A DNA stretch of 64,000 nt from an uncultured Chloroflexia bacterium (lineage in GTDB: Bacteria; Chloroflexota; Chloroflexia; QHBQ01; JADMIH01). The stretch is from the NCBI GenBank assembly GCA_963797095.1, contig CAWCNY010000004.1:656580-720579 (forward strand), given 5' to 3'. Below, in pieces: positions 1 through 64,000 of the stretch. How positions within the stretch are numbered: position 1 is the first letter of the stretch; each line of letters begins with the position of its first letter. Below the pieces are notes generated by a model. It made no database searches and was not told the DNA's origin. It saw nothing but the letters and a program-made list of their open reading frames with translations. A program made the translations under genes and the position numbers.

Positions 1-2
1 TC

Positions 3-134
3 ACCCTCGACCGCAAGACGCTGGCCGAACTGGCCGTGCGAGACAGCGCGACATTCTCCCGGCTGGTCGAGATGGCAGGAGGGAAAGCAATAGTACCCGA
101 CGCCACGGCCACAGCAACCGCTAACAACGCCTAA
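3..134 (+). CDS. 3' end of an upstream CDS (partial, product unknown)
   Basis: Open frame from the window edge ending ...VEMAGGKAIVPDATATATANNA* at 132-134. Followed by a GC-rich hairpin at 148-188. Confidence 0.3.
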   Translation, partial: TLDRKTLAELAVRDSATFSRLVEMAGGKAIVPDATATATANNA

Positions 135-147
135 TTACCCCCACCCC

Positions 148-188
148 ATCAAACGGCGGCTCTCCCCCAAGGGCCGCCGTTTGACGTT
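148..188 (+). terminator. Hairpin terminator candidate (aaacggcggc / gccgccgttt 10-bp stem)
   Basis: Perfect 10-bp inverted repeat with a 12-nt loop, followed by a TTTGACGTT tract. Confidence 0.4.
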
Positions 189-202
189 CGTAAGTTGCCC
201 AC

Positions 203-1039
203 ATGATCGACAGCCCTTCCAATCCACTCGTCAAGGAAATGCAGGCTCTCCAGGCGCCCAAGGGGCGGCGTGAGCAAGGGCGATTTCTGGTGGAGGGGGT
301 GCGCCTCGTATCGGATGCCCTGGATGCAGGGAGGCAACCCAGATCGGTGCTATTCAATCACGATGCCCTTACGAAGACCGGAACAGGCAGTCATCTGCTC
401 TATCGTCTGCTTGGAGCCCAGGAGCAGCAGCACTTCCGTGGCCGGGTCATGGAGGCCAGCGAGCGGGCAATTGGGGCCGCATCAAGCACGCAACATGCGC
501 AGGGAGTGGTTGCTTCCTTCCAGATTGAAGACCCTGGCCCACCTCACAAAAGCGCAGATGACGCGCCAGTGCTGATTTGCGATGATATTCAGGACCCCGG
601 CAATCTGGGCACGATCCTTCGCAGTGCATCAGCGGCAGGAGTGGCGGGTGTGCTCCTGACCGGCGATTGCGTTGATCTCTATAACCCGAAGGTGGTAAGG
701 GCAGGCATGGGCGCTCACTTTCGGCTTCCCATCTACCATGATTTGTCCTGGGAGCGCATCGCACAATCGTTGGAGGAAATGAGCGTAGAGCTTGGTAGAT
801 TGTTCGCAACAGAGGCAGGAGCCACCCGGACTTACGATGAGGTTGATTGGACCCAACCTGCGGGGCTGGTAGTATCAAACGAAGCACATGGCCTCAGTAT
901 CGAAGCGCGGAAAGCAGCACAAGGTGGCCTGATAAGCATACCGATGAAGGGCGGCACCGAGTCGCTGAACGCGGCTATGGCTGCGACGATAGTGCTTTTT
1001 GAAGCCGCACGCCAACGGCGGCGAACTGGTGGAGCATGA
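203..1039 (+). CDS. TrmH/SpoU family RNA 2'-O-methyltransferase (RlmB-like)
   Basis: SpoU_methylase motifs in the translation (DPGNLGTILRSA, NPKVVRAGMGAHFRLPI, SLNAAMA). An N-terminal substrate-binding domain is present. Confidence 0.8.
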   Translation: MIDSPSNPLVKEMQALQAPKGRREQGRFLVEGVRLVSDALDAGRQPRSVLFNHDALTKTGTGSHLLYRLLGAQEQQHFRGRVMEASERAIGAASSTQHAQGVVASFQIEDPGPPHKSADDAPVLICDDIQDPGNLGTILRSASAAGVAGVLLTGDCVDLYNPKVVRAGMGAHFRLPIYHDLSWERIAQSLEEMSVELGRLFATEAGATRTYDEVDWTQPAGLVVSNEAHGLSIEARKAAQGGLISIPMKGGTESLNAAMAATIVLFEAARQRRRTGGA

Positions 1040-1728
1040 TCGCACCTGGCACCGACATTCCGACGAACGGCAGGAATAGACCCAGCGTGTGGGTGCTGGC
1101 ATCCGGACCTGCACCCGACCTTGAGTTTACGCTGGGCCATATACCCACGTCCGACATCGTGATCGCGGCAGATGGCGGGAGCGTGCTCGCCGAACACCTC
1201 GGGCTGACCCCCAGGCTCATTATCGGTGACGTGGATAGCAGCCCATCCGAACTGGTGGCGCGCTTCGAGCAAGCCGGTGCGCAGATACGGCGCTACGACC
1301 ACAACACCAAGTGGGAAACGGACACGGAGCTTGCGCTGTTGGCAGCGCTCGAATGGCAGCCTAGCTCGATCTACATTTTAGGGGCCATTGGAGGTAGGCT
1401 TGATCATGCGCTTGCCAATGTGCTCCTACTCACCAATCCGCGATTTGCACCACTCGATATTCGCATCGTTGATGGCAGGAATGAGCTAATGCTGGCCAAG
1501 CCGGGCCGGTGGAATGACATTCCAGGGAAGGTGGAAAGCACAGTCAGCCTGTTGCCAATCGGAGAGGCCGCGACCGGCGTTCGCACACGCGGCCTCCACT
1601 GGCCCCTGGATGGGGAAACGCTTCCGGTTGGGCAGGGTCGGGGCGTCAGCAACCTGATCGATGACCAGGGAAGCGCTGCGGTCTTCTACGAAGGCGGCGC
1701 GTTGCTGGTGGCCGTTGTGCATGCGTAA
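1036..1728 (+). CDS. thiN: Thiamine pyrophosphokinase (thiamine diphosphokinase)
   Basis: About 230 aa with TPK catalytic and thiamine-binding signatures (IIAADGG, DHALANVLLL). Its start overlaps the TrmH stop. Lies beside a TPP-riboswitch-controlled importer. Confidence 0.7.
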   Translation: MIAPGTDIPTNGRNRPSVWVLASGPAPDLEFTLGHIPTSDIVIAADGGSVLAEHLGLTPRLIIGDVDSSPSELVARFEQAGAQIRRYDHNTKWETDTELALLAALEWQPSSIYILGAIGGRLDHALANVLLLTNPRFAPLDIRIVDGRNELMLAKPGRWNDIPGKVESTVSLLPIGEAATGVRTRGLHWPLDGETLPVGQGRGVSNLIDDQGSAAVFYEGGALLVAVVHA

Positions 1729-1749
1729 TACACGACTTTCTCCTAATGC

Positions 1750-2790
1750 CTACTGTTGGGGCAGGTAGTCGTTGGTGAACATTTCATCGAACTTCAGGTC
1801 GGCAGGTGTGATCACCTTCCCATCGGTTGACTTCAGAAGGCCCGTGTTGGCGAGATAGGTTGGGAAGTCCGTCCACTTCTGCAGGCTCTGGAGGCCCCAT
1901 CGCGGCTGATCGGCCTTGTAATAAGGAGCTAGGTATTCCTGGCTCTTGCGTGGCAGGTCTGGGCTCGAGAATGTGCCGGATGGTGCAGCTTTGATCAGGA
2001 GGTCGGCGGCATCATCGGGGTTAGTCACACCGTATTCATAGCCGCGCGCGGTAGCCTCAAGGAAGCGCTTGGGCACATCACCGTGATCTTTCAAAAATGT
2101 CTCGCTGGCGATAATCACCGGCGTGTAATAGTCGGGCACCCCGTAGTCCTTCACCAGGAAGGTATTTAGCTCGACCCCGTCGAGCTGTGCCTGAATTCCT
2201 TCCCAGCCCATATATATCCAGACGAAATCGGCCTGGTTCGCTACCACAGCATCCAATCCGTACAGGTTAGCCGTGATGTTCCGGAAAGACGGATCGGTCA
2301 CACCGTCGTGCTCCATCATAGTCTTGAGGATTGGCTCTTCATATGGAGTGCCGAAGCCAGCATATCTCTTGCCGTTCAGCTTCGCCATCGTATCTAGACC
2401 GGAGCTTTTGAGGGAGGCCAGCGCGGAGGTATTGGTCTGTAGGATCGCGGCTACAGACTTCACCGAGAGATTATCTACCCGGTCCAGCACCACCGACTCG
2501 GCAAAACTCACACCGAGGTCAGCCTGCCCTGTAGCAACCAGCGTATCGGGCGTATTGGCGTCAGAATATGGGAGGAATTGCACGTCCAGGTTGGCGTCGC
2601 GATACCATCCCTGTTGCTGCGCCACGTAGATACCCGTGTGGTTGGTGTTGGGAGTCCAGTCGAGAGCGAAGCGCACCCTGTCAGGCGTGCTACTCTGGGG
2701 AGTGGGCGTTGCGCCGCTGCCGCTATCGCACGCCGTGAGCACAAAGCTCGCTAGGAGAATGCCGGTTATTATGCCTGGGAGACTTTTCAT
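1750..2790 (-). CDS. ABC transporter substrate-binding lipoprotein, NMT1/THI5 (ThiY-like) family
   Basis: Signal peptide plus lipobox (LTAC). NMT1/THI5-like fold motifs. Last gene of a three-gene ABC operon under a TPP riboswitch. Confidence 0.75.
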   Translation of the reverse strand: MKSLPGIITGILLASFVLTACDSGSGATPTPQSSTPDRVRFALDWTPNTNHTGIYVAQQQGWYRDANLDVQFLPYSDANTPDTLVATGQADLGVSFAESVVLDRVDNLSVKSVAAILQTNTSALASLKSSGLDTMAKLNGKRYAGFGTPYEEPILKTMMEHDGVTDPSFRNITANLYGLDAVVANQADFVWIYMGWEGIQAQLDGVELNTFLVKDYGVPDYYTPVIIASETFLKDHGDVPKRFLEATARGYEYGVTNPDDAADLLIKAAPSGTFSSPDLPRKSQEYLAPYYKADQPRWGLQSLQKWTDFPTYLANTGLLKSTDGKVITPADLKFDEMFTNDYLPQQ

Positions 2791-2826
2791 GATAATGTTC
2801 CTCTAGGGTAGTTTTCGTACGAGCCG

Positions 2827-3639
2827 CTATGCAGCCTGCTCGATATTTCTTTCTCCATTTCTGAAGTGCCAGGGGATGACAACGCGCTCCAGCAACGAGG
2901 TCAGCAGGAAGAAGGTCACGCTCAGGGCTGAGATAACCAGGATCGCGGCGAAAACGGTGGGCACATCAAACGCGTGCTGCTTGCGCTGCATGTAGATGCC
3001 CAACCCCCACTCAGAGCCTACGTACTCGCCCCAGATCGCCCCGGTCACGCTGTAGGTAATGGCGATTTTGATGCCCGAAAAGAGGGAAGGGAGAGCGCCT
3101 GGGAAACGCACCTGCCTGAAGATGGTCCATGTACTGGCCCCAAATGTCCTGAATAGCCTGATCAATTCAGGATCGGTGGCGCTGAACCCGTCGGCCCCGG
3201 CCACCACAATAGGGAAGAAGCATACTATCCCCACAATGAGCACTTTGGGAAGTATGCCGAACCCGAACCACAGCACCATGAGGGGCGCGAGAGCCAGCAG
3301 CGGGATGGTCTGGGAGACCACCAGCAGAGGATAGATGGCACGGCGCAACAAGGGGCTTACGTCGATGATTATCGCGAAGCCGAGTCCGACGAGGAGCGCC
3401 AGGGCGAATCCGATGGCGGTTTCGATAATGGTTTGCCATGTATTAGGCGCTATATCGGCGGAATTATCTATCAGCGCAGCAAGGATGGCCGTTGGGGCGG
3501 GCAGCAGGCGAGCGCCGCCTGGTACAGCCCCTAGCACCAGGCGCGAATAGGCTTCCCACACTGCAACGATCAAGACGAGGGCAAGAGCAGGAGGCAAGAG
3601 GGCGCCCGCCGTTCGCCTGCCGGTCAGGATCGGGTTCAT
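2827..3639 (-). CDS. ABC transporter permease (NitT/TauT-type)
   Basis: Six predicted TM helices with a BPD_transp_1-like EAA loop. Translationally coupled to the ATPase (overlap at 3636-3639). Confidence 0.8.
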   Translation of the reverse strand: MNPILTGRRTAGALLPPALALVLIVAVWEAYSRLVLGAVPGGARLLPAPTAILAALIDNSADIAPNTWQTIIETAIGFALALLVGLGFAIIIDVSPLLRRAIYPLLVVSQTIPLLALAPLMVLWFGFGILPKVLIVGIVCFFPIVVAGADGFSATDPELIRLFRTFGASTWTIFRQVRFPGALPSLFSGIKIAITYSVTGAIWGEYVGSEWGLGIYMQRKQHAFDVPTVFAAILVISALSVTFFLLTSLLERVVIPWHFRNGERNIEQAA

Positions 3640-4508
3640 AGCGTCCTGCCCACCCTTTCGGTGCTGTCTAGGCCGCCGCTTGATTTGAGAATATTGAGAA
3701 GGCGCTGTCGATAACCCGAGAACCGTTCGTCGCTCAGACTGGCGAGGGAGCGTGGACGCTCGATTTCGATGTTCACCCGCGCCACCACATGGCCGGGCCT
3801 GGGCGATAGAACATACACGGTATCAGACAATAGGATCGCCTCGTCAACATCGTGCGTTACAAGAATGAAGGTACTACCCATGCGGGCCGAAGCCGCAATC
3901 AACCATTCGTGCATCCCCGCTCGCGTAAGAGCGTCGAGGGCACCGAAAGGCTCATCCATGAGCATCAGGCCGCGCTCAAGGATTGCGGAGCGTATGAAGG
4001 ATACGCGCTGGCGCATGCCTCCTGATAGTTGTGAAGGATAGCTATTCGCGAAGCCCTCAAGCCCAAGCTCTCGAAACAGAGGCAGCACACGCTCACGCGC
4101 TTGTGGCTTGGAAACGCCCTCCACCTCAAGGCCCACCGCTGCGTTGTCCAGCGCGCTACGCCAGGGGAGAAGAAGATCGCGCTGGGGCATGTAACCCACT
4201 GCTGATTTTGGATTTCGGATTTTGGATTTTGGATTAGGCACGAGATCAGCCGTTGCAACGGGCGACCTATAAGGCGTCAGTGTTACAGTTCCACTGTCGG
4301 TAACATCCAAGCCTGCCAGGATCCCCAGAAGAGTGCTCTTTCCTGAGCCTGACGGCCCGAGGATGCTGGTGAAACTGCCCGCAGGCACATAGAGATCGAG
4401 GTCGCGGATGGCCTGGACGCGACCGCCGCCTTCGCGCCGGAACGACTTGCTCACGCCGCGCACCTGCACCTCAATTGGCACTATCTTATTTGCTATCTGG
4501 ACTGTCAT
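3636..4508 (-). CDS. ABC transporter ATP-binding protein
   Basis: Walker A GPSGSGKST, LSGGMRQR signature and Walker B LMLMDEP. Carries an in-frame insertion PNPKSKIRNPKS encoded by a heptamer array. Confidence 0.85.
   Translation of the reverse strand: MTVQIANKIVPIEVQVRGVSKSFRREGGGRVQAIRDLDLYVPAGSFTSILGPSGSGKSTLLGILAGLDVTDSGTVTLTPYRSPVATADLVPNPKSKIRNPKSAVGYMPQRDLLLPWRSALDNAAVGLEVEGVSKPQARERVLPLFRELGLEGFANSYPSQLSGGMRQRVSFIRSAILERGLMLMDEPFGALDALTRAGMHEWLIAASARMGSTFILVTHDVDEAILLSDTVYVLSPRPGHVVARVNIEIERPRSLASLSDERFSGYRQRLLNILKSSGGLDSTERVGRTL
4204..4235. repeat. Heptamer tandem array (gattttg)x4.5, in-frame inside the ABC ATPase CDS
   Basis: Direct read: gattttg gatttcg gattttg gattttg gatt. On the coding strand this gives N-P-K-S-K-I-R-N-P-K-S. 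Confidence 0.85.
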
Positions 4509-4536
4509 ACAATTGGCCGCACAACAAAAAGAGCGT

Positions 4537-4570
4537 CATGAGTGATGTACCCCGGCGCTCTGAAGCTACT
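4537..4570 (-). terminator. Expression-platform terminator of the TPP riboswitch
   Basis: Minus-strand stem agagcg...cgcucu followed by UUUUUGUUG, between the aptamer and the ATPase start. Confidence 0.5.
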
Positions 4571-4574
4571 GTGC

Positions 4575-4670
4575 GATGGCTTCCTTCGCCGGCATTACCC
4601 GGATCAGGTTCAAGCGGTCGACGGCGGGTCTGGCCGTCCTCTCAGCCTGTGTCCACAGGCCCCCGCGCTC
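4575..4670 (-). promoter_or_regulatory. TPP (THI-box) riboswitch
   Basis: Minus strand reads GGGGCC...GGCUGAGAGG...AGACCC...UGAACCUGAUCCGGGUAAUGCCGGCGAAGGAAG. This matches the THI-element core (CUGAGA, ACCC, AACCUGAUCYGGRUAAUGCCRGCGNAGGGAAG). It sits in the 5' leader of the ABC operon. Confidence 0.8.
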
Positions 4671-4745
4671 TCCATATTGAATTGTGATCCTCCCTGATAT
4701 CGTACCAGATAAAGGCTTACCGTGCAAGATTCACGCGCACGATGC

Positions 4746-6605
4746 TCATGCTCGGCGACCGAATTCCCGCTCTAATTGGAGTGTTGAGAGATGAAGCATG
4801 GTTGGTCTGCCGTGCGCACAAGCCCTGGGGTGCTGGCATAACTCAAGTCGTCCGAGCAGAGCACGCATCTCGTCGATCGAAAGGGTTTGCCCGGCCCGCA
4901 CTGCACTATGGCAGGCCAGAGTGATCGCCATCTCCTCACGCCACCGCTCAGGGCGACTGCCGTGCATTACCGTGTCGAGAATCTCAAGGAGGTCGCGCCC
5001 GATATCACGCTTCAACTCGGCGTAGATGGCGGGTACGGCCCGCACCAGCACAGTGCCGTCTCCGAACGGCTCGAGTGCGAATCCCAGTTCGGCCATTAAA
5101 GGTATGATTCCCTCGACCTCAGCATACTGGGCGGCGCTGAATTGCAGTGGCACAGGTTGAAGTAATGGCTGGATCGGGAGGTCGCCATTCGCCAGTTGAG
5201 CGCCCATCCGCTCGTATAGCACGCGCTCATGGGCGGCATGTTGATCGACCAGGAAGAGGCCGTCCGGGCCTTCAGCGATGATATAGGTGTTGCCAACCTG
5301 CCCTACCACTCGCAGTGGAGGTAGGTTGCGCGGCGGAGGTGGAGGCAGAGGCTCTACGGCATCATTGTCGAACGCCTGATGCGTGCTACCAACGCCCATA
5401 CGCCATAGCTCGCTCTGCAAAGGCCCTGCCGGGGTCTCCCCATTGATACCTGAAGCGGTAGGCTCTAGGCCGAAGGTGGGCCCAAACTCCAACTCGATGC
5501 CGCCCTCATTCGACGGCAAGGCCCACCCTTCAGAGCCACGCGATCCATAGACAGGCGGCGTAACATGAGCCGTAAGAGCCGAACGCACCGCGCGCTGCAC
5601 GGCGCTGAACATGGCGCGTTCGTCGCGGAATTTGACTTCGGCCTTGGCAGGGTGAACATTCACATCCACCAGCGTAGGGTCAACCAGCACATTGATTATG
5701 CAGAGCGGACGCCTGCCAACCATCAAAAGGGTATGATAGGCTTCTTCGACAGCGTAGATCAACATACGGCTCTGGACAGAGCGGCCATTCACAAAAAAGT
5801 GCATCGCCTGTCTGTTGGAGCGCGACATCAACGGAGGCGCGACATAACCATAGACGCGCACCCCCTCGCTTGAGATCGCTTCCCAATCCTCATCCTCGTC
5901 AGGTTCCAGTCCTACGGGGAGGAGGGCGCGTGCCACTTCGGGGCCGTACACGCTCATGGCTGCCGCGCGTAGGTCGCTATTACCGGGGGATTGGAATGTG
6001 AGCCGTCCCTCGTTGGTGAGACTGAAAGTCACGGCGGGGTGAGCAAGTGCGTAGCTTTGCACCAGCGCAGATATGTGCGCACCTTCTGCCTGTGCGCTCT
6101 TGAGGAACTTGAGGCGCGCGGGTAGATTGTAAAATAGCTCGCGCACAGTGACGATCGTGCCCGGCGGCGAGCCACGCGGTCCATCGGAAACCGGGCGGCC
6201 ACCCTCCAGCGCCAATTCGTAGCCCACCTGCTCGCCCGTTGGCCTGCTAACGAATGAAAGGCGGCTAACAGCGGCAATGCTGTACAGGGCCTCGCCCCGG
6301 AAACCGAGCGTGCGCACAGTCCACAGGTCGTCGGCGGTCTTGATTTTGCTCGTAGCGTGGCGCAAGAAGGCGCGAGGCATATCATCACGCGTGACGCCGA
6401 AACCATCGTCAATGATCCGGATGAGGTCGCGCCCACCGCCCCTGATCTCGACGCGCACATGGCGAGCACCTGCGTCGATGGCGTTGTCAAGCAGCTCGCG
6501 CACCACCGATGCGGGACGCTCCACCACTTCCCCTGCGGCGATCTTGGATGCTACCTCGTCGGGAAGGACATTTATTCTCCTGGGTCCGGTTACTCCTGTT
6601 GACAT
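4746..6605 (-). CDS. mutL: DNA mismatch repair protein MutL
   Basis: N-terminal GHKL ATPase motifs (ELLDNAIDAGA, DDGFGV, FRGEAL) and a C-terminal dimerisation domain. 619 aa. Confidence 0.9.
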   Translation of the reverse strand: MSTGVTGPRRINVLPDEVASKIAAGEVVERPASVVRELLDNAIDAGARHVRVEIRGGGRDLIRIIDDGFGVTRDDMPRAFLRHATSKIKTADDLWTVRTLGFRGEALYSIAAVSRLSFVSRPTGEQVGYELALEGGRPVSDGPRGSPPGTIVTVRELFYNLPARLKFLKSAQAEGAHISALVQSYALAHPAVTFSLTNEGRLTFQSPGNSDLRAAAMSVYGPEVARALLPVGLEPDEDEDWEAISSEGVRVYGYVAPPLMSRSNRQAMHFFVNGRSVQSRMLIYAVEEAYHTLLMVGRRPLCIINVLVDPTLVDVNVHPAKAEVKFRDERAMFSAVQRAVRSALTAHVTPPVYGSRGSEGWALPSNEGGIELEFGPTFGLEPTASGINGETPAGPLQSELWRMGVGSTHQAFDNDAVEPLPPPPPRNLPPLRVVGQVGNTYIIAEGPDGLFLVDQHAAHERVLYERMGAQLANGDLPIQPLLQPVPLQFSAAQYAEVEGIIPLMAELGFALEPFGDGTVLVRAVPAIYAELKRDIGRDLLEILDTVMHGSRPERWREEMAITLACHSAVRAGQTLSIDEMRALLGRLELCQHPRACAHGRPTMLHLSTLQLEREFGRRA

Positions 6606-6613
6606 TGGTGGTT

Positions 6614-6653
6614 CTTACTGAGTGCTCTGTACTGCTTACTGCGTATTGCATAT
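6614..6653. repeat. Heptamer tandem array (tactgNN)x5 in the mutL/DinB intergenic region
   Basis: tactgag tgctctg tactgct tactgcg tattgca tattcc. Confidence 0.7.
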
Positions 6654-6663
6654 TCCTTATCGT

Positions 6664-7257
6664 TCAGGTATTTGCCAGGTGCTTGCGCGTGGTGAGGGCC
6701 TCTGACAGGTGCATGAAGTGATGGCCTGTAGCTGGCATATTGAACAGGAAGCGCTTGGTTTTGCCCTGCCAGAAGCGGGCCACGCGGTACGCTTCCTCCA
6801 CCAGGGCACCTGATTCGATGAGAGTTGCTATATGCACGTCATCAACAATCAGGTCAAGTTGATCCAGGGTGATCGCACTCGCGATCTGGCGCGTGCGCAC
6901 ACCCACCGCCCGGCGGTACGCGAATAGGGCCGGAATATCCACCTTCCGGCTGATGTCAGATACTTCATCGTCGGACATCGAGGTGCCTACATCGCTCCGG
7001 GTGAGGTTCAGGCGGGTAATCCACTCTTGGTCTAATACCTGCCGCCCCTCGGCTACAAGGATATTGATCGCCGCGTCTTCAATGCGGGCGGTATGCCAGA
7101 GCAACCACGCGATTGAGTTCATCCCCGGACGTGGGCATGTGCGCAACTGCTCTTCGGTAAGGCCCTTCACGATCTGGTCGGCAAGGTACCACTCGCCCTG
7201 GCCTTCGCTAACCTCGGCGGTGTGGACTATTGAATGTTGGTTGAGGAAGGTGTCCAT
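6664..7257 (-). CDS. DinB/YfiT-like (DinB_2) metal-dependent hydrolase family protein
   Basis: LWHTARIED motif and length fit the DinB_2 superfamily. The longer ORF start at 7311 runs into the heptamer array, so an internal Met (MDTF...) was chosen. Confidence 0.6.
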   Translation of the reverse strand: MDTFLNQHSIVHTAEVSEGQGEWYLADQIVKGLTEEQLRTCPRPGMNSIAWLLWHTARIEDAAINILVAEGRQVLDQEWITRLNLTRSDVGTSMSDDEVSDISRKVDIPALFAYRRAVGVRTRQIASAITLDQLDLIVDDVHIATLIESGALVEEAYRVARFWQGKTKRFLFNMPATGHHFMHLSEALTTRKHLANT

Positions 7258-7286
7258 AGTTCGTATTGCATACAGCTTGCCTTCAT

Positions 7287-9065
7287 TCACTCGCCACTCG
7301 CCACTCGCCACTCGTCAACAAACAGGCTGCATAGCTCGAATTTTACCACGTCCACCAACCCCAGGTCAGTCAGCTTTAGCTCAGGGATTACGGGCAGAGC
7401 CAGGAAGGCCATCTGCATATAGGGGTTGGCGAGCGGACAGCCTAGCTCGCGGGCAGCGGCGAGGAGTTTCAGCAAGCCCTCGCGCACAACCGCATGAGGC
7501 TTGTCGGACATGAGGCCAGCTACCGGCAGAGGCAGTTGGGCCAGCACCGTGCCATCCATCACAGCCGCGATACCCCCTTGCATATCGTTTACTGTACGAG
7601 CCGCTAGCATCATATCGGCATCGTTGGTGCCAACAACCACCACATTGTGCGAGTCGTGAGCGATGCTCGAAGCAAGCGCACCTTTCTTGAGGCCCATGCC
7701 CGTGACGAGCGCAACCCCAACATGGCATGTGCCGCTGTGCCGCTCCACCACCGCGATCTTGAGAAGGTCGCGTCTTACATCTGCTATCACGCGGCCCTCT
7801 TCGACCTTCGGCTCAGTCACTTCCGCTTTAGTGACGATTTGCTCAGGCAATACGCGGATTACTCTGGCTTGCTTGCCTCCGGCAACGATCTCAAATGAGC
7901 GTTCTGTGACAAAGCTGGCGGTCATATTGTTGGGCGGAGGCTGGACACGATTGCGCACAGGCGAGAGGGTTTGCCCATCTAGTGCGACCAGTTTTCCCGC
8001 CGCAAAGGTGCGGGTTGGCCTGATATTCTTCAGGTCGCGGAAAGTCACTATGTCGGCGTGATAGCCCGGCGCGATTGCGCCCAGATCGTTGAGTCCGTAG
8101 TGGCGGGCAGTGTTGATGCTCGCCATCTGCAAAGCCAGTATCGGATCGAGGCCCTGGGCCACCGCCTTGCGAATGTTGTGGTCTATGTGGCCCTGTGTTT
8201 CCAGGTCGTCCGGCTGCTTGTCGTCGGTGGCCCATGAGCAGAAGCGGGCAGTACGCTCATTGACGATGGGCAAAATCGCATCCAGGTTCTTGGCGGTGGA
8301 CCCTTCGCGGATGAGCACCTGCACACCAGCGCGCAGTTTATCAAGCGTCTCGGCGGCAGCCACGCTCTCGTGGTCTGACGACACGCCCGCCGCCGCGTAT
8401 GCCTGCAAAGTCAGCCCGCGCACCAAGGGCGCGTGCCCGTCAACCCTTATTCTATTTGTGTGCCCCAGGAGGGCTTTGGCAGCCATATCGTCGGAGGCTG
8501 ACACCACGCCAGGGTAATTCATCATCTCAGCGATACCGAGCACGCGCGGCTCGTCCAACAGGGTCGCCAGGTCATCGGCGCTCAGGCGTGCCCCTGAGGT
8601 CTCCATATGGGTGGCAGGCACACACGACGATAGCATCACGAACACGTGCAGAGGCAATCCCTCGCTTGCACGCAGCATAAACCTGATGCCATCCAGGCCA
8701 TGCACATTGGCGATCTCATGTGGGTCGCTGACAACGGCTATGGTGCCATGTGGCAGCACTGCGTTAGCATATTCGGCAGGGAGCATGAGGCTGCTCTCGA
8801 TGTGCACATGGGCATCTATGAAGCCCGGTGCGACAAAATCACCCCCCACGTCCATCGTCTCACGGGCGCTATAGACACCAGGCTGCTCTGAAACCCCGGC
8901 GATCCGGCCACCCTGGATCGCAATCTCCGCAGGGTAAATCTCGCGGGTGAGGACATTCACTAGTTGGCAGCCTGTGAGGAGCAGGTCTGCCGGTGCATCG
9001 CCGCGCGCCACCGCCAGCAGCGCGCGCATCTCGGCATCGCTCGCCACGAAGCTCCTGACGCTCAC
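7287..9065 (-). CDS. ade: Adenine deaminase
   Basis: Amidohydrolase motifs (FIDAHVHIESS, VSDPHEIANV), 592 aa, GTG start. The C-terminal residues DEWRVASGE are encoded by the (cactcgc)n array. Confidence 0.85.
   Translation of the reverse strand: MSVRSFVASDAEMRALLAVARGDAPADLLLTGCQLVNVLTREIYPAEIAIQGGRIAGVSEQPGVYSARETMDVGGDFVAPGFIDAHVHIESSLMLPAEYANAVLPHGTIAVVSDPHEIANVHGLDGIRFMLRASEGLPLHVFVMLSSCVPATHMETSGARLSADDLATLLDEPRVLGIAEMMNYPGVVSASDDMAAKALLGHTNRIRVDGHAPLVRGLTLQAYAAAGVSSDHESVAAAETLDKLRAGVQVLIREGSTAKNLDAILPIVNERTARFCSWATDDKQPDDLETQGHIDHNIRKAVAQGLDPILALQMASINTARHYGLNDLGAIAPGYHADIVTFRDLKNIRPTRTFAAGKLVALDGQTLSPVRNRVQPPPNNMTASFVTERSFEIVAGGKQARVIRVLPEQIVTKAEVTEPKVEEGRVIADVRRDLLKIAVVERHSGTCHVGVALVTGMGLKKGALASSIAHDSHNVVVVGTNDADMMLAARTVNDMQGGIAAVMDGTVLAQLPLPVAGLMSDKPHAVVREGLLKLLAAARELGCPLANPYMQMAFLALPVIPELKLTDLGLVDVVKFELCSLFVDEWRVASGE
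7288..7316. repeat. Heptamer tandem array (cactcgc)x3 + cactcgt
   Basis: Direct read. Overlaps the 3' end of ade and the longest-ORF 5' end of the DinB gene. Confidence 0.85.
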
Positions 9066-9610
9066 GGCCCATCTCCTCCCTGGGCTATACTCGTTATGCC
9101 CGCACGCTCCAAATCCGCCATCGGGAAGGACATCTCGTTGGTCTGGGTGAAACCGAGTCGCTCATAGAGCGTCCTGCCCATCTCCGATGCGTGCAGCACC
9201 AGGCTGGATACTCCATGCTCTCAATTCCACCCCATAATTGCGCGCATCACCATCTCTCCAAGGCCCATGCGCCTCCATGCCTTCTCCGTGTAGACGTTCA
9301 CGATCAGACCCTGTGGCCCAGGTTTCAGAAGATACCCATCGGTCGTTGGCCTGGGCAGAATGCGCCTAAACTGCACCCCTCCTCCTGCTACTACCATGCC
9401 GGGATCGGAGGCGGGAGTAACTACCCACGCTACGCACTCGCCCGAAGGGATCGCCTCCCGGTAATAGGCTGCGGATGACTCCGCCAGGAGTGGATAGGCA
9501 TCCTCGCGCAACTGGCCCATATCCCGGAACATCTCGCACCTGTGCCGCACGAGGGCCGGTATATTCTCTACAGTCGCGGGGCGGATGTTGAACTGGGCAG
9601 GGCGTCCCAT
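9062..9610 (-). pseudogene. GNAT family N-acetyltransferase interrupted by an in-frame TGA
   Basis: The N-terminal 129 aa carry GNAT motif A (RRMGLGEMVMRAI) and end at TGA 9221-9223. The same frame continues EHGVSSLVLHASEMGRTLYERLGFTQTNEMSF (GNAT motif B) to a stop at 9062-9064. Confidence 0.6.
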
Positions 9611-9612
9611 GT

Positions 9613-10920
9613 CTACTCGATAGATAGAATATTCGCGAGGCTGTCCATATCGCGGGCGGGGCCGACAAGCGACAGATGCAGTTTATCCGTGCTAAATAAT
9701 TGGCCCGCCAGGGTCTGTACCTCTTCCGCCGTGACCGCTTCGATCTTGTCCAGAACCTCGTCCATTGGCTCGATATGGCCGAGCATCAATTCCTGCCAGC
9801 CTCCCCAGTGAGCCACGTAGGTGCTTCGCTCCAGGCTCAGGAGGGTATTGCCTTTGATGTATTCCTTCACCTTGCGCAGCTCGGTGCCTGAAACAGGTTC
9901 GTGTTTGATCCGGGCTAGCTCATCCATTATAGCCTGCAACGTTTCATCAACGCGCTCGTTATCCACAGCGGCATGCACACCGAATGCGCCTACATCATGG
10001 TATGTCTTTACGAAGCTGGACACGGCGTAGGCCAGGCCTCTGTTCTCCCTGATCTCGATGAAGAGGCGCGACGACATTCCCGCCCCAAGCAGAGCATCCA
10101 GCACATCTTGTGCGTAGCGCCCTGGGTGAGTATAGGGCAGCGCTGGCACGCCCACCAACAGGTTGGCTTGCTCGGTGCGCTTCTTGTAATGCGTAAGCCT
10201 GGGGCCGCGCTCGACCGTTGGGCTAACGTTTTCCTGATAGATACCATTCCCCGAGCGTGGCATATCGGCCCAAAGTTGAGAGATAGCTTCCACAACATCA
10301 TCGTGGCTGACGTTGCCAGCCACGCTCACCACAAGCGCGTCAGGGCGGTAATAATGCTCAACGTGCGCCAAAAGATTGTCCCTGGTGATACGCTTCACGC
10401 TCGCCTTGGTGCCGGCCACATCTTTTCCGAGCGCGTGGCCGGGCCACAGCAAAGCGTCAAACTCAAGGTCGGCGATATCTGAGGGCGAATCGAAAGTTGA
10501 GTCGATCTCTTCCAGGATCACATCTCGCTCTTTGGCGATTTCTTCGGGCCTGTACTCGGAACCGCGCAGCATGTCGGTTAGCACGTCCAGGGCCGTATCC
10601 AGGTAGCTGCACGGCACAAGGGCACGATAGTTGGTATGCTCATGGTCGGTAGCCGCATTGAGGTTGCCCCCCACCCCCTCTATATCCTCCGAAATCTGGG
10701 CCGGGTTGGGGCGCTTATACGTGCCTTTGAAGACCATGTGCTCGATGAAGTGGCTAACTCCCGCCACCTTGGGGTTTTCATGGCGCGCCCCAACTCGCAG
10801 GTAAAGCTGCACCGCCGCCGAACGCGTATGGGGCATGCTCGCCGTAACGACCCTCAAACCGTTGGCGAGGGTAGTCTTCTCATAAACTGTTTCTGTCTTA
10901 TATGCCAGCTCTGTCTTCAT
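9613..10920 (-). CDS. M16 family zinc metallopeptidase (pitrilysin/insulinase-like)
   Basis: HFIEHMVF (HxxEH) zinc motif in an M16 N-terminal domain. Start set at the internal Met MKTELAYK to avoid an 80-nt overlap with cinA. Confidence 0.8.
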   Translation of the reverse strand: MKTELAYKTETVYEKTTLANGLRVVTASMPHTRSAAVQLYLRVGARHENPKVAGVSHFIEHMVFKGTYKRPNPAQISEDIEGVGGNLNAATDHEHTNYRALVPCSYLDTALDVLTDMLRGSEYRPEEIAKERDVILEEIDSTFDSPSDIADLEFDALLWPGHALGKDVAGTKASVKRITRDNLLAHVEHYYRPDALVVSVAGNVSHDDVVEAISQLWADMPRSGNGIYQENVSPTVERGPRLTHYKKRTEQANLLVGVPALPYTHPGRYAQDVLDALLGAGMSSRLFIEIRENRGLAYAVSSFVKTYHDVGAFGVHAAVDNERVDETLQAIMDELARIKHEPVSGTELRKVKEYIKGNTLLSLERSTYVAHWGGWQELMLGHIEPMDEVLDKIEAVTAEEVQTLAGQLFSTDKLHLSLVGPARDMDSLANILSIE

Positions 10921-10925
10921 TTTGC

Positions 10926-11408
10926 TCAAAGTAGGTATTCCAGTATCAATTGTAGCGCCCGTCGAGCCGATTGCTCTCGATTCTCCTGGCGGTCGCCTTG
11001 CCATATATGTTGCTCAACCCTCTCAGACTGTGGGCCTGCGAGAGCGATGTAGGTCAGGCCGACGGGCTTGGCGGCGGTGCCGCCAACCGGCCCTGCCACG
11101 CCCGTTACCGAAACGGCGAGATCGGATCCAACCAGCGAGCGCGCCCCCTTCGACATTGCGGCGGCGCACTCGGCGCTAACTGCCCCATACTCTCGGATGA
11201 GGTTAGCCGGTACGCCAAGCACTCGCTCCTTTACGCTATTATCGTAAGAGATCACGCCGCCCAGGAAGTAGGCCGACGATCCGGGCACGGCGGTGATCCA
11301 TTCACCGACCATGCCGCCCGTGCACAATTCGGCTACGGCGAGACGCAATCCTGCTTGCGTCAAAGCCTTGCCCACTTGAACCGCCAGGGCATAATCGTTC
11401 TCGTACAT
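10926..11408 (-). CDS. CinA C-terminal domain protein (nicotinamide-nucleotide amidohydrolase PncC-like)
   Basis: 160 aa with CinA_C motifs (AVAESCTGG-like ELCTGG, VSVTGVAGP). Confidence 0.8.
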   Translation of the reverse strand: MYENDYALAVQVGKALTQAGLRLAVAELCTGGMVGEWITAVPGSSAYFLGGVISYDNSVKERVLGVPANLIREYGAVSAECAAAMSKGARSLVGSDLAVSVTGVAGPVGGTAAKPVGLTYIALAGPQSERVEQHIWQGDRQENREQSARRALQLILEYLL

Positions 11409-11510
11409 CGTCCGCTAGAAGTCCCCAAAAGAGGGTAGTTCTATCAGTATACCACAGCCTTTTGATCTTCGTGGTATGTGGTGGGATAATTCACAGGGCG
11501 GATGCAAAGA

Positions 11511-11544
11511 GTTGTAGGGGCGAGGCATGCCTCGCCCCTACAAC
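11511..11544. promoter_or_regulatory. Perfect 34-bp palindrome (gttgtaggggcgaggcatgcctcgcccctacaac)
   Basis: Its own reverse complement. Lies in the divergent intergenic region between cinA and the GluRS-C-like ORF. Candidate operator or stable RNA hairpin. Confidence 0.5.
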
Positions 11545-11631
11545 GGATTTATCCTTCCAACCACATATTGACTTTGAATCCGCCCTGGGATCATTCAGGA
11601 CCATCAACAGCCTAGAAGGACCCATTAACCC

Positions 11632-11964
11632 ATGAACACACTCCATTATGACCTCGCCTTACTCATAGGCAAAGAGAGCAGCGCCGAACAAGTACACCTG
11701 CTCCTGGCGGATGCACGCGACTTCTTGCGCGCATTGGGAGAAGCGGATTTCACCCGGCATAACCTGGATCAAGGGCTGCGCGCCGTTGCAGGCAAACGGG
11801 GGATCGATCCTGCCTGGCTATTTCGCCCGCTTCGCGTCGCCCTCCAGGGCAACATGGGGCAACCCGACCTCTACGAAACAATGCTGGCACTTAGGCGGGA
11901 CCGCACCCTGAAGCTGGTAGAGGAGGCAATAAGATCTCTGGGCAGCATGGCAAATACAACATAG
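11632..11964 (+). CDS. Stand-alone protein resembling the C-terminal anticodon-binding subdomain of glutamyl-tRNA synthetase
   Basis: 110 aa. WLFRPLRVALQG...GQPDLYETMLALRRDRTL matches the GluRS C-terminal helix bundle (MQPLRVALTG...GP.L.E.L.LLGKE). No catalytic domain is present. Confidence 0.5.
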   Translation: MNTLHYDLALLIGKESSAEQVHLLLADARDFLRALGEADFTRHNLDQGLRAVAGKRGIDPAWLFRPLRVALQGNMGQPDLYETMLALRRDRTLKLVEEAIRSLGSMANTT

Positions 11965-12041
11965 TCAAGAACAAAGCGAGCGAGCAGCCAGGCTGCTCGC
12001 TCGCTTTGTTCTTGACTATGTGTAAGACGTTATTGAATGCC

Positions 12042-12311
12042 CTATGCCTCCGTATGTGCCAGAGGCGATTCGCTCCTGCTCTCGAGAGAAAGCATCTTCG
12101 ACAAGATGCGCTGAAGTGCCATAGCGTGGCTGCACGTTCCGTACACAGCATAGGTGCTGCAATTGCATATCCAGTGATTTTCGTTGAGTGTAAGTTGATA
12201 GTCGCTGTGCTCGCCCCTGAAATTGGCTTGCAGGTTCAAGATGGTCACGCGTTCCGGTTCGTGCTCATACCGCTGGGCCTTCTCTATCTTGCCGATCATG
12301 CTTGAGTTCAT
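12042..12311 (-). CDS. Small SWIM zinc-finger protein
   Basis: CNCSTYAVYGTCSHAMAL fits the SWIM CxCxnCxH signature. 89 aa. Confidence 0.45.
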   Translation of the reverse strand: MNSSMIGKIEKAQRYEHEPERVTILNLQANFRGEHSDYQLTLNENHWICNCSTYAVYGTCSHAMALQRILSKMLSLESRSESPLAHTEA

Positions 12312-12637
12312 TGAGGAACCTCCGATCTTGAATTGAGAAAGAATATTGTCCGATACGGCAACCCCTTTGCGCCGGGGCTACCATTGCCCACTGTTTCGTG
12401 CAGCCTATAGAACACAAACACCGGCAAGAGTTCATGCTCTCAGCCGGTGTTCTAGTCTTCACGCAGGGGCACCTCGCGAACTGTTCGCAATGCCCCTGAA
12501 GAATTCCTGTCCATAAGCGGTTCCCTCCGTATCCGGAGTTTCGATAGGCTAATTATACTCCTACTACCAGGTCGAGTCAACATCTTTTCCCCATAATTAA
12601 CCCGCAGTTAGCCCCAATGGGCTAACCCCACGGCGAG

Positions 12638-14167
12638 TTGCGCCCAGATGCGAAGACCGCTTGTGATATAATTAGTGACAGCATGAATGCTTGGTTTTGT
12701 AGGCATAAATTCAAGCTTAGAAAAAGAATATCACGCCGCAGTGCCCGCGTCCTGGTGTGTCTGGTTGCCCTCTGGATATCAGTGGCGGGCCTCCTATTGT
12801 GGCGAATGCCATCGCCTGCGCACGCCGCTGTACCGGTCAATATGCTGTACGGATCCGCCCCCGACACGCCCGACAGCCAGCTACAGGCGATCATTGAGGA
12901 CGTAATAAAGGACCACTCAGGGACCTGGGGGGTGGCGGTCAAAAAGCTCGATACCGGGCAGTATGCTGCGGTAAATGGGGACGTGCAGCAGGTATCCGCA
13001 TCTCTCTATAAGCTGTGGGTGCTGTCGGAGCTTTATCACCAGGTCAGCTCCAGAAAGGTCGACCTCGACGACACCGGCACCGTCACCAATGCCGACGCCT
13101 CCGAGGATTCCTTTTACGGCGATTTGCGTATCTACCCCGGCACCGTGCTAACCTTCCGTAGCGCAGCCCGCCAGATGGTGGTGGTTAGCGACAACACCGC
13201 CGCCCACTTTCTCGTGCGCAACCTGGGTGTGGACCGCGTCAATGCCTTCATGCAGGCTAACGGCCTCACGCACTCGTATCTTGCCTGGGACAACGGCGGT
13301 GACAACGTAACCACCCCCCTCGATGTGTTGCGCGAGCTTGAGATGATGGCGACCTCGCAGATGGTGGATGCCGCCTCCAGCCAGGCTATGATCAACACCA
13401 TGCTCGACCAGCAGATCAACAACCGCCTGCCGCTGGGTGTCCCTTCTGAGGCGCGCATAGCCCACAAGACAGGCGACCTCGGCAATCTCCTGCATGATGT
13501 GGGGATCGTATATGGTCCCTCCGGGCCGTTCGTGATCGTGGCTATGTCAAGCCATCTATACTCGCTCCAGGACGCATTCCAGGCTATGCCTGAGCTTGCA
13601 AGTCGCGTGTACGCGTATTTCAATAACCAGGAGTCAAGCCCCGCCCGCTACTTTCCTGAGACAAAACAGACGGTGGGCCACGACTTCCTGAAAGTATGGA
13701 ATGAGTACGGCGGCCTGGATATCTTTGGGTTTCCAATCGGGCCTGAGCACATCAAAAACGGCCTCCTTGTGCAAGATTTCGAGCGTGCCCGTATGGAGTT
13801 GCACCCGGAGTTGGCGGGATCGGGCGGCCCCGACCCGACAGTTGCGCTGGGGCTGGTGGGGCAGGAACGAGCCGCCCAACTTGGCCTGCAATGGCCCCGC
13901 GCGGACAACACGGGCGAGGGACTCTATTTCGACGCGACCGGGCAGGAGATCACGGGCGACTTTCTCTGGTACTGGCAAAACAGGGGAGGCGAGCGCATTT
14001 TCGGCTGGCCTATCTCCCCGGCGGCGGAGATGGTGAACCCGGCTGACGGCAAGAGCTACCTCACTCAGTGGTTCCAGCGAGCACGCATGGAATATCATCC
14101 TGAGATGCCTGAGGGCCAGCGCATCGTTTTGGGTGCTCTCGGCACGGAACTGGCATCCGATAGATAA
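12638..14167 (+). CDS. Secreted class A beta-lactamase-like serine hydrolase fused to two LGFP-like cell-wall-binding repeats
   Basis: SxxK (SLYK), SDN and KTG motifs in order. The C-terminus has two roughly 55-aa repeats (W..GG..IFGFPI...QDFERARMELHPE) resembling LGFP repeats. N-terminal TM/signal anchor. True start may be the internal Met near 12683. Confidence 0.65.
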   Translation: MRPDAKTACDIISDSMNAWFCRHKFKLRKRISRRSARVLVCLVALWISVAGLLLWRMPSPAHAAVPVNMLYGSAPDTPDSQLQAIIEDVIKDHSGTWGVAVKKLDTGQYAAVNGDVQQVSASLYKLWVLSELYHQVSSRKVDLDDTGTVTNADASEDSFYGDLRIYPGTVLTFRSAARQMVVVSDNTAAHFLVRNLGVDRVNAFMQANGLTHSYLAWDNGGDNVTTPLDVLRELEMMATSQMVDAASSQAMINTMLDQQINNRLPLGVPSEARIAHKTGDLGNLLHDVGIVYGPSGPFVIVAMSSHLYSLQDAFQAMPELASRVYAYFNNQESSPARYFPETKQTVGHDFLKVWNEYGGLDIFGFPIGPEHIKNGLLVQDFERARMELHPELAGSGGPDPTVALGLVGQERAAQLGLQWPRADNTGEGLYFDATGQEITGDFLWYWQNRGGERIFGWPISPAAEMVNPADGKSYLTQWFQRARMEYHPEMPEGQRIVLGALGTELASDR

Positions 14168-14299
14168 GCTCGATCCTGGTGTAAAGCGCAACCATATCGC
14201 CTGCCCGACCGTTATACTTGCTAGGCAGGCATGCATCCTGCGAGGCTATGTCGTTCCCACCGATCGCGCTCGCCTATTGCCCGAACAGGAATCCCACCC

Positions 14300-16495
14300 A
14301 TGACCCACGGAAGAAACCGCAAGAGTATCCTGTCTGCCCTTCTGTTAGCCTGCTCGGTGCTGGTATCGGTTGTAGTCACGAGCGAAGCCGCCGATAAGCC
14401 ATCTGACCCGAATATCGCCCAGAGCACGACTCCACTGGCAACTGCCCAGAAGAGCCTGCAATCGAAATCCGCCGGTGAGGACCTCGAAGCTGACACAATC
14501 AAGTACGGATTCTTGATGGCACTGACCGGGAATAACTCCGCCGTTCGCACTATGGGCTTTACTTGGGTATCATACGGCGTCTTCTGGAGCGAAGAAGAAC
14601 CTACGCAGGGGCAGTATAGCTGGCTCTCAGGCGCAAACAACGTAGATAACATAGCGGACGCGGCGCGCACCGCCAACGTAAACCTCCTTATCCGTATCAG
14701 CCGCACGCCCGATTGGGCGCGTGACCCTAATTGCGCGGGCAACGACACGTGCCCCCCTGCGGACGCCACCAACTTCGGCAGGTTCGCCGGCGTCCTGGCC
14801 GCCAGGGTGCGCTCTCGTTTGAGCGGCCAGCAGGTGGCGTACGAGATATGGAACGAACCCAACACGTCGGGCGAATGGGGCGGCCTGTGCCCCGATCCCG
14901 CCAGGTACACCGCTTTGTTGCGGGCCGCCTACCCTCGGATCAAAGCCAGTGACCCCTCGGCCACCGTCGCCGGAGGGGCGGTCACCACCGTGGCCGAGGT
15001 GCGTACAAACTGCCACGTAGACGATCTCAACTTCATCCAGGGGATGTACAACGCGGGCGCGGCCCCTTACTTCGACGTACTTTCCGACCATCCCTACGGT
15101 TTCATCACCGCCCCCGAGGCAGACCCTGTGACAAGTCCCAGCGGACTGGTGTTTCGAAGGGCCGAGCGCCACCGGGCGTACATGGTGGCAAACGGCGACG
15201 GCAGCAAGAAGATTTGGGCTACCGAGTTGGGCTGGGCCATCAACCCGGCCACCGAGGGCTATAGCTGCCCGGCGAGCGAAATTCAGTGGTACCAGATATA
15301 CAACCAGCAGCAGCAGGCCGATTACCTTGTGAGGGCCTACCAGTGGGCGCGCTCGTATTGGCCCTGGATGGGTGCGATGTTCACCTGGAACTTCGACTTT
15401 GACGAGGCCCCCTGGTACTCGGAGTGCAATTCGTTCCGCTTCTACGCCGTGAAGAATCGCCTGGCGAAAAGCGCGCTCCAGAACCTGGTGCTACACCCGC
15501 CACCCACCTACACGCCCGTGCCCGTAAGCCCCACTCCTTCGGCTACTCCTATTGATGGCCCGCCTGTGATCACCGATGTGCGCTACAACGCGACCCATTT
15601 CACTAGGGACGGGGGGCCGCTGACCATTGACCTTGACGCACATGATAACGATACAACGCCGATTGATACCGCCCAGGTGCTGGTGACCTTCCCAACTACC
15701 GGCACGCAGCTATTAAGCATGACCCTCGCATCCGGCACCCAATATTCGGGTACATGGCATCTCGACTTCACTATACCATCTAATAACGGCCCGACCGTGC
15801 TCACTTACACTATGCAGCCATATGTTGTCGAGCAATTCCCGCCGCGCCGCACTACGATGGCCCCCAGCCAGCAGATCGTGCTGGCGAACACACGCTTCTG
15901 GGATGTGCCAACCGATTACTGGGCCTACAGCTATATCGAATCACTCGCGTCCGGGGGAGCTATCGGTGGCTACAGTGATGGCTCATTCAAGCCGGGCAAT
16001 AACGCGACACGTGCCCAGTTGTCGAAGATAGTGGTGCTGGCGTTCGGGTTCCCGTTATTGAACCCGACAAACTCCAGCTTCCACGATGTGCCAGCCGGGT
16101 CTACTTTCTACCAGTATGTGGAGACCGCAGTCGCGCGAAGTCTCGTGAACGGTTATACCTGCGGAGGCGCTGGCGAGCCTTGCGTGCCGCCCGGCAACAA
16201 GCCCTACTTCCGCCCCAACGACCCCGTCACCAGGGCGCAGATCGCCAAGATCGTGGTGCTCGCAGGGGGCTGGAACCTCCTCAATCCTGCCGCGAGCACT
16301 TTCGAGGATGTGCCGCCAGGCTCGACTTTCTACCGGTATGTAGAGACCGCCTACACGCGGGGCATCCTCGCAGGCTACGAGTGCGGCAACCCTGAGCCAT
16401 GCGTGTCCCCAGGCGACAAGCCCTATTTCCGACCCAACAGCAACGCCTCGCGTGCCCAGATCAGCAAGATGGTGTATCTCGCGGCCAACCCGTAA
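14300..16495 (+). CDS. Secreted glycoside hydrolase (clan GH-A, GH5-like) with three C-terminal SLH domains
   Basis: Signal peptide. EIWNEPN acid/base motif. Three SLH-like repeats (F.DVP....Y.Y.E.......GY......P....TRAQ.AKIVV). The longest ORF starts at 14231; start set at the Met before the signal peptide. Confidence 0.7.
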   Translation: MTHGRNRKSILSALLLACSVLVSVVVTSEAADKPSDPNIAQSTTPLATAQKSLQSKSAGEDLEADTIKYGFLMALTGNNSAVRTMGFTWVSYGVFWSEEEPTQGQYSWLSGANNVDNIADAARTANVNLLIRISRTPDWARDPNCAGNDTCPPADATNFGRFAGVLAARVRSRLSGQQVAYEIWNEPNTSGEWGGLCPDPARYTALLRAAYPRIKASDPSATVAGGAVTTVAEVRTNCHVDDLNFIQGMYNAGAAPYFDVLSDHPYGFITAPEADPVTSPSGLVFRRAERHRAYMVANGDGSKKIWATELGWAINPATEGYSCPASEIQWYQIYNQQQQADYLVRAYQWARSYWPWMGAMFTWNFDFDEAPWYSECNSFRFYAVKNRLAKSALQNLVLHPPPTYTPVPVSPTPSATPIDGPPVITDVRYNATHFTRDGGPLTIDLDAHDNDTTPIDTAQVLVTFPTTGTQLLSMTLASGTQYSGTWHLDFTIPSNNGPTVLTYTMQPYVVEQFPPRRTTMAPSQQIVLANTRFWDVPTDYWAYSYIESLASGGAIGGYSDGSFKPGNNATRAQLSKIVVLAFGFPLLNPTNSSFHDVPAGSTFYQYVETAVARSLVNGYTCGGAGEPCVPPGNKPYFRPNDPVTRAQIAKIVVLAGGWNLLNPAASTFEDVPPGSTFYRYVETAYTRGILAGYECGNPEPCVSPGDKPYFRPNSNASRAQISKMVYLAANP

Positions 16496-16659
16496 AGCGT
16501 AGCTGATAGGTCTGCTACCATATTTTGCCCATGAAGATCGCCTCTCTAGATCCTCCCAGGCTTGTGGATGTTGCGGCATATAGGCTAATCTACACTGTAA
16601 ATGTGTACTTTGATATAACCGCTGATCCGGATTTTGTGAGGGTGGAGTGAAGGTAGTTA

Positions 16660-16738
16660 TTCTTGCCTTCATATACTAAATGGCATTGGTAGGACAAAAC
16701 GGGACAGGTCTTGAGGTGTACTTAAGTACAGTTTTTTA
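16660..16738 (+). repeat. Conserved intergenic element, copy 1 (candidate structured RNA or terminator module)
   Basis: About 80% identical to 63124-63200. Ends in the hairpin tgtacttaagtaca plus T6. Confidence 0.45.
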
Positions 16739-16794
16739 GTGTGCAAGGATTGGGAAGGGATAGAAGAGGCTGGGCACAAAATTGATGCGTGACC

Positions 16795-16824
16795 TTGCCC
16801 GCCATGCTCCTACTACGTTATAAT
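16795..16824 (+). promoter_or_regulatory. Sigma70-like promoter candidate for pfk
   Basis: TTGCCC - 17/18 nt - TATAAT, about 85 nt upstream of the pfk start. Confidence 0.4.
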
Positions 16825-16907
16825 ATGCTGCCTCAGTGCGTGTTCTCTATTAAGGACCGGAGTATTCCACGCACCACAGACAAGCAAGGCGACGGAGCAG
16901 GAGGAGC

Positions 16908-18296
16908 ATGGATACCGAGACCCCCAACGCACCGGATGAGGTCGAAAGCGGCGAGATTGAACAGCCCCAGGCCGATATTCCGCCCGAACCACAACCAACG
17001 GAAGCCGCGCCCGAAGCTCAAGCGCAACCACAAACCCAGCCCCCTCCCCAGAACCTGCCCCCGCCTACAGCCCTCATCATAGGCCAGTCGGGCGGGCCAA
17101 CGGCAGCCATCAACTCCTCTCTGGTGGGCGTGATCCGCGAGGCACGCGCCCAGGGTGTGCGTCGCATCTATGGGATGAGGAACGGCATCCAGGGACTATT
17201 GCGCGGTGACCTGGTAGACCTGGGCAGCCTGCCCAACGACGTGCTCCCCGCCCTTCAGCAGACCCCCTCGGCGGCCCTCGGCTCGTGCCGCTACCACCTC
17301 ACTGACGCCGATGTGCCCCAGGCCCTGGCCGTCCTTCGCGAACACGGCGTTCAGTGCATGGTCTATATAGGAGGCAACGACTCCGCCGACACTTCCCATC
17401 GGCTTGCGACGGCGGCAATGACTTCCGACTACGACCTGAGGGTGGTGGCGGTTCCCAAGACCATCGACAACGACCTGCCGGTGACCGACCACTGCCCCGG
17501 CTACGGCTCAGCCGCCCGATACGTCGCCATCTCTACCCTTGAAACTACCCTCGATACAAAGGCCATGCCCGACATCTATCCGGTAAAGATCCTGGAGACG
17601 ATGGGCAGGCACGCGGGGTGGCTGACCGCTTCGGCGGCGCTGGCACGAGCCACCGGTTGGGAGACACCTCACCTGATCTATGTGCCAGAATGCCCCAAGG
17701 AAGTAGACGAAATCCTGGGCGACGTGACCCGTGTTTACCAGGACTACGGGCATGTGGTGATCGCGATGTCCGAGAACCTGCGCAGCCGCGATGGCAAGCC
17801 TTTCGCGCTGGCTGCCCTGGAAGCGCTGGGCGAGAATGTCGCATCTTCGGGCAATGGAACGCCGGGGCCTGATTTTGTCGATCCGTTCGGGCACCAGTAT
17901 TACCGGGGCATCAGCGCAGCCTGGACTCTCAGCCAATTGATCACCAAGCGCCTGGACCTGCGCTCGCGTGTGGACCAGCCTGGCACTCTCCAGAGGATGT
18001 CACAGGCCCACCAGAGCGAGGTCGACCTGATCGAAGCGGAGGAATGCGGCAGGGCAGCGGTGCGCGCCGCATTGTCGGGCGAGACCGATTGCATGGTCAT
18101 TCTTGAGCGCGCGGAAGCCCCGGTGTACAGGGCCACAATCGGCCTGGCTCCGCTCGACACAATCGCTAATATCGAGAAACACCTGCCGGCCGACTTCCTC
18201 AACCCGGCAGGCAATTTCGTCACTCAAATGTTCATAGACTATGCTCTTCCACTCATCGGAGGGCCATTACCACAGTATGTAGAACTGCAAGCGTGA
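16908..18296 (+). CDS. pfk: 6-phosphofructokinase (PFK-A family, possibly PPi-dependent) with an N-terminal Pro/Gln/Glu-rich extension
   Basis: PFK motifs (GGPTAAINSS, GGNDS, VPKTIDNDL, MGRHAG). The first roughly 55 residues are low-complexity PEPQP-rich. Confidence 0.8.
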   Translation: MDTETPNAPDEVESGEIEQPQADIPPEPQPTEAAPEAQAQPQTQPPPQNLPPPTALIIGQSGGPTAAINSSLVGVIREARAQGVRRIYGMRNGIQGLLRGDLVDLGSLPNDVLPALQQTPSAALGSCRYHLTDADVPQALAVLREHGVQCMVYIGGNDSADTSHRLATAAMTSDYDLRVVAVPKTIDNDLPVTDHCPGYGSAARYVAISTLETTLDTKAMPDIYPVKILETMGRHAGWLTASAALARATGWETPHLIYVPECPKEVDEILGDVTRVYQDYGHVVIAMSENLRSRDGKPFALAALEALGENVASSGNGTPGPDFVDPFGHQYYRGISAAWTLSQLITKRLDLRSRVDQPGTLQRMSQAHQSEVDLIEAEECGRAAVRAALSGETDCMVILERAEAPVYRATIGLAPLDTIANIEKHLPADFLNPAGNFVTQMFIDYALPLIGGPLPQYVELQA

Positions 18297-18362
18297 CCCA
18301 AGCCCGATATTCTTACTGAGCTTGACACGCACAAACCTCAATCAAAGGAGATTGATAACCAC

Positions 18363-19211
18363 ATGGAAATCAAGACAGTAGGTGTAGTAGGCGCTGGCAC
18401 GATGGGCAATGGGATCGCCCAGGTATTCGCGACGGCAGGCTTCGCGGTGAAGCTGCGCGACGTTGGTGAAGCGCCCCTTGAGCGCGGGATCAGCAACATC
18501 CGCAAAAGCCTCGCCAAGTTCGTGGAGAAGGGTAAGATGACCCAGGACGAGAACGACGCAGCCCTGGGCCACATCACCACCACCACAGAGCTTTCGGACC
18601 TGTCCACCTGCGACCTCGTTGTAGAGGCGATCTTCGAGAATTACGAGATCAAAGCCGCGGTCTTCAAGGAATTGGACGGCATGCTTGGTCCCGACGCGAT
18701 CCTTGCCTCCAACACATCCTCTATCGACATTACGCGCCTGGCGGCGGTCACAGGCAGGGCCGACCGAGTGATCGGTATGCACTTCTTCAACCCCGTACCC
18801 CTCATGCAGTTAGTCGAGATTATTCGTGGCTTGTCTACGAGCGACGAGACCTATGCAACGATCCGCGACCTGGCCCTGAAGCTGGGTAAGACGCCCGTGG
18901 AAGTGCGCGACTATCCCGGCTTCGTCTCCAACCGAGTGCTGATGCCGATGATAAACGAGGCGGTGTTCGCCCTGTATGAAGGTGTGGCCTCCAAAGAAGA
19001 TATCGACACCGTCATGAAATTGGGCATGAACCACCCGATGGGGCCGCTCACCCTGGCCGACTTCATCGGCCTGGATGTGTGCCTGGATATTCTGAACGTG
19101 CTATATGACGGCTTCAAAGACCCCAAGTACCGGCCATGCCCTCTGCTGGTGAAGATGGTGCAAGCAGGTAAGCTGGGTCGCAAGTCGGGCGAAGGGTTCT
19201 ATAAGTACTAG
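18363..19211 (+). CDS. hbd: 3-hydroxybutyryl-CoA dehydrogenase
   Basis: NAD-binding [13 protein letters not shown]. 3HCDH N- and C-terminal domains. 282 aa. Confidence 0.9.
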
Positions 19212-19230
19212 CCGGGGCAAAGCACTGAAC

Positions 19231-19330
19231 GAGTAGCAGGTAGCGAGTAGCGAGTTTTCCTAGTTCTGACTACCGACTACCGACTACCGACTGCCGACTA
19301 CCAGTAACTAGGAACTTGGAACTTGGAACG
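19231..19330. repeat. Compound heptamer arrays and hairpin: (gtagcgag)x2, (ctaccga)x5, (ggaactt)x2
   Basis: Direct read. The ttcctagtt / aactaggaa inverted repeat brackets the (ctaccga)5 array, between hbd and the acyl-CoA dehydrogenase gene. Confidence 0.8.
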
Positions 19331-20492
19331 AGGTAATCAGATGGAATTCGCCTTAACAGAAGAACAAAGATTGATCCAGCAGACGGCCCGCGAATTCGCG
19401 GACGAGAAGCTGGCACCCCTGGCCGCCGAGTACGACCGGAGCGAAGAGTTCACGGCCCCGCAGGCCAAAATGCTGGCCGAGATGGGCTTCCTTGGCATGA
19501 TGGTGCCCGAAGAATACGGCGGCGCGGGCCTGGACACCGTCTCCTATGTGCTCGCCATGGAGGAAGTCAGCCGGGCATGCGCTTCAAGCTCGGTGACTAT
19601 GACCGTCCAGAACTCGCTCGTCAACTGGCCCATCCAGTATTACGGGAACGAAGAACAGAAGCGCAAATACCTGGTGCCCCTCGCACGGGGCGAGATCCTG
19701 GGGTGCTTTGGTCTCAGCGAACCCGCCGCAGGCTCGGACCCCGCTTCGATGGCGACCACCGCCATTGAGGACGGCGACAGCTACATCCTCAACGGCTCCA
19801 AGATATTCATCTCCAATGGAGGGGTATCGCAAATAGCCCTCGTGTGGACGCAAACCGACCGCGACCTCAAGCACAAAGGGATCACCTGCTTCATCGTCGA
19901 TGCGGATGCTCCCGGCTTCGTCATAGGGGCTGAGGAGAAGAAGCTCGGCATCCGAGGCTCCAACACCACCGAGCTGCACTTTGAGAATTGCCGCGTGCCC
20001 AAAGCCAATATGCTTGGCAGCCTGGGCGAGGGGTTCAAGATCGCCATGCAAACGCTCGATGGGGGGCGGATCGGGATCGCGGCGCAAGCCGTCGGGATCG
20101 GGCAGGCTTGTGTTGATGCATCCGTCAAATATGCACATGAGAGGCAGGCGTTCGGCAAGCCGCTGGGAGACATTCAGGCGATCCAGTTCAAGATAGCAGA
20201 TATGGCTATGGAGGTGCAGGCATCGCGCCTACTGACTTTGCACGCGGCCTGGACCAAAGACCAGGGGGTGCGCTTCTCCAAGGAAGCCGCGATGGCGAAA
20301 TTGCACGCCTCTGAAGCCGCCACAAATGCCGCGCATATGGCGGTGCAGGTGCACGGCGGTTACGGCTACCTGCGCGACTTCCCGGTGGAGAGGCTCTACC
20401 GCGACGCTCGCATCACCGAGATCTACGAGGGCACCTCCGAGATACAACGTATCGTGATAAGCAGCATGGTGCTCAAGGAAGGCCAGCGGTAA
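19323..20492 (+). CDS. Short-chain (butyryl-CoA-type) acyl-CoA dehydrogenase
   Basis: Full ACAD N/M/C domains. Catalytic-base region YEGTSEIQ. 389 aa. Confidence 0.9.
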   Translation: MERGNQMEFALTEEQRLIQQTAREFADEKLAPLAAEYDRSEEFTAPQAKMLAEMGFLGMMVPEEYGGAGLDTVSYVLAMEEVSRACASSSVTMTVQNSLVNWPIQYYGNEEQKRKYLVPLARGEILGCFGLSEPAAGSDPASMATTAIEDGDSYILNGSKIFISNGGVSQIALVWTQTDRDLKHKGITCFIVDADAPGFVIGAEEKKLGIRGSNTTELHFENCRVPKANMLGSLGEGFKIAMQTLDGGRIGIAAQAVGIGQACVDASVKYAHERQAFGKPLGDIQAIQFKIADMAMEVQASRLLTLHAAWTKDQGVRFSKEAAMAKLHASEAATNAAHMAVQVHGGYGYLRDFPVERLYRDARITEIYEGTSEIQRIVISSMVLKEGQR

Positions 20493-20512
20493 TGGCTAAA
20501 TAACGGATAAAA

Positions 20513-20547
20513 GAAAGGACGGGTGTGCTCTTGCACCCGTCCTTTTG
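20513..20547. terminator. Bidirectional intrinsic terminator
   Basis: ggacgggtg-tgctcttg-cacccgtcc stem, flanked by TTTT on the plus strand and tttcttt on the minus strand. Sits between the convergent ACAD gene and the 41-aa gene. Confidence 0.7.
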
Positions 20548-20563
20548 CCGCAGTCGTCGTGAC

Positions 20564-20689
20564 TTACTTGTCGCGCTTCTGGTTCGCCTTGCGAACCTTG
20601 CTGAGAAGCCTGCTAACCTTGGCGTCCTTGGCGCGCTCGCGGTCAATGTCACGTGCGATCTGGTAAATTGCATACATATTGGAAAGCAT
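20564..20689 (-). CDS. Small basic protein (41 aa), unknown function
   Basis: Strong SD GGAGGAGGG 8 nt upstream of the ATG. Translation MLSNMYAIYQIARDIDRERAKDAKVSRLLSKVRKANQKRDK. Followed by the bidirectional terminator. Shorter than the ORF-track cutoff. Confidence 0.45.
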   Translation of the reverse strand: MLSNMYAIYQIARDIDRERAKDAKVSRLLSKVRKANQKRDK

Positions 20690-20855
20690 CGCTTTGTCCC
20701 TCCTCCTCATTAGTCTTCAGCCGTCTCTTGTTATTCCTCACACTGCTATTGTAGCCGTGTACAGGCTTCGGCACATCGGAAATAGGAGGTAACAATCGGA
20801 TAGACTATAGTCTCATTAACCGGGTGTAAAGGGTACACCTAACGATGCGAGAGAG

Positions 20856-20875
20856 CATACATCTATAGATGTATG
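20856..20875. promoter_or_regulatory. Perfect 20-bp palindrome CATACATCTATAGATGTATG, with two further palindromes at 20803-20812 and 20823-20839
   Basis: Direct read. Lies upstream of the 41-aa gene and downstream of the REC gene. Operator-like. Confidence 0.45.
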
Positions 20876-20987
20876 TCTAAGTGACCCTGCAAACACGCGA
20901 AAATCGGGGTTTGAACCGGTGCTAAAAGAACTTGAGAGGAGGGGGAAAGTATTCGGAAAAAACTGCCGTTAAGTCCAGTATTTGAAA

Positions 20988-21533
20988 CTACTTGCCGGTT
21001 GCTGCTGTTCTTATCGCGCTAATCAACTGCTTGTAAGGAACGCCTTTTTCCAAAAATAGATTGACACCTGCTCTTTGTGCTGCCGTTCTGTCTGCTTCCC
21101 CGTCGTGAATGCTGAGTGCCACCACCGAATTTGCCAGGTTACCTTCCTTGATCTCAGTCAGTGCATCAAAATCATCGCAGCAGTGCATATCCAGATCAAC
21201 TAAAACAACATCGGGGCGCATTCGGTAGGCCATCTTGATCATTTCGCAATCGTCGGCGGCCTCGCCCACTACACTGATCTGCGGGTCCAATTCCAACATC
21301 GTCTTGAGGCAGGAGCGAAGGGTCGCATGATCGCCCGCAATAAGGACGCGCACCGCAGAAAGTTGAGGGGAAACGGTTGGGGAAACTACCGGGGAATTCT
21401 GAGGGGAGACGGAGGTAACAGAAGAAGCGCCTGATCTGGATTTAGTCTCGCCGCCTATCGATATACGTGGAAAGCGCTGTCGTCCAGCATATTCAGCAGG
21501 TGATATTTGGCGAGTATTCAGGGTCATCAGCAT
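20988..21533 (-). CDS. Single-domain response regulator (CheY-like receiver) with a Ser/Pro-rich N-terminal extension
   Basis: REC fold (VLIAGDHA...VVLVDLDM...). No output domain. AT-rich promoter region upstream. Confidence 0.65.
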   Translation of the reverse strand: MLMTLNTRQISPAEYAGRQRFPRISIGGETKSRSGASSVTSVSPQNSPVVSPTVSPQLSAVRVLIAGDHATLRSCLKTMLELDPQISVVGEAADDCEMIKMAYRMRPDVVLVDLDMHCCDDFDALTEIKEGNLANSVVALSIHDGEADRTAAQRAGVNLFLEKGVPYKQLISAIRTAATGK

Positions 21534-21738
21534 CCTCCGTAGGTATCTAGTCTGTTATGAACTTGTCCCCACTGATGCCGTAAAAACTTATACCAGGCCG
21601 GGGATAAATGTCATCCTTTTTATATATATCACAATTTATCGCCGTTGTCACTGGTATTTAGGCACTAATTTGCTTATATCCGCTGGTAGTATGTAAGATA
21701 CATCGCAAGACCTAGAAATAATGTTCCAAAAATGTGGA

Positions 21739-22395
21739 TTAATCCACAATTCGCTGCCGTAGTGCGTAAACGGCGGCTTGAGTCCGGTCTGACAGGTGCA
21801 ACTTTTGGAGTATGTTGCTGACGTGGGTCTTGACGGTCTTTTCGCTCAGAACCAGCTCTTCCGATATATCTTTGTTGCTTTTGCCCTGCGCTATCAGCCT
21901 TAATACCTCAAGTTCTCGCTCGGTCAGGTCGTGTTTGGGGGCCGAGGGTTGGGGGTTGGCGAACTCTTGCATCACCTTGCGGGCGATCTCAGGGTCGAGC
22001 TGGGCTTCTCCCCTGTTGACGGTCCTGATGGCCGTCACAAGATCGCTGGGATCAACATCTTTCATCAGATAGCCCTGCGCGCCCGCCTTAATGGAAGCAA
22101 AGACCTTCTCATCCTCGCTGAAAGATGTGAGCACTATCACTCGCGTATTGGGAGAGAGGTTGCGAACGGCCCTGGTGGCCTCAACACCATCCATCACGGG
22201 CATGACAAGGTCCATAAGCACTATGTCGGGCAGCTTTTCGCCCACCAGTGCCAGCGCCTCGCGCCCATTAGCGGCTTCGCCAACCACCTCTATGTCCGGT
22301 TGCAATTGCAAGTAAGTCATAAGTCCCTGCCGCACGATAGCGTGGTCGTCCACTATGATCACGGTGATCTTGTCAGCATCTCCTGAATTCGCCAT
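21739..22395 (-). CDS. NarL/FixJ-family response regulator (REC + LuxR HTH)
   Basis: VIIVDDH, LMDLVMP, and LTERELEVL...GKSNKDISEEL...SEKTVKTHV. Confidence 0.9.
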   Translation of the reverse strand: MANSGDADKITVIIVDDHAIVRQGLMTYLQLQPDIEVVGEAANGREALALVGEKLPDIVLMDLVMPVMDGVEATRAVRNLSPNTRVIVLTSFSEDEKVFASIKAGAQGYLMKDVDPSDLVTAIRTVNRGEAQLDPEIARKVMQEFANPQPSAPKHDLTERELEVLRLIAQGKSNKDISEELVLSEKTVKTHVSNILQKLHLSDRTQAAVYALRQRIVD

Positions 22396-22425
22396 TGCTC
22401 CCTCCCAGAGAGTGATACGTGACCT

Positions 22426-22475
22426 GCTTCGTACTGCGTGCTGCGTATTTACTCGTCACTCGTCACTCGTCACTC
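22426..22475. repeat. Heptamer arrays (tactgcg)x2 then (actcgtc)x4
   Basis: Direct read, between the response regulator and the histidine kinase. Confidence 0.85.
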
Positions 22476-22493
22476 GTAATCATCAGCCTCGTC

Positions 22494-24167
22494 TCACACG
22501 CACGGCACTTCAACTACCACCATCGTACCCTGGCCTGATGGGTTGGGGCCTATTTCGAACCTGCCGCCCAGTTGTTCTACTCGCTCCCTCATAGAGGTGA
22601 GACCAAGCGTGCCCGGCTTCACCAGGCCCGTCTCAATTCCCACACCGTTGTCCTTTATCTTCAGCATAACACATTCGTCCTGTGAGTTGAGATAGATGGC
22701 GGCTTCGGTAGCCTTGGCGTGCTTGACTATATTATTTAGGGCTTCCTGGGCCACTCGGAACAGGGCTTTTTCGATGTTCAGAGGGAGCCGTCCCTGCCCC
22801 TTCGTGTCCACGCGCACCACCAAACCATAGCGGTCGCTGATCATTTTGGCGTGCTTGGTGAGCACCGCTGCCAAACCCTCCTGCTCAAGATTAGCGGGCC
22901 GCAGCTCGAAGATCAGGGTGCGCATCTCCTTGAGAGCAGCGTTCGCCGTTTCGTACAGCAACCTGATCTGAGAGCGGGCTTTCTCCTGGTCGCTGTCGAA
23001 AAAGAGATTGGCTGCCTCTGCATTCAGCACCATGCTGAACAACGACTGTGATAGGCTGTCGTGCAACTCACGCGCAAGCCTGTTGCGCTCTTGCAAGATA
23101 TCCTGCTCGCGAGACCTATCGTAGAGGCGAGCGTTCTCTATCGCGATAGCCGCCTGATTCGAGAAGGCCAGCACGGTCCTTCCGTCGTCCTCGTCATAAT
23201 ACTCAGGATCGCTCTTGTCGAGGGTCAGCGCACCGATTACTTCATCACGGAACATGAGGGGCACGCCAATCCAAGATCGCGTTGGATCGTCTCGGTTGCC
23301 TATGTAGCCCGGTTCTTCACGCACGTTGCTAAGCACCACCGGGGCCTGGCCTTCGAGGAGCCTCCTGGTTAGCTCGTTCTCATTGCGGTCGAAGCTGACG
23401 CCTATAATATCCTCACCTTCGGTAAATCCCTTGGCCGCAATCACGCGCAGGTGGTCCCCGAACAGGAGCATTATCGAGGACCGGTCGTATTGCACCACCT
23501 CGGCAAGCTGGTCGAGGATGAGGGCAAGCACGTTATCCAGGTCGAGCGACGAAGATATCAGGGCGCTTGAACGCACCAGCGCAGACACTTCGCGCACGCG
23601 CCGCTTCAGTTGCAGGCGCTGGCGCTCAAGCTCGGACACCTGCTCCTGCAATTGCGCGTTGAGAGCCAGCGAATAGAGCTTGCTGAACCGGATCACAAGC
23701 CAACGCAAGGCAGAATCGAGCGACCGCGCCATCTCCAGCGCGGCGCTGTCATCACCGTCCCAGCCCTGCTCGCGGCGGATGATTGGGAGCAACGCCTCGT
23801 CAAGAAGCAGATGCCCCTCGATCACCTCCGATATGTCGAATCCCTGCTCGGCTCTTTGCTCGCAAATCGTTTGCGAGTAAGCTATAAGCCCATCATAGTT
23901 CCCCGACCGGAACAGATCGGCCAGCGCGGTGATGCAACTGTTCGAGCAGCTCTGTAGCTCGGTGACGGGGCGCTCGCGGTAGTGGGAATCCTCCATCGAG
24001 TAGAGGAGCTTGACCCAGGCGGCGATCAATTCGTCCTTATAGGCTTCTAACAGGTCAGCCAGGCTTGGATTTTGGATCTTGGGCTTGGGATTTTGAATCT
24101 TGGCACGCGCTTTCTGCGCACCCTGATCGGTGTAAGGTTTTGTTTCTGTCGATTCTACTCTAGCCAT
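22494..24167 (-). CDS. Sensor histidine kinase (GAF + HisKA_3 + HATPase_c), NarX/DegS-like
   Basis: LARELHDSLSQSL H-box and a C-terminal HATPase (G-boxes). Cytoplasmic GAF domain. N-terminal insertion KIQNPKPKIQNPS encoded by a heptamer array. Confidence 0.85.
   Translation of the reverse strand: MARVESTETKPYTDQGAQKARAKIQNPKPKIQNPSLADLLEAYKDELIAAWVKLLYSMEDSHYRERPVTELQSCSNSCITALADLFRSGNYDGLIAYSQTICEQRAEQGFDISEVIEGHLLLDEALLPIIRREQGWDGDDSAALEMARSLDSALRWLVIRFSKLYSLALNAQLQEQVSELERQRLQLKRRVREVSALVRSSALISSSLDLDNVLALILDQLAEVVQYDRSSIMLLFGDHLRVIAAKGFTEGEDIIGVSFDRNENELTRRLLEGQAPVVLSNVREEPGYIGNRDDPTRSWIGVPLMFRDEVIGALTLDKSDPEYYDEDDGRTVLAFSNQAAIAIENARLYDRSREQDILQERNRLARELHDSLSQSLFSMVLNAEAANLFFDSDQEKARSQIRLLYETANAALKEMRTLIFELRPANLEQEGLAAVLTKHAKMISDRYGLVVRVDTKGQGRLPLNIEKALFRVAQEALNNIVKHAKATEAAIYLNSQDECVMLKIKDNGVGIETGLVKPGTLGLTSMRERVEQLGGRFEIGPNPSGQGTMVVVEVPCV
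24066..24102. repeat. Heptamer array (gattttg-like)x5, in-frame inside the histidine kinase CDS
   Basis: ggattttg gatcttg ggcttgg gattttg aatcttg. The coding strand gives KIQNPKPKIQNPS. Confidence 0.8.
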
Positions 24168-24213
24168 GTATGTCCACCATAATAACCGAAAATCCGCAGC
24201 CTGTTATTCATAA

Positions 24214-25644
24214 TCACTTCTTGCCTGGTACACCAGGCTCGGTCATAGCCACCGGATCGAGGATGCGGTCCAATTCCTCGGCGGTGAGGAAGCCGTTTGC
24301 CAGCACGATCTCGCGGATCGGCTTGCCGGTGCGCGAGTTCTCCTGGGCAACTTTGGCGGCGGCGCTGTACCCTATGTAAGCGTTGAGAGCGGTCGCCAGG
24401 CCGTTGCTGTTCTCCACATACCAGGCGCAACGCTCCTCGTTGGCCGTGATCCCTTCAATGCAGTACTCGGCCACGACCTCCATAGCGTTACGCAATATAT
24501 CTATGCTCATCAGCATATCGAACGCCATTACCGGCATCATCACGTTCAATTCAAGCTGGCCTGCCTGCACAGCCATCGTGATAGTAGTGTCGTTGCCGAT
24601 CACCTGGAAGCATGCCATGTTGAGCATCTCAAGCAAGACCGGGTTGACCTTGCCCGGCATGATCGAGGAGCCGGGTTGCACCGCTGGCAGACTGATCTCG
24701 GAGAGGCCGGTCTGCGGGCCGGACGACATCAAGCGCAGGTCGTTGGCAATGCGGGTCAATTCGAGCGCCAGCAGCTTGAGCGCGCCGTGGGCTTCGGCCA
24801 TCGCATACTGCGACTCGGTCATCTCCACAAGGTGCTCGGCGGGTTTGAGGGGAAGGCCCGTTAGCTCGGAGAGCTTGGTGACCACCGCTTTCTGGTAGCG
24901 CGGATCGCTGTTGAGACCGGTGCCTGCCGCCGTCGCGCCGATGTTCAATTCAAGCAGGGCTTCAGCAGCGTGCCTGATCTTCTTGTTCATCTTGTCGAGG
25001 GTTCGACCGTATGCGGTGAACTCCTGCCCTAGCCTGATCGGAACAGCATCCTGCAAGTGGGTCCTACCAGACTTTACGATGTGGTCGAACTCCTTCCCTT
25101 TGGCCGCGAAAGCCTTTTGCAGGCGCTCCAGCGAAGGGTAAAGAAGCTGCAATTGCATCAGGGAGGCCAGTCGCATAGCGGTCGGGAAAACGTCGTTGGT
25201 CGATTGCGCCATATTTACGTGGTCGTTGGGGTGGATAGGCTTGTACTCGCCGCGCTTGCCGCCCAGGCTCTCGTTGGCTATGTTGGCAAGCACTTCGTTG
25301 GTGTTCATATTGTGCGAGGTGCCCGCGCCCGCCTGGATCGGGTCCACGCGCCACTGGTCAAGATACTCGCCGTTCAACACCCGCTCGGCGGCGGCTACGA
25401 TGGCGCTTGCGCGCTCAGGGTCAAGCTGGCCCAGGTCGCGGTTCACCTCGGCTGCTGCGCGCTTGACGAGCACCGTGGCCCGCACAAGCGTAGGGTGGGG
25501 CCGCAGACCTGTGATCGGGAAGTTGCGAATGGCCCGCGAAGTCTGCGCGCCGTACAACGCATCCACCGGCACCTGCACGTCGCCCAGCGAGTTTTTTTCG
25601 ATCCGATATGCGTCACTAGCCCCATTGGTAGTGTTTTCAGCCAT
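24214..25644 (-). CDS. aspA: Aspartate ammonia-lyase (aspartase)
   Basis: GSSIMPGKVNPV signature. The N-terminal region aligns closely to E. coli AspA (GAGTS.NMNTNEVLANI...GEYK...PNDHVN..QSTND). Confidence 0.8.
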   Translation of the reverse strand: MAENTTNGASDAYRIEKNSLGDVQVPVDALYGAQTSRAIRNFPITGLRPHPTLVRATVLVKRAAAEVNRDLGQLDPERASAIVAAAERVLNGEYLDQWRVDPIQAGAGTSHNMNTNEVLANIANESLGGKRGEYKPIHPNDHVNMAQSTNDVFPTAMRLASLMQLQLLYPSLERLQKAFAAKGKEFDHIVKSGRTHLQDAVPIRLGQEFTAYGRTLDKMNKKIRHAAEALLELNIGATAAGTGLNSDPRYQKAVVTKLSELTGLPLKPAEHLVEMTESQYAMAEAHGALKLLALELTRIANDLRLMSSGPQTGLSEISLPAVQPGSSIMPGKVNPVLLEMLNMACFQVIGNDTTITMAVQAGQLELNVMMPVMAFDMLMSIDILRNAMEVVAEYCIEGITANEERCAWYVENSNGLATALNAYIGYSAAAKVAQENSRTGKPIREIVLANGFLTAEELDRILDPVAMTEPGVPGKK

Positions 25645-25725
25645 GATGTAAGATTCCTCCGTGTTCGTAAATGCTCACACCCATTATAATCTCCCATATC
25701 TACCCCCACAAGGCGCGCTGCCCAC

Positions 25726-26517
25726 ATGACCACACTCATCGTAAAACTCCTGCTAACTCCTATCCTCATAGCCCTCGTATCCCTGGCGGGCAGGAGGTGG
25801 GGACCGGCGGCAAGTGGTCTCCTTGTGGGATTACCCCTAACTTCGGGGCCGGTGTCAGTGTTTCTTGCTCTCGAACAGGGCACGACCTTTGCGGCGCTGG
25901 CCGCCACCGGCACGCTGGTTGGCCTGGCTGGCGTATCGGTCTTCTGCCTTGCTTACTGCCTTACGGCACGCGGGCGCTCATGGGGGCGATCCACGCTGGT
26001 GGCGTTGGGGGCCTTTGTGCCGACAATGGCGCTGCTCGGCGTTTGGACCTACACGCTGCCCGTAGCCTTCGCGATGGCGTTTGCCTTCCTTCTCGGAACT
26101 TACCTGCTGATCCCCAACCTGAAAGAGACGCTAAACAAGTCCAAGCCACCCAAATGGGACCTCCCTGTTCGTATGTTGATCGCGACCGGACTGGTGTTGA
26201 GCTTAACCGAAGCCGCCTCTCTGCTGGGGCCGGAGTTGAGCGGGCTGCTCTCTCCACTGCCTGTCTTCTCGACAATCCTGGCCGTGTTTGCCCACCACAC
26301 TCATGGGGCTGCCTCCGGCATCAGGGTGCTCAAAGGCCAGATCATAGGGTTGTTTGCGTTTGCCACCTTCTTCCTCATAGTCGGTAGTCTCCTTACCCAG
26401 CTAGAAATCCTGCTCACTTACACCATAGCCACAGCCGCCGCCCTGGTGATAAGCGCGTTCGCGCACCTCTATGTGCGCCGCGAAGGATCGCGCCGCTCGC
26501 TTCCAGTAGGGAAGTAG
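25726..26517 (+). CDS. Integral membrane protein (7-8 TM), unknown function
   Basis: Hydrophobic 263-aa ORF with no recognisable catalytic motif. Confidence 0.5.
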   Translation: MTTLIVKLLLTPILIALVSLAGRRWGPAASGLLVGLPLTSGPVSVFLALEQGTTFAALAATGTLVGLAGVSVFCLAYCLTARGRSWGRSTLVALGAFVPTMALLGVWTYTLPVAFAMAFAFLLGTYLLIPNLKETLNKSKPPKWDLPVRMLIATGLVLSLTEAASLLGPELSGLLSPLPVFSTILAVFAHHTHGAASGIRVLKGQIIGLFAFATFFLIVGSLLTQLEILLTYTIATAAALVISAFAHLYVRREGSRRSLPVGK

Positions 26518-26526
26518 GGGCACCAA

Positions 26527-26612
26527 AGGTGGGCAATGTTGTCGCATAGACCCAAGAACGTGGCCCAAGTGCGGGCACTATGCTGGTGTTCTTTTGCGAC
26601 AACATTGCCACT
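26527..26612. promoter_or_regulatory. Long inverted repeat (17-bp arms ggcaatgttgtcgca / tgcgacaacattgcc, about 50-nt spacer)
   Basis: Direct read. Downstream of the membrane protein gene and upstream of a TGcTATAAT extended -10 at about 26664-26672 for the OmpR-type response regulator. Confidence 0.4.
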
Positions 26613-26728
26613 TCCTGAAAAGAGGCGAAGCCAACCGACTCTTCTGCCGCGTACCTCGTGCTATAATACGTCTGATGAGGGTCGTAGGCGTGCCCTGAAA
26701 CTGACATAGCATCAAAAGCACAACAAAG

Positions 26729-27430
26729 ATGAGCGACAAGATCATCCTGCTTGTAGACGACGAGCCGCATATACTTGAGCTTATCAAGCTCTACATGGCG
26801 AGCGAGCCGTACAACATCGAGACCGCCACCACCGGGCCGGAGGCGTTGAGCAAGTTCGCCTCACTTAGGCCCGATCTGATTGTGCTCGACCTCATGCTCC
26901 CGGAGATCGACGGCTGGGAGGTGTGCCGCAGGATCAGGCGCGAAAGCGAAGTGCCGATCATCATGCTCACGGCGCGCACCGACGACGTGGACAAGATCGT
27001 TGGCCTTGAACTTGGCGCGGACGACTACATGGGCAAGCCGTTCAACCCACGCGAACTGGCGGCCCGCATTAAGGCTGTACTGCGCCGCGCATCGGCCCCC
27101 GAACGCCCCCTCACCGCGGGCCGCCCTCCAATGACCTTTGGCAACACCACCATCGACCAGGATCGCCACGAAGTCACCATAAACGACGAGCAGATTGAGT
27201 TGCGCACCAAAGAATTCGAGCTATTGGTGGCTTTCGTTCAGCACAAGGGGCTTGTCCTGGAACGCGACAAGTTGCTCAACATAGTGTGGGGCTACGAATA
27301 TTTCGGCGACACGCGCACAGTTGATGTGCACGTAGCCCATCTGCGCGACCGGTTGGCAGGCTCCAACATCAATATCCAGACGATAAGAGGCGTAGGTTAC
27401 AAGGCGGTGCTGTCGGACGAAGAACGATAG
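26729..27430 (+). CDS. OmpR/PhoB-family response regulator
   Basis: REC (LLVDDE...VLDLMLP) plus a winged-helix Trans_reg_C domain (RTVDVHVAHLR). Confidence 0.9.
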   Translation: MSDKIILLVDDEPHILELIKLYMASEPYNIETATTGPEALSKFASLRPDLIVLDLMLPEIDGWEVCRRIRRESEVPIIMLTARTDDVDKIVGLELGADDYMGKPFNPRELAARIKAVLRRASAPERPLTAGRPPMTFGNTTIDQDRHEVTINDEQIELRTKEFELLVAFVQHKGLVLERDKLLNIVWGYEYFGDTRTVDVHVAHLRDRLAGSNINIQTIRGVGYKAVLSDEER

Positions 27431-27540
27431 ACGGACGAAGGACGAAAGCGATTTTACAAGCATTTTACACTCACGCTACCCTCATCTAATCGCACCCTGC
27501 TAAGGTAGAATGATAACCGCACGATCGAACTTCACTAGCA

Positions 27541-27585
27541 ATTCGTCACTCGTCACTCGTCACTCGTCACCCGTCACTCGTCGTC
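27541..27585. repeat. Heptamer array (attcgtc)(actcgtc)x3(acccgtc)(actcgtc)
   Basis: Direct read. Overlaps the longest-ORF N-terminus of the histidine kinase (translated SSLVTRHSSPVTRR). Confidence 0.85.
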
Positions 27586-27596
27586 CGCCCAAAACA

Positions 27597-29192
27597 ATGT
27601 TTCGCACTCTAAGGTCCAAGCTAACATTCTCTTACCTGGCGGTGGCGCTCCTTTGCCTGCTGCTTGCAATCGGAGGCACGCTGGCGCTGGCGCGTAACTA
27701 CGCACAACGCGAGGGCTACAAAACGCTGGACGAGAAGTGGTCGCTGGCGATGCCCCTCATTAGAGTAGCAGCCAACAACGAGGCCCGCCGCGACACCGTC
27801 CTCACGCGGGCGATCCTGGGCACTGTTCAGGATGCCATACGAAACGCCAACGTGCGCGTGCTGCTGGTGGACCCCGCTACCCTCCAGGTGGTCGAGGACA
27901 CGTCGACGCGCTACAACGCCACGGGCCAGCGCATCAATTTCGACGTGGACGATGCCGACCTTCAAGACCAACTGCTATCCAGCGACGGCGTGCAGGGGGT
28001 CTATCGCTTCGGTGGCGAGGTCGAGGCGCTCCAATATGTAGCCAGGCGCGTGCCCGCTGTGCGCATCGGCGCCGGTGCTCAGGCACAAAATGACCTGGGG
28101 GCGGCCATTTCCTACATAGTGGTGCTCGCCCAGCCTGTGCCACGACTATTTACCGGGCTGATCGGTGAGCTTCGCGATGCCCTGATCCCTTCAATAGTAG
28201 TGGCTCTGCTTGTGGCGCTCATTGTCGCCTATCTTCTCGCTAGATCGATCTCAAGGCCAGTGAGCAGGCTGGCGACCGCAGCCGCGGCCCTCGCGAAAGG
28301 CGATTACACCCAGCGAATTGAAGTGAACGGCCAGGACGAGTTGGCGACCCTCACAGGCCGGTTCAACGAAATGGCAGCCGAGGTGGGGCGCGCCCACCAG
28401 ATGCAGCGTGATTTCATCGCGAACGTGTCGCACGACCTCAAAACACCTCTCACATCGATTCAGGGATTCTCTCAAGCCATGCTGGATGGCGCTATCCGGG
28501 ATGAAGCGGGCTACCGGCAGGCGGCGGGCATCATCAACACCGAGGCCCACCGCATGACCCGATTGGTGGCCGAACTCCTCACCCTGGCGCGTCTTGAGTC
28601 CGGTCTCCACTCGCTTGAGATGCGCCCCGTCGATTTGGGCGAGGTGATCACGCAGCTTGCGCTAGCCATGCAACCGCAGGCCCGAGATGCAGGGGTCACT
28701 CTGTCGGCGCGCCTTCTCGTGCAGGATGCTATCGTGCTGGCCGACGTGGACAAGCTCAAGCAAGCGTTCGGCAACCTGGTAGATAATGCCCTCAAGCATA
28801 CGCCGCCCGGAGGCAAAGTCACCCTGGAAATGAGCCGCATACCCGGTGGCGTGATGGTCAAGGTGGTGGACACCGGTAAGGGCATCCCGCCCGACGAGTT
28901 ACCCCGCGTTATGGAGCGCTTCTACCAGATAGAGAAGGCGCGCACATCAAGCGGGTTGCCCAATGCCGACGAGCGCCGCATCGGCCTGGGCCTCGCTATA
29001 GCACGCGAGATTGTGAACGCGCACCGGGGCGGCATCACCATCGAAAGCGCGGTGGGCGTTGGAACGACGGTGCTGGTCAGCCTCCCCGCCGAGCCTGCCC
29101 ACGCCGAACCCCAGGCAGGCCAAAAGAGGCCCACCCGCGTCCCCAACGGTAAAGAGCCTGCGGAACCTCTCCTCCCCAGCAGCCCCAGGTGA
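27597..29192 (+). CDS. Sensor histidine kinase (2 TM + HAMP + HisKA + HATPase_c)
   Basis: HAMP region, VSHDLKTPL H-box, and N/G1/G2 boxes. Start moved to MFRTLRSKL, past the heptamer array. Confidence 0.85.
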   Translation: MFRTLRSKLTFSYLAVALLCLLLAIGGTLALARNYAQREGYKTLDEKWSLAMPLIRVAANNEARRDTVLTRAILGTVQDAIRNANVRVLLVDPATLQVVEDTSTRYNATGQRINFDVDDADLQDQLLSSDGVQGVYRFGGEVEALQYVARRVPAVRIGAGAQAQNDLGAAISYIVVLAQPVPRLFTGLIGELRDALIPSIVVALLVALIVAYLLARSISRPVSRLATAAAALAKGDYTQRIEVNGQDELATLTGRFNEMAAEVGRAHQMQRDFIANVSHDLKTPLTSIQGFSQAMLDGAIRDEAGYRQAAGIINTEAHRMTRLVAELLTLARLESGLHSLEMRPVDLGEVITQLALAMQPQARDAGVTLSARLLVQDAIVLADVDKLKQAFGNLVDNALKHTPPGGKVTLEMSRIPGGVMVKVVDTGKGIPPDELPRVMERFYQIEKARTSSGLPNADERRIGLGLAIAREIVNAHRGGITIESAVGVGTTVLVSLPAEPAHAEPQAGQKRPTRVPNGKEPAEPLLPSSPR

Positions 29193-29220
29193 GAACCGGC
29201 TCGATCTCGCCAAAAGCTCC

Positions 29221-29275
29221 TATAGGAGCGAACGGTCGTAAGGAGCGAACGGTCGTAAGGAGCGAACGGTCGTAC
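29221..29275. repeat. Tandem repeat, 3 x 17 bp (aggagcgaacggtcgta)
   Basis: Three perfect direct copies immediately after the histidine kinase stop. Confidence 0.9.
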
Positions 29276-30124
29276 GCACACAAAGCAAGTAGTCCCAAAG
29301 GGACGCAAGAGAGTAGCCCAGGGCGTAAGCCCTGTGGTAAGGCAAGGAAAGTGCCAAAGCCCCGAGGGGCGTAAGAGGACGCACAAGACAACAACCCCAA
29401 CCCCTTTGTGATCCCTTCGTGCTCTTTGCGCCTTAGTAGTTCAAAACACCAGGCTTCGCACATCTCACGCATAAAAAGTCATACCAATAGGTACTTGCAT
29501 CCACAGAACAAGTGCGCTAAGATCCTACACAAGAAGTACTTTCAACCTCCCTGCCGCGCAGCAAGGAGGGCAAAAGGACAAGACTGGTGTCCCTGTGTAT
29601 CTTTGCGTTAGTACCTTTACAAACCACATAAACCATCACTACTACCAGCACTTTACAAACCAAAGAGAATGGTGAGCCAAAAGCCGGTGGCTCTCTCAAC
29701 ACCACCCCCCACCCCTCCGGTCTCTCATCACCGGACCCTTACAGCAACCCGCAAGTAGCCCACAAGGCGAACACAAGGGAACCTCACAAGGGAAACAGCA
29801 CGGAGCAGCGAAGCAGTGTGCATTCGTGTCGCACCCTCTAAAGGCAAGAGCAATCTTGTGCTAACTGCAAACACGAGCCCAGTTGCGCCATAGGGACATC
29901 CCTTCTATTCAGCAACAGCCACAACGAAACACAAAAAGGAAAGGGTGCACAAGCCCAAAAGCAAGTGCACCCCCTTTCCCATACCCATCAATCACCAAAT
30001 CCAACAAGAAATCCGCAATTCCGAACTCTGCACTCCGCACAAGGCCTTCCATTGATCTTGTTTGCACTGGAAACTTGCGGCGGGCAAAGTTATAATTCTC
30101 AGGATGGGGAAACGAACGGACACC
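29276..30124 (+). other. About 850-nt ORF-free A+C-rich region with many short GC stems (candidate long structured RNA or 5' UTR)
   Basis: Top strand strongly depleted in T and G. No credible ORF on either strand. Recurring motifs (gcaagtag[tc]cc[ac]aa(a)gg at 29286 and 29746, gcgtaag). Hairpins such as gggtgcac...gtgcaccc. Confidence 0.3.
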
Positions 30125-30304
30125 AATGCCTGAAATCGGCAACTGGCTCTTGCCTCTACTTGTGGTGGTCGTGCTGGCAGTTGCCACGCTCGTATTTGCG
30201 CGCTTCATCGGCCAATGGATTGACGCACAGGGCAACTCCGTCGTAGACAAACCACGTGAGACGCGCAAGCGGCGATCACAGGACACGGAGCACCGTTCGG
30301 AATA
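30125..30304 (+). CDS. Small single-TM membrane protein (59 aa)
   Basis: MPEIGNWLLPLLVVVVLAVATLVFARFIGQW..., a basic C-terminal tail, and an SD-like aggatgggg upstream. Confidence 0.4.
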
Positions 30305-30323
30305 ACAACCTCGGAGGAATCTA

Positions 30324-30683
30324 TTGAACTGGACCGGAATCATATTCGGCCTCTTTTCTGCGCTTGTAATAGGCATGGGCTTCGTGTGGGTGATCAGGTT
30401 CGAGTACCTGGTTGGCGCGTACAGGTGGAAGTGGGTGGCAGCTGCCGGCCTCGCACTGGTGGCCGCGTCAATCTTCATGCCCAACTTTGCCCTCGCCGCC
30501 CTCCTGGGCATCGCGGGAGGCAGCATCACATGGGGCGCTATGGAACTACCTCACCAGGAGGAACGCGTGGACCACGGCCTCTTTCGTGCGCACCCCAGGC
30601 GCGCCGAGCGCCCTCACCTGGCACACAATGACAGCAATGCTCACGGCAACAAGCCAGGTCTCGGCAAATGGTGGAGCTTTTAG
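30324..30683 (+). CDS. Small multi-TM membrane protein (119 aa)
   Basis: Paralogous to the next ORF (WGAMELPHQEERVDHG vs WDAFELHRQEARVRQG). Confidence 0.5.
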   Translation: MNWTGIIFGLFSALVIGMGFVWVIRFEYLVGAYRWKWVAAAGLALVAASIFMPNFALAALLGIAGGSITWGAMELPHQEERVDHGLFRAHPRRAERPHLAHNDSNAHGNKPGLGKWWSF

Positions 30684-31169
30684 ATGCTATTCGGCCTTGA
30701 TCTACAAATAGCAGGACCCATCCTGGCGGGAGTGACCTTCCTGACCATCTGGTGGGGTCATGTGCTTGTGCGTATCGTCCACTACTATTTTGGCACGCGT
30801 CCAGCACCTATCCTGTTCGTGGTGGGGTTGCTACTCCTGTTCACAAGCACGCAGTTGGGCAGCGATCTTTTGTCGGCGGGGCTTGGCATAGTGGGCCTCA
30901 CGCTACTGTGGGATGCCTTCGAGCTACATCGCCAGGAGGCGCGGGTGCGCCAGGGCCATGCGCCGCTCAACCCAAGAGTCCATCACGAGGCGGCGGGTAT
31001 GCTCGCGTCAAGTCTTGCTACCGAGCATGTTGGTGAGAGCGAAGAAGGTGTATGCCTCTCCTGCGGCTCGACCGACACAACCCGCTTCCTGTGCAGGCAC
31101 GGGCCTTACTGCAAGGTGCGACAGTGGGACCGCTACCAACCGCCCCAGCCCATCCCCATCGAGGAATGA
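30684..31169 (+). CDS. Multi-TM membrane protein (161 aa) with a C-terminal Cys cluster
   Basis: Paralogue of 30324..30683 with an added CLSCGSTDTTRFLCRHGPYC tail. Its start abuts the previous stop. Confidence 0.5.
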   Translation: MLFGLDLQIAGPILAGVTFLTIWWGHVLVRIVHYYFGTRPAPILFVVGLLLLFTSTQLGSDLLSAGLGIVGLTLLWDAFELHRQEARVRQGHAPLNPRVHHEAAGMLASSLATEHVGESEEGVCLSCGSTDTTRFLCRHGPYCKVRQWDRYQPPQPIPIEE

Positions 31170-31237
31170 TCTGGTCCTAAGATAGAGAGAATGGGCGGTT
31201 TTGCCGCCCATTCTCTCTATCTTAGGACGTGTATTGG

Positions 31238-32764
31238 TTACTCGTCCTCTTTGGGGGGCACGGGCTTGGCGGTGCCTTCTATCACATGCTGTGCGGCTAC
31301 CCCATCGCCGGTGCCGTTGGTCGAGGTTGCGGCTGAGTTATCCAGACCGGTCACGTGGCTGAGTAGGTCGGCTACCTTCACACCCGTCAGTGTCTCGAAC
31401 AATTCGGGGATCTGGGCAACCATGCGGGCGATGTCGGCGGTAAGCTGGTTCGCACCCGCGCCTTTGCCGTCGTTGCTGCCGGTAGACACGATGGTGATCT
31501 TATCCACCTGGCTCAAAGGCTGGGCGATAGCGCGAGCCACTTCAGGCATGCCTGACAGGAGCTTATCGAGCACGGCTGCCTGGTTGTATTCGCGGAACGC
31601 GCCCGCACGCATATGCATAGCGTCGGCTTCCGCCTGGCCCTTGGCACGAATAACTTCTGCCTCTGCGAGACCACGCGACCTTTCGGCGTCGCCATCGCCG
31701 GCACCTTGCACCCTGGACGCTTCAGCCGCGCCCTGTGCTTCCAGTGAGCGGCGCTGCTTCTCGGCTTCGGCAAGGGTCTCTATCCGCTGGCGCTCGATCT
31801 CGGCAGGCTTGAGCACGGTAGCGATAAGCTCGCGCTCTCGGCGCTGGATCTCGGCGTCCTGCACCTTGATCTGCTCTTCGCGCTGGATGCGCTCGATGCG
31901 CACTGCCTCAGCAGCCACCTGCTGCTGCATGATGTTAGCCTGGATGTCGTACGTCTTGTCGGCGGTAGCCTGCTGCTTGCGTACTGAGGCCATGTAATCG
32001 GCCCGCTTTAGCTCAAGGTCGCGCTGGGCCTCGGCCTGCTTGGCAGCCGAAGCGGTCTCGGCCATCACTCGCTCCTGGTCGGCCTGCGCGCGTGCGATTG
32101 CCGACTCGCGCAACGCCTGGGCGCGCTTGATCTCGGTGTCGCGCTCGGCCTCCGCCGTGGCGATATCGGCCTGCCTCTTGATCGAAACGATATCAGGGCG
32201 ACCCATGTTCACGATATAATCGTTCTTGTCGCGCACCTCTTTGATGGTGAACGACACAATCTCAAGACCCATCTTGTCCATATCGTCCGCGGATGTGGCA
32301 CGCATCCGGTCGGCAACCATTTCGGGCTGCTTCACAATCTCCTCGACCGTAAGCTGGCCCACGATGCCGCGCAAGTGACCTTCCATCACGAGCCGGATGA
32401 AAGCTTCGCGCTGAAGGGCGTTCTTGGTAAGCAATTGCTCGGCAGCGGTGCGGATCGAGTTGGGATCGCTCTTGATCTTGATCTGGGCAACCGCCTCCAC
32501 GTTGACCGCCACACCCTGCTTGGTGAAGAGGTCCTGGGTGGGAGCCACATCGAACGACATCAACTCAAGCGAGAGGAGCTTGGAATCCTGCAATACAGGG
32601 AGGACTACAGCGCCTCCGCCCTTGATCACCCTGGGCTGACCACCGGTGCCAAGACCGTAGATCACCAGCGCCTCGTTCGGGCCAACCTTGCGCACGAGGC
32701 TTACTATCCAGGCCAAACCCAGAAGGATCACTACAACCAAACCAATAATGATATACAGTTCCAC
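31238..32764 (-). CDS. Flotillin-like SPFH/Band-7 protein (FloT/YuaG-like)
   Basis: N-terminal TM, SPFH domain, and a long Ala/Glu-rich coiled-coil flotillin domain. 508 aa. Confidence 0.85.
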   Translation of the reverse strand: MELYIIIGLVVVILLGLAWIVSLVRKVGPNEALVIYGLGTGGQPRVIKGGGAVVLPVLQDSKLLSLELMSFDVAPTQDLFTKQGVAVNVEAVAQIKIKSDPNSIRTAAEQLLTKNALQREAFIRLVMEGHLRGIVGQLTVEEIVKQPEMVADRMRATSADDMDKMGLEIVSFTIKEVRDKNDYIVNMGRPDIVSIKRQADIATAEAERDTEIKRAQALRESAIARAQADQERVMAETASAAKQAEAQRDLELKRADYMASVRKQQATADKTYDIQANIMQQQVAAEAVRIERIQREEQIKVQDAEIQRRERELIATVLKPAEIERQRIETLAEAEKQRRSLEAQGAAEASRVQGAGDGDAERSRGLAEAEVIRAKGQAEADAMHMRAGAFREYNQAAVLDKLLSGMPEVARAIAQPLSQVDKITIVSTGSNDGKGAGANQLTADIARMVAQIPELFETLTGVKVADLLSHVTGLDNSAATSTNGTGDGVAAQHVIEGTAKPVPPKEDE

Positions 32765-32766
32765 CT

Positions 32767-33432
32767 CTATCGAACCTCCCTTTCAGTCAACAGCGCGTCA
32801 ACGTCTTGCACATAAGCAAGACCGCGCTCGTACCTGATGATCACCACTTCTGCCCCTTTGGCGATGGCACTATCGTCAACACTGCGGGCGCCCGCAGTGA
32901 AGCGCGTGCCCTTCTTAGTATAGACGATCTCGCCCACACCGCCTGAGCGTATGGGGCTGACAACCCTGGCCGCCGTCCCCGGCAGGCGAAAGTCGCTATC
33001 CTCCAGGGGCTTGCTCATCATGGGCCACAGCACGCGGGCCAGCAAGACGAACATGATCGCGCCTCCCACTAACCCGCTTGCCACCGCCAGCAGAGCCGCC
33101 AGCCAGCCGTAAAGCCCCAGCGATTGGCGGAGCAGATAGCCGACCCCACCGAACCACGTAATCGTAGCCATGATGGTCGGCATATTAAGGAAGCCTGGGC
33201 CATCGTGGCCGGCATGGGCGGCATGCGCCAACTGATGGCCCCCTGCATCGGCATGAGCATCCCCGATTTCGATCTGGATATCGTGCCCACCAGGCAAGTC
33301 TATATGTATGTCGTGACCTCCCGCGTCCGCGCCGCCCCCAACCCAACCGAGTAGGAGGGACGCGACCGTGAAGATCAGTCCGAAAAGGAAGAACGACAGA
33401 AATAGATTCGCCAGCCAGTCAGAACCAAACAT
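32767..33432 (-). CDS. NfeD-like membrane protein (flotillin partner) with a His-rich loop
   Basis: TM segments plus a C-terminal OB-fold (VVSPIRSGGVGEIVY). The insert GGHDIHIDLPGGHDIQIEIGDAHADAGGHQLAHAAHAGHDG is His-rich. Immediately upstream of flotillin. Confidence 0.7.
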   Translation of the reverse strand: MFGSDWLANLFLSFFLFGLIFTVASLLLGWVGGGADAGGHDIHIDLPGGHDIQIEIGDAHADAGGHQLAHAAHAGHDGPGFLNMPTIMATITWFGGVGYLLRQSLGLYGWLAALLAVASGLVGGAIMFVLLARVLWPMMSKPLEDSDFRLPGTAARVVSPIRSGGVGEIVYTKKGTRFTAGARSVDDSAIAKGAEVVIIRYERGLAYVQDVDALLTEREVR

Positions 33433-33530
33433 AGCGCACTCACGCTCCTTTCACTCAGTCCCAACCCACCGGCATGGTTCATTATTTATTTACGCAACAA
33501 GTCCAATAAAGTTGCATGGGGCAGATTCTG

Positions 33531-33836
33531 TTAGAACATGCCGGGGATATTCAGCCCGCCCGTTATTGCCCCCATTTTCTTTTGGGCCATGTCTTGAGCG
33601 TGTTCAAGTGCCTGGTTGAATGCGGTCATCAACATATCCTGAAGTGTTTCCACATCATCAGGATCTACGGCATCGGGGTCAACGGTCACCGCCATTACCT
33701 TGTGGTGACCGTTCATCTCGATGGTAACGGCTCCGCCGCCAGAGGTGGCCGTGACGGTCTCATTGGCGAGGTCCTCCTGAGCCTTGAGCATCTTCTTTTG
33801 CATATCCTGCAACTGGCGCATCATTCGATTGTCCAT
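33531..33836 (-). CDS. ybaB: Nucleoid-associated protein YbaB/EbfC
   Basis: 101-aa YbaB_DNA_bd family (MQKKMLKAQEDL...GGGAV). Lies downstream of dnaX. Confidence 0.9.
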   Translation of the reverse strand: MDNRMMRQLQDMQKKMLKAQEDLANETVTATSGGGAVTIEMNGHHKVMAVTVDPDAVDPDDVETLQDMLMTAFNQALEHAQDMAQKKMGAITGGLNIPGMF

Positions 33837-33914
33837 ATGGGGTTATCTCCTTGTTGAGTGGATAGACGCTGGATGATGGACCGCAGACGATTTCTCTAAG
33901 TCCAGTCCTGTTGT

Positions 33915-35810
33915 CTATTCATCAGTCGTGTCGAATTTATCAACTCCAAATGTGTTCATAACCGCCCTGCCCCTGGGCGTTTCGTGCGGCGCGGGCGGCT
34001 TGCCTTTGGGATTGCGTGGGGCAGGCTTGCCGCCAACGTCCTCGCCACCCAAGTCGCTGTCATTTCCACCGCCGGAGCCGTTACCCTCCTGATCGAAAGT
34101 GATAGTCTCCACCAAACAGGGTCGTCCAAGGGTGCGAGAAAGAGCCTGCTCCAGCAGGCCGCGCTGCTGCTCGCCCCTGGCCCGCTGAGCGTGGATCGGA
34201 TACCTGAAGCTGATCGTCACGGTCTTGCCCGACATGGCGAACGGGCGTACCTGCGCAGGATCGCGGAAGACCGCAGCCATCTGCTTGCTTCGGGCGTTGA
34301 TCTGGTCTATCAGGTTGGGCCATAGCCTCTTGAGCTTGCTCAGGTCATCGCCGTCATCTTCAGGCTCGGAAGGTGCCTCGGCGTGTGCCACCTCTTCAGA
34401 TTCAGAGGGCACATGGCCGTTAGCAGCAACCGTTGGCTCGGCCTCATCCGGCGCGGGCTTCTCCTGGGAAGCCACGATCTCCAGGTGGGGTTGGGCCGTT
34501 CCATTCAAATAGCCTCCCAACTCAACGTTTATGGGCGGTGGAGGACCGGAAGGTTGGGGCGCAGAGCCATTCCCGCCGCGCGCAGACTGCGAACCTCGCG
34601 AGGCGGCAGGGCGCTCAGGCGTGGGCTGCGCGGGCCTGGCACGCTCGGATGGGGGCACGCCGACCTGTTCGGCAGCCTGCGCGATCTCGGCGCTGTGATC
34701 TTTGGGCTGAAGCGCTACAGGAGGCAATATTGCTTCTACGAGGGCCATCTCCAGCGGTAACTGCCGGTATGATGTGGAGCGCAGTTCGCTATCGGCTGCG
34801 GCAAAGACCTTCGTCCAGCGCAGCAGGTCGGGCAAAGCAACCTTCGCGGCCTGCGCTTCCATGCGGCGCTTCATCTCCTCGGTCACGTCTAGCAGCGAGC
34901 CCTCCGAGGATTGGGCTGCACCTGATTTAATCAACATCAACTGGCGCAGGTGCTCGACGGTCTGGTGGTTGAACTGCCGCACATCGAGTCCCTCGTCTAG
35001 CACCGCATTGATCAGGCGCAAACCGGAAGGCAGGTCGGCGGCTACCAGGCAATCAACGAAATCGGCCACGCGCTCGGAGCCTGAGGCACCAAGCATGTCT
35101 TGAACTTCGGCAAGCCTGATCCCGCCCTCCGAGAAGACGCGCAACTGGTCGAGCAGGGAGAGGGCATCGCGCAACGACCCTGTGGCCTGCCTCGCCACCA
35201 ATTCAAGGGCGGCATCCTCGACCTCTATCAATTCCTGGTCGCACACCCACCGGAGGCGATCTACCATCGCTTTGAGAGGCACCCTCCTGAAATCGAACCG
35301 CTGGCAGCGCGATGCCACGGTTGCGGGCACCTTGTGTACCTCGGTAGTCGCCAGGATGAAGGCGACATGGGGCGGCGGCTCCTCTAAAGTCTTGAGCAGG
35401 GCATTGAAAGCCGACACACTTAGCATGTGCACTTCATCAATGATATAGAACTTGGTGTTCCACACGGCGGGGGAGAACTGGGCGCGCTCGATCATCTCGC
35501 GGATGTTGTCCACGCCTGTGTTGGAGGCGGCATCGATCTCGATCAGGTCGGTGGCGATATCGCGCCCGGCGGCAATGCAGTTGGGGCACTCATTACAAGG
35601 TTTGTCGGGACCTTCAGAGAGGCAGTTGGCGGCCCGCGCCAGCAAGCGAGCGGCGCTTGTCTTGCCGACTCCGCGCGGCCCCGTGAAGAGGTAGGCATGG
35701 CCGATGCGCCCTGACGATATGGCGTTCTTGAGGGTCTTCACCACAGGCTCCTGACCCACGAGTTCGTCAAATGTCTGGGAGCGGTACTTTCTATAGAGGG
35801 ATAGGGACAT
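33915..35810 (-). CDS. dnaX: DNA polymerase III subunits gamma/tau
   Basis: AAA+ Walker A GPRGVGKTS. Zinc module CxxCxxC (CNECPNC). A proline-rich tau C-terminal region. Confidence 0.9.
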   Translation of the reverse strand: MSLSLYRKYRSQTFDELVGQEPVVKTLKNAISSGRIGHAYLFTGPRGVGKTSAARLLARAANCLSEGPDKPCNECPNCIAAGRDIATDLIEIDAASNTGVDNIREMIERAQFSPAVWNTKFYIIDEVHMLSVSAFNALLKTLEEPPPHVAFILATTEVHKVPATVASRCQRFDFRRVPLKAMVDRLRWVCDQELIEVEDAALELVARQATGSLRDALSLLDQLRVFSEGGIRLAEVQDMLGASGSERVADFVDCLVAADLPSGLRLINAVLDEGLDVRQFNHQTVEHLRQLMLIKSGAAQSSEGSLLDVTEEMKRRMEAQAAKVALPDLLRWTKVFAAADSELRSTSYRQLPLEMALVEAILPPVALQPKDHSAEIAQAAEQVGVPPSERARPAQPTPERPAASRGSQSARGGNGSAPQPSGPPPPINVELGGYLNGTAQPHLEIVASQEKPAPDEAEPTVAANGHVPSESEEVAHAEAPSEPEDDGDDLSKLKRLWPNLIDQINARSKQMAAVFRDPAQVRPFAMSGKTVTISFRYPIHAQRARGEQQRGLLEQALSRTLGRPCLVETITFDQEGNGSGGGNDSDLGGEDVGGKPAPRNPKGKPPAPHETPRGRAVMNTFGVDKFDTTDE

Positions 35811-35893
35811 GGTCTATTGCTTACTTCGTATTGCGTATTGAGGGATAAAAAGACGGCACTCGGCGACAGCAGCCACCGCGAGGCTATTATACC

Positions 35894-36850
35894 ATGCCAA
35901 AGTTGCCAGCACACGGCGGATTGACACCCTCTGGGGGCACTCATATAATCAACTTGCTAATGACTCCAACTCCATCAACTGTACACAAGACCAGCCCTGT
36001 CTCACCTAACGGCAAGGCGCATGTGGTCACATCCGGCGAAGCGTTCAGCCGTGCGGCATCGCTCTACGATGCGGACGAAGAGCAGAACGTGATGGCGCGG
36101 TGGGCGCGGAAACGCAGCCTTTCAGTGCTACTGAAGGCGTTTAAGCCAGGTGACCGGGTGCTGGAGATCGGTTGCGGCACGGGGATAGAGGCTCTGCAAC
36201 TGGCGAGGCGCGGCATCAAAATAGTAGCCACCGATGCAGCGCCGGGGATGATTTCGACCCTCAGCGCAAAGTTGTCGGAAGGCGGCTCGGCCCACGAACT
36301 GGCAGAGATGATCGAGCCGGTGCTTGTGCCCGCACAAGATCTCGGCGATCTAGTAGTGCGTTACGGGGCAGGCGCGTTCGATGGCGCTTACTCAAGCATG
36401 GGGCCGTTGAACTGCATCCCGGACCTGCAACCTGTGGCCGGTGCGCTGGCTCGGCTTGTCAGACCGGGGGGGCGGGTGGTGCTAAGTCTGCTGAACCGCT
36501 ATTGCCTGTGGGAAACCGCCTGGTATATGCGCGCGCTCCAGCCTGGGCTGGCCTTCAGGCGCTGGGGCGGGGAGGCTGAAGCCACTTCGCGCCCCGATTG
36601 GCAGGAGGAGAAGTTCACCTGCTACTATTGGAACAGAGGCACAATAGAGAGGGCTTTCCAACATGACTTCTGCGTTGTAAGGCGTGAAGGATTACCCTGG
36701 CTAATGCCACCGCTCTACCTTGACGGATTGATCAAGCGTGCGCCGCGACTTTTCCGGGTGCTATCTCGTCTCGACCGCCGCCTGGCTCACTTGTGGCCCG
36801 CATACGACATCGGGGATCACCTGCTAATCCAGCTCGAGCGAAAGGGCTAG
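35894..36850 (+). CDS. Class I SAM-dependent methyltransferase
   Basis: Motif I VLEIGCGTG. Methyltransf_11/25-like. The start is uncertain; internal Met candidates exist. Confidence 0.7.
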   Translation: MPKLPAHGGLTPSGGTHIINLLMTPTPSTVHKTSPVSPNGKAHVVTSGEAFSRAASLYDADEEQNVMARWARKRSLSVLLKAFKPGDRVLEIGCGTGIEALQLARRGIKIVATDAAPGMISTLSAKLSEGGSAHELAEMIEPVLVPAQDLGDLVVRYGAGAFDGAYSSMGPLNCIPDLQPVAGALARLVRPGGRVVLSLLNRYCLWETAWYMRALQPGLAFRRWGGEAEATSRPDWQEEKFTCYYWNRGTIERAFQHDFCVVRREGLPWLMPPLYLDGLIKRAPRLFRVLSRLDRRLAHLWPAYDIGDHLLIQLERKG

Positions 36851-39800
36851 ATTACAGCCTGCGCCTGAGGCTCCACGTACCCGCGCCCTTCTTCCTCTTC
36901 TTGCTCTTCGCTGACAGCGCGCTCACCCTTGTTGAGCGGGCGCGTGGTGTAGTACTTTGCCTGGGGGTGGTGGGCCACCAGCGCCGCCGTTGACTGTTCC
37001 GGCACCAGCACGAACCCATCGGTCAGGCTGACGCCGATCTTGTCGGCGGGAAGCACCTGCAAGAGCTTCACCTGCTCGGATGGGTCGGGGCAGGCAGGAT
37101 AACCCCAAGAGTAGCGCCTCCCCTGTCCTTCCGGCAAACCAAGCTCGCGCCTGACCATTTTGTGCGTCCATTCCGCCAGGGCTTCCGCAAGCGCCACGCT
37201 CAGGCCGTAAATATAGTAGCCCTCTGAGTAATTGCCGTCGCGCTGCATCTGCTCGAACGCTTCGGTGGCGCGGTCGCCCATGGTCACGACCTGCAAAGGC
37301 AGCACATCCAGCTTGCCCGATTCCAGCGAAGCATAGTAGTCGGCAAGGCACAAATGCTCTCGGTCGGGCTGGCGAGGGAACATGAAGGCGATCTTAGATT
37401 TTAGATCTCGGATTTTGGATTGATCGAAACTTCCATGGTCCGGATCGTATACCAGCAGATCGTTGCCTTGCGATTGGCACGGGAAGTAGCCGTAAATCAC
37501 CTTGGGAGTAAGCAACTGCCTGGCCCGCATCTCGCGGCGCATGCGGTCGAGCCTGGGAAGTAACTCGTCCTCCACGGCGCGGTCGTACTCGGCCCCATGC
37601 AATTTGTGCGCGCCCCACGACAGCCTGAACAGCGATTTCAGGTCCAGGCAATCGAACACTTCATCTAGCGGGATATGTCGCTGGTCCAGGGTCTTGTAGC
37701 CCCAGAAAGGAGGTGTCGGGATCCGCACGTCCTGCGCGACATCGGAGCGGATGATCGGCGCAGCAGATTCGGTGCTGCTCTGCGTCGCGCCCTTGGCCTC
37801 GCGATCGTGAAGCAGGACCGCCTCTCGATGCTTGCGCTCGACAAACTTGATCCGCTCTTGTTCATCCGTAAGGGCTTCCATTGTATCGAGGCCCTCGAAG
37901 GCATCGCGGCAATAATAGACGCCCGGCGCGTAACGTTCGGCCACGGCATCATCCCCCACGAACCCGATGCGCGCTCCAAATGGCCTGTTGATCGCCGCAC
38001 CGCCCACCAGCACAGGATATTCCAGCCCGCGCTTGTAAAGCTCTTGCACGCACAGAGGCATCTGCTTGGAGGTGCTGACGAGCAGCGCGCTCAGGCCGAT
38101 GGCGGTAGCATCCACCTCCACGGCCTTGTCGATGATAACGTTCAACGGCACTTGCTTGCCAAGGTCGTACACGGTGTAGCCGTTATTGGTGAGGATCGTA
38201 TTGACCAGGCTTTTGCCTATGTCATGTACGTCGCCGAACACCGTGGCAAGCACCACCTTGCCTTTGGTGTAGCCTTCCTTCTTCTCAAAATACTGCTCAA
38301 GGTGAGCTACAGCCTTCTTCATTACCTCCGCCGATTGGAGGACGAAGGGCAAAATGAGCTCGCCCGCCCCGAATTTGTCTCCTACTTCCTTCATGGCGGG
38401 TAGCAGCACATTGTTGAGCACCCATATGGCGTCATGCGCTTGCACCGACTCGTCCAGCAGGGCCTCGATCCCATCCTTCTTGCGGTGCAATATCTGGTAA
38501 TGTATGCGCTGTTCGACGGTCATCCCGGCCAGTGCATCCTCTGTCGATTGGCGGTTATCGTCCACCGAGCGCTTATTTACCTCAAAGTAGGCGATGTACT
38601 CAGGCAGCGCGTTCGATTCGTTGTTGATCAGCCTGTCGGCCAGCCGCCGCTCGTTCTCATCGATCTCGGCGTAGGGTGTTATGTGCGCAGGATTCACAAT
38701 CGCGAGGTCCAGGCCCGCCTGCACCGCGTGGTGCAAGAAGACCGAGTTGAGCACAGCCCTTGGGTAGGGGTCTATGCCAAAGGACACGTTGCTGACACCC
38801 AGGATCGTAAGAGCGCCCGGAAGCTCCGCCTTCACGCGCCTGATACCTTCCAGCGTTTCTATGGCAGACCGCGCAAGGTCCTCCTGCCCTGTAGTCACCG
38901 GAAAGGTGAGCACATCGAAGATAAGCGCGCCCGGCTCCAGCCCGTACTCCTGGGTGGCGATATCGAATATCCGCTTACAGATCTCCACCTTGCGGTCGGC
39001 GGTGTGAGCCATGCCGATCTCGTCAATGGAGAGTGCCACCACTGCCGCGCCATGCTCAACGGCCAGAGGTAGCACAGCCTCTATCCTCTCGCGTCCGCGT
39101 TCCATGTTGATCGAGTTGATGATCGCCCTGCCGGGATACGCTTCCAGGGCCGCTTTGATAGACGAAGCTTCTGTGCTGTCGATCACCAGGGGCGCTTCCA
39201 CCGCCAGACTCAGCTTCTTAACCAGCTTGCGCATCTGGTCATCTTCGTCAACGCGCTCGGTGAGAGCGACCTGCACATCGAGTACATGCGCGCCGCCTTC
39301 CACCTGCTCGCGGCCTACCTGCACGATGGCGTCGTAATCGTCGGCCAGCAGCAGGCGCTTTACCTTGCGCGAACCCTGCGCGTTCACCCGCTCGCCCACG
39401 ATCATAGGAGCGGGTTCCTGTTGCAATGAAAACGCCCTCATGCCGCTTGAGACGCGTGGCACATAGTAGCTTGGACGCCCGGTCTGCCTTCTGCTGTGCC
39501 CAACAGCCTCAACGAAGGCTCGGATATGTTCGGGTCCGGTGCCGCAACAGCCACCCACCACGCTCACGCTGAACTCATTGACGAACTCATAGAGGTCACG
39601 CGCCATCGGCTCCGGCTCTTCGGGATAGACCGCCTGCCCGCCTACATTGATCGGCAACCCGGCGTTCGGGATGCACGACACCCACTTGGTGGCGTTCTCC
39701 CCCAGGAAGCGAACGGGCTCGCGCATATGCTCGGGCCCCGTCGAGCAATTGAGGCCGATCACCTGCGCTGGCAAGTATTGGAGGGTGGTGAGGGCTGCCA

Positions 39801-40443
39801 CGATATCGGTGCCCAGGAGCATCCTCCCGGACGTGTCGAGCGTGACCTGCGCCTGGATCGGCACCCAGCGTCCACTCTCTCTGAAGTATTCGTTCGCTCC
39901 GGCGATGGCTGCTTTCAGTTCGAGGATGTCCTGAGTGGTCTCGATAACAAGGAGGTCCACGCCGCCCTCAACGAGGGGCTTGGCCTGCTCGCTGTAGATA
40001 GCCTTCAGTTGTGCATAGGTGATATTCGAGAGGGTTGGGTCGTCGGCGGAAGGCAAGAATCCGGTCGGACCCATAGAGCCTGCTACATACCTGGGCCTGG
40101 AAGGAGAGGCGAAGCTATCGGCCACCCTACGCGCTAGTTGAGCCGCAGTGTAGTTCTGGTGGTACACCTCGCCGGGGATGCCATATTCACCAAGCTTGGG
40201 GCGCGTACTGCCGAAGGTGGCGGTCTCCAATACGTCAGCGCCAGCCTCCATGAATGAAGCGTGTATCTCCTCGATCACGCGTGGATTGGTCACGCACAGG
40301 TAATCGTTGCACCCCTCGAACTGGGCTCCCCCAAACTGCTCAGGCGTGAGGTTGTACTTCTGCACGGAAGTTCCCATCGCGCCATCGAAGATCAGCACGC
40401 GCTCTTTCAGGCTATCCAGGTATGATTTGTTGCTCATGGGCAA
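36847..40443 (-). CDS. metH: Cobalamin-dependent methionine synthase
   Basis: 1198 aa with Hcy-binding, pterin-binding, B12-binding and AdoMet-activation domains in order. Carries an in-frame SKIRDLKSKI insert from a heptamer array. Confidence 0.95.
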   Translation of the reverse strand: MPMSNKSYLDSLKERVLIFDGAMGTSVQKYNLTPEQFGGAQFEGCNDYLCVTNPRVIEEIHASFMEAGADVLETATFGSTRPKLGEYGIPGEVYHQNYTAAQLARRVADSFASPSRPRYVAGSMGPTGFLPSADDPTLSNITYAQLKAIYSEQAKPLVEGGVDLLVIETTQDILELKAAIAGANEYFRESGRWVPIQAQVTLDTSGRMLLGTDIVAALTTLQYLPAQVIGLNCSTGPEHMREPVRFLGENATKWVSCIPNAGLPINVGGQAVYPEEPEPMARDLYEFVNEFSVSVVGGCCGTGPEHIRAFVEAVGHSRRQTGRPSYYVPRVSSGMRAFSLQQEPAPMIVGERVNAQGSRKVKRLLLADDYDAIVQVGREQVEGGAHVLDVQVALTERVDEDDQMRKLVKKLSLAVEAPLVIDSTEASSIKAALEAYPGRAIINSINMERGRERIEAVLPLAVEHGAAVVALSIDEIGMAHTADRKVEICKRIFDIATQEYGLEPGALIFDVLTFPVTTGQEDLARSAIETLEGIRRVKAELPGALTILGVSNVSFGIDPYPRAVLNSVFLHHAVQAGLDLAIVNPAHITPYAEIDENERRLADRLINNESNALPEYIAYFEVNKRSVDDNRQSTEDALAGMTVEQRIHYQILHRKKDGIEALLDESVQAHDAIWVLNNVLLPAMKEVGDKFGAGELILPFVLQSAEVMKKAVAHLEQYFEKKEGYTKGKVVLATVFGDVHDIGKSLVNTILTNNGYTVYDLGKQVPLNVIIDKAVEVDATAIGLSALLVSTSKQMPLCVQELYKRGLEYPVLVGGAAINRPFGARIGFVGDDAVAERYAPGVYYCRDAFEGLDTMEALTDEQERIKFVERKHREAVLLHDREAKGATQSSTESAAPIIRSDVAQDVRIPTPPFWGYKTLDQRHIPLDEVFDCLDLKSLFRLSWGAHKLHGAEYDRAVEDELLPRLDRMRREMRARQLLTPKVIYGYFPCQSQGNDLLVYDPDHGSFDQSKIRDLKSKIAFMFPRQPDREHLCLADYYASLESGKLDVLPLQVVTMGDRATEAFEQMQRDGNYSEGYYIYGLSVALAEALAEWTHKMVRRELGLPEGQGRRYSWGYPACPDPSEQVKLLQVLPADKIGVSLTDGFVLVPEQSTAALVAHHPQAKYYTTRPLNKGERAVSEEQEEEEGRGYVEPQAQAVI
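37391..37427. repeat. Heptamer array (gat[ct]tt[ag])x5, in-frame inside metH
   Basis: gatctta gatttta gatctcg gattttg gattgat. Confidence 0.8.
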
Positions 40444-40508
40444 TACCCTCTTAACTTGATACTTTACTATTGCGTACTTCGTTAGTGTTCATTCGGCGTC
40501 CTACAACA

Positions 40509-40650
40509 AAAAACCTCTCACAGGGAGAGGTACGTCTCTTGCCGCGAACGGCCTAATCCTTCCCCGTTGGGGCTGGGTGTGGCACCGCGCTTCGCCGGTT
40601 GCCGGGTAGGTCTACGAGCCAGTTCTCTCACTACCACTCTCGATTTCTGT
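40509..40650 (-). promoter_or_regulatory. SAM-I (S-box) riboswitch with terminator expression platform, in the metH leader
   Basis: Minus strand reads AUCGAGAGUGGUAGUGAGAGAACUGGCUCGUAGACCUACCCGGCAACC...GGUGCCACACCCAGCC...GGGGAAGGAUUAGGCC. This matches the S-box core (AUCAAGAGnGGnGGAGGGAcUGGCCCgaUGAAACCCGGCAACC...GGUGCCAAUUCC). It is followed by ccucucccugugagagg plus U6 at 40509-40531. Confidence 0.75.
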
Positions 40651-40668
40651 TCAGTTGTACTGTGTCCA

Positions 40669-40697
40669 GTTTACAGGAGAGGCAAGAACCTGTCAAG
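40669..40697 (-). promoter_or_regulatory. Sigma70-like promoter candidate for the SAM riboswitch and metH
   Basis: Minus strand TTGACA(40692-40697) - 17 nt - TAAACT(40669-40674). The -35 lies 5 bp from the IS target-site duplication. Confidence 0.4.
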
Positions 40698-40706
40698 ATA
40701 TGAGAT

Positions 40707-42198
40707 CTGACATCCGGTCATAAATAGCAGAGGGTATTAAGATGGGCTAGAATCGAGCATCCTAAAGTGAGGGGGTTTGTATGTCAGCCGCTCAATCAGT
40801 GTTGCTTGATGAGTACGTTGCTCAGTTCTCTACTCTGTTCGGGGACAAGCGCAGTCGGGCTACGTTTGAGGCTATCATTAGCGGCATCCTGGCAGCGGGC
40901 AGCCTTGTGTGTTCTCGGATCGCTGCTGTGGCTCCACTGCTGTCAGGAGTAGGTGACGGAGCACAAAGGGTGCTGCGCTTTGCCGAGGGAGAGAGCACTC
41001 GGCGTTCCTCAGTAACAGCTTCACGCCTGGTAGAGAAACTGGCCGAACGGGGTGTGGCTCAACTAGGGGAAACCCCCTCGGCACTGACGTGTGGCTGGTG
41101 CTGGATGGGTCGGACCTGCGCAAACCTCACGCCAAACAGATGCCCAATCTGATGCGAGTACGCAGTCTGCAAGGCACAATGGTAAACGGCTACCGCACAC
41201 TCAACGTGCTGGCTGTTACCCCGCAGCAACGCGCCTTGCTGTACCATCGCCTCTACTCAAGCAAGGAGAAAGACCACCTCTCAGAGTCACACGAGGTACA
41301 GAGTGCTCTCAAAGAGGTGGGTACGGCGCTGAAGTCCATCCAAGCGGAGCACCCGGTCACATGGATTATGGACAGTGGCTCTGATAACGTGGCGGTGTGG
41401 CGCACCATATGGGAGAGGGAGCAACACGTTTTGTGTAGGGTTCAACATATGGATCGGCTTGTCCAATACCAATACCGAACCTCCTTATCAGGCCAATGGG
41501 GTCAGGGCCATCTTGAGGAGGCTGGGGCTCACCTGAGTAAGGCAGGCACTGTGCAAACAAGCATGGTAGTACGCCTGAAGGGGCAGCGGTACGAGAAGCG
41601 CCAAAGTGTGACGGTGGAGTTGAGCAGTTGCCAGGTTCTGGTAAGCTACGAACCTGACATACGACGGGTGGGACCAAGGAAAGGGGTAGGTGAGAAAGTC
41701 ACACACGCACTGTGGCTGCTGAGAGTAGAGATACGCGACAGCCAGATGCAACCATGGTACTTGCTGACCGACTGGGCGTGCAACACTGCACAACAAGCAG
41801 CACGCATCTTCCAAATGTATAGGCAGAGGTGGAGTGTGGAGGAAGCCTTCCAATTCCTCAAGACATGTGTTGGTTGGGAAGAGGTGCAGGTACTCGACTT
41901 GGAGGGGATACGCACGCTGGTGGCGCTGGGGTGGGTAGCAGCAGGCTTTCTTTATGAGATAGATGGCGGATGGGAATGGGTAGACGTGGAGTTGTTGGCA
42001 AAGTTGGGTGGATACGTGCCGCACAAGGGGCGCAAGCCAGGGAAGAAGATACTCCTGTGGGGGCTACAACGGGTGCAAGACTACATGGTTACTGAGGCTA
42101 TCCTACGTCAGCATAAGGCTGCCACTGGCTCTATCCCTCCTGGTATCGCTGCCCTGCTTGGCAAAGAGGTCGTCGATAAGTTATGACCGGATGTCAGA
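40707..42198 (+). mobile_element. IS4/IS701-superfamily insertion sequence (about 1.49 kb) with 18-bp terminal inverted repeats and a 5-bp TSD
   Basis: IRL tctgacatccggtcataa (40707-40724) and IRR ttatgaccggatgtcaga (42181-42198). Flanking direct repeat TGAGA at 40702-40706 and 42199-42203. Confidence 0.7.
40781..42186 (+). pseudogene. IS4-superfamily DDE transposase split into two overlapping ORFs by a frameshift
   Basis: ORFs 40781..41152 and 41089..42186 lie in different frames. The -1 shift maps to a C5 run at 41073-41077. The C-terminal ORF carries the Y-x2-R-x3-E-x6-K signature (YRQRWSVEEAFQFLK). Confidence 0.65.
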
Positions 42199-42286
42199 TG
42201 AGATCTGAGCGCTGTGCAGGGCTGAGGTTCCTGCCCTTAGGCTAACTTGCCCTCGGCTGAGCAGCATGTAGGACCTAACAAGCTAA

Positions 42287-42901
42287 CTAGGACATTATCT
42301 CATCGATACCAATTGATGCATCAACTGCTCCCGGTACAGATAGAAACTCACCCTTACCTACCCGCCGGGTATTTGCGTAATCTCCATTTTGCAGGTTGGT
42401 GTACACTTCGACAGTGCCTCGCCTGAGATTGATTATCCAATATTCCGGAATTTCTGACTCCGCATAGAGAGCACGCTTCATTTCTGACTCCTCATAGAGA
42501 GCACGCTTCTTTGTTCTATCATGCTGGAGTGACGTGTCAGAAACTTCAATAGCCAGCAAAACATCTTTAGCTACGGGCGGCGTTGATCGGGAATAATTAT
42601 CGGGTAAACGTAGTAGAGCAACGTCAGGCTGAGGTTGAGAGTCGCTTTCAGGTAGATCGATTGAGTTGCCTTGAGGCCAAATGAGCACGAAATCACCCGC
42701 TCTTCGCTCAAGCAACTTTATTAGGCGAGCAACAATACGTTGATGATCGTAACTGGGCGGCGGCATCTCGAGAATTTCCCCTCTTATGAGTTCCAGGCGA
42801 GTATTATCCTCAAAGACGCCAGCCTCCACCATCCGCTCGAACTCTTCAAGGCTGATGTGGTGTCGTTTTGGTTGGGTGGTTTGTTTGAGCGCAACTGCCA
42901 T
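42287..42901 (-). CDS. Uma2 family (DUF820) PD-(D/E)xK putative endonuclease
   Basis: Conserved Uma2 blocks (LIRGEILEMPPPSYDHQRIV, DVLLAIEVSDTS, EIPEYWIINL). Contains a 30-bp in-frame tandem duplication. The longest ORF extends to 42979. Confidence 0.65.
   Translation of the reverse strand: MAVALKQTTQPKRHHISLEEFERMVEAGVFEDNTRLELIRGEILEMPPPSYDHQRIVARLIKLLERRAGDFVLIWPQGNSIDLPESDSQPQPDVALLRLPDNYSRSTPPVAKDVLLAIEVSDTSLQHDRTKKRALYEESEMKRALYAESEIPEYWIINLRRGTVEVYTNLQNGDYANTRRVGKGEFLSVPGAVDASIGIDEIMS
42451..42510. repeat. 30-bp tandem duplication (tttctgactccgcatagagagcacgcttca x2, 3 mismatches) inside the Uma2 CDS
   Basis: Direct read. Encodes the duplicated decapeptide (K)RALYEESEM / KRALYAESEI. 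Confidence 0.8.
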
Positions 42902-42969
42902 GTTTCGGCCGGTACTTTCGTGATTCTCCTGATCGGATGTGTTGAATAATACGTGTTCATGATAGCGCA

Positions 42970-43791
42970 CTACTGCCACCCGGTCAATATCTCCTCGCGC
43001 CTGAACAAGCGCACACTTACCACGAGCAGCATAAGGTCGACTACCCCCGCGACCACAGCGATCCCGACCACGATTCCTATACCAACATGTACGGCCCCCG
43101 ACACCTGGGCTATCAGCATCCCTATAACGGGCAGGATCACAAGCGATCCCAGCTGTTGCGCGCTGTTGGGGTCCTTCACCCTCGAAGAGATAAGCACGCC
43201 AAGCCCCACAGCCAGAAAAGTGAAGATCGGTGTGAGCAACACAATAGCCAGCAGCCAGGTCGGACTCATGATCAGGCCGGAAAATACCTCATTGGTGGTT
43301 ACGAAGCGGGCCACCAGCGCGAACACTGCGAAGCCCCACCACGTGGAGAGTATGCCTGGAATGGCCGCCGAAAAACCTTTGGCCGCCAGTAGCTCCCATG
43401 TCTTGATAGGTGTCGCCAGCAGCGGCTCTAGCGTGCGTAATTGCTTCTCACCCACGATAGAGTAGCTGGCAATCGTGATAGGAACAACCAGAGGGATCAC
43501 CTGGAACAGCACAAGGAATGGGCTGAGCAGAGTTACCCTGAGGTTATCTGCCCCGCTAAACAGGAAGCCATCCATGGATTGCATCTGTGTTAGCGTATCG
43601 GTCGCGCCTTTCAGCGAGGTGTTGTCTACTGTCAGGAAAGATGACAGGGCGAGCACCGCCACCGCCAATGCGACCAGCAGGAACGTGGGCACAAGCGTGG
43701 TAAAGACAACCACTCTATTGCGAATCAATTGCGCCCATTCGTTCTCAATCACAGCGATGATGCGCATGTTCAAAAGGCTACTGGCTTTCAC
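42970..43791 (-). CDS. ABC-2 type transporter permease
   Basis: Six TM helices with ABC2_membrane topology. Start overlaps the ATPase stop. Confidence 0.8.
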   Translation of the reverse strand: MKASSLLNMRIIAVIENEWAQLIRNRVVVFTTLVPTFLLVALAVAVLALSSFLTVDNTSLKGATDTLTQMQSMDGFLFSGADNLRVTLLSPFLVLFQVIPLVVPITIASYSIVGEKQLRTLEPLLATPIKTWELLAAKGFSAAIPGILSTWWGFAVFALVARFVTTNEVFSGLIMSPTWLLAIVLLTPIFTFLAVGLGVLISSRVKDPNSAQQLGSLVILPVIGMLIAQVSGAVHVGIGIVVGIAVVAGVVDLMLLVVSVRLFRREEILTGWQ

Positions 43792-44885
43792 GCGCTCTTT
43801 ACTCCGTCCATACTATCTGCGCTCCCATTTCTACTTCGCTTCGTGTGCATGCGCGCGACCTCAATGGCTGCCTCCGCCTCAAGCAACTCCTGTCTTGCCA
43901 CCAGGTCCAGGTAGGCGCGCTCCAGAGTATGCTCAACCTCGGCCACCCTGGTGATGTCAACTCCATGCTGCACCAGTGCCCTTACGATCTGCGGGGTATG
44001 CTCGTCGGGGTCAAGCATAGAGACCAGCAAATGAGTGCCAGCCACTCCAACATCGCCCACACCCTGCATCTTCGATACAAGCACCGCAAGATCGTTCATT
44101 GTATGCCCGAACCGTTCGTCAAGATGGGCGTGCGCGCCCATCTCAAGCATGGGATTGGCGATCCTTATCTCAATTTGCCTGCCATAGAGCGCCCGCTGCA
44201 GTTCGCGCGGCGTGCCGACCTTGATCAGCGTGCGCTTGACTATGCCCACACGCCCGCATAGACTCCCCGCTTCGTACAGATTGTGTGTGCACAGGATGAT
44301 AGTGCGCCCTTCGTCCTGTAACGAAACTATCGCATCGCGCACCAGTTTTGCGCCCTCCGGGTCCAACGCTGATGTAGGCTCATCGAGGATCACCACAGGC
44401 GGCTCGTGCAATAGCGACCGCGCCAAACTCAGCTTCTGCTTCATGCCGCGAGAGAAAGTGCCTGCCGCGTCGTTTCGCCTCTCCCACAGCCCGAACAGTT
44501 TGAGGTAGTGCTCGATCTGTTGCCGTGCCCGGTCCGCCTCCAGGTAGTAAAGTTTGGCGAAGAACTCGAGGTTGCGCTTGGCCGACAGGTTATCGTAGAG
44601 GCCCGCCGGCTCGGTCAGGATGCCCACCCTGCGGCGCACCTCATCAGGACGCGCCACTACATCAAACCCACAAACGGTCGCGTGCCCCTCGGTGGGCGCG
44701 ATCAGGCTCGATAGCATCCTCATGATGGTGGTCTTGCCCGCGCCATTGGGACCAAGCAGACCGAACACCTCACCCGGCTCTATGCCCAGATTGAGGCCCT
44801 GCACTGCCCAGCGTTCACCAAACTTGCGGCCAAGCCCATTTGCTGTGATTGCGTACACAGGTTGGCTCTTCCGAGGGATCGACAA
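43788..44885 (-). CDS. ABC transporter ATP-binding protein (ABC-2 partner) with a C-terminal extension
   Basis: Walker A GPNGAGKTT, LSRGMKQKLSLA signature and Walker B VILDEPTSALD. Confidence 0.85.
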   Translation of the reverse strand: MSIPRKSQPVYAITANGLGRKFGERWAVQGLNLGIEPGEVFGLLGPNGAGKTTIMRMLSSLIAPTEGHATVCGFDVVARPDEVRRRVGILTEPAGLYDNLSAKRNLEFFAKLYYLEADRARQQIEHYLKLFGLWERRNDAAGTFSRGMKQKLSLARSLLHEPPVVILDEPTSALDPEGAKLVRDAIVSLQDEGRTIILCTHNLYEAGSLCGRVGIVKRTLIKVGTPRELQRALYGRQIEIRIANPMLEMGAHAHLDERFGHTMNDLAVLVSKMQGVGDVGVAGTHLLVSMLDPDEHTPQIVRALVQHGVDITRVAEVEHTLERAYLDLVARQELLEAEAAIEVARMHTKRSRNGSADSMDGVKSA

Positions 44886-45376
44886 CGGACGAAAGACTAA
44901 AGGCCTGGTATTTTGAATACATCGCCCTTCGTCCTTCGCCTATCTCTTGCTTACTGAAACATCGCTTCCCACATCTTATCAGGTGCGCGGCGTATCAGTC
45001 AACGCCTCAAGAGGTATTTCAAGGGTACTTACCGGGCAGTATAAGTACCACTCTTGGATGGGTAAGCTCTCAGATTAAGGGTGGGAGGGCTGGGAGAGGA
45101 GGGCCAAGCACTGGTCAAAGGGGTTGAGACCCTTAGCTCGCCAGGTGCCGAACAGGGTAGCCAACGTCATCCGGGTGGCTGATCCCTTGGGCGATTGACT
45201 ACCACCTGATACCTTGCGCATCACCACCACAGGACGGATTGACCGTTCCGCCAGGTTGTTGTCAGAGGATAAGGTGGGCACTATCACGAACTGGAATAAC
45301 TCCTCCTGGTGGCGCAGCAGTCTCTTGCACAAGGTGTGGCATGGGTGCTTGCTCTTTGGGGGCCGTTACCGTTCTT

Positions 45377-45412
45377 GCCCCCGCCCCCGCCCCCGCCCCC
45401 GCCCCCGCCCCT
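45377..45412. repeat. Hexamer microsatellite (ccccgc)x6
   Basis: Direct read. Encodes poly-Gly on the minus strand, at the frame break of the IS66 transposase. Confidence 0.85.
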
Positions 45413-45651
45413 GCCCTGTGGCCCTTGTTTGCCCCCGCCCTGTGGCCCGAACTCCTTGGCATCGGCATACTGCGCACCTAGCTTGGCAACCCCTTCCACC
45501 AACCGCCGGTACTCTCTTACACGCTGCTCCCACTTGTGTGGCTCTTTTGTGGCTTCGTCTGCAGTGGGAGGGCCAAGTTCGTGTTCTTCCAACAGCTTAT
45601 GGGCATCATCGTACAGTGCTCGCACTCCCCTGGCCCATTCATGCACTTCCT

Positions 45652-45812
45652 CGTTAGTGGGGTTAGTGGGGTTGGTAGGGTTGGTAGGGTTGGTAGGGTT
45701 GGTAGGGTTGGTAGGGTTGGTAGGGTTGGTAGGGTTGGTAGGGTTGGTAGGGTTGGTAGGGTTGGTAGGGTTGGTAGGGTTGGTAGGGTTGGTAGGGTTG
45801 ATGGGGTGCTCC
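45652..45812. repeat. 9-bp tandem repeat (gggttggta)x about 17, encoding (PTN)n in-frame in the IS66 transposase
   Basis: Direct read. The translation shows PINPTNPTN...PTN. Confidence 0.9.
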
Positions 45813-46968
45813 TCTTTCAGCTTATGCAAATCACGGAGCAGATGTGCCCAGCACCGCTGGTGCTCTCCTGGGAAGTCGTTGTAGCCACCGTAGAAGTCAC
45901 TCGACATTACTTGACCCTTTTCCCCAAAGTTAGACCCCATTATTCGTTTGGCTACCGCTCCCCCTCGGCTCTGGTCGTACTCGTACAATCGCTCTCCATC
46001 GGGCGTGAAGAAGCCCCAGATATAGCCGTTTTGTCCCCCTTCTCGCCAGGTGGTTTCGTCACCATGTACCACATGGCTATGGCTCCTTCGAACCCTCTTC
46101 TTTATGGAGGCAGCAGCCTCCTTCAGAGGTTCGGCTTGCACCATTCGATGCAACAACTCCACAACCTCACCCGAAGAGATGGTCAACTTGTGTATGGTGT
46201 ACAGGTACTCTTTTATGAGGAGGAGGGGCATCCTCAACGATGTGCGCAGATGAGCTATGAGGGAGGCGATACGCACCCCCATTCTGCCTTGCCCAATCAC
46301 CTGACCTGTAAGGTCGACAGTGGGGTAGTGCCACCTCCCACAACGAGCACACCACCCCTTGAATAGCTGGTGCTCAGTGACTTGCACAGGAGGGGGTGGA
46401 GGGAGTTCTATCACCTGGCGTCTGGAGGCGAGTTGGTGCTGACGAAGGGTGTAGCCACAATCGGGACACTGCTGCAGGTGGTGCTCAATTGTTGAGGTGG
46501 GCGATTGTTCACGGCGGCGGGCACCATTGTGCTCTTTAGCTCTGGGGCGTCTGGGAGGCTTTGGGGTGTTGTTCTTCTTGGGAGTGGAGGGCTTGACGAA
46601 TGATGGGGCACCTGGCGAGCCAGAGCCAGAGGCTAGCTGTGTCTGCATCTGCTCCAACCTGGCTTCCAACTCGGCGATGCGCTCCAGAGCAAGGCGCAAT
46701 TGCTCTTTGAGTTGTGCATTCTCTGCCCGCAGATGGGCTAGTTCTTCTTCCAGGTTCATACTTCATAGAATACAGTGGAAATTGCTCCACCTCAAGTCTG
46801 ACCGCATACCTTGGATGGTACAATATGCATAGGCCGTTTCGCTATGCTATAATCAGTTCAATTCGTAGGTTCGCAGCTTTACCTTAATCGCAGTTTCGTC
46901 ATGCCGGAGAAGGGTTCTTGTTTAGCTCAATAGCAAGGGCAGCCACACCAATCTACCATACCCGAGCC

Positions 46969-48930
46969 ATGCGCCGCCTCTTATTCAGGCGCACGCGGCT
47001 TATTGTCACTCTTATACTCCTATTCACCGTAGCATTCACTGCCGGGCGCCCCACCCTCGCCCAATCTGAAGACGAGGGCGGCCATTACTATTCGGAAACG
47101 GGCTATACGCTAGCCCAACAATTCCTCGATTTCTACGACCAGAATGGGGGCGTCCTCCAGTTCGGCTACCCGATCAGCGAGGCCCGGATGGAAGGCGGCT
47201 ACCTGGTCCAATGGACCGAGCGCCAGCGCCTGGAATACCACCCCGAAAATGCGGGCACCCAGTTCGAGGTGCTCCTTGGCTTGCTTGGTCGGGAGCTAAC
47301 TAAAGGATTAGAAGGGCCGCGCTTCCAGGCCTCCGCTCCTGACAGTTCCGCAATCGGCACTCAAGCACTTGAGATGGGCAGCCAACAGACCGATTTCTAT
47401 ACGTTTGATCAAACCGGCTACACGGTGGAGGAGCCATTCCTTCAATATTGGCGGGATCACGGCGGCCTGGCAATCTTCGGCTACCCCATCTCCAACCTCT
47501 ACCAGGATGGGAGCCTCAAAGTGCAGTGGTTCGAGCGGGCGCGCATGGAATTACACCCGGAGAACCCACCCGACACCCAGGTTCTGCTGGGGCACCTTGG
47601 CTACGAGGCTCTCAAGGAGCGCGAGCTTATCCCCTACAACGTGGAGATATATGGTAATCCCGCACCCGATACAAATATGCAGATCGGACTGGCCCAGGGC
47701 GGCGAATCGGTCGATCCAGGCTTCTTCGACAACATTCGTGACGCAGGCCGGGATCTTGGTCCTGGGCTGGTGAGGCTCGATAACATCTTCACCGCTTACG
47801 ATATTGTGCATCGCGGTGCGGATGGGTTGATCAGCTACAACTGGACCAAGCTGGATCGCGTGCTCGACGCCATCAAGGCTATGGGCAAAGAGCCTTTAAT
47901 CTGCCTCTCCTACATGCCCGAAACCCTCTCAGTATCAGGCAGCAGCCGCGTTGAACCCCCGGCCAACTATGATGAATGGGCCGACCTGGTGCGCTCAACA
48001 GTTTATCACGTCAACATCGAGCGCAAGATCGGAGTACGATATTGGGAAGTATGGAATGAACCGAATATCTGGAGCTTCTGGCAGGCTCCGTTCACCGACT
48101 TTCTCAAGCTGTACGATGTCACCGCAGAAGCTGCGCTGCTGGCCGATCCCACCATCAAGATAGGAGGTCCCGCGGTCTCCTACTTCTCGACAGATCATAT
48201 AGGTGAGTTCCTTGAGCATGAACGCTGGAACGTGGCAATGGGTCTCCCGGCTCATGTGGACTTCATATCGTGGCATTCATACGGTCGCTCTCCTGAACTG
48301 GTAGCTGCCAATATTCGAGAGCTTCGCAAGATTCTCGAAGATTACCCGATGTTCAGCCCCCAGATTTTCATCACGGAATTCAATGTGCTGCAAGGCGGGC
48401 CGGGCGATACCAGCGCGGGCAAAGAGACCGATACAGTGGATGGAGCGATAGCCTTCCTATCGTCTATCGAGAGTATGCAGCGCGAGCGCCTTGACCGCGC
48501 CTTCCTCTTTGAATTGAAGGACGGTCAGGGCCCTACCTCCTATTGGGGCCGTTGGGGCATCCTCACCTACGACGGCAAGCCTAAACCGATCTACCACGCC
48601 CTCGAAGCCTATCAGAACAGGCCCAGTGGGATGCTCCCTGTAATCCGCAAGAGCGGCCCAACAGGCACTGATCTTGGTATAATGGCTTATGGGTCGCCAT
48701 CACGCGCCACTATCTTTGTCTGGTACACAGGCGCGGAAGATGCGCGGGTGAAAGTCGGGATGCCACTGCAATTCAGCGGTACCGACTTCGATGTGACTCT
48801 CTTTGATGCGACCCACAACAACCCAGCACGCACCGGAGACCCTGCGGTGCAGACGCTTGAGGAGCTAAACGCGGGCGATCTGGTGCTCGACCTCAAGCCT
48901 GACTCGCTCGTGATCCTGACATCGCGTTAG
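46969..48930 (+). CDS. Secreted clan GH-A glycoside hydrolase (GH39-like) with two N-terminal LGFP-like repeats
   Basis: Signal anchor. Two repeats (GGVLQFGYPIS...QWTERQRLEYHPEN; GGLAIFGYPIS...QWFERARMELHPEN) homologous to those at 12638..14167. YWEVWNEPN acid/base motif and ITEFNV nucleophile motif. The longest ORF starts at 46918. Confidence 0.6.
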   Translation: MRRLLFRRTRLIVTLILLFTVAFTAGRPTLAQSEDEGGHYYSETGYTLAQQFLDFYDQNGGVLQFGYPISEARMEGGYLVQWTERQRLEYHPENAGTQFEVLLGLLGRELTKGLEGPRFQASAPDSSAIGTQALEMGSQQTDFYTFDQTGYTVEEPFLQYWRDHGGLAIFGYPISNLYQDGSLKVQWFERARMELHPENPPDTQVLLGHLGYEALKERELIPYNVEIYGNPAPDTNMQIGLAQGGESVDPGFFDNIRDAGRDLGPGLVRLDNIFTAYDIVHRGADGLISYNWTKLDRVLDAIKAMGKEPLICLSYMPETLSVSGSSRVEPPANYDEWADLVRSTVYHVNIERKIGVRYWEVWNEPNIWSFWQAPFTDFLKLYDVTAEAALLADPTIKIGGPAVSYFSTDHIGEFLEHERWNVAMGLPAHVDFISWHSYGRSPELVAANIRELRKILEDYPMFSPQIFITEFNVLQGGPGDTSAGKETDTVDGAIAFLSSIESMQRERLDRAFLFELKDGQGPTSYWGRWGILTYDGKPKPIYHALEAYQNRPSGMLPVIRKSGPTGTDLGIMAYGSPSRATIFVWYTGAEDARVKVGMPLQFSGTDFDVTLFDATHNNPARTGDPAVQTLEELNAGDLVLDLKPDSLVILTSR

Positions 48931-48961
48931 CGTGTGACCGCTAAGGAAAGAGCATGCGCAC

Positions 48962-49756
48962 ATGAAGAGTCTTTTCAGCCGAACCAATCTGACATGGTTC
49001 TTCCTGGCTGCCATCATATGCGGGGCCATATTCATAATCTGGGTGCTCGCATCAGGTGACGCCCCTCCCGCTAATGCCGTGCTCATCGATGGTGCAGGCA
49101 CCGGACGCGTGGGCAACAGCGCGCTGGGGCTACCTGCCTCCTCTCTCGGTGACCAGAGTCCGACAGCTACGCCTTACACAATCAAGCTGGAAAACGGCAA
49201 AGACACCGACCCTTCGCGGGCCCAAAATTCAATCCTGAATGCACGAACTCCCACGCCTGGAACCGTAACCGTCTACGTCAGCGGCGCGGTTGCTCAGCCC
49301 GGGGTCTATACCCTCCCCGAGGGAGCGAGGGTGCAGGATGCTATTGCTGCTGCAGGTGGGGCTATGATCGAGGCCGACCTCGATACTATCAACCTGGCCC
49401 AAAAGCTGGTTGACGAAGCCCACATCACAATCGGACGCCGAGACGAAGGCACATCCTCCAGTGTGCAGCAGCCTGCCACCAGTGAAGGCACTCTGGGAAG
49501 CGCTCCTGCCGCTGGGCAGTCGATCTCTCAGCCCGCAGCGGCCAAGCCCACCCCAGACGCTCTCATAAACATCAACACAGCCAACGCCGCCGAACTTGAG
49601 ACCCTCCCAGGTGTAGGCCCATCTTTAGCAGCCCGCATCATCACCGACCGCGAGCAAAACGGCCCGTACAGTTCAGTGGAAGACCTGATGCGCGTCAGCG
49701 GTATCAAAGACGGCATCCTCTCCAAAATCCGAGCCTATATCACGGTCGGACCATAG
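48962..49756 (+). CDS. comEA: Competence protein ComEA (TM + SLBB + tandem helix-hairpin-helix)
   Basis: C-terminal INTANAAELETLPGVGPSLAARII...GIKDGILSKI HhH pair. SLBB motif YVSGAVAQPGVYTLPEGARVQDAI. Confidence 0.85.
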   Translation: MKSLFSRTNLTWFFLAAIICGAIFIIWVLASGDAPPANAVLIDGAGTGRVGNSALGLPASSLGDQSPTATPYTIKLENGKDTDPSRAQNSILNARTPTPGTVTVYVSGAVAQPGVYTLPEGARVQDAIAAAGGAMIEADLDTINLAQKLVDEAHITIGRRDEGTSSSVQQPATSEGTLGSAPAAGQSISQPAAAKPTPDALININTANAAELETLPGVGPSLAARIITDREQNGPYSSVEDLMRVSGIKDGILSKIRAYITVGP

Positions 49757-49793
49757 ACGAAAAACGGTTGTCAATTACCGGAACCCGCAACTA

Positions 49794-49817
49794 CCACTCG
49801 TCACTCGCCACTCGTCC
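49794..49817. repeat. Heptamer array (cactcgt/cactcgc)x3
   Basis: Direct read. Downstream of comEA. Confidence 0.75.
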
Positions 49818-50014
49818 AGCTATGCAACATCACCAACATGACCCACGTAGATAATATAGGCAGGGTGTCCTGCGCCACACAGGTATGATACAATGTGGGG
49901 GCAGAAGTTCACTGCTCTAAGGTAAGACCGTTACGCATAACGCCCCACGTATCACGTTCATGTCTTACGCACGAGGCCCGAAGCGTTACGTATGAACAAC
50001 AGGAGGATACACAC

Positions 50015-50677
50015 GTGTCTATCTTGACCCGGATTTCAACCCTGATCTCCGCTAACATCAACGCGATGATTGATGCTGCGGAAGACCCGGAAAAAATGGT
50101 AAACGAGTATCTGCGCCAGATGCGAGCAGAGCTATCCGAGGCGCGCGCCGCCACCGCCATGGCGATGGCCGACGAGACCCGCCTTCGCTCCCAGTACGAG
50201 CGCAACAAGGCCGAATCCGATGAATGGCAGAAGAAGGCAGAGCTTGCTGTGCAGCGCGATGACGACGAACTGGCGCGCGAGGCTCTTAGCAGGCGCACTA
50301 CTGCCCAGCAGTTGGCCGACAGCTATTACACTCAATGGGACAGCCAGCACGACCAGGTGGCCGAGTTGCGCGATGCCCTCGCCAAGCTGGAGGCCAAGAT
50401 ATCTGAGGCCGAAGGCAAGCGCGAGATGATCATCGCCAAGCAGCGCCGTGCCGCCACCCAAGAGGCGATCAACACTGCCCTTCAGAGCGTGCAAGGTGTC
50501 AACACCGATCAATCGCTTGACCGCATGGAAGACAAGGTCGATGAGCGTCTTGCCCGCGCCCAGGCCCAATCCGAGCTTGCGGGCCAGGACATGGACAGCC
50601 GCTTCGCCGACCTTGAGCGGCAGGCTCAGGTTGATAGCGATCTGGCAGAGCTAAAGAAAAAATACGGGAAAGAATGA
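50015..50677 (+). CDS. pspA: PspA/IM30 (Vipp1) family protein
   Basis: GTG start 8 nt after AGGAGGA. N-terminus SILTRISTLISANINAMIDAAEDPEKM is typical of PspA. Coiled coil throughout. Confidence 0.85.
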   Translation: MSILTRISTLISANINAMIDAAEDPEKMVNEYLRQMRAELSEARAATAMAMADETRLRSQYERNKAESDEWQKKAELAVQRDDDELAREALSRRTTAQQLADSYYTQWDSQHDQVAELRDALAKLEAKISEAEGKREMIIAKQRRAATQEAINTALQSVQGVNTDQSLDRMEDKVDERLARAQAQSELAGQDMDSRFADLERQAQVDSDLAELKKKYGKE

Positions 50678-50680
50678 CCA

Positions 50681-50752
50681 GTACCGGGTAACGAGTACCG
50701 AGTATCGAGTGACGAATTTGCCGCAACGTACTCGGCACTTGTTACCCGGTAC
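50681..50752 (+). promoter_or_regulatory. Long imperfect hairpin (22-bp arms, 2 mismatches, 28-nt loop) between pspA and the next gene
   Basis: gtaccgggtaacgagtaccgag ... ctcggcacttgttacccggtac. The left arm is itself built from heptamers. Confidence 0.5.
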
Positions 50753-50764
50753 CCGGCATAAATT

Positions 50765-51934
50765 ATGCGCCGTAGAAACCTTGTCATTTTCGTCCTCTTC
50801 CTCCTGATAGCAGGTGGGGTGGTTGCCAGCCAATACTTGTTCCAGTGGTCGCCGGGGTCCCTGGTAAACCCCAAACCTCCGCTTAATATCTCCATCCTCT
50901 ACTCAGCCGAGCTTCGATCCTGGTTGCAACCAGCTACAGACGCTTTCAACGCGCAAAACAAGAAGGTGGGCGACCAGCCCGTTCAGGTAACTATCGAATC
51001 GCTCGACGATGGCGCGGCGATGCGTGAGATCGTATCAGGCAAGCGCACCCCCACCGCCTGGATACCGGCCTCCACCATCTGGGTCAACCTTCTCAACCAG
51101 CAGTGGCGCGCCAACCATCCCACCGACCTCCTCCTGCGCTCAGGCGAATATGGCACAACACCAATGGCCCTCACCCCCATGGTGTTCGTGATGTTCGCCG
51201 ACAAAGCAGACGTGTTCAGCAAGAACCGGGCGGTCGACTGGAATGAGATCGAGCAGGCCGTCACCGACCCGCAGGGCTGGCTGGCCCTCGGCGGCTCCGA
51301 AGAGTGGGGCCGCGTCAAGTACAGCCAGACCGACCCCTCAGATTCAAATGCGGGTCTGCTCGCTGTAACCCTCGCCACCTACACTTATTTCAACAAGACG
51401 GGTGGTCTCACACAGGACGACCTGAACAACGCGGACTACCAGCAGTGGATCGAGGGCCTCGCAAGCGGTCTCGTAGATGATACCCCGCCTACAGCCCAGC
51501 AGCAAATGGAAGATGTGCTGCGCTACGGACCTTCCAAGTATGATGTAGTAAGCATCTACGAAAGCCTGGTGGCCCAGCAGATCAAGAACGCCCCCGGACG
51601 CTTCGGCACAGATCTGAAGGTATTCTATCCGCGCCTGAACATCTGGAGCGATTACCCCTATAGCATCCTGGTGGGCGACAACAGCACCGCCGAAGAAAAG
51701 GACGCGGCTCTTCTCTTCCGCAGCTATCTTTACAGCGTGCCCGTGCAGGAGCAGGCGTTGCGCGTCGGATTTCGCCCTTCAAACCCCGATGTGCCTCTCC
51801 TGACAAACGATGCGGACAACCCATTTAACCGCTACAAGGACGCCGGTCTCGAAATCAACATCCCTCGCACGACTATTGCTGACACCCCCACCGGCGATGT
51901 ATTAAATAGACTAATGACAGTATTTGGCAGATGA
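50765..51934 (+). CDS. Membrane-anchored secreted protein, periplasmic solute-binding-protein-like (function unknown)
   Basis: N-terminal signal anchor followed by about 360 aa with an alpha/beta PBP-like composition. No catalytic motif recognised. Part of a pspA-linked operon. Confidence 0.4.
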   Translation: MRRRNLVIFVLFLLIAGGVVASQYLFQWSPGSLVNPKPPLNISILYSAELRSWLQPATDAFNAQNKKVGDQPVQVTIESLDDGAAMREIVSGKRTPTAWIPASTIWVNLLNQQWRANHPTDLLLRSGEYGTTPMALTPMVFVMFADKADVFSKNRAVDWNEIEQAVTDPQGWLALGGSEEWGRVKYSQTDPSDSNAGLLAVTLATYTYFNKTGGLTQDDLNNADYQQWIEGLASGLVDDTPPTAQQQMEDVLRYGPSKYDVVSIYESLVAQQIKNAPGRFGTDLKVFYPRLNIWSDYPYSILVGDNSTAEEKDAALLFRSYLYSVPVQEQALRVGFRPSNPDVPLLTNDADNPFNRYKDAGLEINIPRTTIADTPTGDVLNRLMTVFGR

Positions 51935-52332
51935 TTATGAACGAACAGAACGGACCACTCCCGCCTAACCGACTTGCTCTCTATGCTACCCTCCAGGCCG
52001 CAACACTCATCGGGTCCTGGATAGTGTTCGTCGTACTTTGGACGTATGCCCTCTTCAACTATGACCTGGGCGATTTTGAATGGTGGCTACTTGTGGTGGT
52101 GGCGTGCATGGGTGTATATGGGCTAAGGCCTAACCTTGAGCGTGCCATCAACTCCGCCTGGTTGGGCGATGTCAAGAACTCGCAAGCCATCGCCGACCGC
52201 ATCGCCCAGTTGCGCCCGATCAAGCGCCGCATCGATATCGTCTTCTCCATAGGCGTGATTTCGATATTTATCCTGGGTGTGATCGTCTGGAGCATCCTTA
52301 TTGCCTTCAACGTTATCGGGCTTGACGCCTGA
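51931..52332 (+). CDS. Small integral membrane protein (4 TM)
   Basis: 133 aa, hydrophobic. Translationally coupled to the upstream ORF. Confidence 0.5.
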   Translation: MIMNEQNGPLPPNRLALYATLQAATLIGSWIVFVVLWTYALFNYDLGDFEWWLLVVVACMGVYGLRPNLERAINSAWLGDVKNSQAIADRIAQLRPIKRRIDIVFSIGVISIFILGVIVWSILIAFNVIGLDA

Positions 52333-52388
52333 CAGACGACGAACAAACCACAACAACAAACCAGTTAGCAAAAGGCAGCAGGCCAGAA

Positions 52389-53204
52389 GTGAAACAAACA
52401 AGCAGCATCCAGCCCCCAAGCCAGGGAGATAAATTCAGGATACTCCTGTTGAACGCCATGACGCGCCCCCTTTCGGCTGCTGTCGTGGCGATCACCGTGA
52501 TCGTAGGCTTGCTGGTAAATCCCTGGTTTTTCCTGGTGGGCGGCGCGTTCTACGCCTTCCTGATATGGAGCACTTTGCAAGATGCTCGGGAATCGAAACA
52601 GGTGCTGAACGAGGTACTCTACCCTGAGCGCGCACGCAAGTTCGATCTCAACAAGCTCCAGGGCAGCTATCGCGAAGCTCTGCAGCGCGCCCTCGACACT
52701 CGCAAGAAGATCGAGACCGCCGTAGCTGAAACCGACGACCCTGGTATCCGCAAGGCTCTTACCGACTCCACAGACAATCTCGGTGAACTCACCGGCACCA
52801 TCTATGACCTGGCCCTCAAAGCCCAGAGCGTGCAAAGTGGGCTCCAGGGCTACAGCATAGATATCGAAGGAGTGCAGTCGGACATCCTGCGGCTGGAAAA
52901 CCTGATAAAGAACACCACCGACACCTTCGCGCGCAGCCAGTACCAGGCCACCCTCGACGGCAAGCGCCAGCAACTTCAAAACTACAGTGATACGACCGAG
53001 GCACTCAACCGCTGGCACGCCCAGCTTGATAACGCCCTCTCCACGCTCGATACCATCCTCTCGCAGGTGCTGCGCATCCGCTCGTCCGAGGTGCTCAGTC
53101 TCTCCTCTGCCACCGACGAAGTGTCCACCAGCCTGCGCGATCAAGTAGACCAATTGAAAGCAACTTCGGACGCCCTTGATAAGGTCTATGGGTTTAGCCA
53201 ATGA
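52389..53204 (+). CDS. Membrane-anchored coiled-coil protein (TelA/XpaC-like stress protein candidate)
   Basis: Two N-terminal TM helices then about 200 aa of heptad-rich helix. Shares an operon with pspA. Confidence 0.4.
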   Translation: MKQTSSIQPPSQGDKFRILLLNAMTRPLSAAVVAITVIVGLLVNPWFFLVGGAFYAFLIWSTLQDARESKQVLNEVLYPERARKFDLNKLQGSYREALQRALDTRKKIETAVAETDDPGIRKALTDSTDNLGELTGTIYDLALKAQSVQSGLQGYSIDIEGVQSDILRLENLIKNTTDTFARSQYQATLDGKRQQLQNYSDTTEALNRWHAQLDNALSTLDTILSQVLRIRSSEVLSLSSATDEVSTSLRDQVDQLKATSDALDKVYGFSQ

Positions 53205-54340
53205 GAAAATACTCGCGTGCTCTTGCCCTCTTGCTCCTTTTACTTACCGCTTGCGATACAGGCCCGCAACCTACGCCGACCTTCACAGGCGTGATCAAAG
53301 TGGGAGTGGCCGCACCCTATACGGGCGATACTGCCGACGGCGGCATCCAGATATGGCAGGGCGCGGAGCTTGCCGCTGACGAAGTCAACGCGCAGGGTGG
53401 CATCATGGGCAAAAAGATCGAGATCGTGCCAGCCGATGATTCTGCCGACCCAAACAAGGCGCAGTCCGTAGCCAATAACCTCATATCTCAGGGCATAGTT
53501 GCCGTGGTGGGCCACAAGGACAGCGGTGTGTCGATCCCCGCGTCCGCTGTATACCACGCGGCAGGAATAGTGCAGGTCACTCCGACCTCAAGCAACCCGC
53601 AACTGACCGACCAGGGCTTCGACACCGTTTTTCGGGTCTGCCCTGTGGATCAGACGCAGGGCCCGGTGCTGGCCGAATTCATGATTCAGACCCAGGGGCT
53701 GAAACAGATCGCCGTCATATACGCCAATACCGCCTACGGCATTGGTCTGCACGACGAGTTCGAGCAGCGGGCCAAAGAGCTTGGCGTTACCCCCGTCGCC
53801 TCGGAGGAGATCAATCGTGGAGACAAAGATTTCACAACCACCCTTCAGAAGATACAGCCCCTGGCTCCCCAGGCGATATTCTACGCGGGCAGCCTGCCGG
53901 AGGCAATCATAATCGTCCAGCAAATGAAAGAGCTTGGCATCAAAGCTGTGTTCGTCGGCGGCGACACCCTTTTCCAACCCGAGTTCATAGTGCAAACAGG
54001 CTCGGCATCTGAAGGTGACTACGTCTCGTCTTTCTTCCCCGACATGCTCCAGGCAAGCAATCAGGCCGACAAGAATTGGGTCAGCGAATACCGCGACACG
54101 TTCAAGCGCAACCCCGGCGGCAATTCGTCGGGCGGTTATGTGGCGGCAATGGCGATCTTTCAGGCGATAAAGAACGCCAACTCAACCGACCCAGCTAAGA
54201 TAAAGACGGCCATGGAATCGCTGAACATGGACAGCTTCATAGGCCGCATAGCCTTCGACCAGAAAGGCGACCTACAGGACCAGCGCGCTCACCTGCATCT
54301 ATTCAAAGTGCAAGACGGCACTTTCGTACCCGTCCCGTGA
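53201..54340 (+). CDS. LivK/LivJ-family (type I PBP) substrate-binding lipoprotein
   Basis: Lipobox LLTAC. Peripla_BP_6 motifs (IKVGVAAPYTG, VVGHKDSGVS). No permease or ATPase genes nearby. Confidence 0.8.
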   Translation: MRKYSRALALLLLLLTACDTGPQPTPTFTGVIKVGVAAPYTGDTADGGIQIWQGAELAADEVNAQGGIMGKKIEIVPADDSADPNKAQSVANNLISQGIVAVVGHKDSGVSIPASAVYHAAGIVQVTPTSSNPQLTDQGFDTVFRVCPVDQTQGPVLAEFMIQTQGLKQIAVIYANTAYGIGLHDEFEQRAKELGVTPVASEEINRGDKDFTTTLQKIQPLAPQAIFYAGSLPEAIIIVQQMKELGIKAVFVGGDTLFQPEFIVQTGSASEGDYVSSFFPDMLQASNQADKNWVSEYRDTFKRNPGGNSSGGYVAAMAIFQAIKNANSTDPAKIKTAMESLNMDSFIGRIAFDQKGDLQDQRAHLHLFKVQDGTFVPVP

Positions 54341-54377
54341 TATGTGAGAACGAAGGACAAATGCCGAAAGAGGTAAT

Positions 54378-54397
54378 CACTCGCCACTCGTCACTCA
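54378..54397. repeat. Heptamer array (cactcgc)(cactcgt)(cactca)
   Basis: Direct read, between the convergent LivK-like and ANTAR genes. Confidence 0.7.
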
Positions 54398-54400
54398 TTA

Positions 54401-55006
54401 TCACGTATCACGCTCCATCTCACTCGCAAGCAGGATCGCCTCCGCGACCTCACGCATAGTCTTGCGGGTGTCCATGCTGCGCTTCTGGATGCGGCGGAAG
54501 GCATCGGCCTCGGACAGACCAAAGCGGTCCATCAAGAAGCCCTTGGCTCTGTCGATGATCTTGCGGGCCTCAAGAGCCTCTTTCAGGTCGCCCAGTTCCT
54601 TCTGCAATTGCTGGAACTCGCGGAACCTGCCCAACGTCACCTCGATAGCCGGGCCAAGTTGGGCCTCCCTGAACGGCTTCACCAGATAACCCACCACGCC
54701 AGCCTGCGTTGCTCTCTGCACAAGCTCGGGCTCGCTGTAGGCCGTCAGTAGCAACACAGGAGCGATACTCTCCTGCGTCAGCACCCGCGCCGCTTCGATG
54801 CCGTCCATCTCCGGCATCCTGATATCCATGATCACCAGTTCAGGCTTCAGATCGCGCGCCAGCGTCAGAACATTCCTGCCGTCCGCGGCCTCACCCACCA
54901 CCTGGTAGTTCAGGTCGGTTAGCATCTCGCGCAAATCCATACGAATGATCGGGTCGTCGTCCGCGATCACCACCTTGCTGCCTGTTCTTGTTCCGATCCC
55001 TGCCAT
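54401..55006 (-). CDS. ANTAR-domain response regulator (REC + ANTAR RNA-binding antiterminator; AmiR/NasT-like)
   Basis: REC (VVIADDD...IMDIRMP). C-terminal ANTAR (IDRAKGFLMDRFGLSEADAFRRIQKRSMDTRKTMREVAEAIL). Confidence 0.85.
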   Translation of the reverse strand: MAGIGTRTGSKVVIADDDPIIRMDLREMLTDLNYQVVGEAADGRNVLTLARDLKPELVIMDIRMPEMDGIEAARVLTQESIAPVLLLTAYSEPELVQRATQAGVVGYLVKPFREAQLGPAIEVTLGRFREFQQLQKELGDLKEALEARKIIDRAKGFLMDRFGLSEADAFRRIQKRSMDTRKTMREVAEAILLASEMERDT

Positions 55007-55226
55007 AGTGCACTCTCCTGAAGAAAGTTTACTCTCAATTATAACATGCACCCATTAGTCAAGCTCGTATACAATTCACCGGCCCACACCTTTTCTTGCG
55101 CAAAACTTCACTCCCAGAACACACCTGTGGTATAATAGTTTTATGCACAAACGTTCTGATTCGGCGCTCAAAACCGCATCGCTGGAGGTCGCGTATCCAC
55201 CCCAAGAAGAGCACACTGTAAACACT

Positions 55227-56522
55227 ATGAACTCCCAGGTGCCACTCGCCGCCCGCATGCGCCCGCGCATTCTTGATGAGATTGTTGGGCAGGAGCATAT
55301 CCTTGCTCCGGGCAAGACTCTGCGCCGCGCAATCGAGGCCGACCGTCTCCCTTCGCTCATTCTTTGGGGACCACCAGGCAGCGGCAAAACCACCCTGGCC
55401 CAGGTGATCGCCAACACCAGCCACCGCATCTTCGCGCCCGTAAGCGCCGTATCCGCGGGTGTAGCCGACCTGCGCCGAATCGTCAAAGAAGCCGCCGAAC
55501 GCCTGGCTGATACAGGGCAGCGCACGATGCTCTTCATAGATGAAATCCATCGCTTCAACAAAAGCCAGCAAGACGCCATCCTCCCACATGTCGAGGACGG
55601 CACGGTTACCCTCATTGGCGCTACCACCGAGAACCCATCCTTCGAGGTCAATTCGGCCCTTCTCTCTCGCTCGCGCGTGGTAGTGCTCCAACCCCTCAAG
55701 CCTGAACACCTCGAACGCATAGTGGACAATGCCCTCACCGACAAGGAGCGGGGTCTGGGCGGCCTGCACGCCAGCCTCAGCGCCGACGCACGAACTCATC
55801 TGCTCGCCGTTTCAGACGGCGACGCCCGTTCACTCCTCAACACCCTTGAGCTTGCCGCTGTTTCAACACAACCCAACCCTGATGGACAGCGCACGATCAC
55901 AATTGAAGTGATAGAGGACGCCGCCCAGAAGCGTTGGCTCCAATACGACCGCGCAGGCGACGGGCACTACGACGCCATATCCGCCCTCCACAAATCGGTG
56001 CGCGACTCCGACCCCGACGGCTCCCTCTACTGGCTGGCCCGTATGCTTGAGGCAGGCGAAGACGCGCTATATGTTGCCCGGCGCATTGTGCGTATGGCGA
56101 CCGAGGATATCGGTATGGCCGACCCCCACGCGCTCACCCTCTGCATGGCCGCTCAACAGGCGGTGCACTTCCTCGGTATGCCCGAAGGCGAGCTTGCACT
56201 GGCCGAGGCCGTGGTCTATCTATCGGTCGCACCCAAGAGTAATGCTGTCTATACCGCCTACAGCATGGTCAAGGATGATGTAGCCCGCACCCGCAACGAG
56301 CCTGTACCCATTCACCTGCGCAACGCCCCCACCCGTTTGATGAAAGGCCTCGGCTACGGCAAGGGCTACAAGTACGCCCACGACTACGAGGGCGCGCAGG
56401 TTGACCAACAGCATCTACCCGATTCCCTGAAAAGTCGCCACTACTACCACCCAACCGATCGAGGCCACGAAGCTCGCATCAGCCAGAGAATGGAGGAACG
56501 GCGGACGACGAGTGAAGAGTGA
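55227..56522 (+). CDS. rarA: Replication-associated recombination protein A (AAA+ ATPase)
   Basis: RMRPRILDEIVGQEH. Walker A GPPGSGKTT. MgsA C-terminal domain. The final residues (TTSEE) are encoded by a heptamer array. Extended -10 TGtGGTATAAT upstream. Confidence 0.9.
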   Translation: MNSQVPLAARMRPRILDEIVGQEHILAPGKTLRRAIEADRLPSLILWGPPGSGKTTLAQVIANTSHRIFAPVSAVSAGVADLRRIVKEAAERLADTGQRTMLFIDEIHRFNKSQQDAILPHVEDGTVTLIGATTENPSFEVNSALLSRSRVVVLQPLKPEHLERIVDNALTDKERGLGGLHASLSADARTHLLAVSDGDARSLLNTLELAAVSTQPNPDGQRTITIEVIEDAAQKRWLQYDRAGDGHYDAISALHKSVRDSDPDGSLYWLARMLEAGEDALYVARRIVRMATEDIGMADPHALTLCMAAQQAVHFLGMPEGELALAEAVVYLSVAPKSNAVYTAYSMVKDDVARTRNEPVPIHLRNAPTRLMKGLGYGKGYKYAHDYEGAQVDQQHLPDSLKSRHYYHPTDRGHEARISQRMEERRTTSEE

Positions 56523-56540
56523 AGAGTGAAGGTGCGCCCG

Positions 56541-57302
56541 TAAAGGGTCTTAGTGCCAGTGAGATTGCTCCGAACAATCTCGCTTCCTGAGGGAAAGGAA
56601 GCTACTCAGTGCCTTACCTCAAGAGTGAAAACTCGTGAGGGAACATAGCACGGCATCAGTAAGGGAAAACAATGGTTCCAGTCAACCGGAGGGTTTCTCA
56701 GAGTAATTTCGACATGGTGAAGGCTAAACTGCTTGAAGCTCAGAACCGAGTGGGGCAACTTGAACCGGGTGAGCAGGCTGGTGACAGGTGACAGCAAGGC
56801 TGGTGACACTCACTTTTGGCCCAACATCCCATTTCTCCTCATGATGGGATGTACCCTCTAGGCCAACACAGTCTCAGTAAGAGAATAAAGGTTTGAACGA
56901 GCCACCTAAATCGAAAGCATCTGGTTTAAGACTAAACGGGGATAGCTCGAGTGTAAATGCCACTGCGTTAGATACAAGTCTGACACAAGGCTATGGTTGC
57001 AGGACCTGAATATTACACCAGGCTACGGAGCGAGAGTAGTAGTCAGTGGAGTAATGCCCACTCTCGGCGCACGTTAACGGCGTGTACAAGGCGAAGTCTC
57101 GCAGGTCCTTCACTTGCAAGGGGGAAAGGAGGAGCACATAGTGCCACAACAACCGAAAATCCTACTTGCAATACTTGGCTTGCCAGCCAAGGAACGAAGG
57201 ACGGGAAAGCCGAGATACTCAGAAATGAGTACGTCCGGTTTGGAGGCGAGGGCAGTGAAACCTGAGATAGCAATACCTCAAGGCGCACGGCCCTTAGCCT
57301 AC
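56541..57302 (+). mobile_element. ORF-less group II intron (IIA-like, Ll.LtrB-type RNA domains I-VI) with only a stub of the intron-encoded protein
   Basis: Starts GUGCGCCCGUAAAGGGUC (compare Ll.LtrB GUGCGCCCAGAUAGGGUG). Domain I-III blocks GGAACAUAGCACGG and GGCUACGGAGCGAGAGUAGUAGUCAGUGGAGUAAUGCCCAC (compare GGUACGGAGUACUCGUAGUAGUCUGAGAAGGGUAACGCCC). Domain V AAGCCGAGAUACUCAGAAAUGAGUACGUCCGGUU (AGC triad, GAAA loop) at 57207-57240. Ends ...GCCUAC. Domain IV has SD AAAGGAGGAG plus GUG and only about 60 codons. Confidence 0.75.
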
Positions 57303-57345
57303 AGTGAAGAGTGACTACCGACTGTTAATAGTTCGATAATAGACC

Positions 57346-60300
57346 GTGGACCTGACCTGTCTTGCTTTTATCGGCGCAATCTTGCTCCTGCTGGGGCTGG
57401 GTGTGCTAGTCTATGACTCGCTTCGGCGCAAGCAAAACCAGAATCCCTATCATTTCCCCGACGTTACAACCCATGCCCTTGACGATACGGCCCTTCAAGC
57501 GCAGCTACAGCCTTCCCCCCCTTCACAAACGAGCAAACCGCAAACTCCCGGTATAGCAACAACCTTCTTGCGCCTTTATTCCGCGGCTGTACAGGCCGGT
57601 GGCAGGCGGATCAGCAGATGGAAGCAGCCTCGTAGCAGCCAGACAGCCATTCCCACAGTACAGAGTAGACCAACAGATCTCATGGCGCGCATAGCAGCCG
57701 TGATATCCCGCCGGGCATTGGTAGTAATCGTGACGGCCTCTCTTGCCCTCTGCGTCGTGAGTGTCACCATCCTGGTGACAGGCGCGAATGGTTCATCGAG
57801 ACCTCCCGGCGTAGTGATAGGCATTGCGCGCTTTGCAGGCGCACCCCAGGAAGGGTCGTCTGATCCAACCACCTTGTTAGCCGACGATATCCTCCGAGGC
57901 GCGGATGGTGCTGCTATCACTATCCGCTCATCACGCATCGTCCCTGTGAACGACTCGCAAGCCCAGGCCGAGCGCGCCCGCCTCGACGCCGATTTCCTCA
58001 TCTGGGGCGATTTCGGGCCATCAGGAGCGATCACGGCCAACCTCGTCCTCTCACCCGATTTCGCTCCTGTTACACAGCCGTGGCAAACCTATGACGATCC
58101 GGATCCCGATCTGCTGATCCTGCCCGCGAGTGCCACCGTCTATCTACGTGCTGGTGGTGGCCTCGATCCCCTCGTGCCTCTCTCACTCGCACTGGTACGC
58201 TGGCACTGGGGCGACTTTGCGGGCGCGTCCGTTGCGGCCTGGGGCGCGCAGGCCACCCTCGACGAGAATGGCGGCTCCAGCCTGGCACGCTTCCCATCCG
58301 TCGTGCAAGCCTACGCCCGCCTCGCCCAGGGAGACTATTCTGATACCGCTTCTGTCGTTGACAGCATTGAGGACGCGGGCGCTATCGGCCCGCCCGCGCT
58401 GCTTGCCCGCTCTGCCGCTCGCCTTCTCACCAACGATTATTCGGGCGCGAGCGACGATGCAAATCGCGTGATCTCCGACCGCGACGCTACAGCCGCCATC
58501 CTTGCTCGCGCTTACCTGCTTCGAGCCAGAGCACGCTACAACGTGGGCAGCCTTACCGATGCGCTCGGCGACCTCGATCAAGCCGCGCGCCTCGACCCTA
58601 CCCTTCTGAGGGTTCGCCTCGAGCGCGCCGAAACTTACTATCGCCAGGCCCAGCCATCGCTCGCCAACGACGAGCTGGTCGCTCTCCTGAAGTCCGCCCC
58701 TTCAGCCGCTCCCGCCTACCGTCTGCTCGGCCTCGTGCGCCTTATGCAGGGCCAGCCCGATGGCGCTCTGGAACCGTTGAGCAAAGCCCGCGAGCTTTAC
58801 GCTGGCTGGACCGACGCCCAACGCAAAGACGAAGCGCAGGCCGAGGCCCAGGGTGATAGCCACCGCGCCCATGCTGCCTCTGACAATATCGTAACGCTCA
58901 ACAAAAGGCTGGCGGGCATCGCCCTTTACGAGGGGATGGCCTATGCAGATAAAGCCCGTAACGAGCCTTCCGAAAGCTTCCTTGCGGGCATATGGCGCGG
59001 CATTCGCGGCGAGCCATCGACAGCAGACCGCGCACTTGCCAGAATGCAAGAGGCATCCCGCCTCGACCCCCGCAGGCCCGATATACCACTCCAGATGGGT
59101 AGCTTCTACACGTTTCTCGGCCAGTTCGACAAGGCCGAAGAGCAGTTGCGCCTCGCTCTCGATCTCGATCCCAACTCGCCCGACTCTTACATGGCTCTCG
59201 CACAGCTACAAGAGAACGAGGGCAAAGCCGCCGATGCTATTTCTACGCTCGAATCGTTCGTTGCAACCTCGCCCCGCTACTATCCTGCTTATGACTACCT
59301 CTACAATCTCTACACCTCGGCAGGCAACCCTCAGCAAGCCCAAGCGGCCCTTGAGAACGCCCTCTCCGTAGAGCCACTAACACCGGGTGACCACCTCTGG
59401 CGCGGGAAAATCCTGATTACCCTGGGCCGCCAGGATGAAGCAATTGGCGAATTGCAAGCCGCCACCGCCGATCCCGAAGTGTGGGAGGCCCATTTCCTCC
59501 TTGGTAACATCTATGCGGACCAGGGACGTGGACCCGACGCCCTGGCCGAATACCAGGCTGTGCTTGCCAAGCGACCCAACCACGCAGGCGCCTTGCTGGG
59601 CGCGGGGCGCTTGCTGGTGCTGGCGGGCAGGGGAGACGAAGCACAGACCCTGTTGGAAAGGCTGACATCGGTCGCGCCTTCCAACGTTGAAGGCCACATC
59701 TCTCTGCTTGGCCTGTTGCTGGCAAAAGGAGAGACCGACCGCGCGGTGGCCGAAGGGGAGCGTGCCGTGGCGGCAAACCCCGAGCGCGCCGACGCCTACT
59801 TCTTCCTGGGCACTGCCTACGAGGCCAGGGAGGATTGGGCCAAAGCCGCCGACGCCTACAAGTCGGCCACCGACCGCAACCCGCAGGACTTCCAATCGTT
59901 CTTAAACTGGGCGCGTACCCTATTGCGGCAGGACCTCTATAGCTCCTCTATCGACGTGAGCAACCAGGCAATAACTCTTCGACCCTCCGATCCCCAGCCT
60001 TACCGCTGGCGGGCAGAATCCCAGCTTGCGCTTGGCAATGCCGATGGCGCGCTTTCGTCGCTCGGCGACGCAGTGCGGCTCGGCCCCAACGACCCATTCG
60101 CGCTTGCCCTCACCGCCCGCGCCTATACCACCAAAGGCGACGAGCAATCCGCTCTCGATTATGCAAACCAATCTTTCAAAGCCAGGCCGCAGGATGCTAC
60201 AGGTCAGCTTGCCCTGGGCGACATCTACCTCACCTGGGGTCAGGCAAGTGAGGCCATCCAGGCATTCGGCACCGCCACCGAGCTAGCTTCCACAGACTAT

Positions 60301-60861
60301 GACGTGGCGCTTGCTCTCACGGGCGAGGCACGAGCCTACATGCTATCGGGCGATACGCAACACGCGATGCAATACTTCGCACAGGCCACCCAGCGCGACC
60401 CCAACGCGGGAGAGCCACACCTCTACCTGGGCACGCTTTACACTCAGGCGAACGCCGGCGACGACGCTTTGCGCGAGTACCGCTCTGCCGTCGCGTTGCG
60501 CCCCAACTGGCCCCTTGCGCTATACTATGTCGGTAAGGCTTACCTGCTCCGGCGCGACCTCACCGACGCAGGCGCCTCCTTTTCCAGGGCGGTTCAGTAT
60601 TCGCCCAACATGTTTCAAGCCTGGTTCGGCCTCGGCCTCGCCTACCGCGATGGAGGGCACCCACAGGAAGCGGTGCAGGCGTTCACCAAAGCCTCAACCC
60701 TCAAGCCCGACTACGCGGAAGCCTGGCTCTACCTGGGCCTTACCCTCGAAGAATCAGGCGACCGGGCCAGCGCAACCGAAGCCTTCAGCCACGCTCGCGA
60801 CACCGCCCCCACCGACGCCATCCGCGCCCAGGCCGAAGAAGGCCTCTCAAGAGTAAGATGA
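57346..60861 (+). CDS. Large TPR-repeat protein with an N-terminal TM anchor
   Basis: 1171 aa. N-terminal hydrophobic helix, then more than 15 TPR-like repeats (A..Y..A..L.P.. pattern). Confidence 0.75.
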   Translation: MDLTCLAFIGAILLLLGLGVLVYDSLRRKQNQNPYHFPDVTTHALDDTALQAQLQPSPPSQTSKPQTPGIATTFLRLYSAAVQAGGRRISRWKQPRSSQTAIPTVQSRPTDLMARIAAVISRRALVVIVTASLALCVVSVTILVTGANGSSRPPGVVIGIARFAGAPQEGSSDPTTLLADDILRGADGAAITIRSSRIVPVNDSQAQAERARLDADFLIWGDFGPSGAITANLVLSPDFAPVTQPWQTYDDPDPDLLILPASATVYLRAGGGLDPLVPLSLALVRWHWGDFAGASVAAWGAQATLDENGGSSLARFPSVVQAYARLAQGDYSDTASVVDSIEDAGAIGPPALLARSAARLLTNDYSGASDDANRVISDRDATAAILARAYLLRARARYNVGSLTDALGDLDQAARLDPTLLRVRLERAETYYRQAQPSLANDELVALLKSAPSAAPAYRLLGLVRLMQGQPDGALEPLSKARELYAGWTDAQRKDEAQAEAQGDSHRAHAASDNIVTLNKRLAGIALYEGMAYADKARNEPSESFLAGIWRGIRGEPSTADRALARMQEASRLDPRRPDIPLQMGSFYTFLGQFDKAEEQLRLALDLDPNSPDSYMALAQLQENEGKAADAISTLESFVATSPRYYPAYDYLYNLYTSAGNPQQAQAALENALSVEPLTPGDHLWRGKILITLGRQDEAIGELQAATADPEVWEAHFLLGNIYADQGRGPDALAEYQAVLAKRPNHAGALLGAGRLLVLAGRGDEAQTLLERLTSVAPSNVEGHISLLGLLLAKGETDRAVAEGERAVAANPERADAYFFLGTAYEAREDWAKAADAYKSATDRNPQDFQSFLNWARTLLRQDLYSSSIDVSNQAITLRPSDPQPYRWRAESQLALGNADGALSSLGDAVRLGPNDPFALALTARAYTTKGDEQSALDYANQSFKARPQDATGQLALGDIYLTWGQASEAIQAFGTATELASTDYDVALALTGEARAYMLSGDTQHAMQYFAQATQRDPNAGEPHLYLGTLYTQANAGDDALREYRSAVALRPNWPLALYYVGKAYLLRRDLTDAGASFSRAVQYSPNMFQAWFGLGLAYRDGGHPQEAVQAFTKASTLKPDYAEAWLYLGLTLEESGDRASATEAFSHARDTAPTDAIRAQAEEGLSRVR

Positions 60862-60886
60862 ACGCTAACGCTCATTCCATCGGCGC

Positions 60887-63073
60887 TTGTCGTCCGTCGT
60901 CCATCGTCCATTGACCACCCTGACACTTACTGCCGCGCAGACTGACGCCCGCATCCGCGCCAACGAAGGGACCGTAAGCTGGCGCACTGCCGCCCTCGAT
61001 ATTGGAGCGGTGGGGCTGGCGTGTATCATCTTCCTGGCCCTTACCCTCTACCACCTTGATCTTCCTGGCCTCTACGCCGACGAAGCCTTCGACGTGATCC
61101 CGGCCATGCAACTCTTGCTCGGCCACCCGGTGGAGCTACAGCGCAACGTCGGCCTCCATGTCTTCGGTCTCGATCTGCCCCTCATGTCAAGTAGCGACTA
61201 TCAGGGCGTTACCAGCACCTACCTCGTTCTACCTTTCTTCGCGCTCTTCGGCATTAACGTGGTGTCACTCCGCCTGATGACCGTAAGCGTGGGCGTGCTG
61301 GGTGTAATTCTTACTTTCTTCCTGGCGCGCCGCTGGTTCGGCGCTGGTACGGCACGTGTCTCAGTACTCCTGATGGCTACCTCTCCCGCCTGGGTCTTCT
61401 GGAGCAGGCTCGGCGTGTATGTCGTCTCCCAGGTGATGCCAATCGCCGCCGGATCGTTGATCGCCTTCACTGTATGGGTGCGCAGAAGGCCCATGGGCCA
61501 CCGCAACGGCCCCCTTTACGCCGGGCTGTTTCTCCTCGGCCTTGGCCTTACCACCAAGCTCCTTTTCCTCTGGTTCATCGTAGCTGTACCCCTCGCCGCG
61601 CTCGTACTTTATGGAAAGCGCGTCTGGGACACACGGCGTGATTGGCGGCTCGAACGTGGACGCTGGCTGCGCATCGCCATTCTATCGGCACTGGCGTTCT
61701 GTCTCGGAGCCTCGCCCTTCATCCTATACAACATCCTTTCAGGCGGCACCTTCAGCCTGATCCGCCACACTCTCTCTGCGCCGGGTACCACCAGCGGCGT
61801 AGACAACACCGCTATCCTTCGCAACCTCTGGACCCGCGCGGACGACTTCCGGGTGCTGCTCGATGGTGGCTACTTCTGGTTCCAGGCACAGCCCGGCACC
61901 ATACACTTCAACCCGCTCACACCCCTCGTCTTCGTGCTATCCGCAATCGGCTTGATCGTATTGATATTCACCGACCACCCGAACAGCGGCCCTACATTGA
62001 CCGCCGCCAGGCCGCTGGCCCAGGGTGCGGGGCTTACACTCCTCTCCCTTTTTGTTGCTTTCTTACTTTCCTTAGGTTTCCTAACCGGCACGCCCGCTTC
62101 AATCCTGGTGCTGTTCGTTGCTCTCCTTGCCTTTGTGGCGGCGATATTGGTGGTGCGATTCGCCTTGCTCAATCCTGGCGCGTGGCTGGCTTCCGGTTGG
62201 CTCCTGCTGGCGGCAACCGTACTTTCCGGCACAATATGGTGGATTGGTGGGGCAGGCCGTCCCGAAGGACGCGCCCCCGAGGCCTTCGTGGGCCTCTGGC
62301 CAATCGACGCCACCGGAGCAATCTTCTGGATATCAGGTGCGGGCCTGATGCTCCTCCTGGGCTGGGATGCCACACCCGTGCCGGGCCAGCGTCCCGCCAC
62401 AGCGGCCATTGCCCTCACCGGGCTGGTGATCGGGCAGAGCGCCGTCACCGTTTCCGGCCTCTGGAGCACCCATCTTATTGTGCTATTCCCCCTGCCCCAG
62501 ATGGTGATCGCCGCCTTCGCCATCTCGCTCGCCCGCCGCTTCGCCGCCCGCGTTCGCCGCGACTGGCAGGGCTGGCGGCGAAGGCTCGCATTTACTCTCA
62601 CCCTGGTGGCCCTCGCAGGCTCTATTATGGCCTTTGATGTAGGTGTAGCCTACCAGTATCACAGCGATATGGCGATCACAGGCGGCAGCGCCACTTTCTC
62701 AGACTCGATCTACACTCTTTCCACCTATCTTGATACCCTGAACCCACGCCCCAAAGTGATCAGCCTCGATTGGGGCATCAAGCGCCCCGTCCAGTTACTC
62801 ACCCAGGACCGCGTGAACACCATTGACGCATATGGGTACGAAACCACCCCCAGCGATGCAACCAAGCAGGCCTTAGCCGACCTCGTAAACCAGCCTGACA
62901 CCCTCTATCTGTTCCATGACAAACAGGCGGGCATAGCATACCCACGCTTCGATCTCTTCAAGCAAATCGCAGCCAACGCGGGCAAGCAACCCTCCCTGGA
63001 GCGCACATTCTACAGCCGCAACGGACTCCCCGTCTACGAAGTCTACTCACTATCACCCGGCCCCAAACCCTGA
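60887..63073 (+). CDS. GT-C superfamily glycosyltransferase (ArnT/PMT-like, GT39/GT83-type) with C-terminal periplasmic domain
   Basis: At least 12 TM helices. First-loop acidic motif YADEAFD typical of GT-C enzymes. 728 aa. Adjacent to the TPR protein. Confidence 0.65.
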   Translation: MSSVVHRPLTTLTLTAAQTDARIRANEGTVSWRTAALDIGAVGLACIIFLALTLYHLDLPGLYADEAFDVIPAMQLLLGHPVELQRNVGLHVFGLDLPLMSSSDYQGVTSTYLVLPFFALFGINVVSLRLMTVSVGVLGVILTFFLARRWFGAGTARVSVLLMATSPAWVFWSRLGVYVVSQVMPIAAGSLIAFTVWVRRRPMGHRNGPLYAGLFLLGLGLTTKLLFLWFIVAVPLAALVLYGKRVWDTRRDWRLERGRWLRIAILSALAFCLGASPFILYNILSGGTFSLIRHTLSAPGTTSGVDNTAILRNLWTRADDFRVLLDGGYFWFQAQPGTIHFNPLTPLVFVLSAIGLIVLIFTDHPNSGPTLTAARPLAQGAGLTLLSLFVAFLLSLGFLTGTPASILVLFVALLAFVAAILVVRFALLNPGAWLASGWLLLAATVLSGTIWWIGGAGRPEGRAPEAFVGLWPIDATGAIFWISGAGLMLLLGWDATPVPGQRPATAAIALTGLVIGQSAVTVSGLWSTHLIVLFPLPQMVIAAFAISLARRFAARVRRDWQGWRRRLAFTLTLVALAGSIMAFDVGVAYQYHSDMAITGGSATFSDSIYTLSTYLDTLNPRPKVISLDWGIKRPVQLLTQDRVNTIDAYGYETTPSDATKQALADLVNQPDTLYLFHDKQAGIAYPRFDLFKQIAANAGKQPSLERTFYSRNGLPVYEVYSLSPGPKP

Positions 63074-63123
63074 CCGCCACTTGATGCGATAGAAGAAAGG
63101 ACCATGCAGGGAGGATGGTCGGA

Positions 63124-63200
63124 TTCGCCCTCACATGCTAAATGACATTGGCGGGACGAAACTGGACAGGTTTTGAGGTGTACTTTCGGGTAGTTTTTCG
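63124..63200 (+). repeat. Conserved intergenic element, copy 2
   Basis: About 80% identical to 16660-16738 (ttc..gcc.tca.at.ctaaatg.cattgg..ggac.aaa..ggacaggt.ttgaggtgtactt...gtagttttt). Confidence 0.45.
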
Positions 63201-63287
63201 GGATCTTGAGGAGCCACACATGGCCTTCACGCTAAACAAAAGTAGCACATCTATGCTACAGGGCACGCTATTACTTCTTAAGTCCTA

Positions 63288-63316
63288 TTGACTGAGACGC
63301 CCGGATATGATAATGT
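63288..63316 (+). promoter_or_regulatory. Sigma70-like promoter candidate for infC
   Basis: TTGACT - 17 nt - TAATGT, about 80 nt upstream of the infC start. Confidence 0.5.
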
Positions 63317-63395
63317 TAGTTGTATAGTCAGGCACCGAAAGTGCACTGGCCGACACTTATTTTCATGCAGTAAAGGAGAAAAGACATTACAAGAG

Positions 63396-64000
63396 ATTTC
63401 CGTGTAAATGGTAGAATCAGGGCGAGGGAAATACGCCTGATCGGTGAAGGCGGTGAAAACACCCTCATGTTCACACGCGACGCTATAGCCCTGGCACAAC
63501 AGCGTGGCCTCGACCTCGTAGAGGTCGCACCCAATGAGAATCCGCCGGTCTGCAAGTTGATGGACTATGGTAAGTTCAAGTACGACCAGACCAAGAAGGA
63601 ACGAGATGCTCGCAAGAGCCAGAAGCAAGTAGTCCTCAAGGAAGTCCGGCTCAGCCCCAAGATCGATGAACATGACGTCGACTACCGCACCAAGATGGTG
63701 CGCCGATTCCTGGAGGAAGGCAACAAAGTCAAGCTGGCAGTCAGGTTCAAGGGCCGTGAGCTGGCCCACACCAATCTTGGCCGCGACGTTTTGGAGCAAG
63801 TGCGCCTCGCATTGGGCGACAATGTCATTATAGAATCGCCCCCCAAAATGGAAGGCAAGAGCATGATCATGATCATTGCCCCGCGTCCCGCCAAAGGTGC
63901 CACTCGTCCACCCCGCCCTCAACCGCAGGCCGCCCAGGCTTCCTCAGAAGGTGAAGCCCCAGCCCCCGGCCCCGCTGCTCCTCCCAGAACCCCGGCACCT
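63396..64000 (+). CDS. infC: Translation initiation factor IF-3 (3'-truncated by window end), apparent ATT start codon
   Basis: No ATG in frame. SD AAAGGAG then ATT (63396). Translation ITRDFRVNGRIRAREIRLIGEGGE...PPVCKLMDYGKFKYDQ...VRFKGRELAH matches IF-3 N- and C-domains. A Pro-rich tail continues past the window. Confidence 0.8.

Follow-up and report, generated by a model that had tools for sequence, protein, structure and literature searches.

We found that the 823-nt gap between rarA and a TPR-repeat gene is occupied by an ORF-less group II intron of 771 nt (56532–57302, plus strand; positions are those of the window, the whole 64-kb stretch of DNA that was analysed). In our best explanation, to which we give a probability of about 0.85, it is a non-autonomous, Ll.LtrB-like IIA intron that was presumably mobilised in trans into a heptamer array closely resembling its cognate target. 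The intron begins with GUGCG at 56532, as the group II rule GUGYG demands, and ends in UAC (CCTAC in the DNA, last nucleotide 57302), in agreement with the 3' rule AY. The same boundaries are seen in L003, a second ORF-less copy from another assembly, where exact excision rebuilds an rve_3 ORF. The initial annotation had read the gap as a complete group II intron scaffold that starts with GUGCG, ends in AC and lies between heptamer repeats. The scaffold is borne out by an Rfam match to D5/D6, by covarying D1–D3 and by the correct ends; the heptamer flanks and the AC end can be read directly in the sequence, and the GUGCG motif also holds, with its start at 56532 instead of the 56541 assumed for checking. 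The locus is arranged as follows.

55143–56522, plus strand: rarA/mgsA, the upstream host gene (Pfam MgsA_C 1e-69, AAA_assoc_2, AAA and RuvB_N; list of open reading frames)
56510–56531, plus strand: 5' exon, the array (GAGTGAA)x3 + G (repeat finder: period 7, 3.1 copies, 100% match; sequence; pairing table)
57303–57322, plus strand: 3' exon, the rest of the heptamer array, AGTGAA GAGTGAC TACCGAC (sequence)
57346–60861, plus strand: downstream TPR-repeat gene (Pfam TPR_2 5.7e-58 and many other TPR families)

Both exon flanks are heptameric, with GACGAC(GAGTGAA)3G on the 5' side and AGTGAAGAGTGACTACCGAC on the 3' side. The stop codon of rarA (TGA, 56520–56522) sits within the array, 9 nt 5' of the intron, and no terminator-like site was found between rarA and the intron. 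The 64-kb window holds no second intron copy, and neither a reverse-transcriptase ORF inside the intron nor an intron-encoded protein gene anywhere in the window was found; exact look-ups of the TPR protein and of two intron-internal ORFs returned no recorded entry. A Logan contig from the same genome ends 29 nt inside the intron. Such a break is expected for a multi-copy element, which suggests that the genome contains more than one copy of the intron.

Group II introns are built of six domains, including a D5 of ~34 nt with an AGC triad, a 2-nt bulge and a GNRA loop, followed by a D6 with a bulged branch-point A 7–8 nt from the 3' splice site. All six domains fold in the window copy, and the covariation support for D1–D3 is strong. 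Except for domain IV, which is listed further below, they were placed as follows.

56537–56940, plus strand: domain I (consensus fold of five relatives and pair counts)
56775–56796, plus strand: 22-nt insertion/duplication in a D1 terminal loop, making the tandem GGTGACA GGTGACA (alignment; repeat finder row 56780–56794)
56943–57025, plus strand: domain II (consensus fold, pair counts)
57026–57029, plus strand: J2/3 linker CGGA (invariant in 5/5 relatives, alignment columns 503–506)
57030–57102, plus strand: domain III (consensus fold, pair counts; collinear profile match to Ll.LtrB)
57207–57241, plus strand: domain V, 35 nt (RF00029 alignment; three compensatory pairs relative to L003)
57244–57300, plus strand: domain VI (RF00029 alignment; two-sequence consensus fold)

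The D1–D3 consensus fold of five relatives comprises 160 pairs with 96.5% of the cells paired. Double-sided changes were observed in 57 of these pairs, compared with 21 ± 3.4 in shuffled alignments, none of which reached 57 in 500 trials, and slid controls yielded 6–10. The D4–D6 fold, derived from two sequences only (the window copy and L003), has 63 pairs, seven of them compensatory; the six-domain folding that had been proposed as a check thus bears out the scaffold. So does the proposed covariance-model search, in which RF00029 (D5/D6) matched 57205–57302 with 43.7 bits, above its gathering score of 40 (E = 2.7e-5 over the whole window, 5e-7 locally). In the companion search, no Rfam group-II-D1D4 family matched at E ≤ 10; a IIA intron is not excluded thereby, since the D1D4 models represent particular subgroups. 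Domain V had been described as canonical, and its AGC triad (57208–57210), GAAA loop (57222–57225) and 2-nt AC bulge (57231–57232) are all in place, but its length is not canonical: one additional bulged nucleotide, A57213, is absent from the canonical 34-nt D5 and from the RF00029 model. This nucleotide is common to L003 and is therefore not a fresh lesion. In D6, the branch-point candidate is the bulged A57296, 7 nt from the 3' splice site, called from alignment column 202, which is unpaired between pairs 154–201 and 153–203 of the two-sequence fold. The 22-nt loop insertion in D1 is private to the window copy, its columns being gapped in 4/4 relatives.

Domain IV is folded without an ORF and retains the following elements.

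57105–57202, plus strand: domain IV without ORF (two-sequence consensus fold; basal stem 57105–57111/57196–57202)
around 57126–57134, plus strand: Shine-Dalgarno AAGGAGGAG (sequence)
57141–57179, plus strand: GUG start at 57141 and 13 N-terminal protein codons (match to P0043)
57174–57180/57185–57191, plus strand: capping hairpin (two-sequence fold; compensated in L003, CUUAGC/GCUAAG)

Residues 1–13 of P0043, the intron-encoded protein of an ORF-containing sibling, are exactly those of the stub VPQQPKILLAILG, and the last part of the protein of another relative, L017, aligns with a C-terminal remnant, AKERR...GKPRYSE...RAVKPEIAI. Judged by this identity, the stub is a true protein remnant. The claim that the reverse-transcriptase/maturase/endonuclease ORF was deleted is thus upheld, with no reverse-transcriptase ORF left and the N- and C-terminal remnants joined. 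The ribosome-binding site and GUG that were ascribed to domain IV are also there; the N-terminal stub of about 60 codons shrinks to 13, and beyond these the 66-codon ORF consists of the C-terminal remnant and a tail read through the 3' part of D4, D5 and D6. A mini-ORF from GUG 57141 was considered as a gene and rejected: its 58-codon frame stays open across D5 and D6, the equivalent frame in L003 stops after 14 codons, and the overlapping 66-aa ORF (57114–57314) gave no Pfam match. The DIVa stems (57114–57171) surround AAGGAGGAG and the GUG and are kept in L003 and in three ORF-containing siblings (L013, L014 and L016), and the DIVa region is conserved codon for codon between the window copy and the ORF-containing siblings. 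In IIA introns, DIVa is where the protein binds with high affinity, as established for Ll.LtrB and also cited in PMC2882425; the stem-loop retained here is its predicted counterpart.

The assignment to the Ll.LtrB-like (IIA) class is supported by protein and RNA comparisons. The window copy carries no ORF, so that the protein lineage was tested on its siblings: P0043 matches LtrA at 4.7e-44, a IIC enzyme at 4.8e-26 and TeI4h at 7e-21. Among proteins of solved structure LtrA is its best match, with 40% identity from residue 4. The L017 protein combines Intron_maturas2 with an AI2M-like HNH domain. The family RNA profile matches Ll.LtrB collinearly, with E = 6.8e-15 at nt 374–526 and 0.012 at nt 75–126. 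The likeness to Ll.LtrB claimed initially therefore stands on the LtrA-type sibling protein and the collinear profile, but the blocks are not near-identical: overall RNA identity to ORF-deleted Ll.LtrB is about 50%, and the best local block reaches 62% over 136 nt. Both introns share the domain order, the 5' GUGCGCCC start, the conserved blocks GGGAACAnAGCACGG, ACUAAC.GGGGAUA and UACGGAG....GUAGUAGUC, a DIVa bearing a Shine-Dalgarno and a start codon, and the arrangement in which EBS2 faces exon positions -12 to -8, EBS1 faces -6 to -1, and a delta, here a candidate, lies immediately 5' of EBS1. In contrast to Ll.LtrB, which has 2492 nt, the window intron has 771 nt without an ORF, its D5 contains the extra bulged nucleotide, and its EBS2 lies in an unpaired stretch instead of a clear hairpin loop. 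Furthermore, its family targets a transposase gene instead of a relaxase gene and has a protein frame running through D5 into D6 (L017).

This family includes many ORF-containing members, of which L016, L013 and L014 are 82%, 78% and 78% identical to nt 1–648 of the intron, respectively. In L003, L013, L014 and L016 alike, the insertion lies in an rve-type (IS3-like) transposase gene, directly after the motif ER(L/F)WR(S/T)(V/I)K(Q/Y/W)E, and when the L003 exons are joined in silico, an rve_3 domain reads uninterrupted through the junction (E = 1.1e-18). Among the five complete relatives whose 5' flanks are known, four occupy the rve-type transposase site and none a heptamer array. The ER.WR..K.E transposase motif was not found in the 64-kb window. 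L003 is 85% identical to the window copy with the same D4 layout, and the two differ by compensatory changes in the D4 hairpin, in D5 (three pairs) and in D6. The ORF-less lineage is known from these two copies only, and their comparison suggests that it is old, structurally maintained and non-autonomous. The window copy is in a heptamer array and L003 in a transposase gene; these different sites imply movement after the ORF was lost. Movement of a group II intron requires a reverse transcriptase. A scan of genome contigs gave L003 and L004 only; in metagenomes, a 25-base pattern had no match and a 19-mer found seven loci, with only L006 and L007 related, and two scans of viral contigs had no match. 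No helper protein on the 727,631-bp contig carrying the window genes was found among the best 120 matches of each of two protein searches.

The elements of target recognition were located against the 5' exon, as the initial annotation had proposed, and are the following.

56759–56763, plus strand: EBS2 CUUGA (pairs with exon -12 to -8; 4/5 in the window copy)
56835–56842, plus strand: candidate delta CU (56835–56836) and EBS1 CCUCAU (56837–56842), in the loop of hairpin 56824–56852
56520–56524 and 56526–56531, plus strand: IBS2 UGAAG and IBS1 GUGAAG (pairing table)
57303–57304, plus strand: candidate delta', A57303 and G57304 (sequence, pairing table)

The stem of hairpin 56824–56852 covaries (helix 16, seven pairs with double changes). 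Across six introns, the EBS1 columns pair with exon -6 to -1 at 29/36 positions and the EBS2 columns with exon -12 to -8 at 24/30, that is, 53/66 positions for fixed EBS columns. At the window site, EBS1 pairs at 5/6 positions, EBS2 at 4/5 and delta at 2/2 (with +1A and +2G), giving 11/13; the two mismatches are A.C at -2 and G.G at -11. The delta pairing expected of IIA introns, placed immediately 5' of EBS1 in lieu of a separate EBS3, was compared over two 3' exons only, with CU facing +1A/+2G in the window copy and GU facing +1G/+2U (with a wobble) in L003. The EBS1 sequence CCUCAU is perfectly cognate to AUGAGG of the transposase-type target, UCAAGNAUGAGG^AG (the caret marks the insertion point), and not to GUGAAG. 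Three other candidates were rejected. CUUCACU at 57108–57114, a perfect complement of AGUGAAG, is the 5' strand of the D4 basal stem and is conserved in relatives with unrelated exons; UCACUUUU at 56810–56817, which can form 8 bp with AAGAGUGA, is the 3' strand of the covarying helix 14 and its register clashes with L003; and the conserved loop GGUGACA, tried as EBS2, shows no covariation with the exons.

The insertion site had been described as a repeat family recurring at more than 12 other places, with the question of whether such arrays are homing targets. The repeat finder does report some 15 further arrays of period 7 across the window, built of differing units: AGTGAAGAGTGAAG, allowing up to one mismatch, occurs in the window at the intron site only, and a GAGTG(A/G)C core is common to five other arrays (7288, 22451, 27543, 49795 and 54378). 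We consider it very improbable that the heptamer arrays are a dedicated homing or retrotransposition target of the intron lineage. The intron does lie precisely within a (GAGTGAA)n array with 11/13 pairing, and the periodic array presents the same site in three registers; against this stand the clustering of four relatives at one transposase site, the better fit of EBS1 to that site, and the other arrays, none of which is occupied and only one of which (22467, minus strand) reaches 11/13. Sites of 11/13 or better have a frequency of about 6e-4 per position, and the 77 sites reaching 11/13 in the window, compared with about 59 in shuffles, are nearly all outside arrays. The heptamer site is a near-cognate ectopic target and not the homing site of the family; by chance, the array resembles the target normally used in the transposase gene, which is why the intron landed there. 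Intergenic heptamer repeats such as the cyanobacterial STRR and the Beggiatoaceae TAACTGA (PMC4679880) likewise consist of 7-nt tandem units, with several different unit sequences in one genome, and are concentrated in short intergenic spacers as in the window. The units found here (GAGTGAC, GAGTGAA, GACTACC and others) differ from those, and here the repeat acts just as a landing site.

In the preferred explanation, the ancestor was an ORF-containing intron whose homing target was a single conserved position within an rve-type (IS3-like) transposase gene. Domain IV then lost nearly the whole reverse-transcriptase/maturase/endonuclease ORF in one internal deletion, which left DIVa (Shine-Dalgarno, start codon and 13 codons) and a short C-terminal remnant. 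Targets are chosen by base pairing of the ribozyme RNA through EBS2 CUUGA, EBS1 CCUCAU and delta CU; with a reverse transcriptase presumably supplied in trans, the intron reverse spliced into UGAAG-A-GUGAAG^AG of the (GAGTGAA)n array, a site that mimics the cognate UCAAG-N-AUGAGG^AG and lies 9 nt beyond the rarA stop. Co-transcription of the intron with rarA is probable. If spliced out, the intron would leave the heptamer array unbroken, with the predicted ligated junction ...GAGTGAAG^AGTGAAGAG, and failure to splice would leave rarA unharmed.

What the analysis shows is the identity, class and structure of the intron, the ORF deletion, the homing site of its family and the EBS/IBS match; that it still splices, depends on a protein acting in trans and is mobile is what we infer, and two other accounts bear on these points. 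It is possible, although we lean against it, that the intron was inserted once, lost access to its helper and is now an inactive, non-splicing and immobile relic in the rarA 3' UTR or intergenic spacer, an account that concerns present-day activity only and does not conflict with the identity and origin described above. Such a relic would fit the absence of a protein gene from the intron itself and from the rest of the window, with none traced to the source contig, and a non-coding insertion site at which there is no selection for splicing; the two EBS/IBS mismatches and the private D1 insertion can be read in the same way. However, none of the catalytic hallmarks is lost (GUGCG, J2/3 CGGA, the triad, bulge and GNRA loop of D5, and the bulged A of D6), most changes relative to L003 in the helices of the D4 hairpin, D5 and D6 are compensatory, DIVa keeps its codons in step with ORF-containing siblings, and the break in the assembly hints at additional copies. 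An autonomous, helper-free element that only splices, similar to C.te.I1, appears improbable. A complete ribozyme core and a documented bacterial precedent (PMC4424553) speak for it, but a splicing-only element accords poorly with the retained Shine-Dalgarno/start-codon element of DIVa, with a family rich in ORF-containing members and with ORF-less siblings at different sites, which imply reverse-transcriptase-dependent movement after the ORF loss. Beyond the preferred reading of a trans-mobilised intron, we tentatively suggest, without holding it to be the likelier case, that the window copy and L003 may represent an old "MITE-like" ORF-less IIA lineage in Chloroflexota-type bacteria, one that would spread between genomes, keep its ribozyme and DIVa through about 15% divergence, parasitise the reverse transcriptases of its transposase-homing siblings and be able to escape into host heptamer arrays that mimic the cognate site.

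Similar introns were described in Thermosynechococcus elongatus, where the TeI3 introns (Mohr, Ghanem and Lambowitz 2010, PMC2882425) likewise lost their ORFs through one DIV deletion whose breakpoints they share, still show remnants of both ends of the ORF, N- and C-terminal, keep DIVa and have ORF-containing relatives whose proteins can act in trans. ORF deletion with remnants and the same deletion at different sites were both found here, in two copies. However, the TeI3 introns belong to another class (TeI4h-type protein) and a cyanobacterial host, their trans-mobilisation was demonstrated by experiment, and the two ORF-less copies known here come from different assemblies. C.te.I1 of Clostridium tetani (PMC4424553) is also a bacterial group II intron that lacks an ORF and keeps its ribozyme intact, but its genome encodes no related protein and recent movement of it is not evident; unlike C.te.I1, the window intron belongs to a protein-encoding family and keeps DIVa. 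ORF-less group II introns serve as the bacterial model for intron multiplication dependent on a shared trans-acting protein for splicing and mobility (PMC2882425). The window intron belongs to a class of bacterial elements that is rare but not new, and it reveals no new mechanism. What it adds are an ORF-less example of the Ll.LtrB class outside cyanobacteria, the definition of its parent family and cognate target (the conserved transposase motif), and a clear ectopic landing in non-coding host DNA. For annotation, the intron accounts for a 0.8-kb "empty" spacer and for the short-read assembly breaks at this place.

The intron lies directly downstream of rarA/mgsA (55143-56522; MgsA_C, 1e-69), the TGA stop of which falls within a perfect (GAGTGAA)x3 array (56510-56531). 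It begins with GTGCGCCCGTAAAGGG... at 56532, is 771 nt long and ends with ...CCCTTAGCCTAC at 57302; heptamers return on its 3' side (AGTGAA GAGTGAC TACCGAC), and the TPR-repeat gene begins at 57346. At 57205-57302, the Rfam group II intron model (D5/D6) scores 43.7 bits, above the gathering score of 40. The initial annotation's identification of a group II intron is borne out, its start (56541) being corrected to 56532. Within the 64-kb window, no other Rfam group II intron match and no second copy in a BLAST search with the intron were found. Related introns were found at the following loci.

Related introns (locus; source; extent and identity to the window intron; ORF)
L001/L004; Ca. Chlorohelix allophototropha plasmid; 5' fragment, 75%, truncated by a mobile element; fragment only
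L003; Chloroflexota MAG; full length, 732 nt, 85%; no ORF
L006; metagenome; 66-84% over local BLAST matches; present, contig ends in ORF
L013; JGI metagenome; 78% to nt 1-648; P0043
L014; Logan assembly; 78% to nt 1-648; P0054
L016; GCA_025491075.1; 82% to nt 1-648; present
L017/L018; ENA/NCBI assembly; more distant, 3' end included; present, broken by a recombinase gene

The plasmid fragment (L001 3950-4215; NZ_CP128402.1, ~102,953-103,218) is unannotated; other mobile DNA truncates it, and its start falls inside a CDS labelled "BRO family protein", within the annotated 3' end. In L017/L018, the gene splitting the ORF is an inserted serine-recombinase, and the whole intron is located in an IS110-type transposase gene.

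The consensus fold of D1-D3, derived from five sequences, contains 160 pairs with 96.5% of the cells paired, and 57 of these pairs show changes on both sides; column shuffles gave 21 +/- 3.4 such pairs (0/500 reached 57) and slid structures 6-10. D4-D6 were folded from two sequences, the window copy and L003. Besides its basal stem, D4 has a DIVa-like stem, with AAGGAGGAG and GUG inside it, and a capping hairpin (CUUGGCU-UGCC-AGCCAAG in the window, CUUAGC-AACA-GCUAAG in L003), which is compensated, since its sequence differs while the stem is retained. The AGC triad, GAAA loop and AC bulge are all present in D5, three pairs of which differ between the two copies by compensatory changes; position 57296 of D6, 7 nt from the 3' end, is a bulged A, and the J2/3 linker CGGA is invariant. 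With D1-D6 folded and these hallmarks in place, the ribozyme scaffold is complete. The domain V called canonical by the initial annotation has the triad, loop and 2-nt bulge as described, but its 5' strand contains one extra bulged nucleotide (A57213; C in L003, ~738), giving 35 nt instead of the canonical 34 nt seen in the ORF-containing L017. Only in the window copy is a D1 terminal loop extended by a 22-nt insertion/duplication (56775-56796), which makes one GGTGACA into a tandem pair, GGTGACA GGTGACA, so heptamer duplication may also act inside the intron in the source genome.

Among the solved group II reverse transcriptases, P0043, the L013 protein, matches LtrA by far the best (4.7e-44; GsI-IIC 4.8e-26, TeI4h 7e-21), with 40% identity from residue 4 onward, and a profile of the family's D1-D3 gives a collinear match to Ll.LtrB (E=6.8e-15). 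The label "Ll.LtrB-like IIA" therefore holds; the "near-identical" blocks claimed alongside it were overstated, because global RNA identity between the window intron and Ll.LtrB is only ~50%. L017 encodes maturase and HNH endonuclease modules.

Translation of the window copy from the GUG at 57141 gives VPQQPKILLAILG, identical to residues 1-13 of P0043, which then goes on VPQQPKILLAILGKMGQKPEV...; past codon 13, the ORF-containing relatives encode the reverse transcriptase, and the window copy passes directly into the capping hairpin and the D4 3' strand. The L017 protein ends in ...LQERKRLHRENGRAGYAERCKVGSEGRAVKPGVAIR and a stop, its final codons lying within D5 and D6. The window frame includes ...AKERRTGKPRYSEMSTSGLEARAVKPEIAI..., which resembles this end, so a C-terminal remnant is also present. 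The nominal 66-codon ORF thus combines an N-terminal stub with a C-terminal remnant and read-through sequence; its earlier description as an N-terminal stub is right for the first 13 codons only. We rejected it as a gene: the equivalent frame in L003 stops after 14 codons, and a Pfam search returned no match. In L017 (6914-7966 and 7891-7988), the protein frame passes through D5 and stops inside D6; the reading frame of this family traverses D5 into D6, and the catalytic domains therefore code for the C-terminal tail of the protein. The window copy and L003 have a common D4 layout, yet 15% of their positions differ, as do their insertion sites, and the simplest reading would be that the deletion happened once, long ago, and that the ORF-less form went on spreading.

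L003, L013, L014 and L016 interrupt a transposase at the same codon position, directly after ...ALDNIF(V/T)ER(L/F)WR(S/T)(V/I)K(Q/Y/W)E, and joining the L003 exons leaves an rve_3 integrase-core domain unbroken across the junction (E=1.1e-18). The Ll.LtrB structure would, by analogy, place EBS1 in the loop of a hairpin that helix 15 encloses. The stem of this hairpin (56824-56852) covaries strongly, and its loop, of 9-11 nt, is variable.

Exon pairing (intron; 5' exon -14..-1; IBS2/EBS2; IBS1/EBS1)
Window; AGTGAAGAGTGAAG; UGAAG/CUUGA 4/5; GUGAAG/CCUCAU 5/6
L003; CGTCAAGCAAGAGG; UCAAG/UUUGA 5/5; AAGAGG/AUUCGU 4/6
L013; GGTAAAATATGAGA; UAAAA/CUUGA 3/5; AUGAGA/UUUCAU 6/6
L014; CGTCAAATGGGAAA; UCAAA/CUUGA 4/5; GGGAAA/CUUCGU 4/6
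L016; TATAAAATATGAGT; UAAAA/CUUGA 3/5; AUGAGU/CUUCUU 4/6
L006; CTGTTACAATTGCG; GUUAC/GUAGC 5/5; AUUGCG/CGCAGU 6/6

At fixed alignment columns in the six introns, EBS1 pairs with exon -6..-1 at 29/36 positions and EBS2 (window CUUGA, 56759-63) with exon -12..-8 at 24/30, where ~37% per position is expected by chance; the L006 pairing requires a 5' splice site 1 nt downstream of that first assumed. Only with this shift does L006 (10410-10430) reach 11/11, its intron then starting UUACG instead of GUGCG, which may mean that the copy is degenerate or was misread in sequencing. Four EBS1 variants (CCUCAU, AUUCGU, UUUCAU, CUUCGU) are complementary to A(U/C)GA(A/G)N, and CUUCUU of L016 breaks this at one position. 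In the KYE motif of the transposase, A(U/C)GA(A/G) takes in the last bases of the Tyr codon (UA-U/C) and the Glu codon, N being the first base of the next codon.

Judged from its EBS sequences, the window intron's cognate site would be UCAAG-N-AUGAGG^AG (^, insertion point). The actual site, UGAAG-A-GUGAAG^AG, pairs at 4/5 + 5/6 + 2/2 = 11/13 positions, including one G.U wobble, with mismatches A.C at -2 and G.G at -11. Sites of at least 11/13 number 77 on both window strands (shuffled sequence ~59), or ~6e-4 per position; the match is therefore far above that of a random position, and the insertion site is not unique at this level. Only one of the other heptamer arrays reaches 11/13, and none is occupied. 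The initial annotation had asked whether the arrays are homing targets; with four relatives in the transposase, the window array is a near-cognate ectopic site, an incidental landing place and not the family's target. The flanking heptamer AGUGAAG has an exact complement, CUUCACU (57108-57114), in the D4 basal stem; the agreement was judged coincidental because relatives inserted elsewhere have the same stem sequence.

The repeat finder reports ~16 period-7 arrays in the window, most in short intergenic spacers.

Heptamer arrays (window positions)
4204-4235, 7288-7314, 19230-19333, 22425-22477, 24065-24103, 27543-27582
35815-35840, 44922-44940, 49795-49816, 50680-50710, 54378-54396, 60890-60911

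Their units are unlike: GAGTGAC-type (plus strand CACTCGC, ACTCGTC, TCGTCAC), GACTACC, AGTACCG, GATTTTG, TCGTCCA and others, the exact GAGTGAA occurring in the window only at the intron site. The commonest family, (GAGTGAC/GAGTGGC)n, has a TGA in each unit, so three units stop all reading frames. Intergenic heptamer direct repeats are recognized in several bacterial lineages, and similar repeats have been reported from cyanobacteria and Beggiatoaceae (PMC4679880).

No terminator-like site was found between rarA and the intron; promoter-like sites lie upstream of rarA (55107-36) and, weakly, just 3' of the intron (57311-40). The intron is probably transcribed within the rarA 3' UTR. Splicing would restore (GAGTGAA)4GAGTGAC, and without splicing rarA stays intact. 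L002, a Logan contig (ERR11718635) from an independent assembly of short reads, covers the same genome region; it matches the window exactly through rarA and breaks off after the first 29 nt of the intron (L002 3653-3681). A de Bruijn assembly stops where a sequence is shared by different contexts, and the break is suggestive, but not proof, of the intron occupying at least two contexts in the sample. Since IIA introns require their own protein for efficient splicing and reverse transcription, as established for Ll.LtrB, and the window copy retains DIVa, the best-supported mechanism is that it would rely in trans on the protein of a full-length relative, if the genome encodes one. Such trans-dependence was demonstrated in the T. 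elongatus TeI3/TeI4 introns (PMC2882425) and is proposed here by analogy. Group II introns lacking an ORF are rare in bacteria, though already documented (PMC4424553), and the window intron adds one more case.

Other elements in the window are a TPP riboswitch (4564-4676, minus strand, 67.1 bits), an Acido-Lenti-1 sRNA (29291-29336, minus strand, 47.4 bits) with a perfect 17-nt x3 tandem repeat (29224-29274) 17 nt away, a 30-nt x2 direct repeat (42450-42509), and two repeats inside the long minus-strand ORF 45284-46759, GCCCCC x6.7 (45377-45416) and the 9-nt GGGTTGGTA x15.7 (45660-45800).
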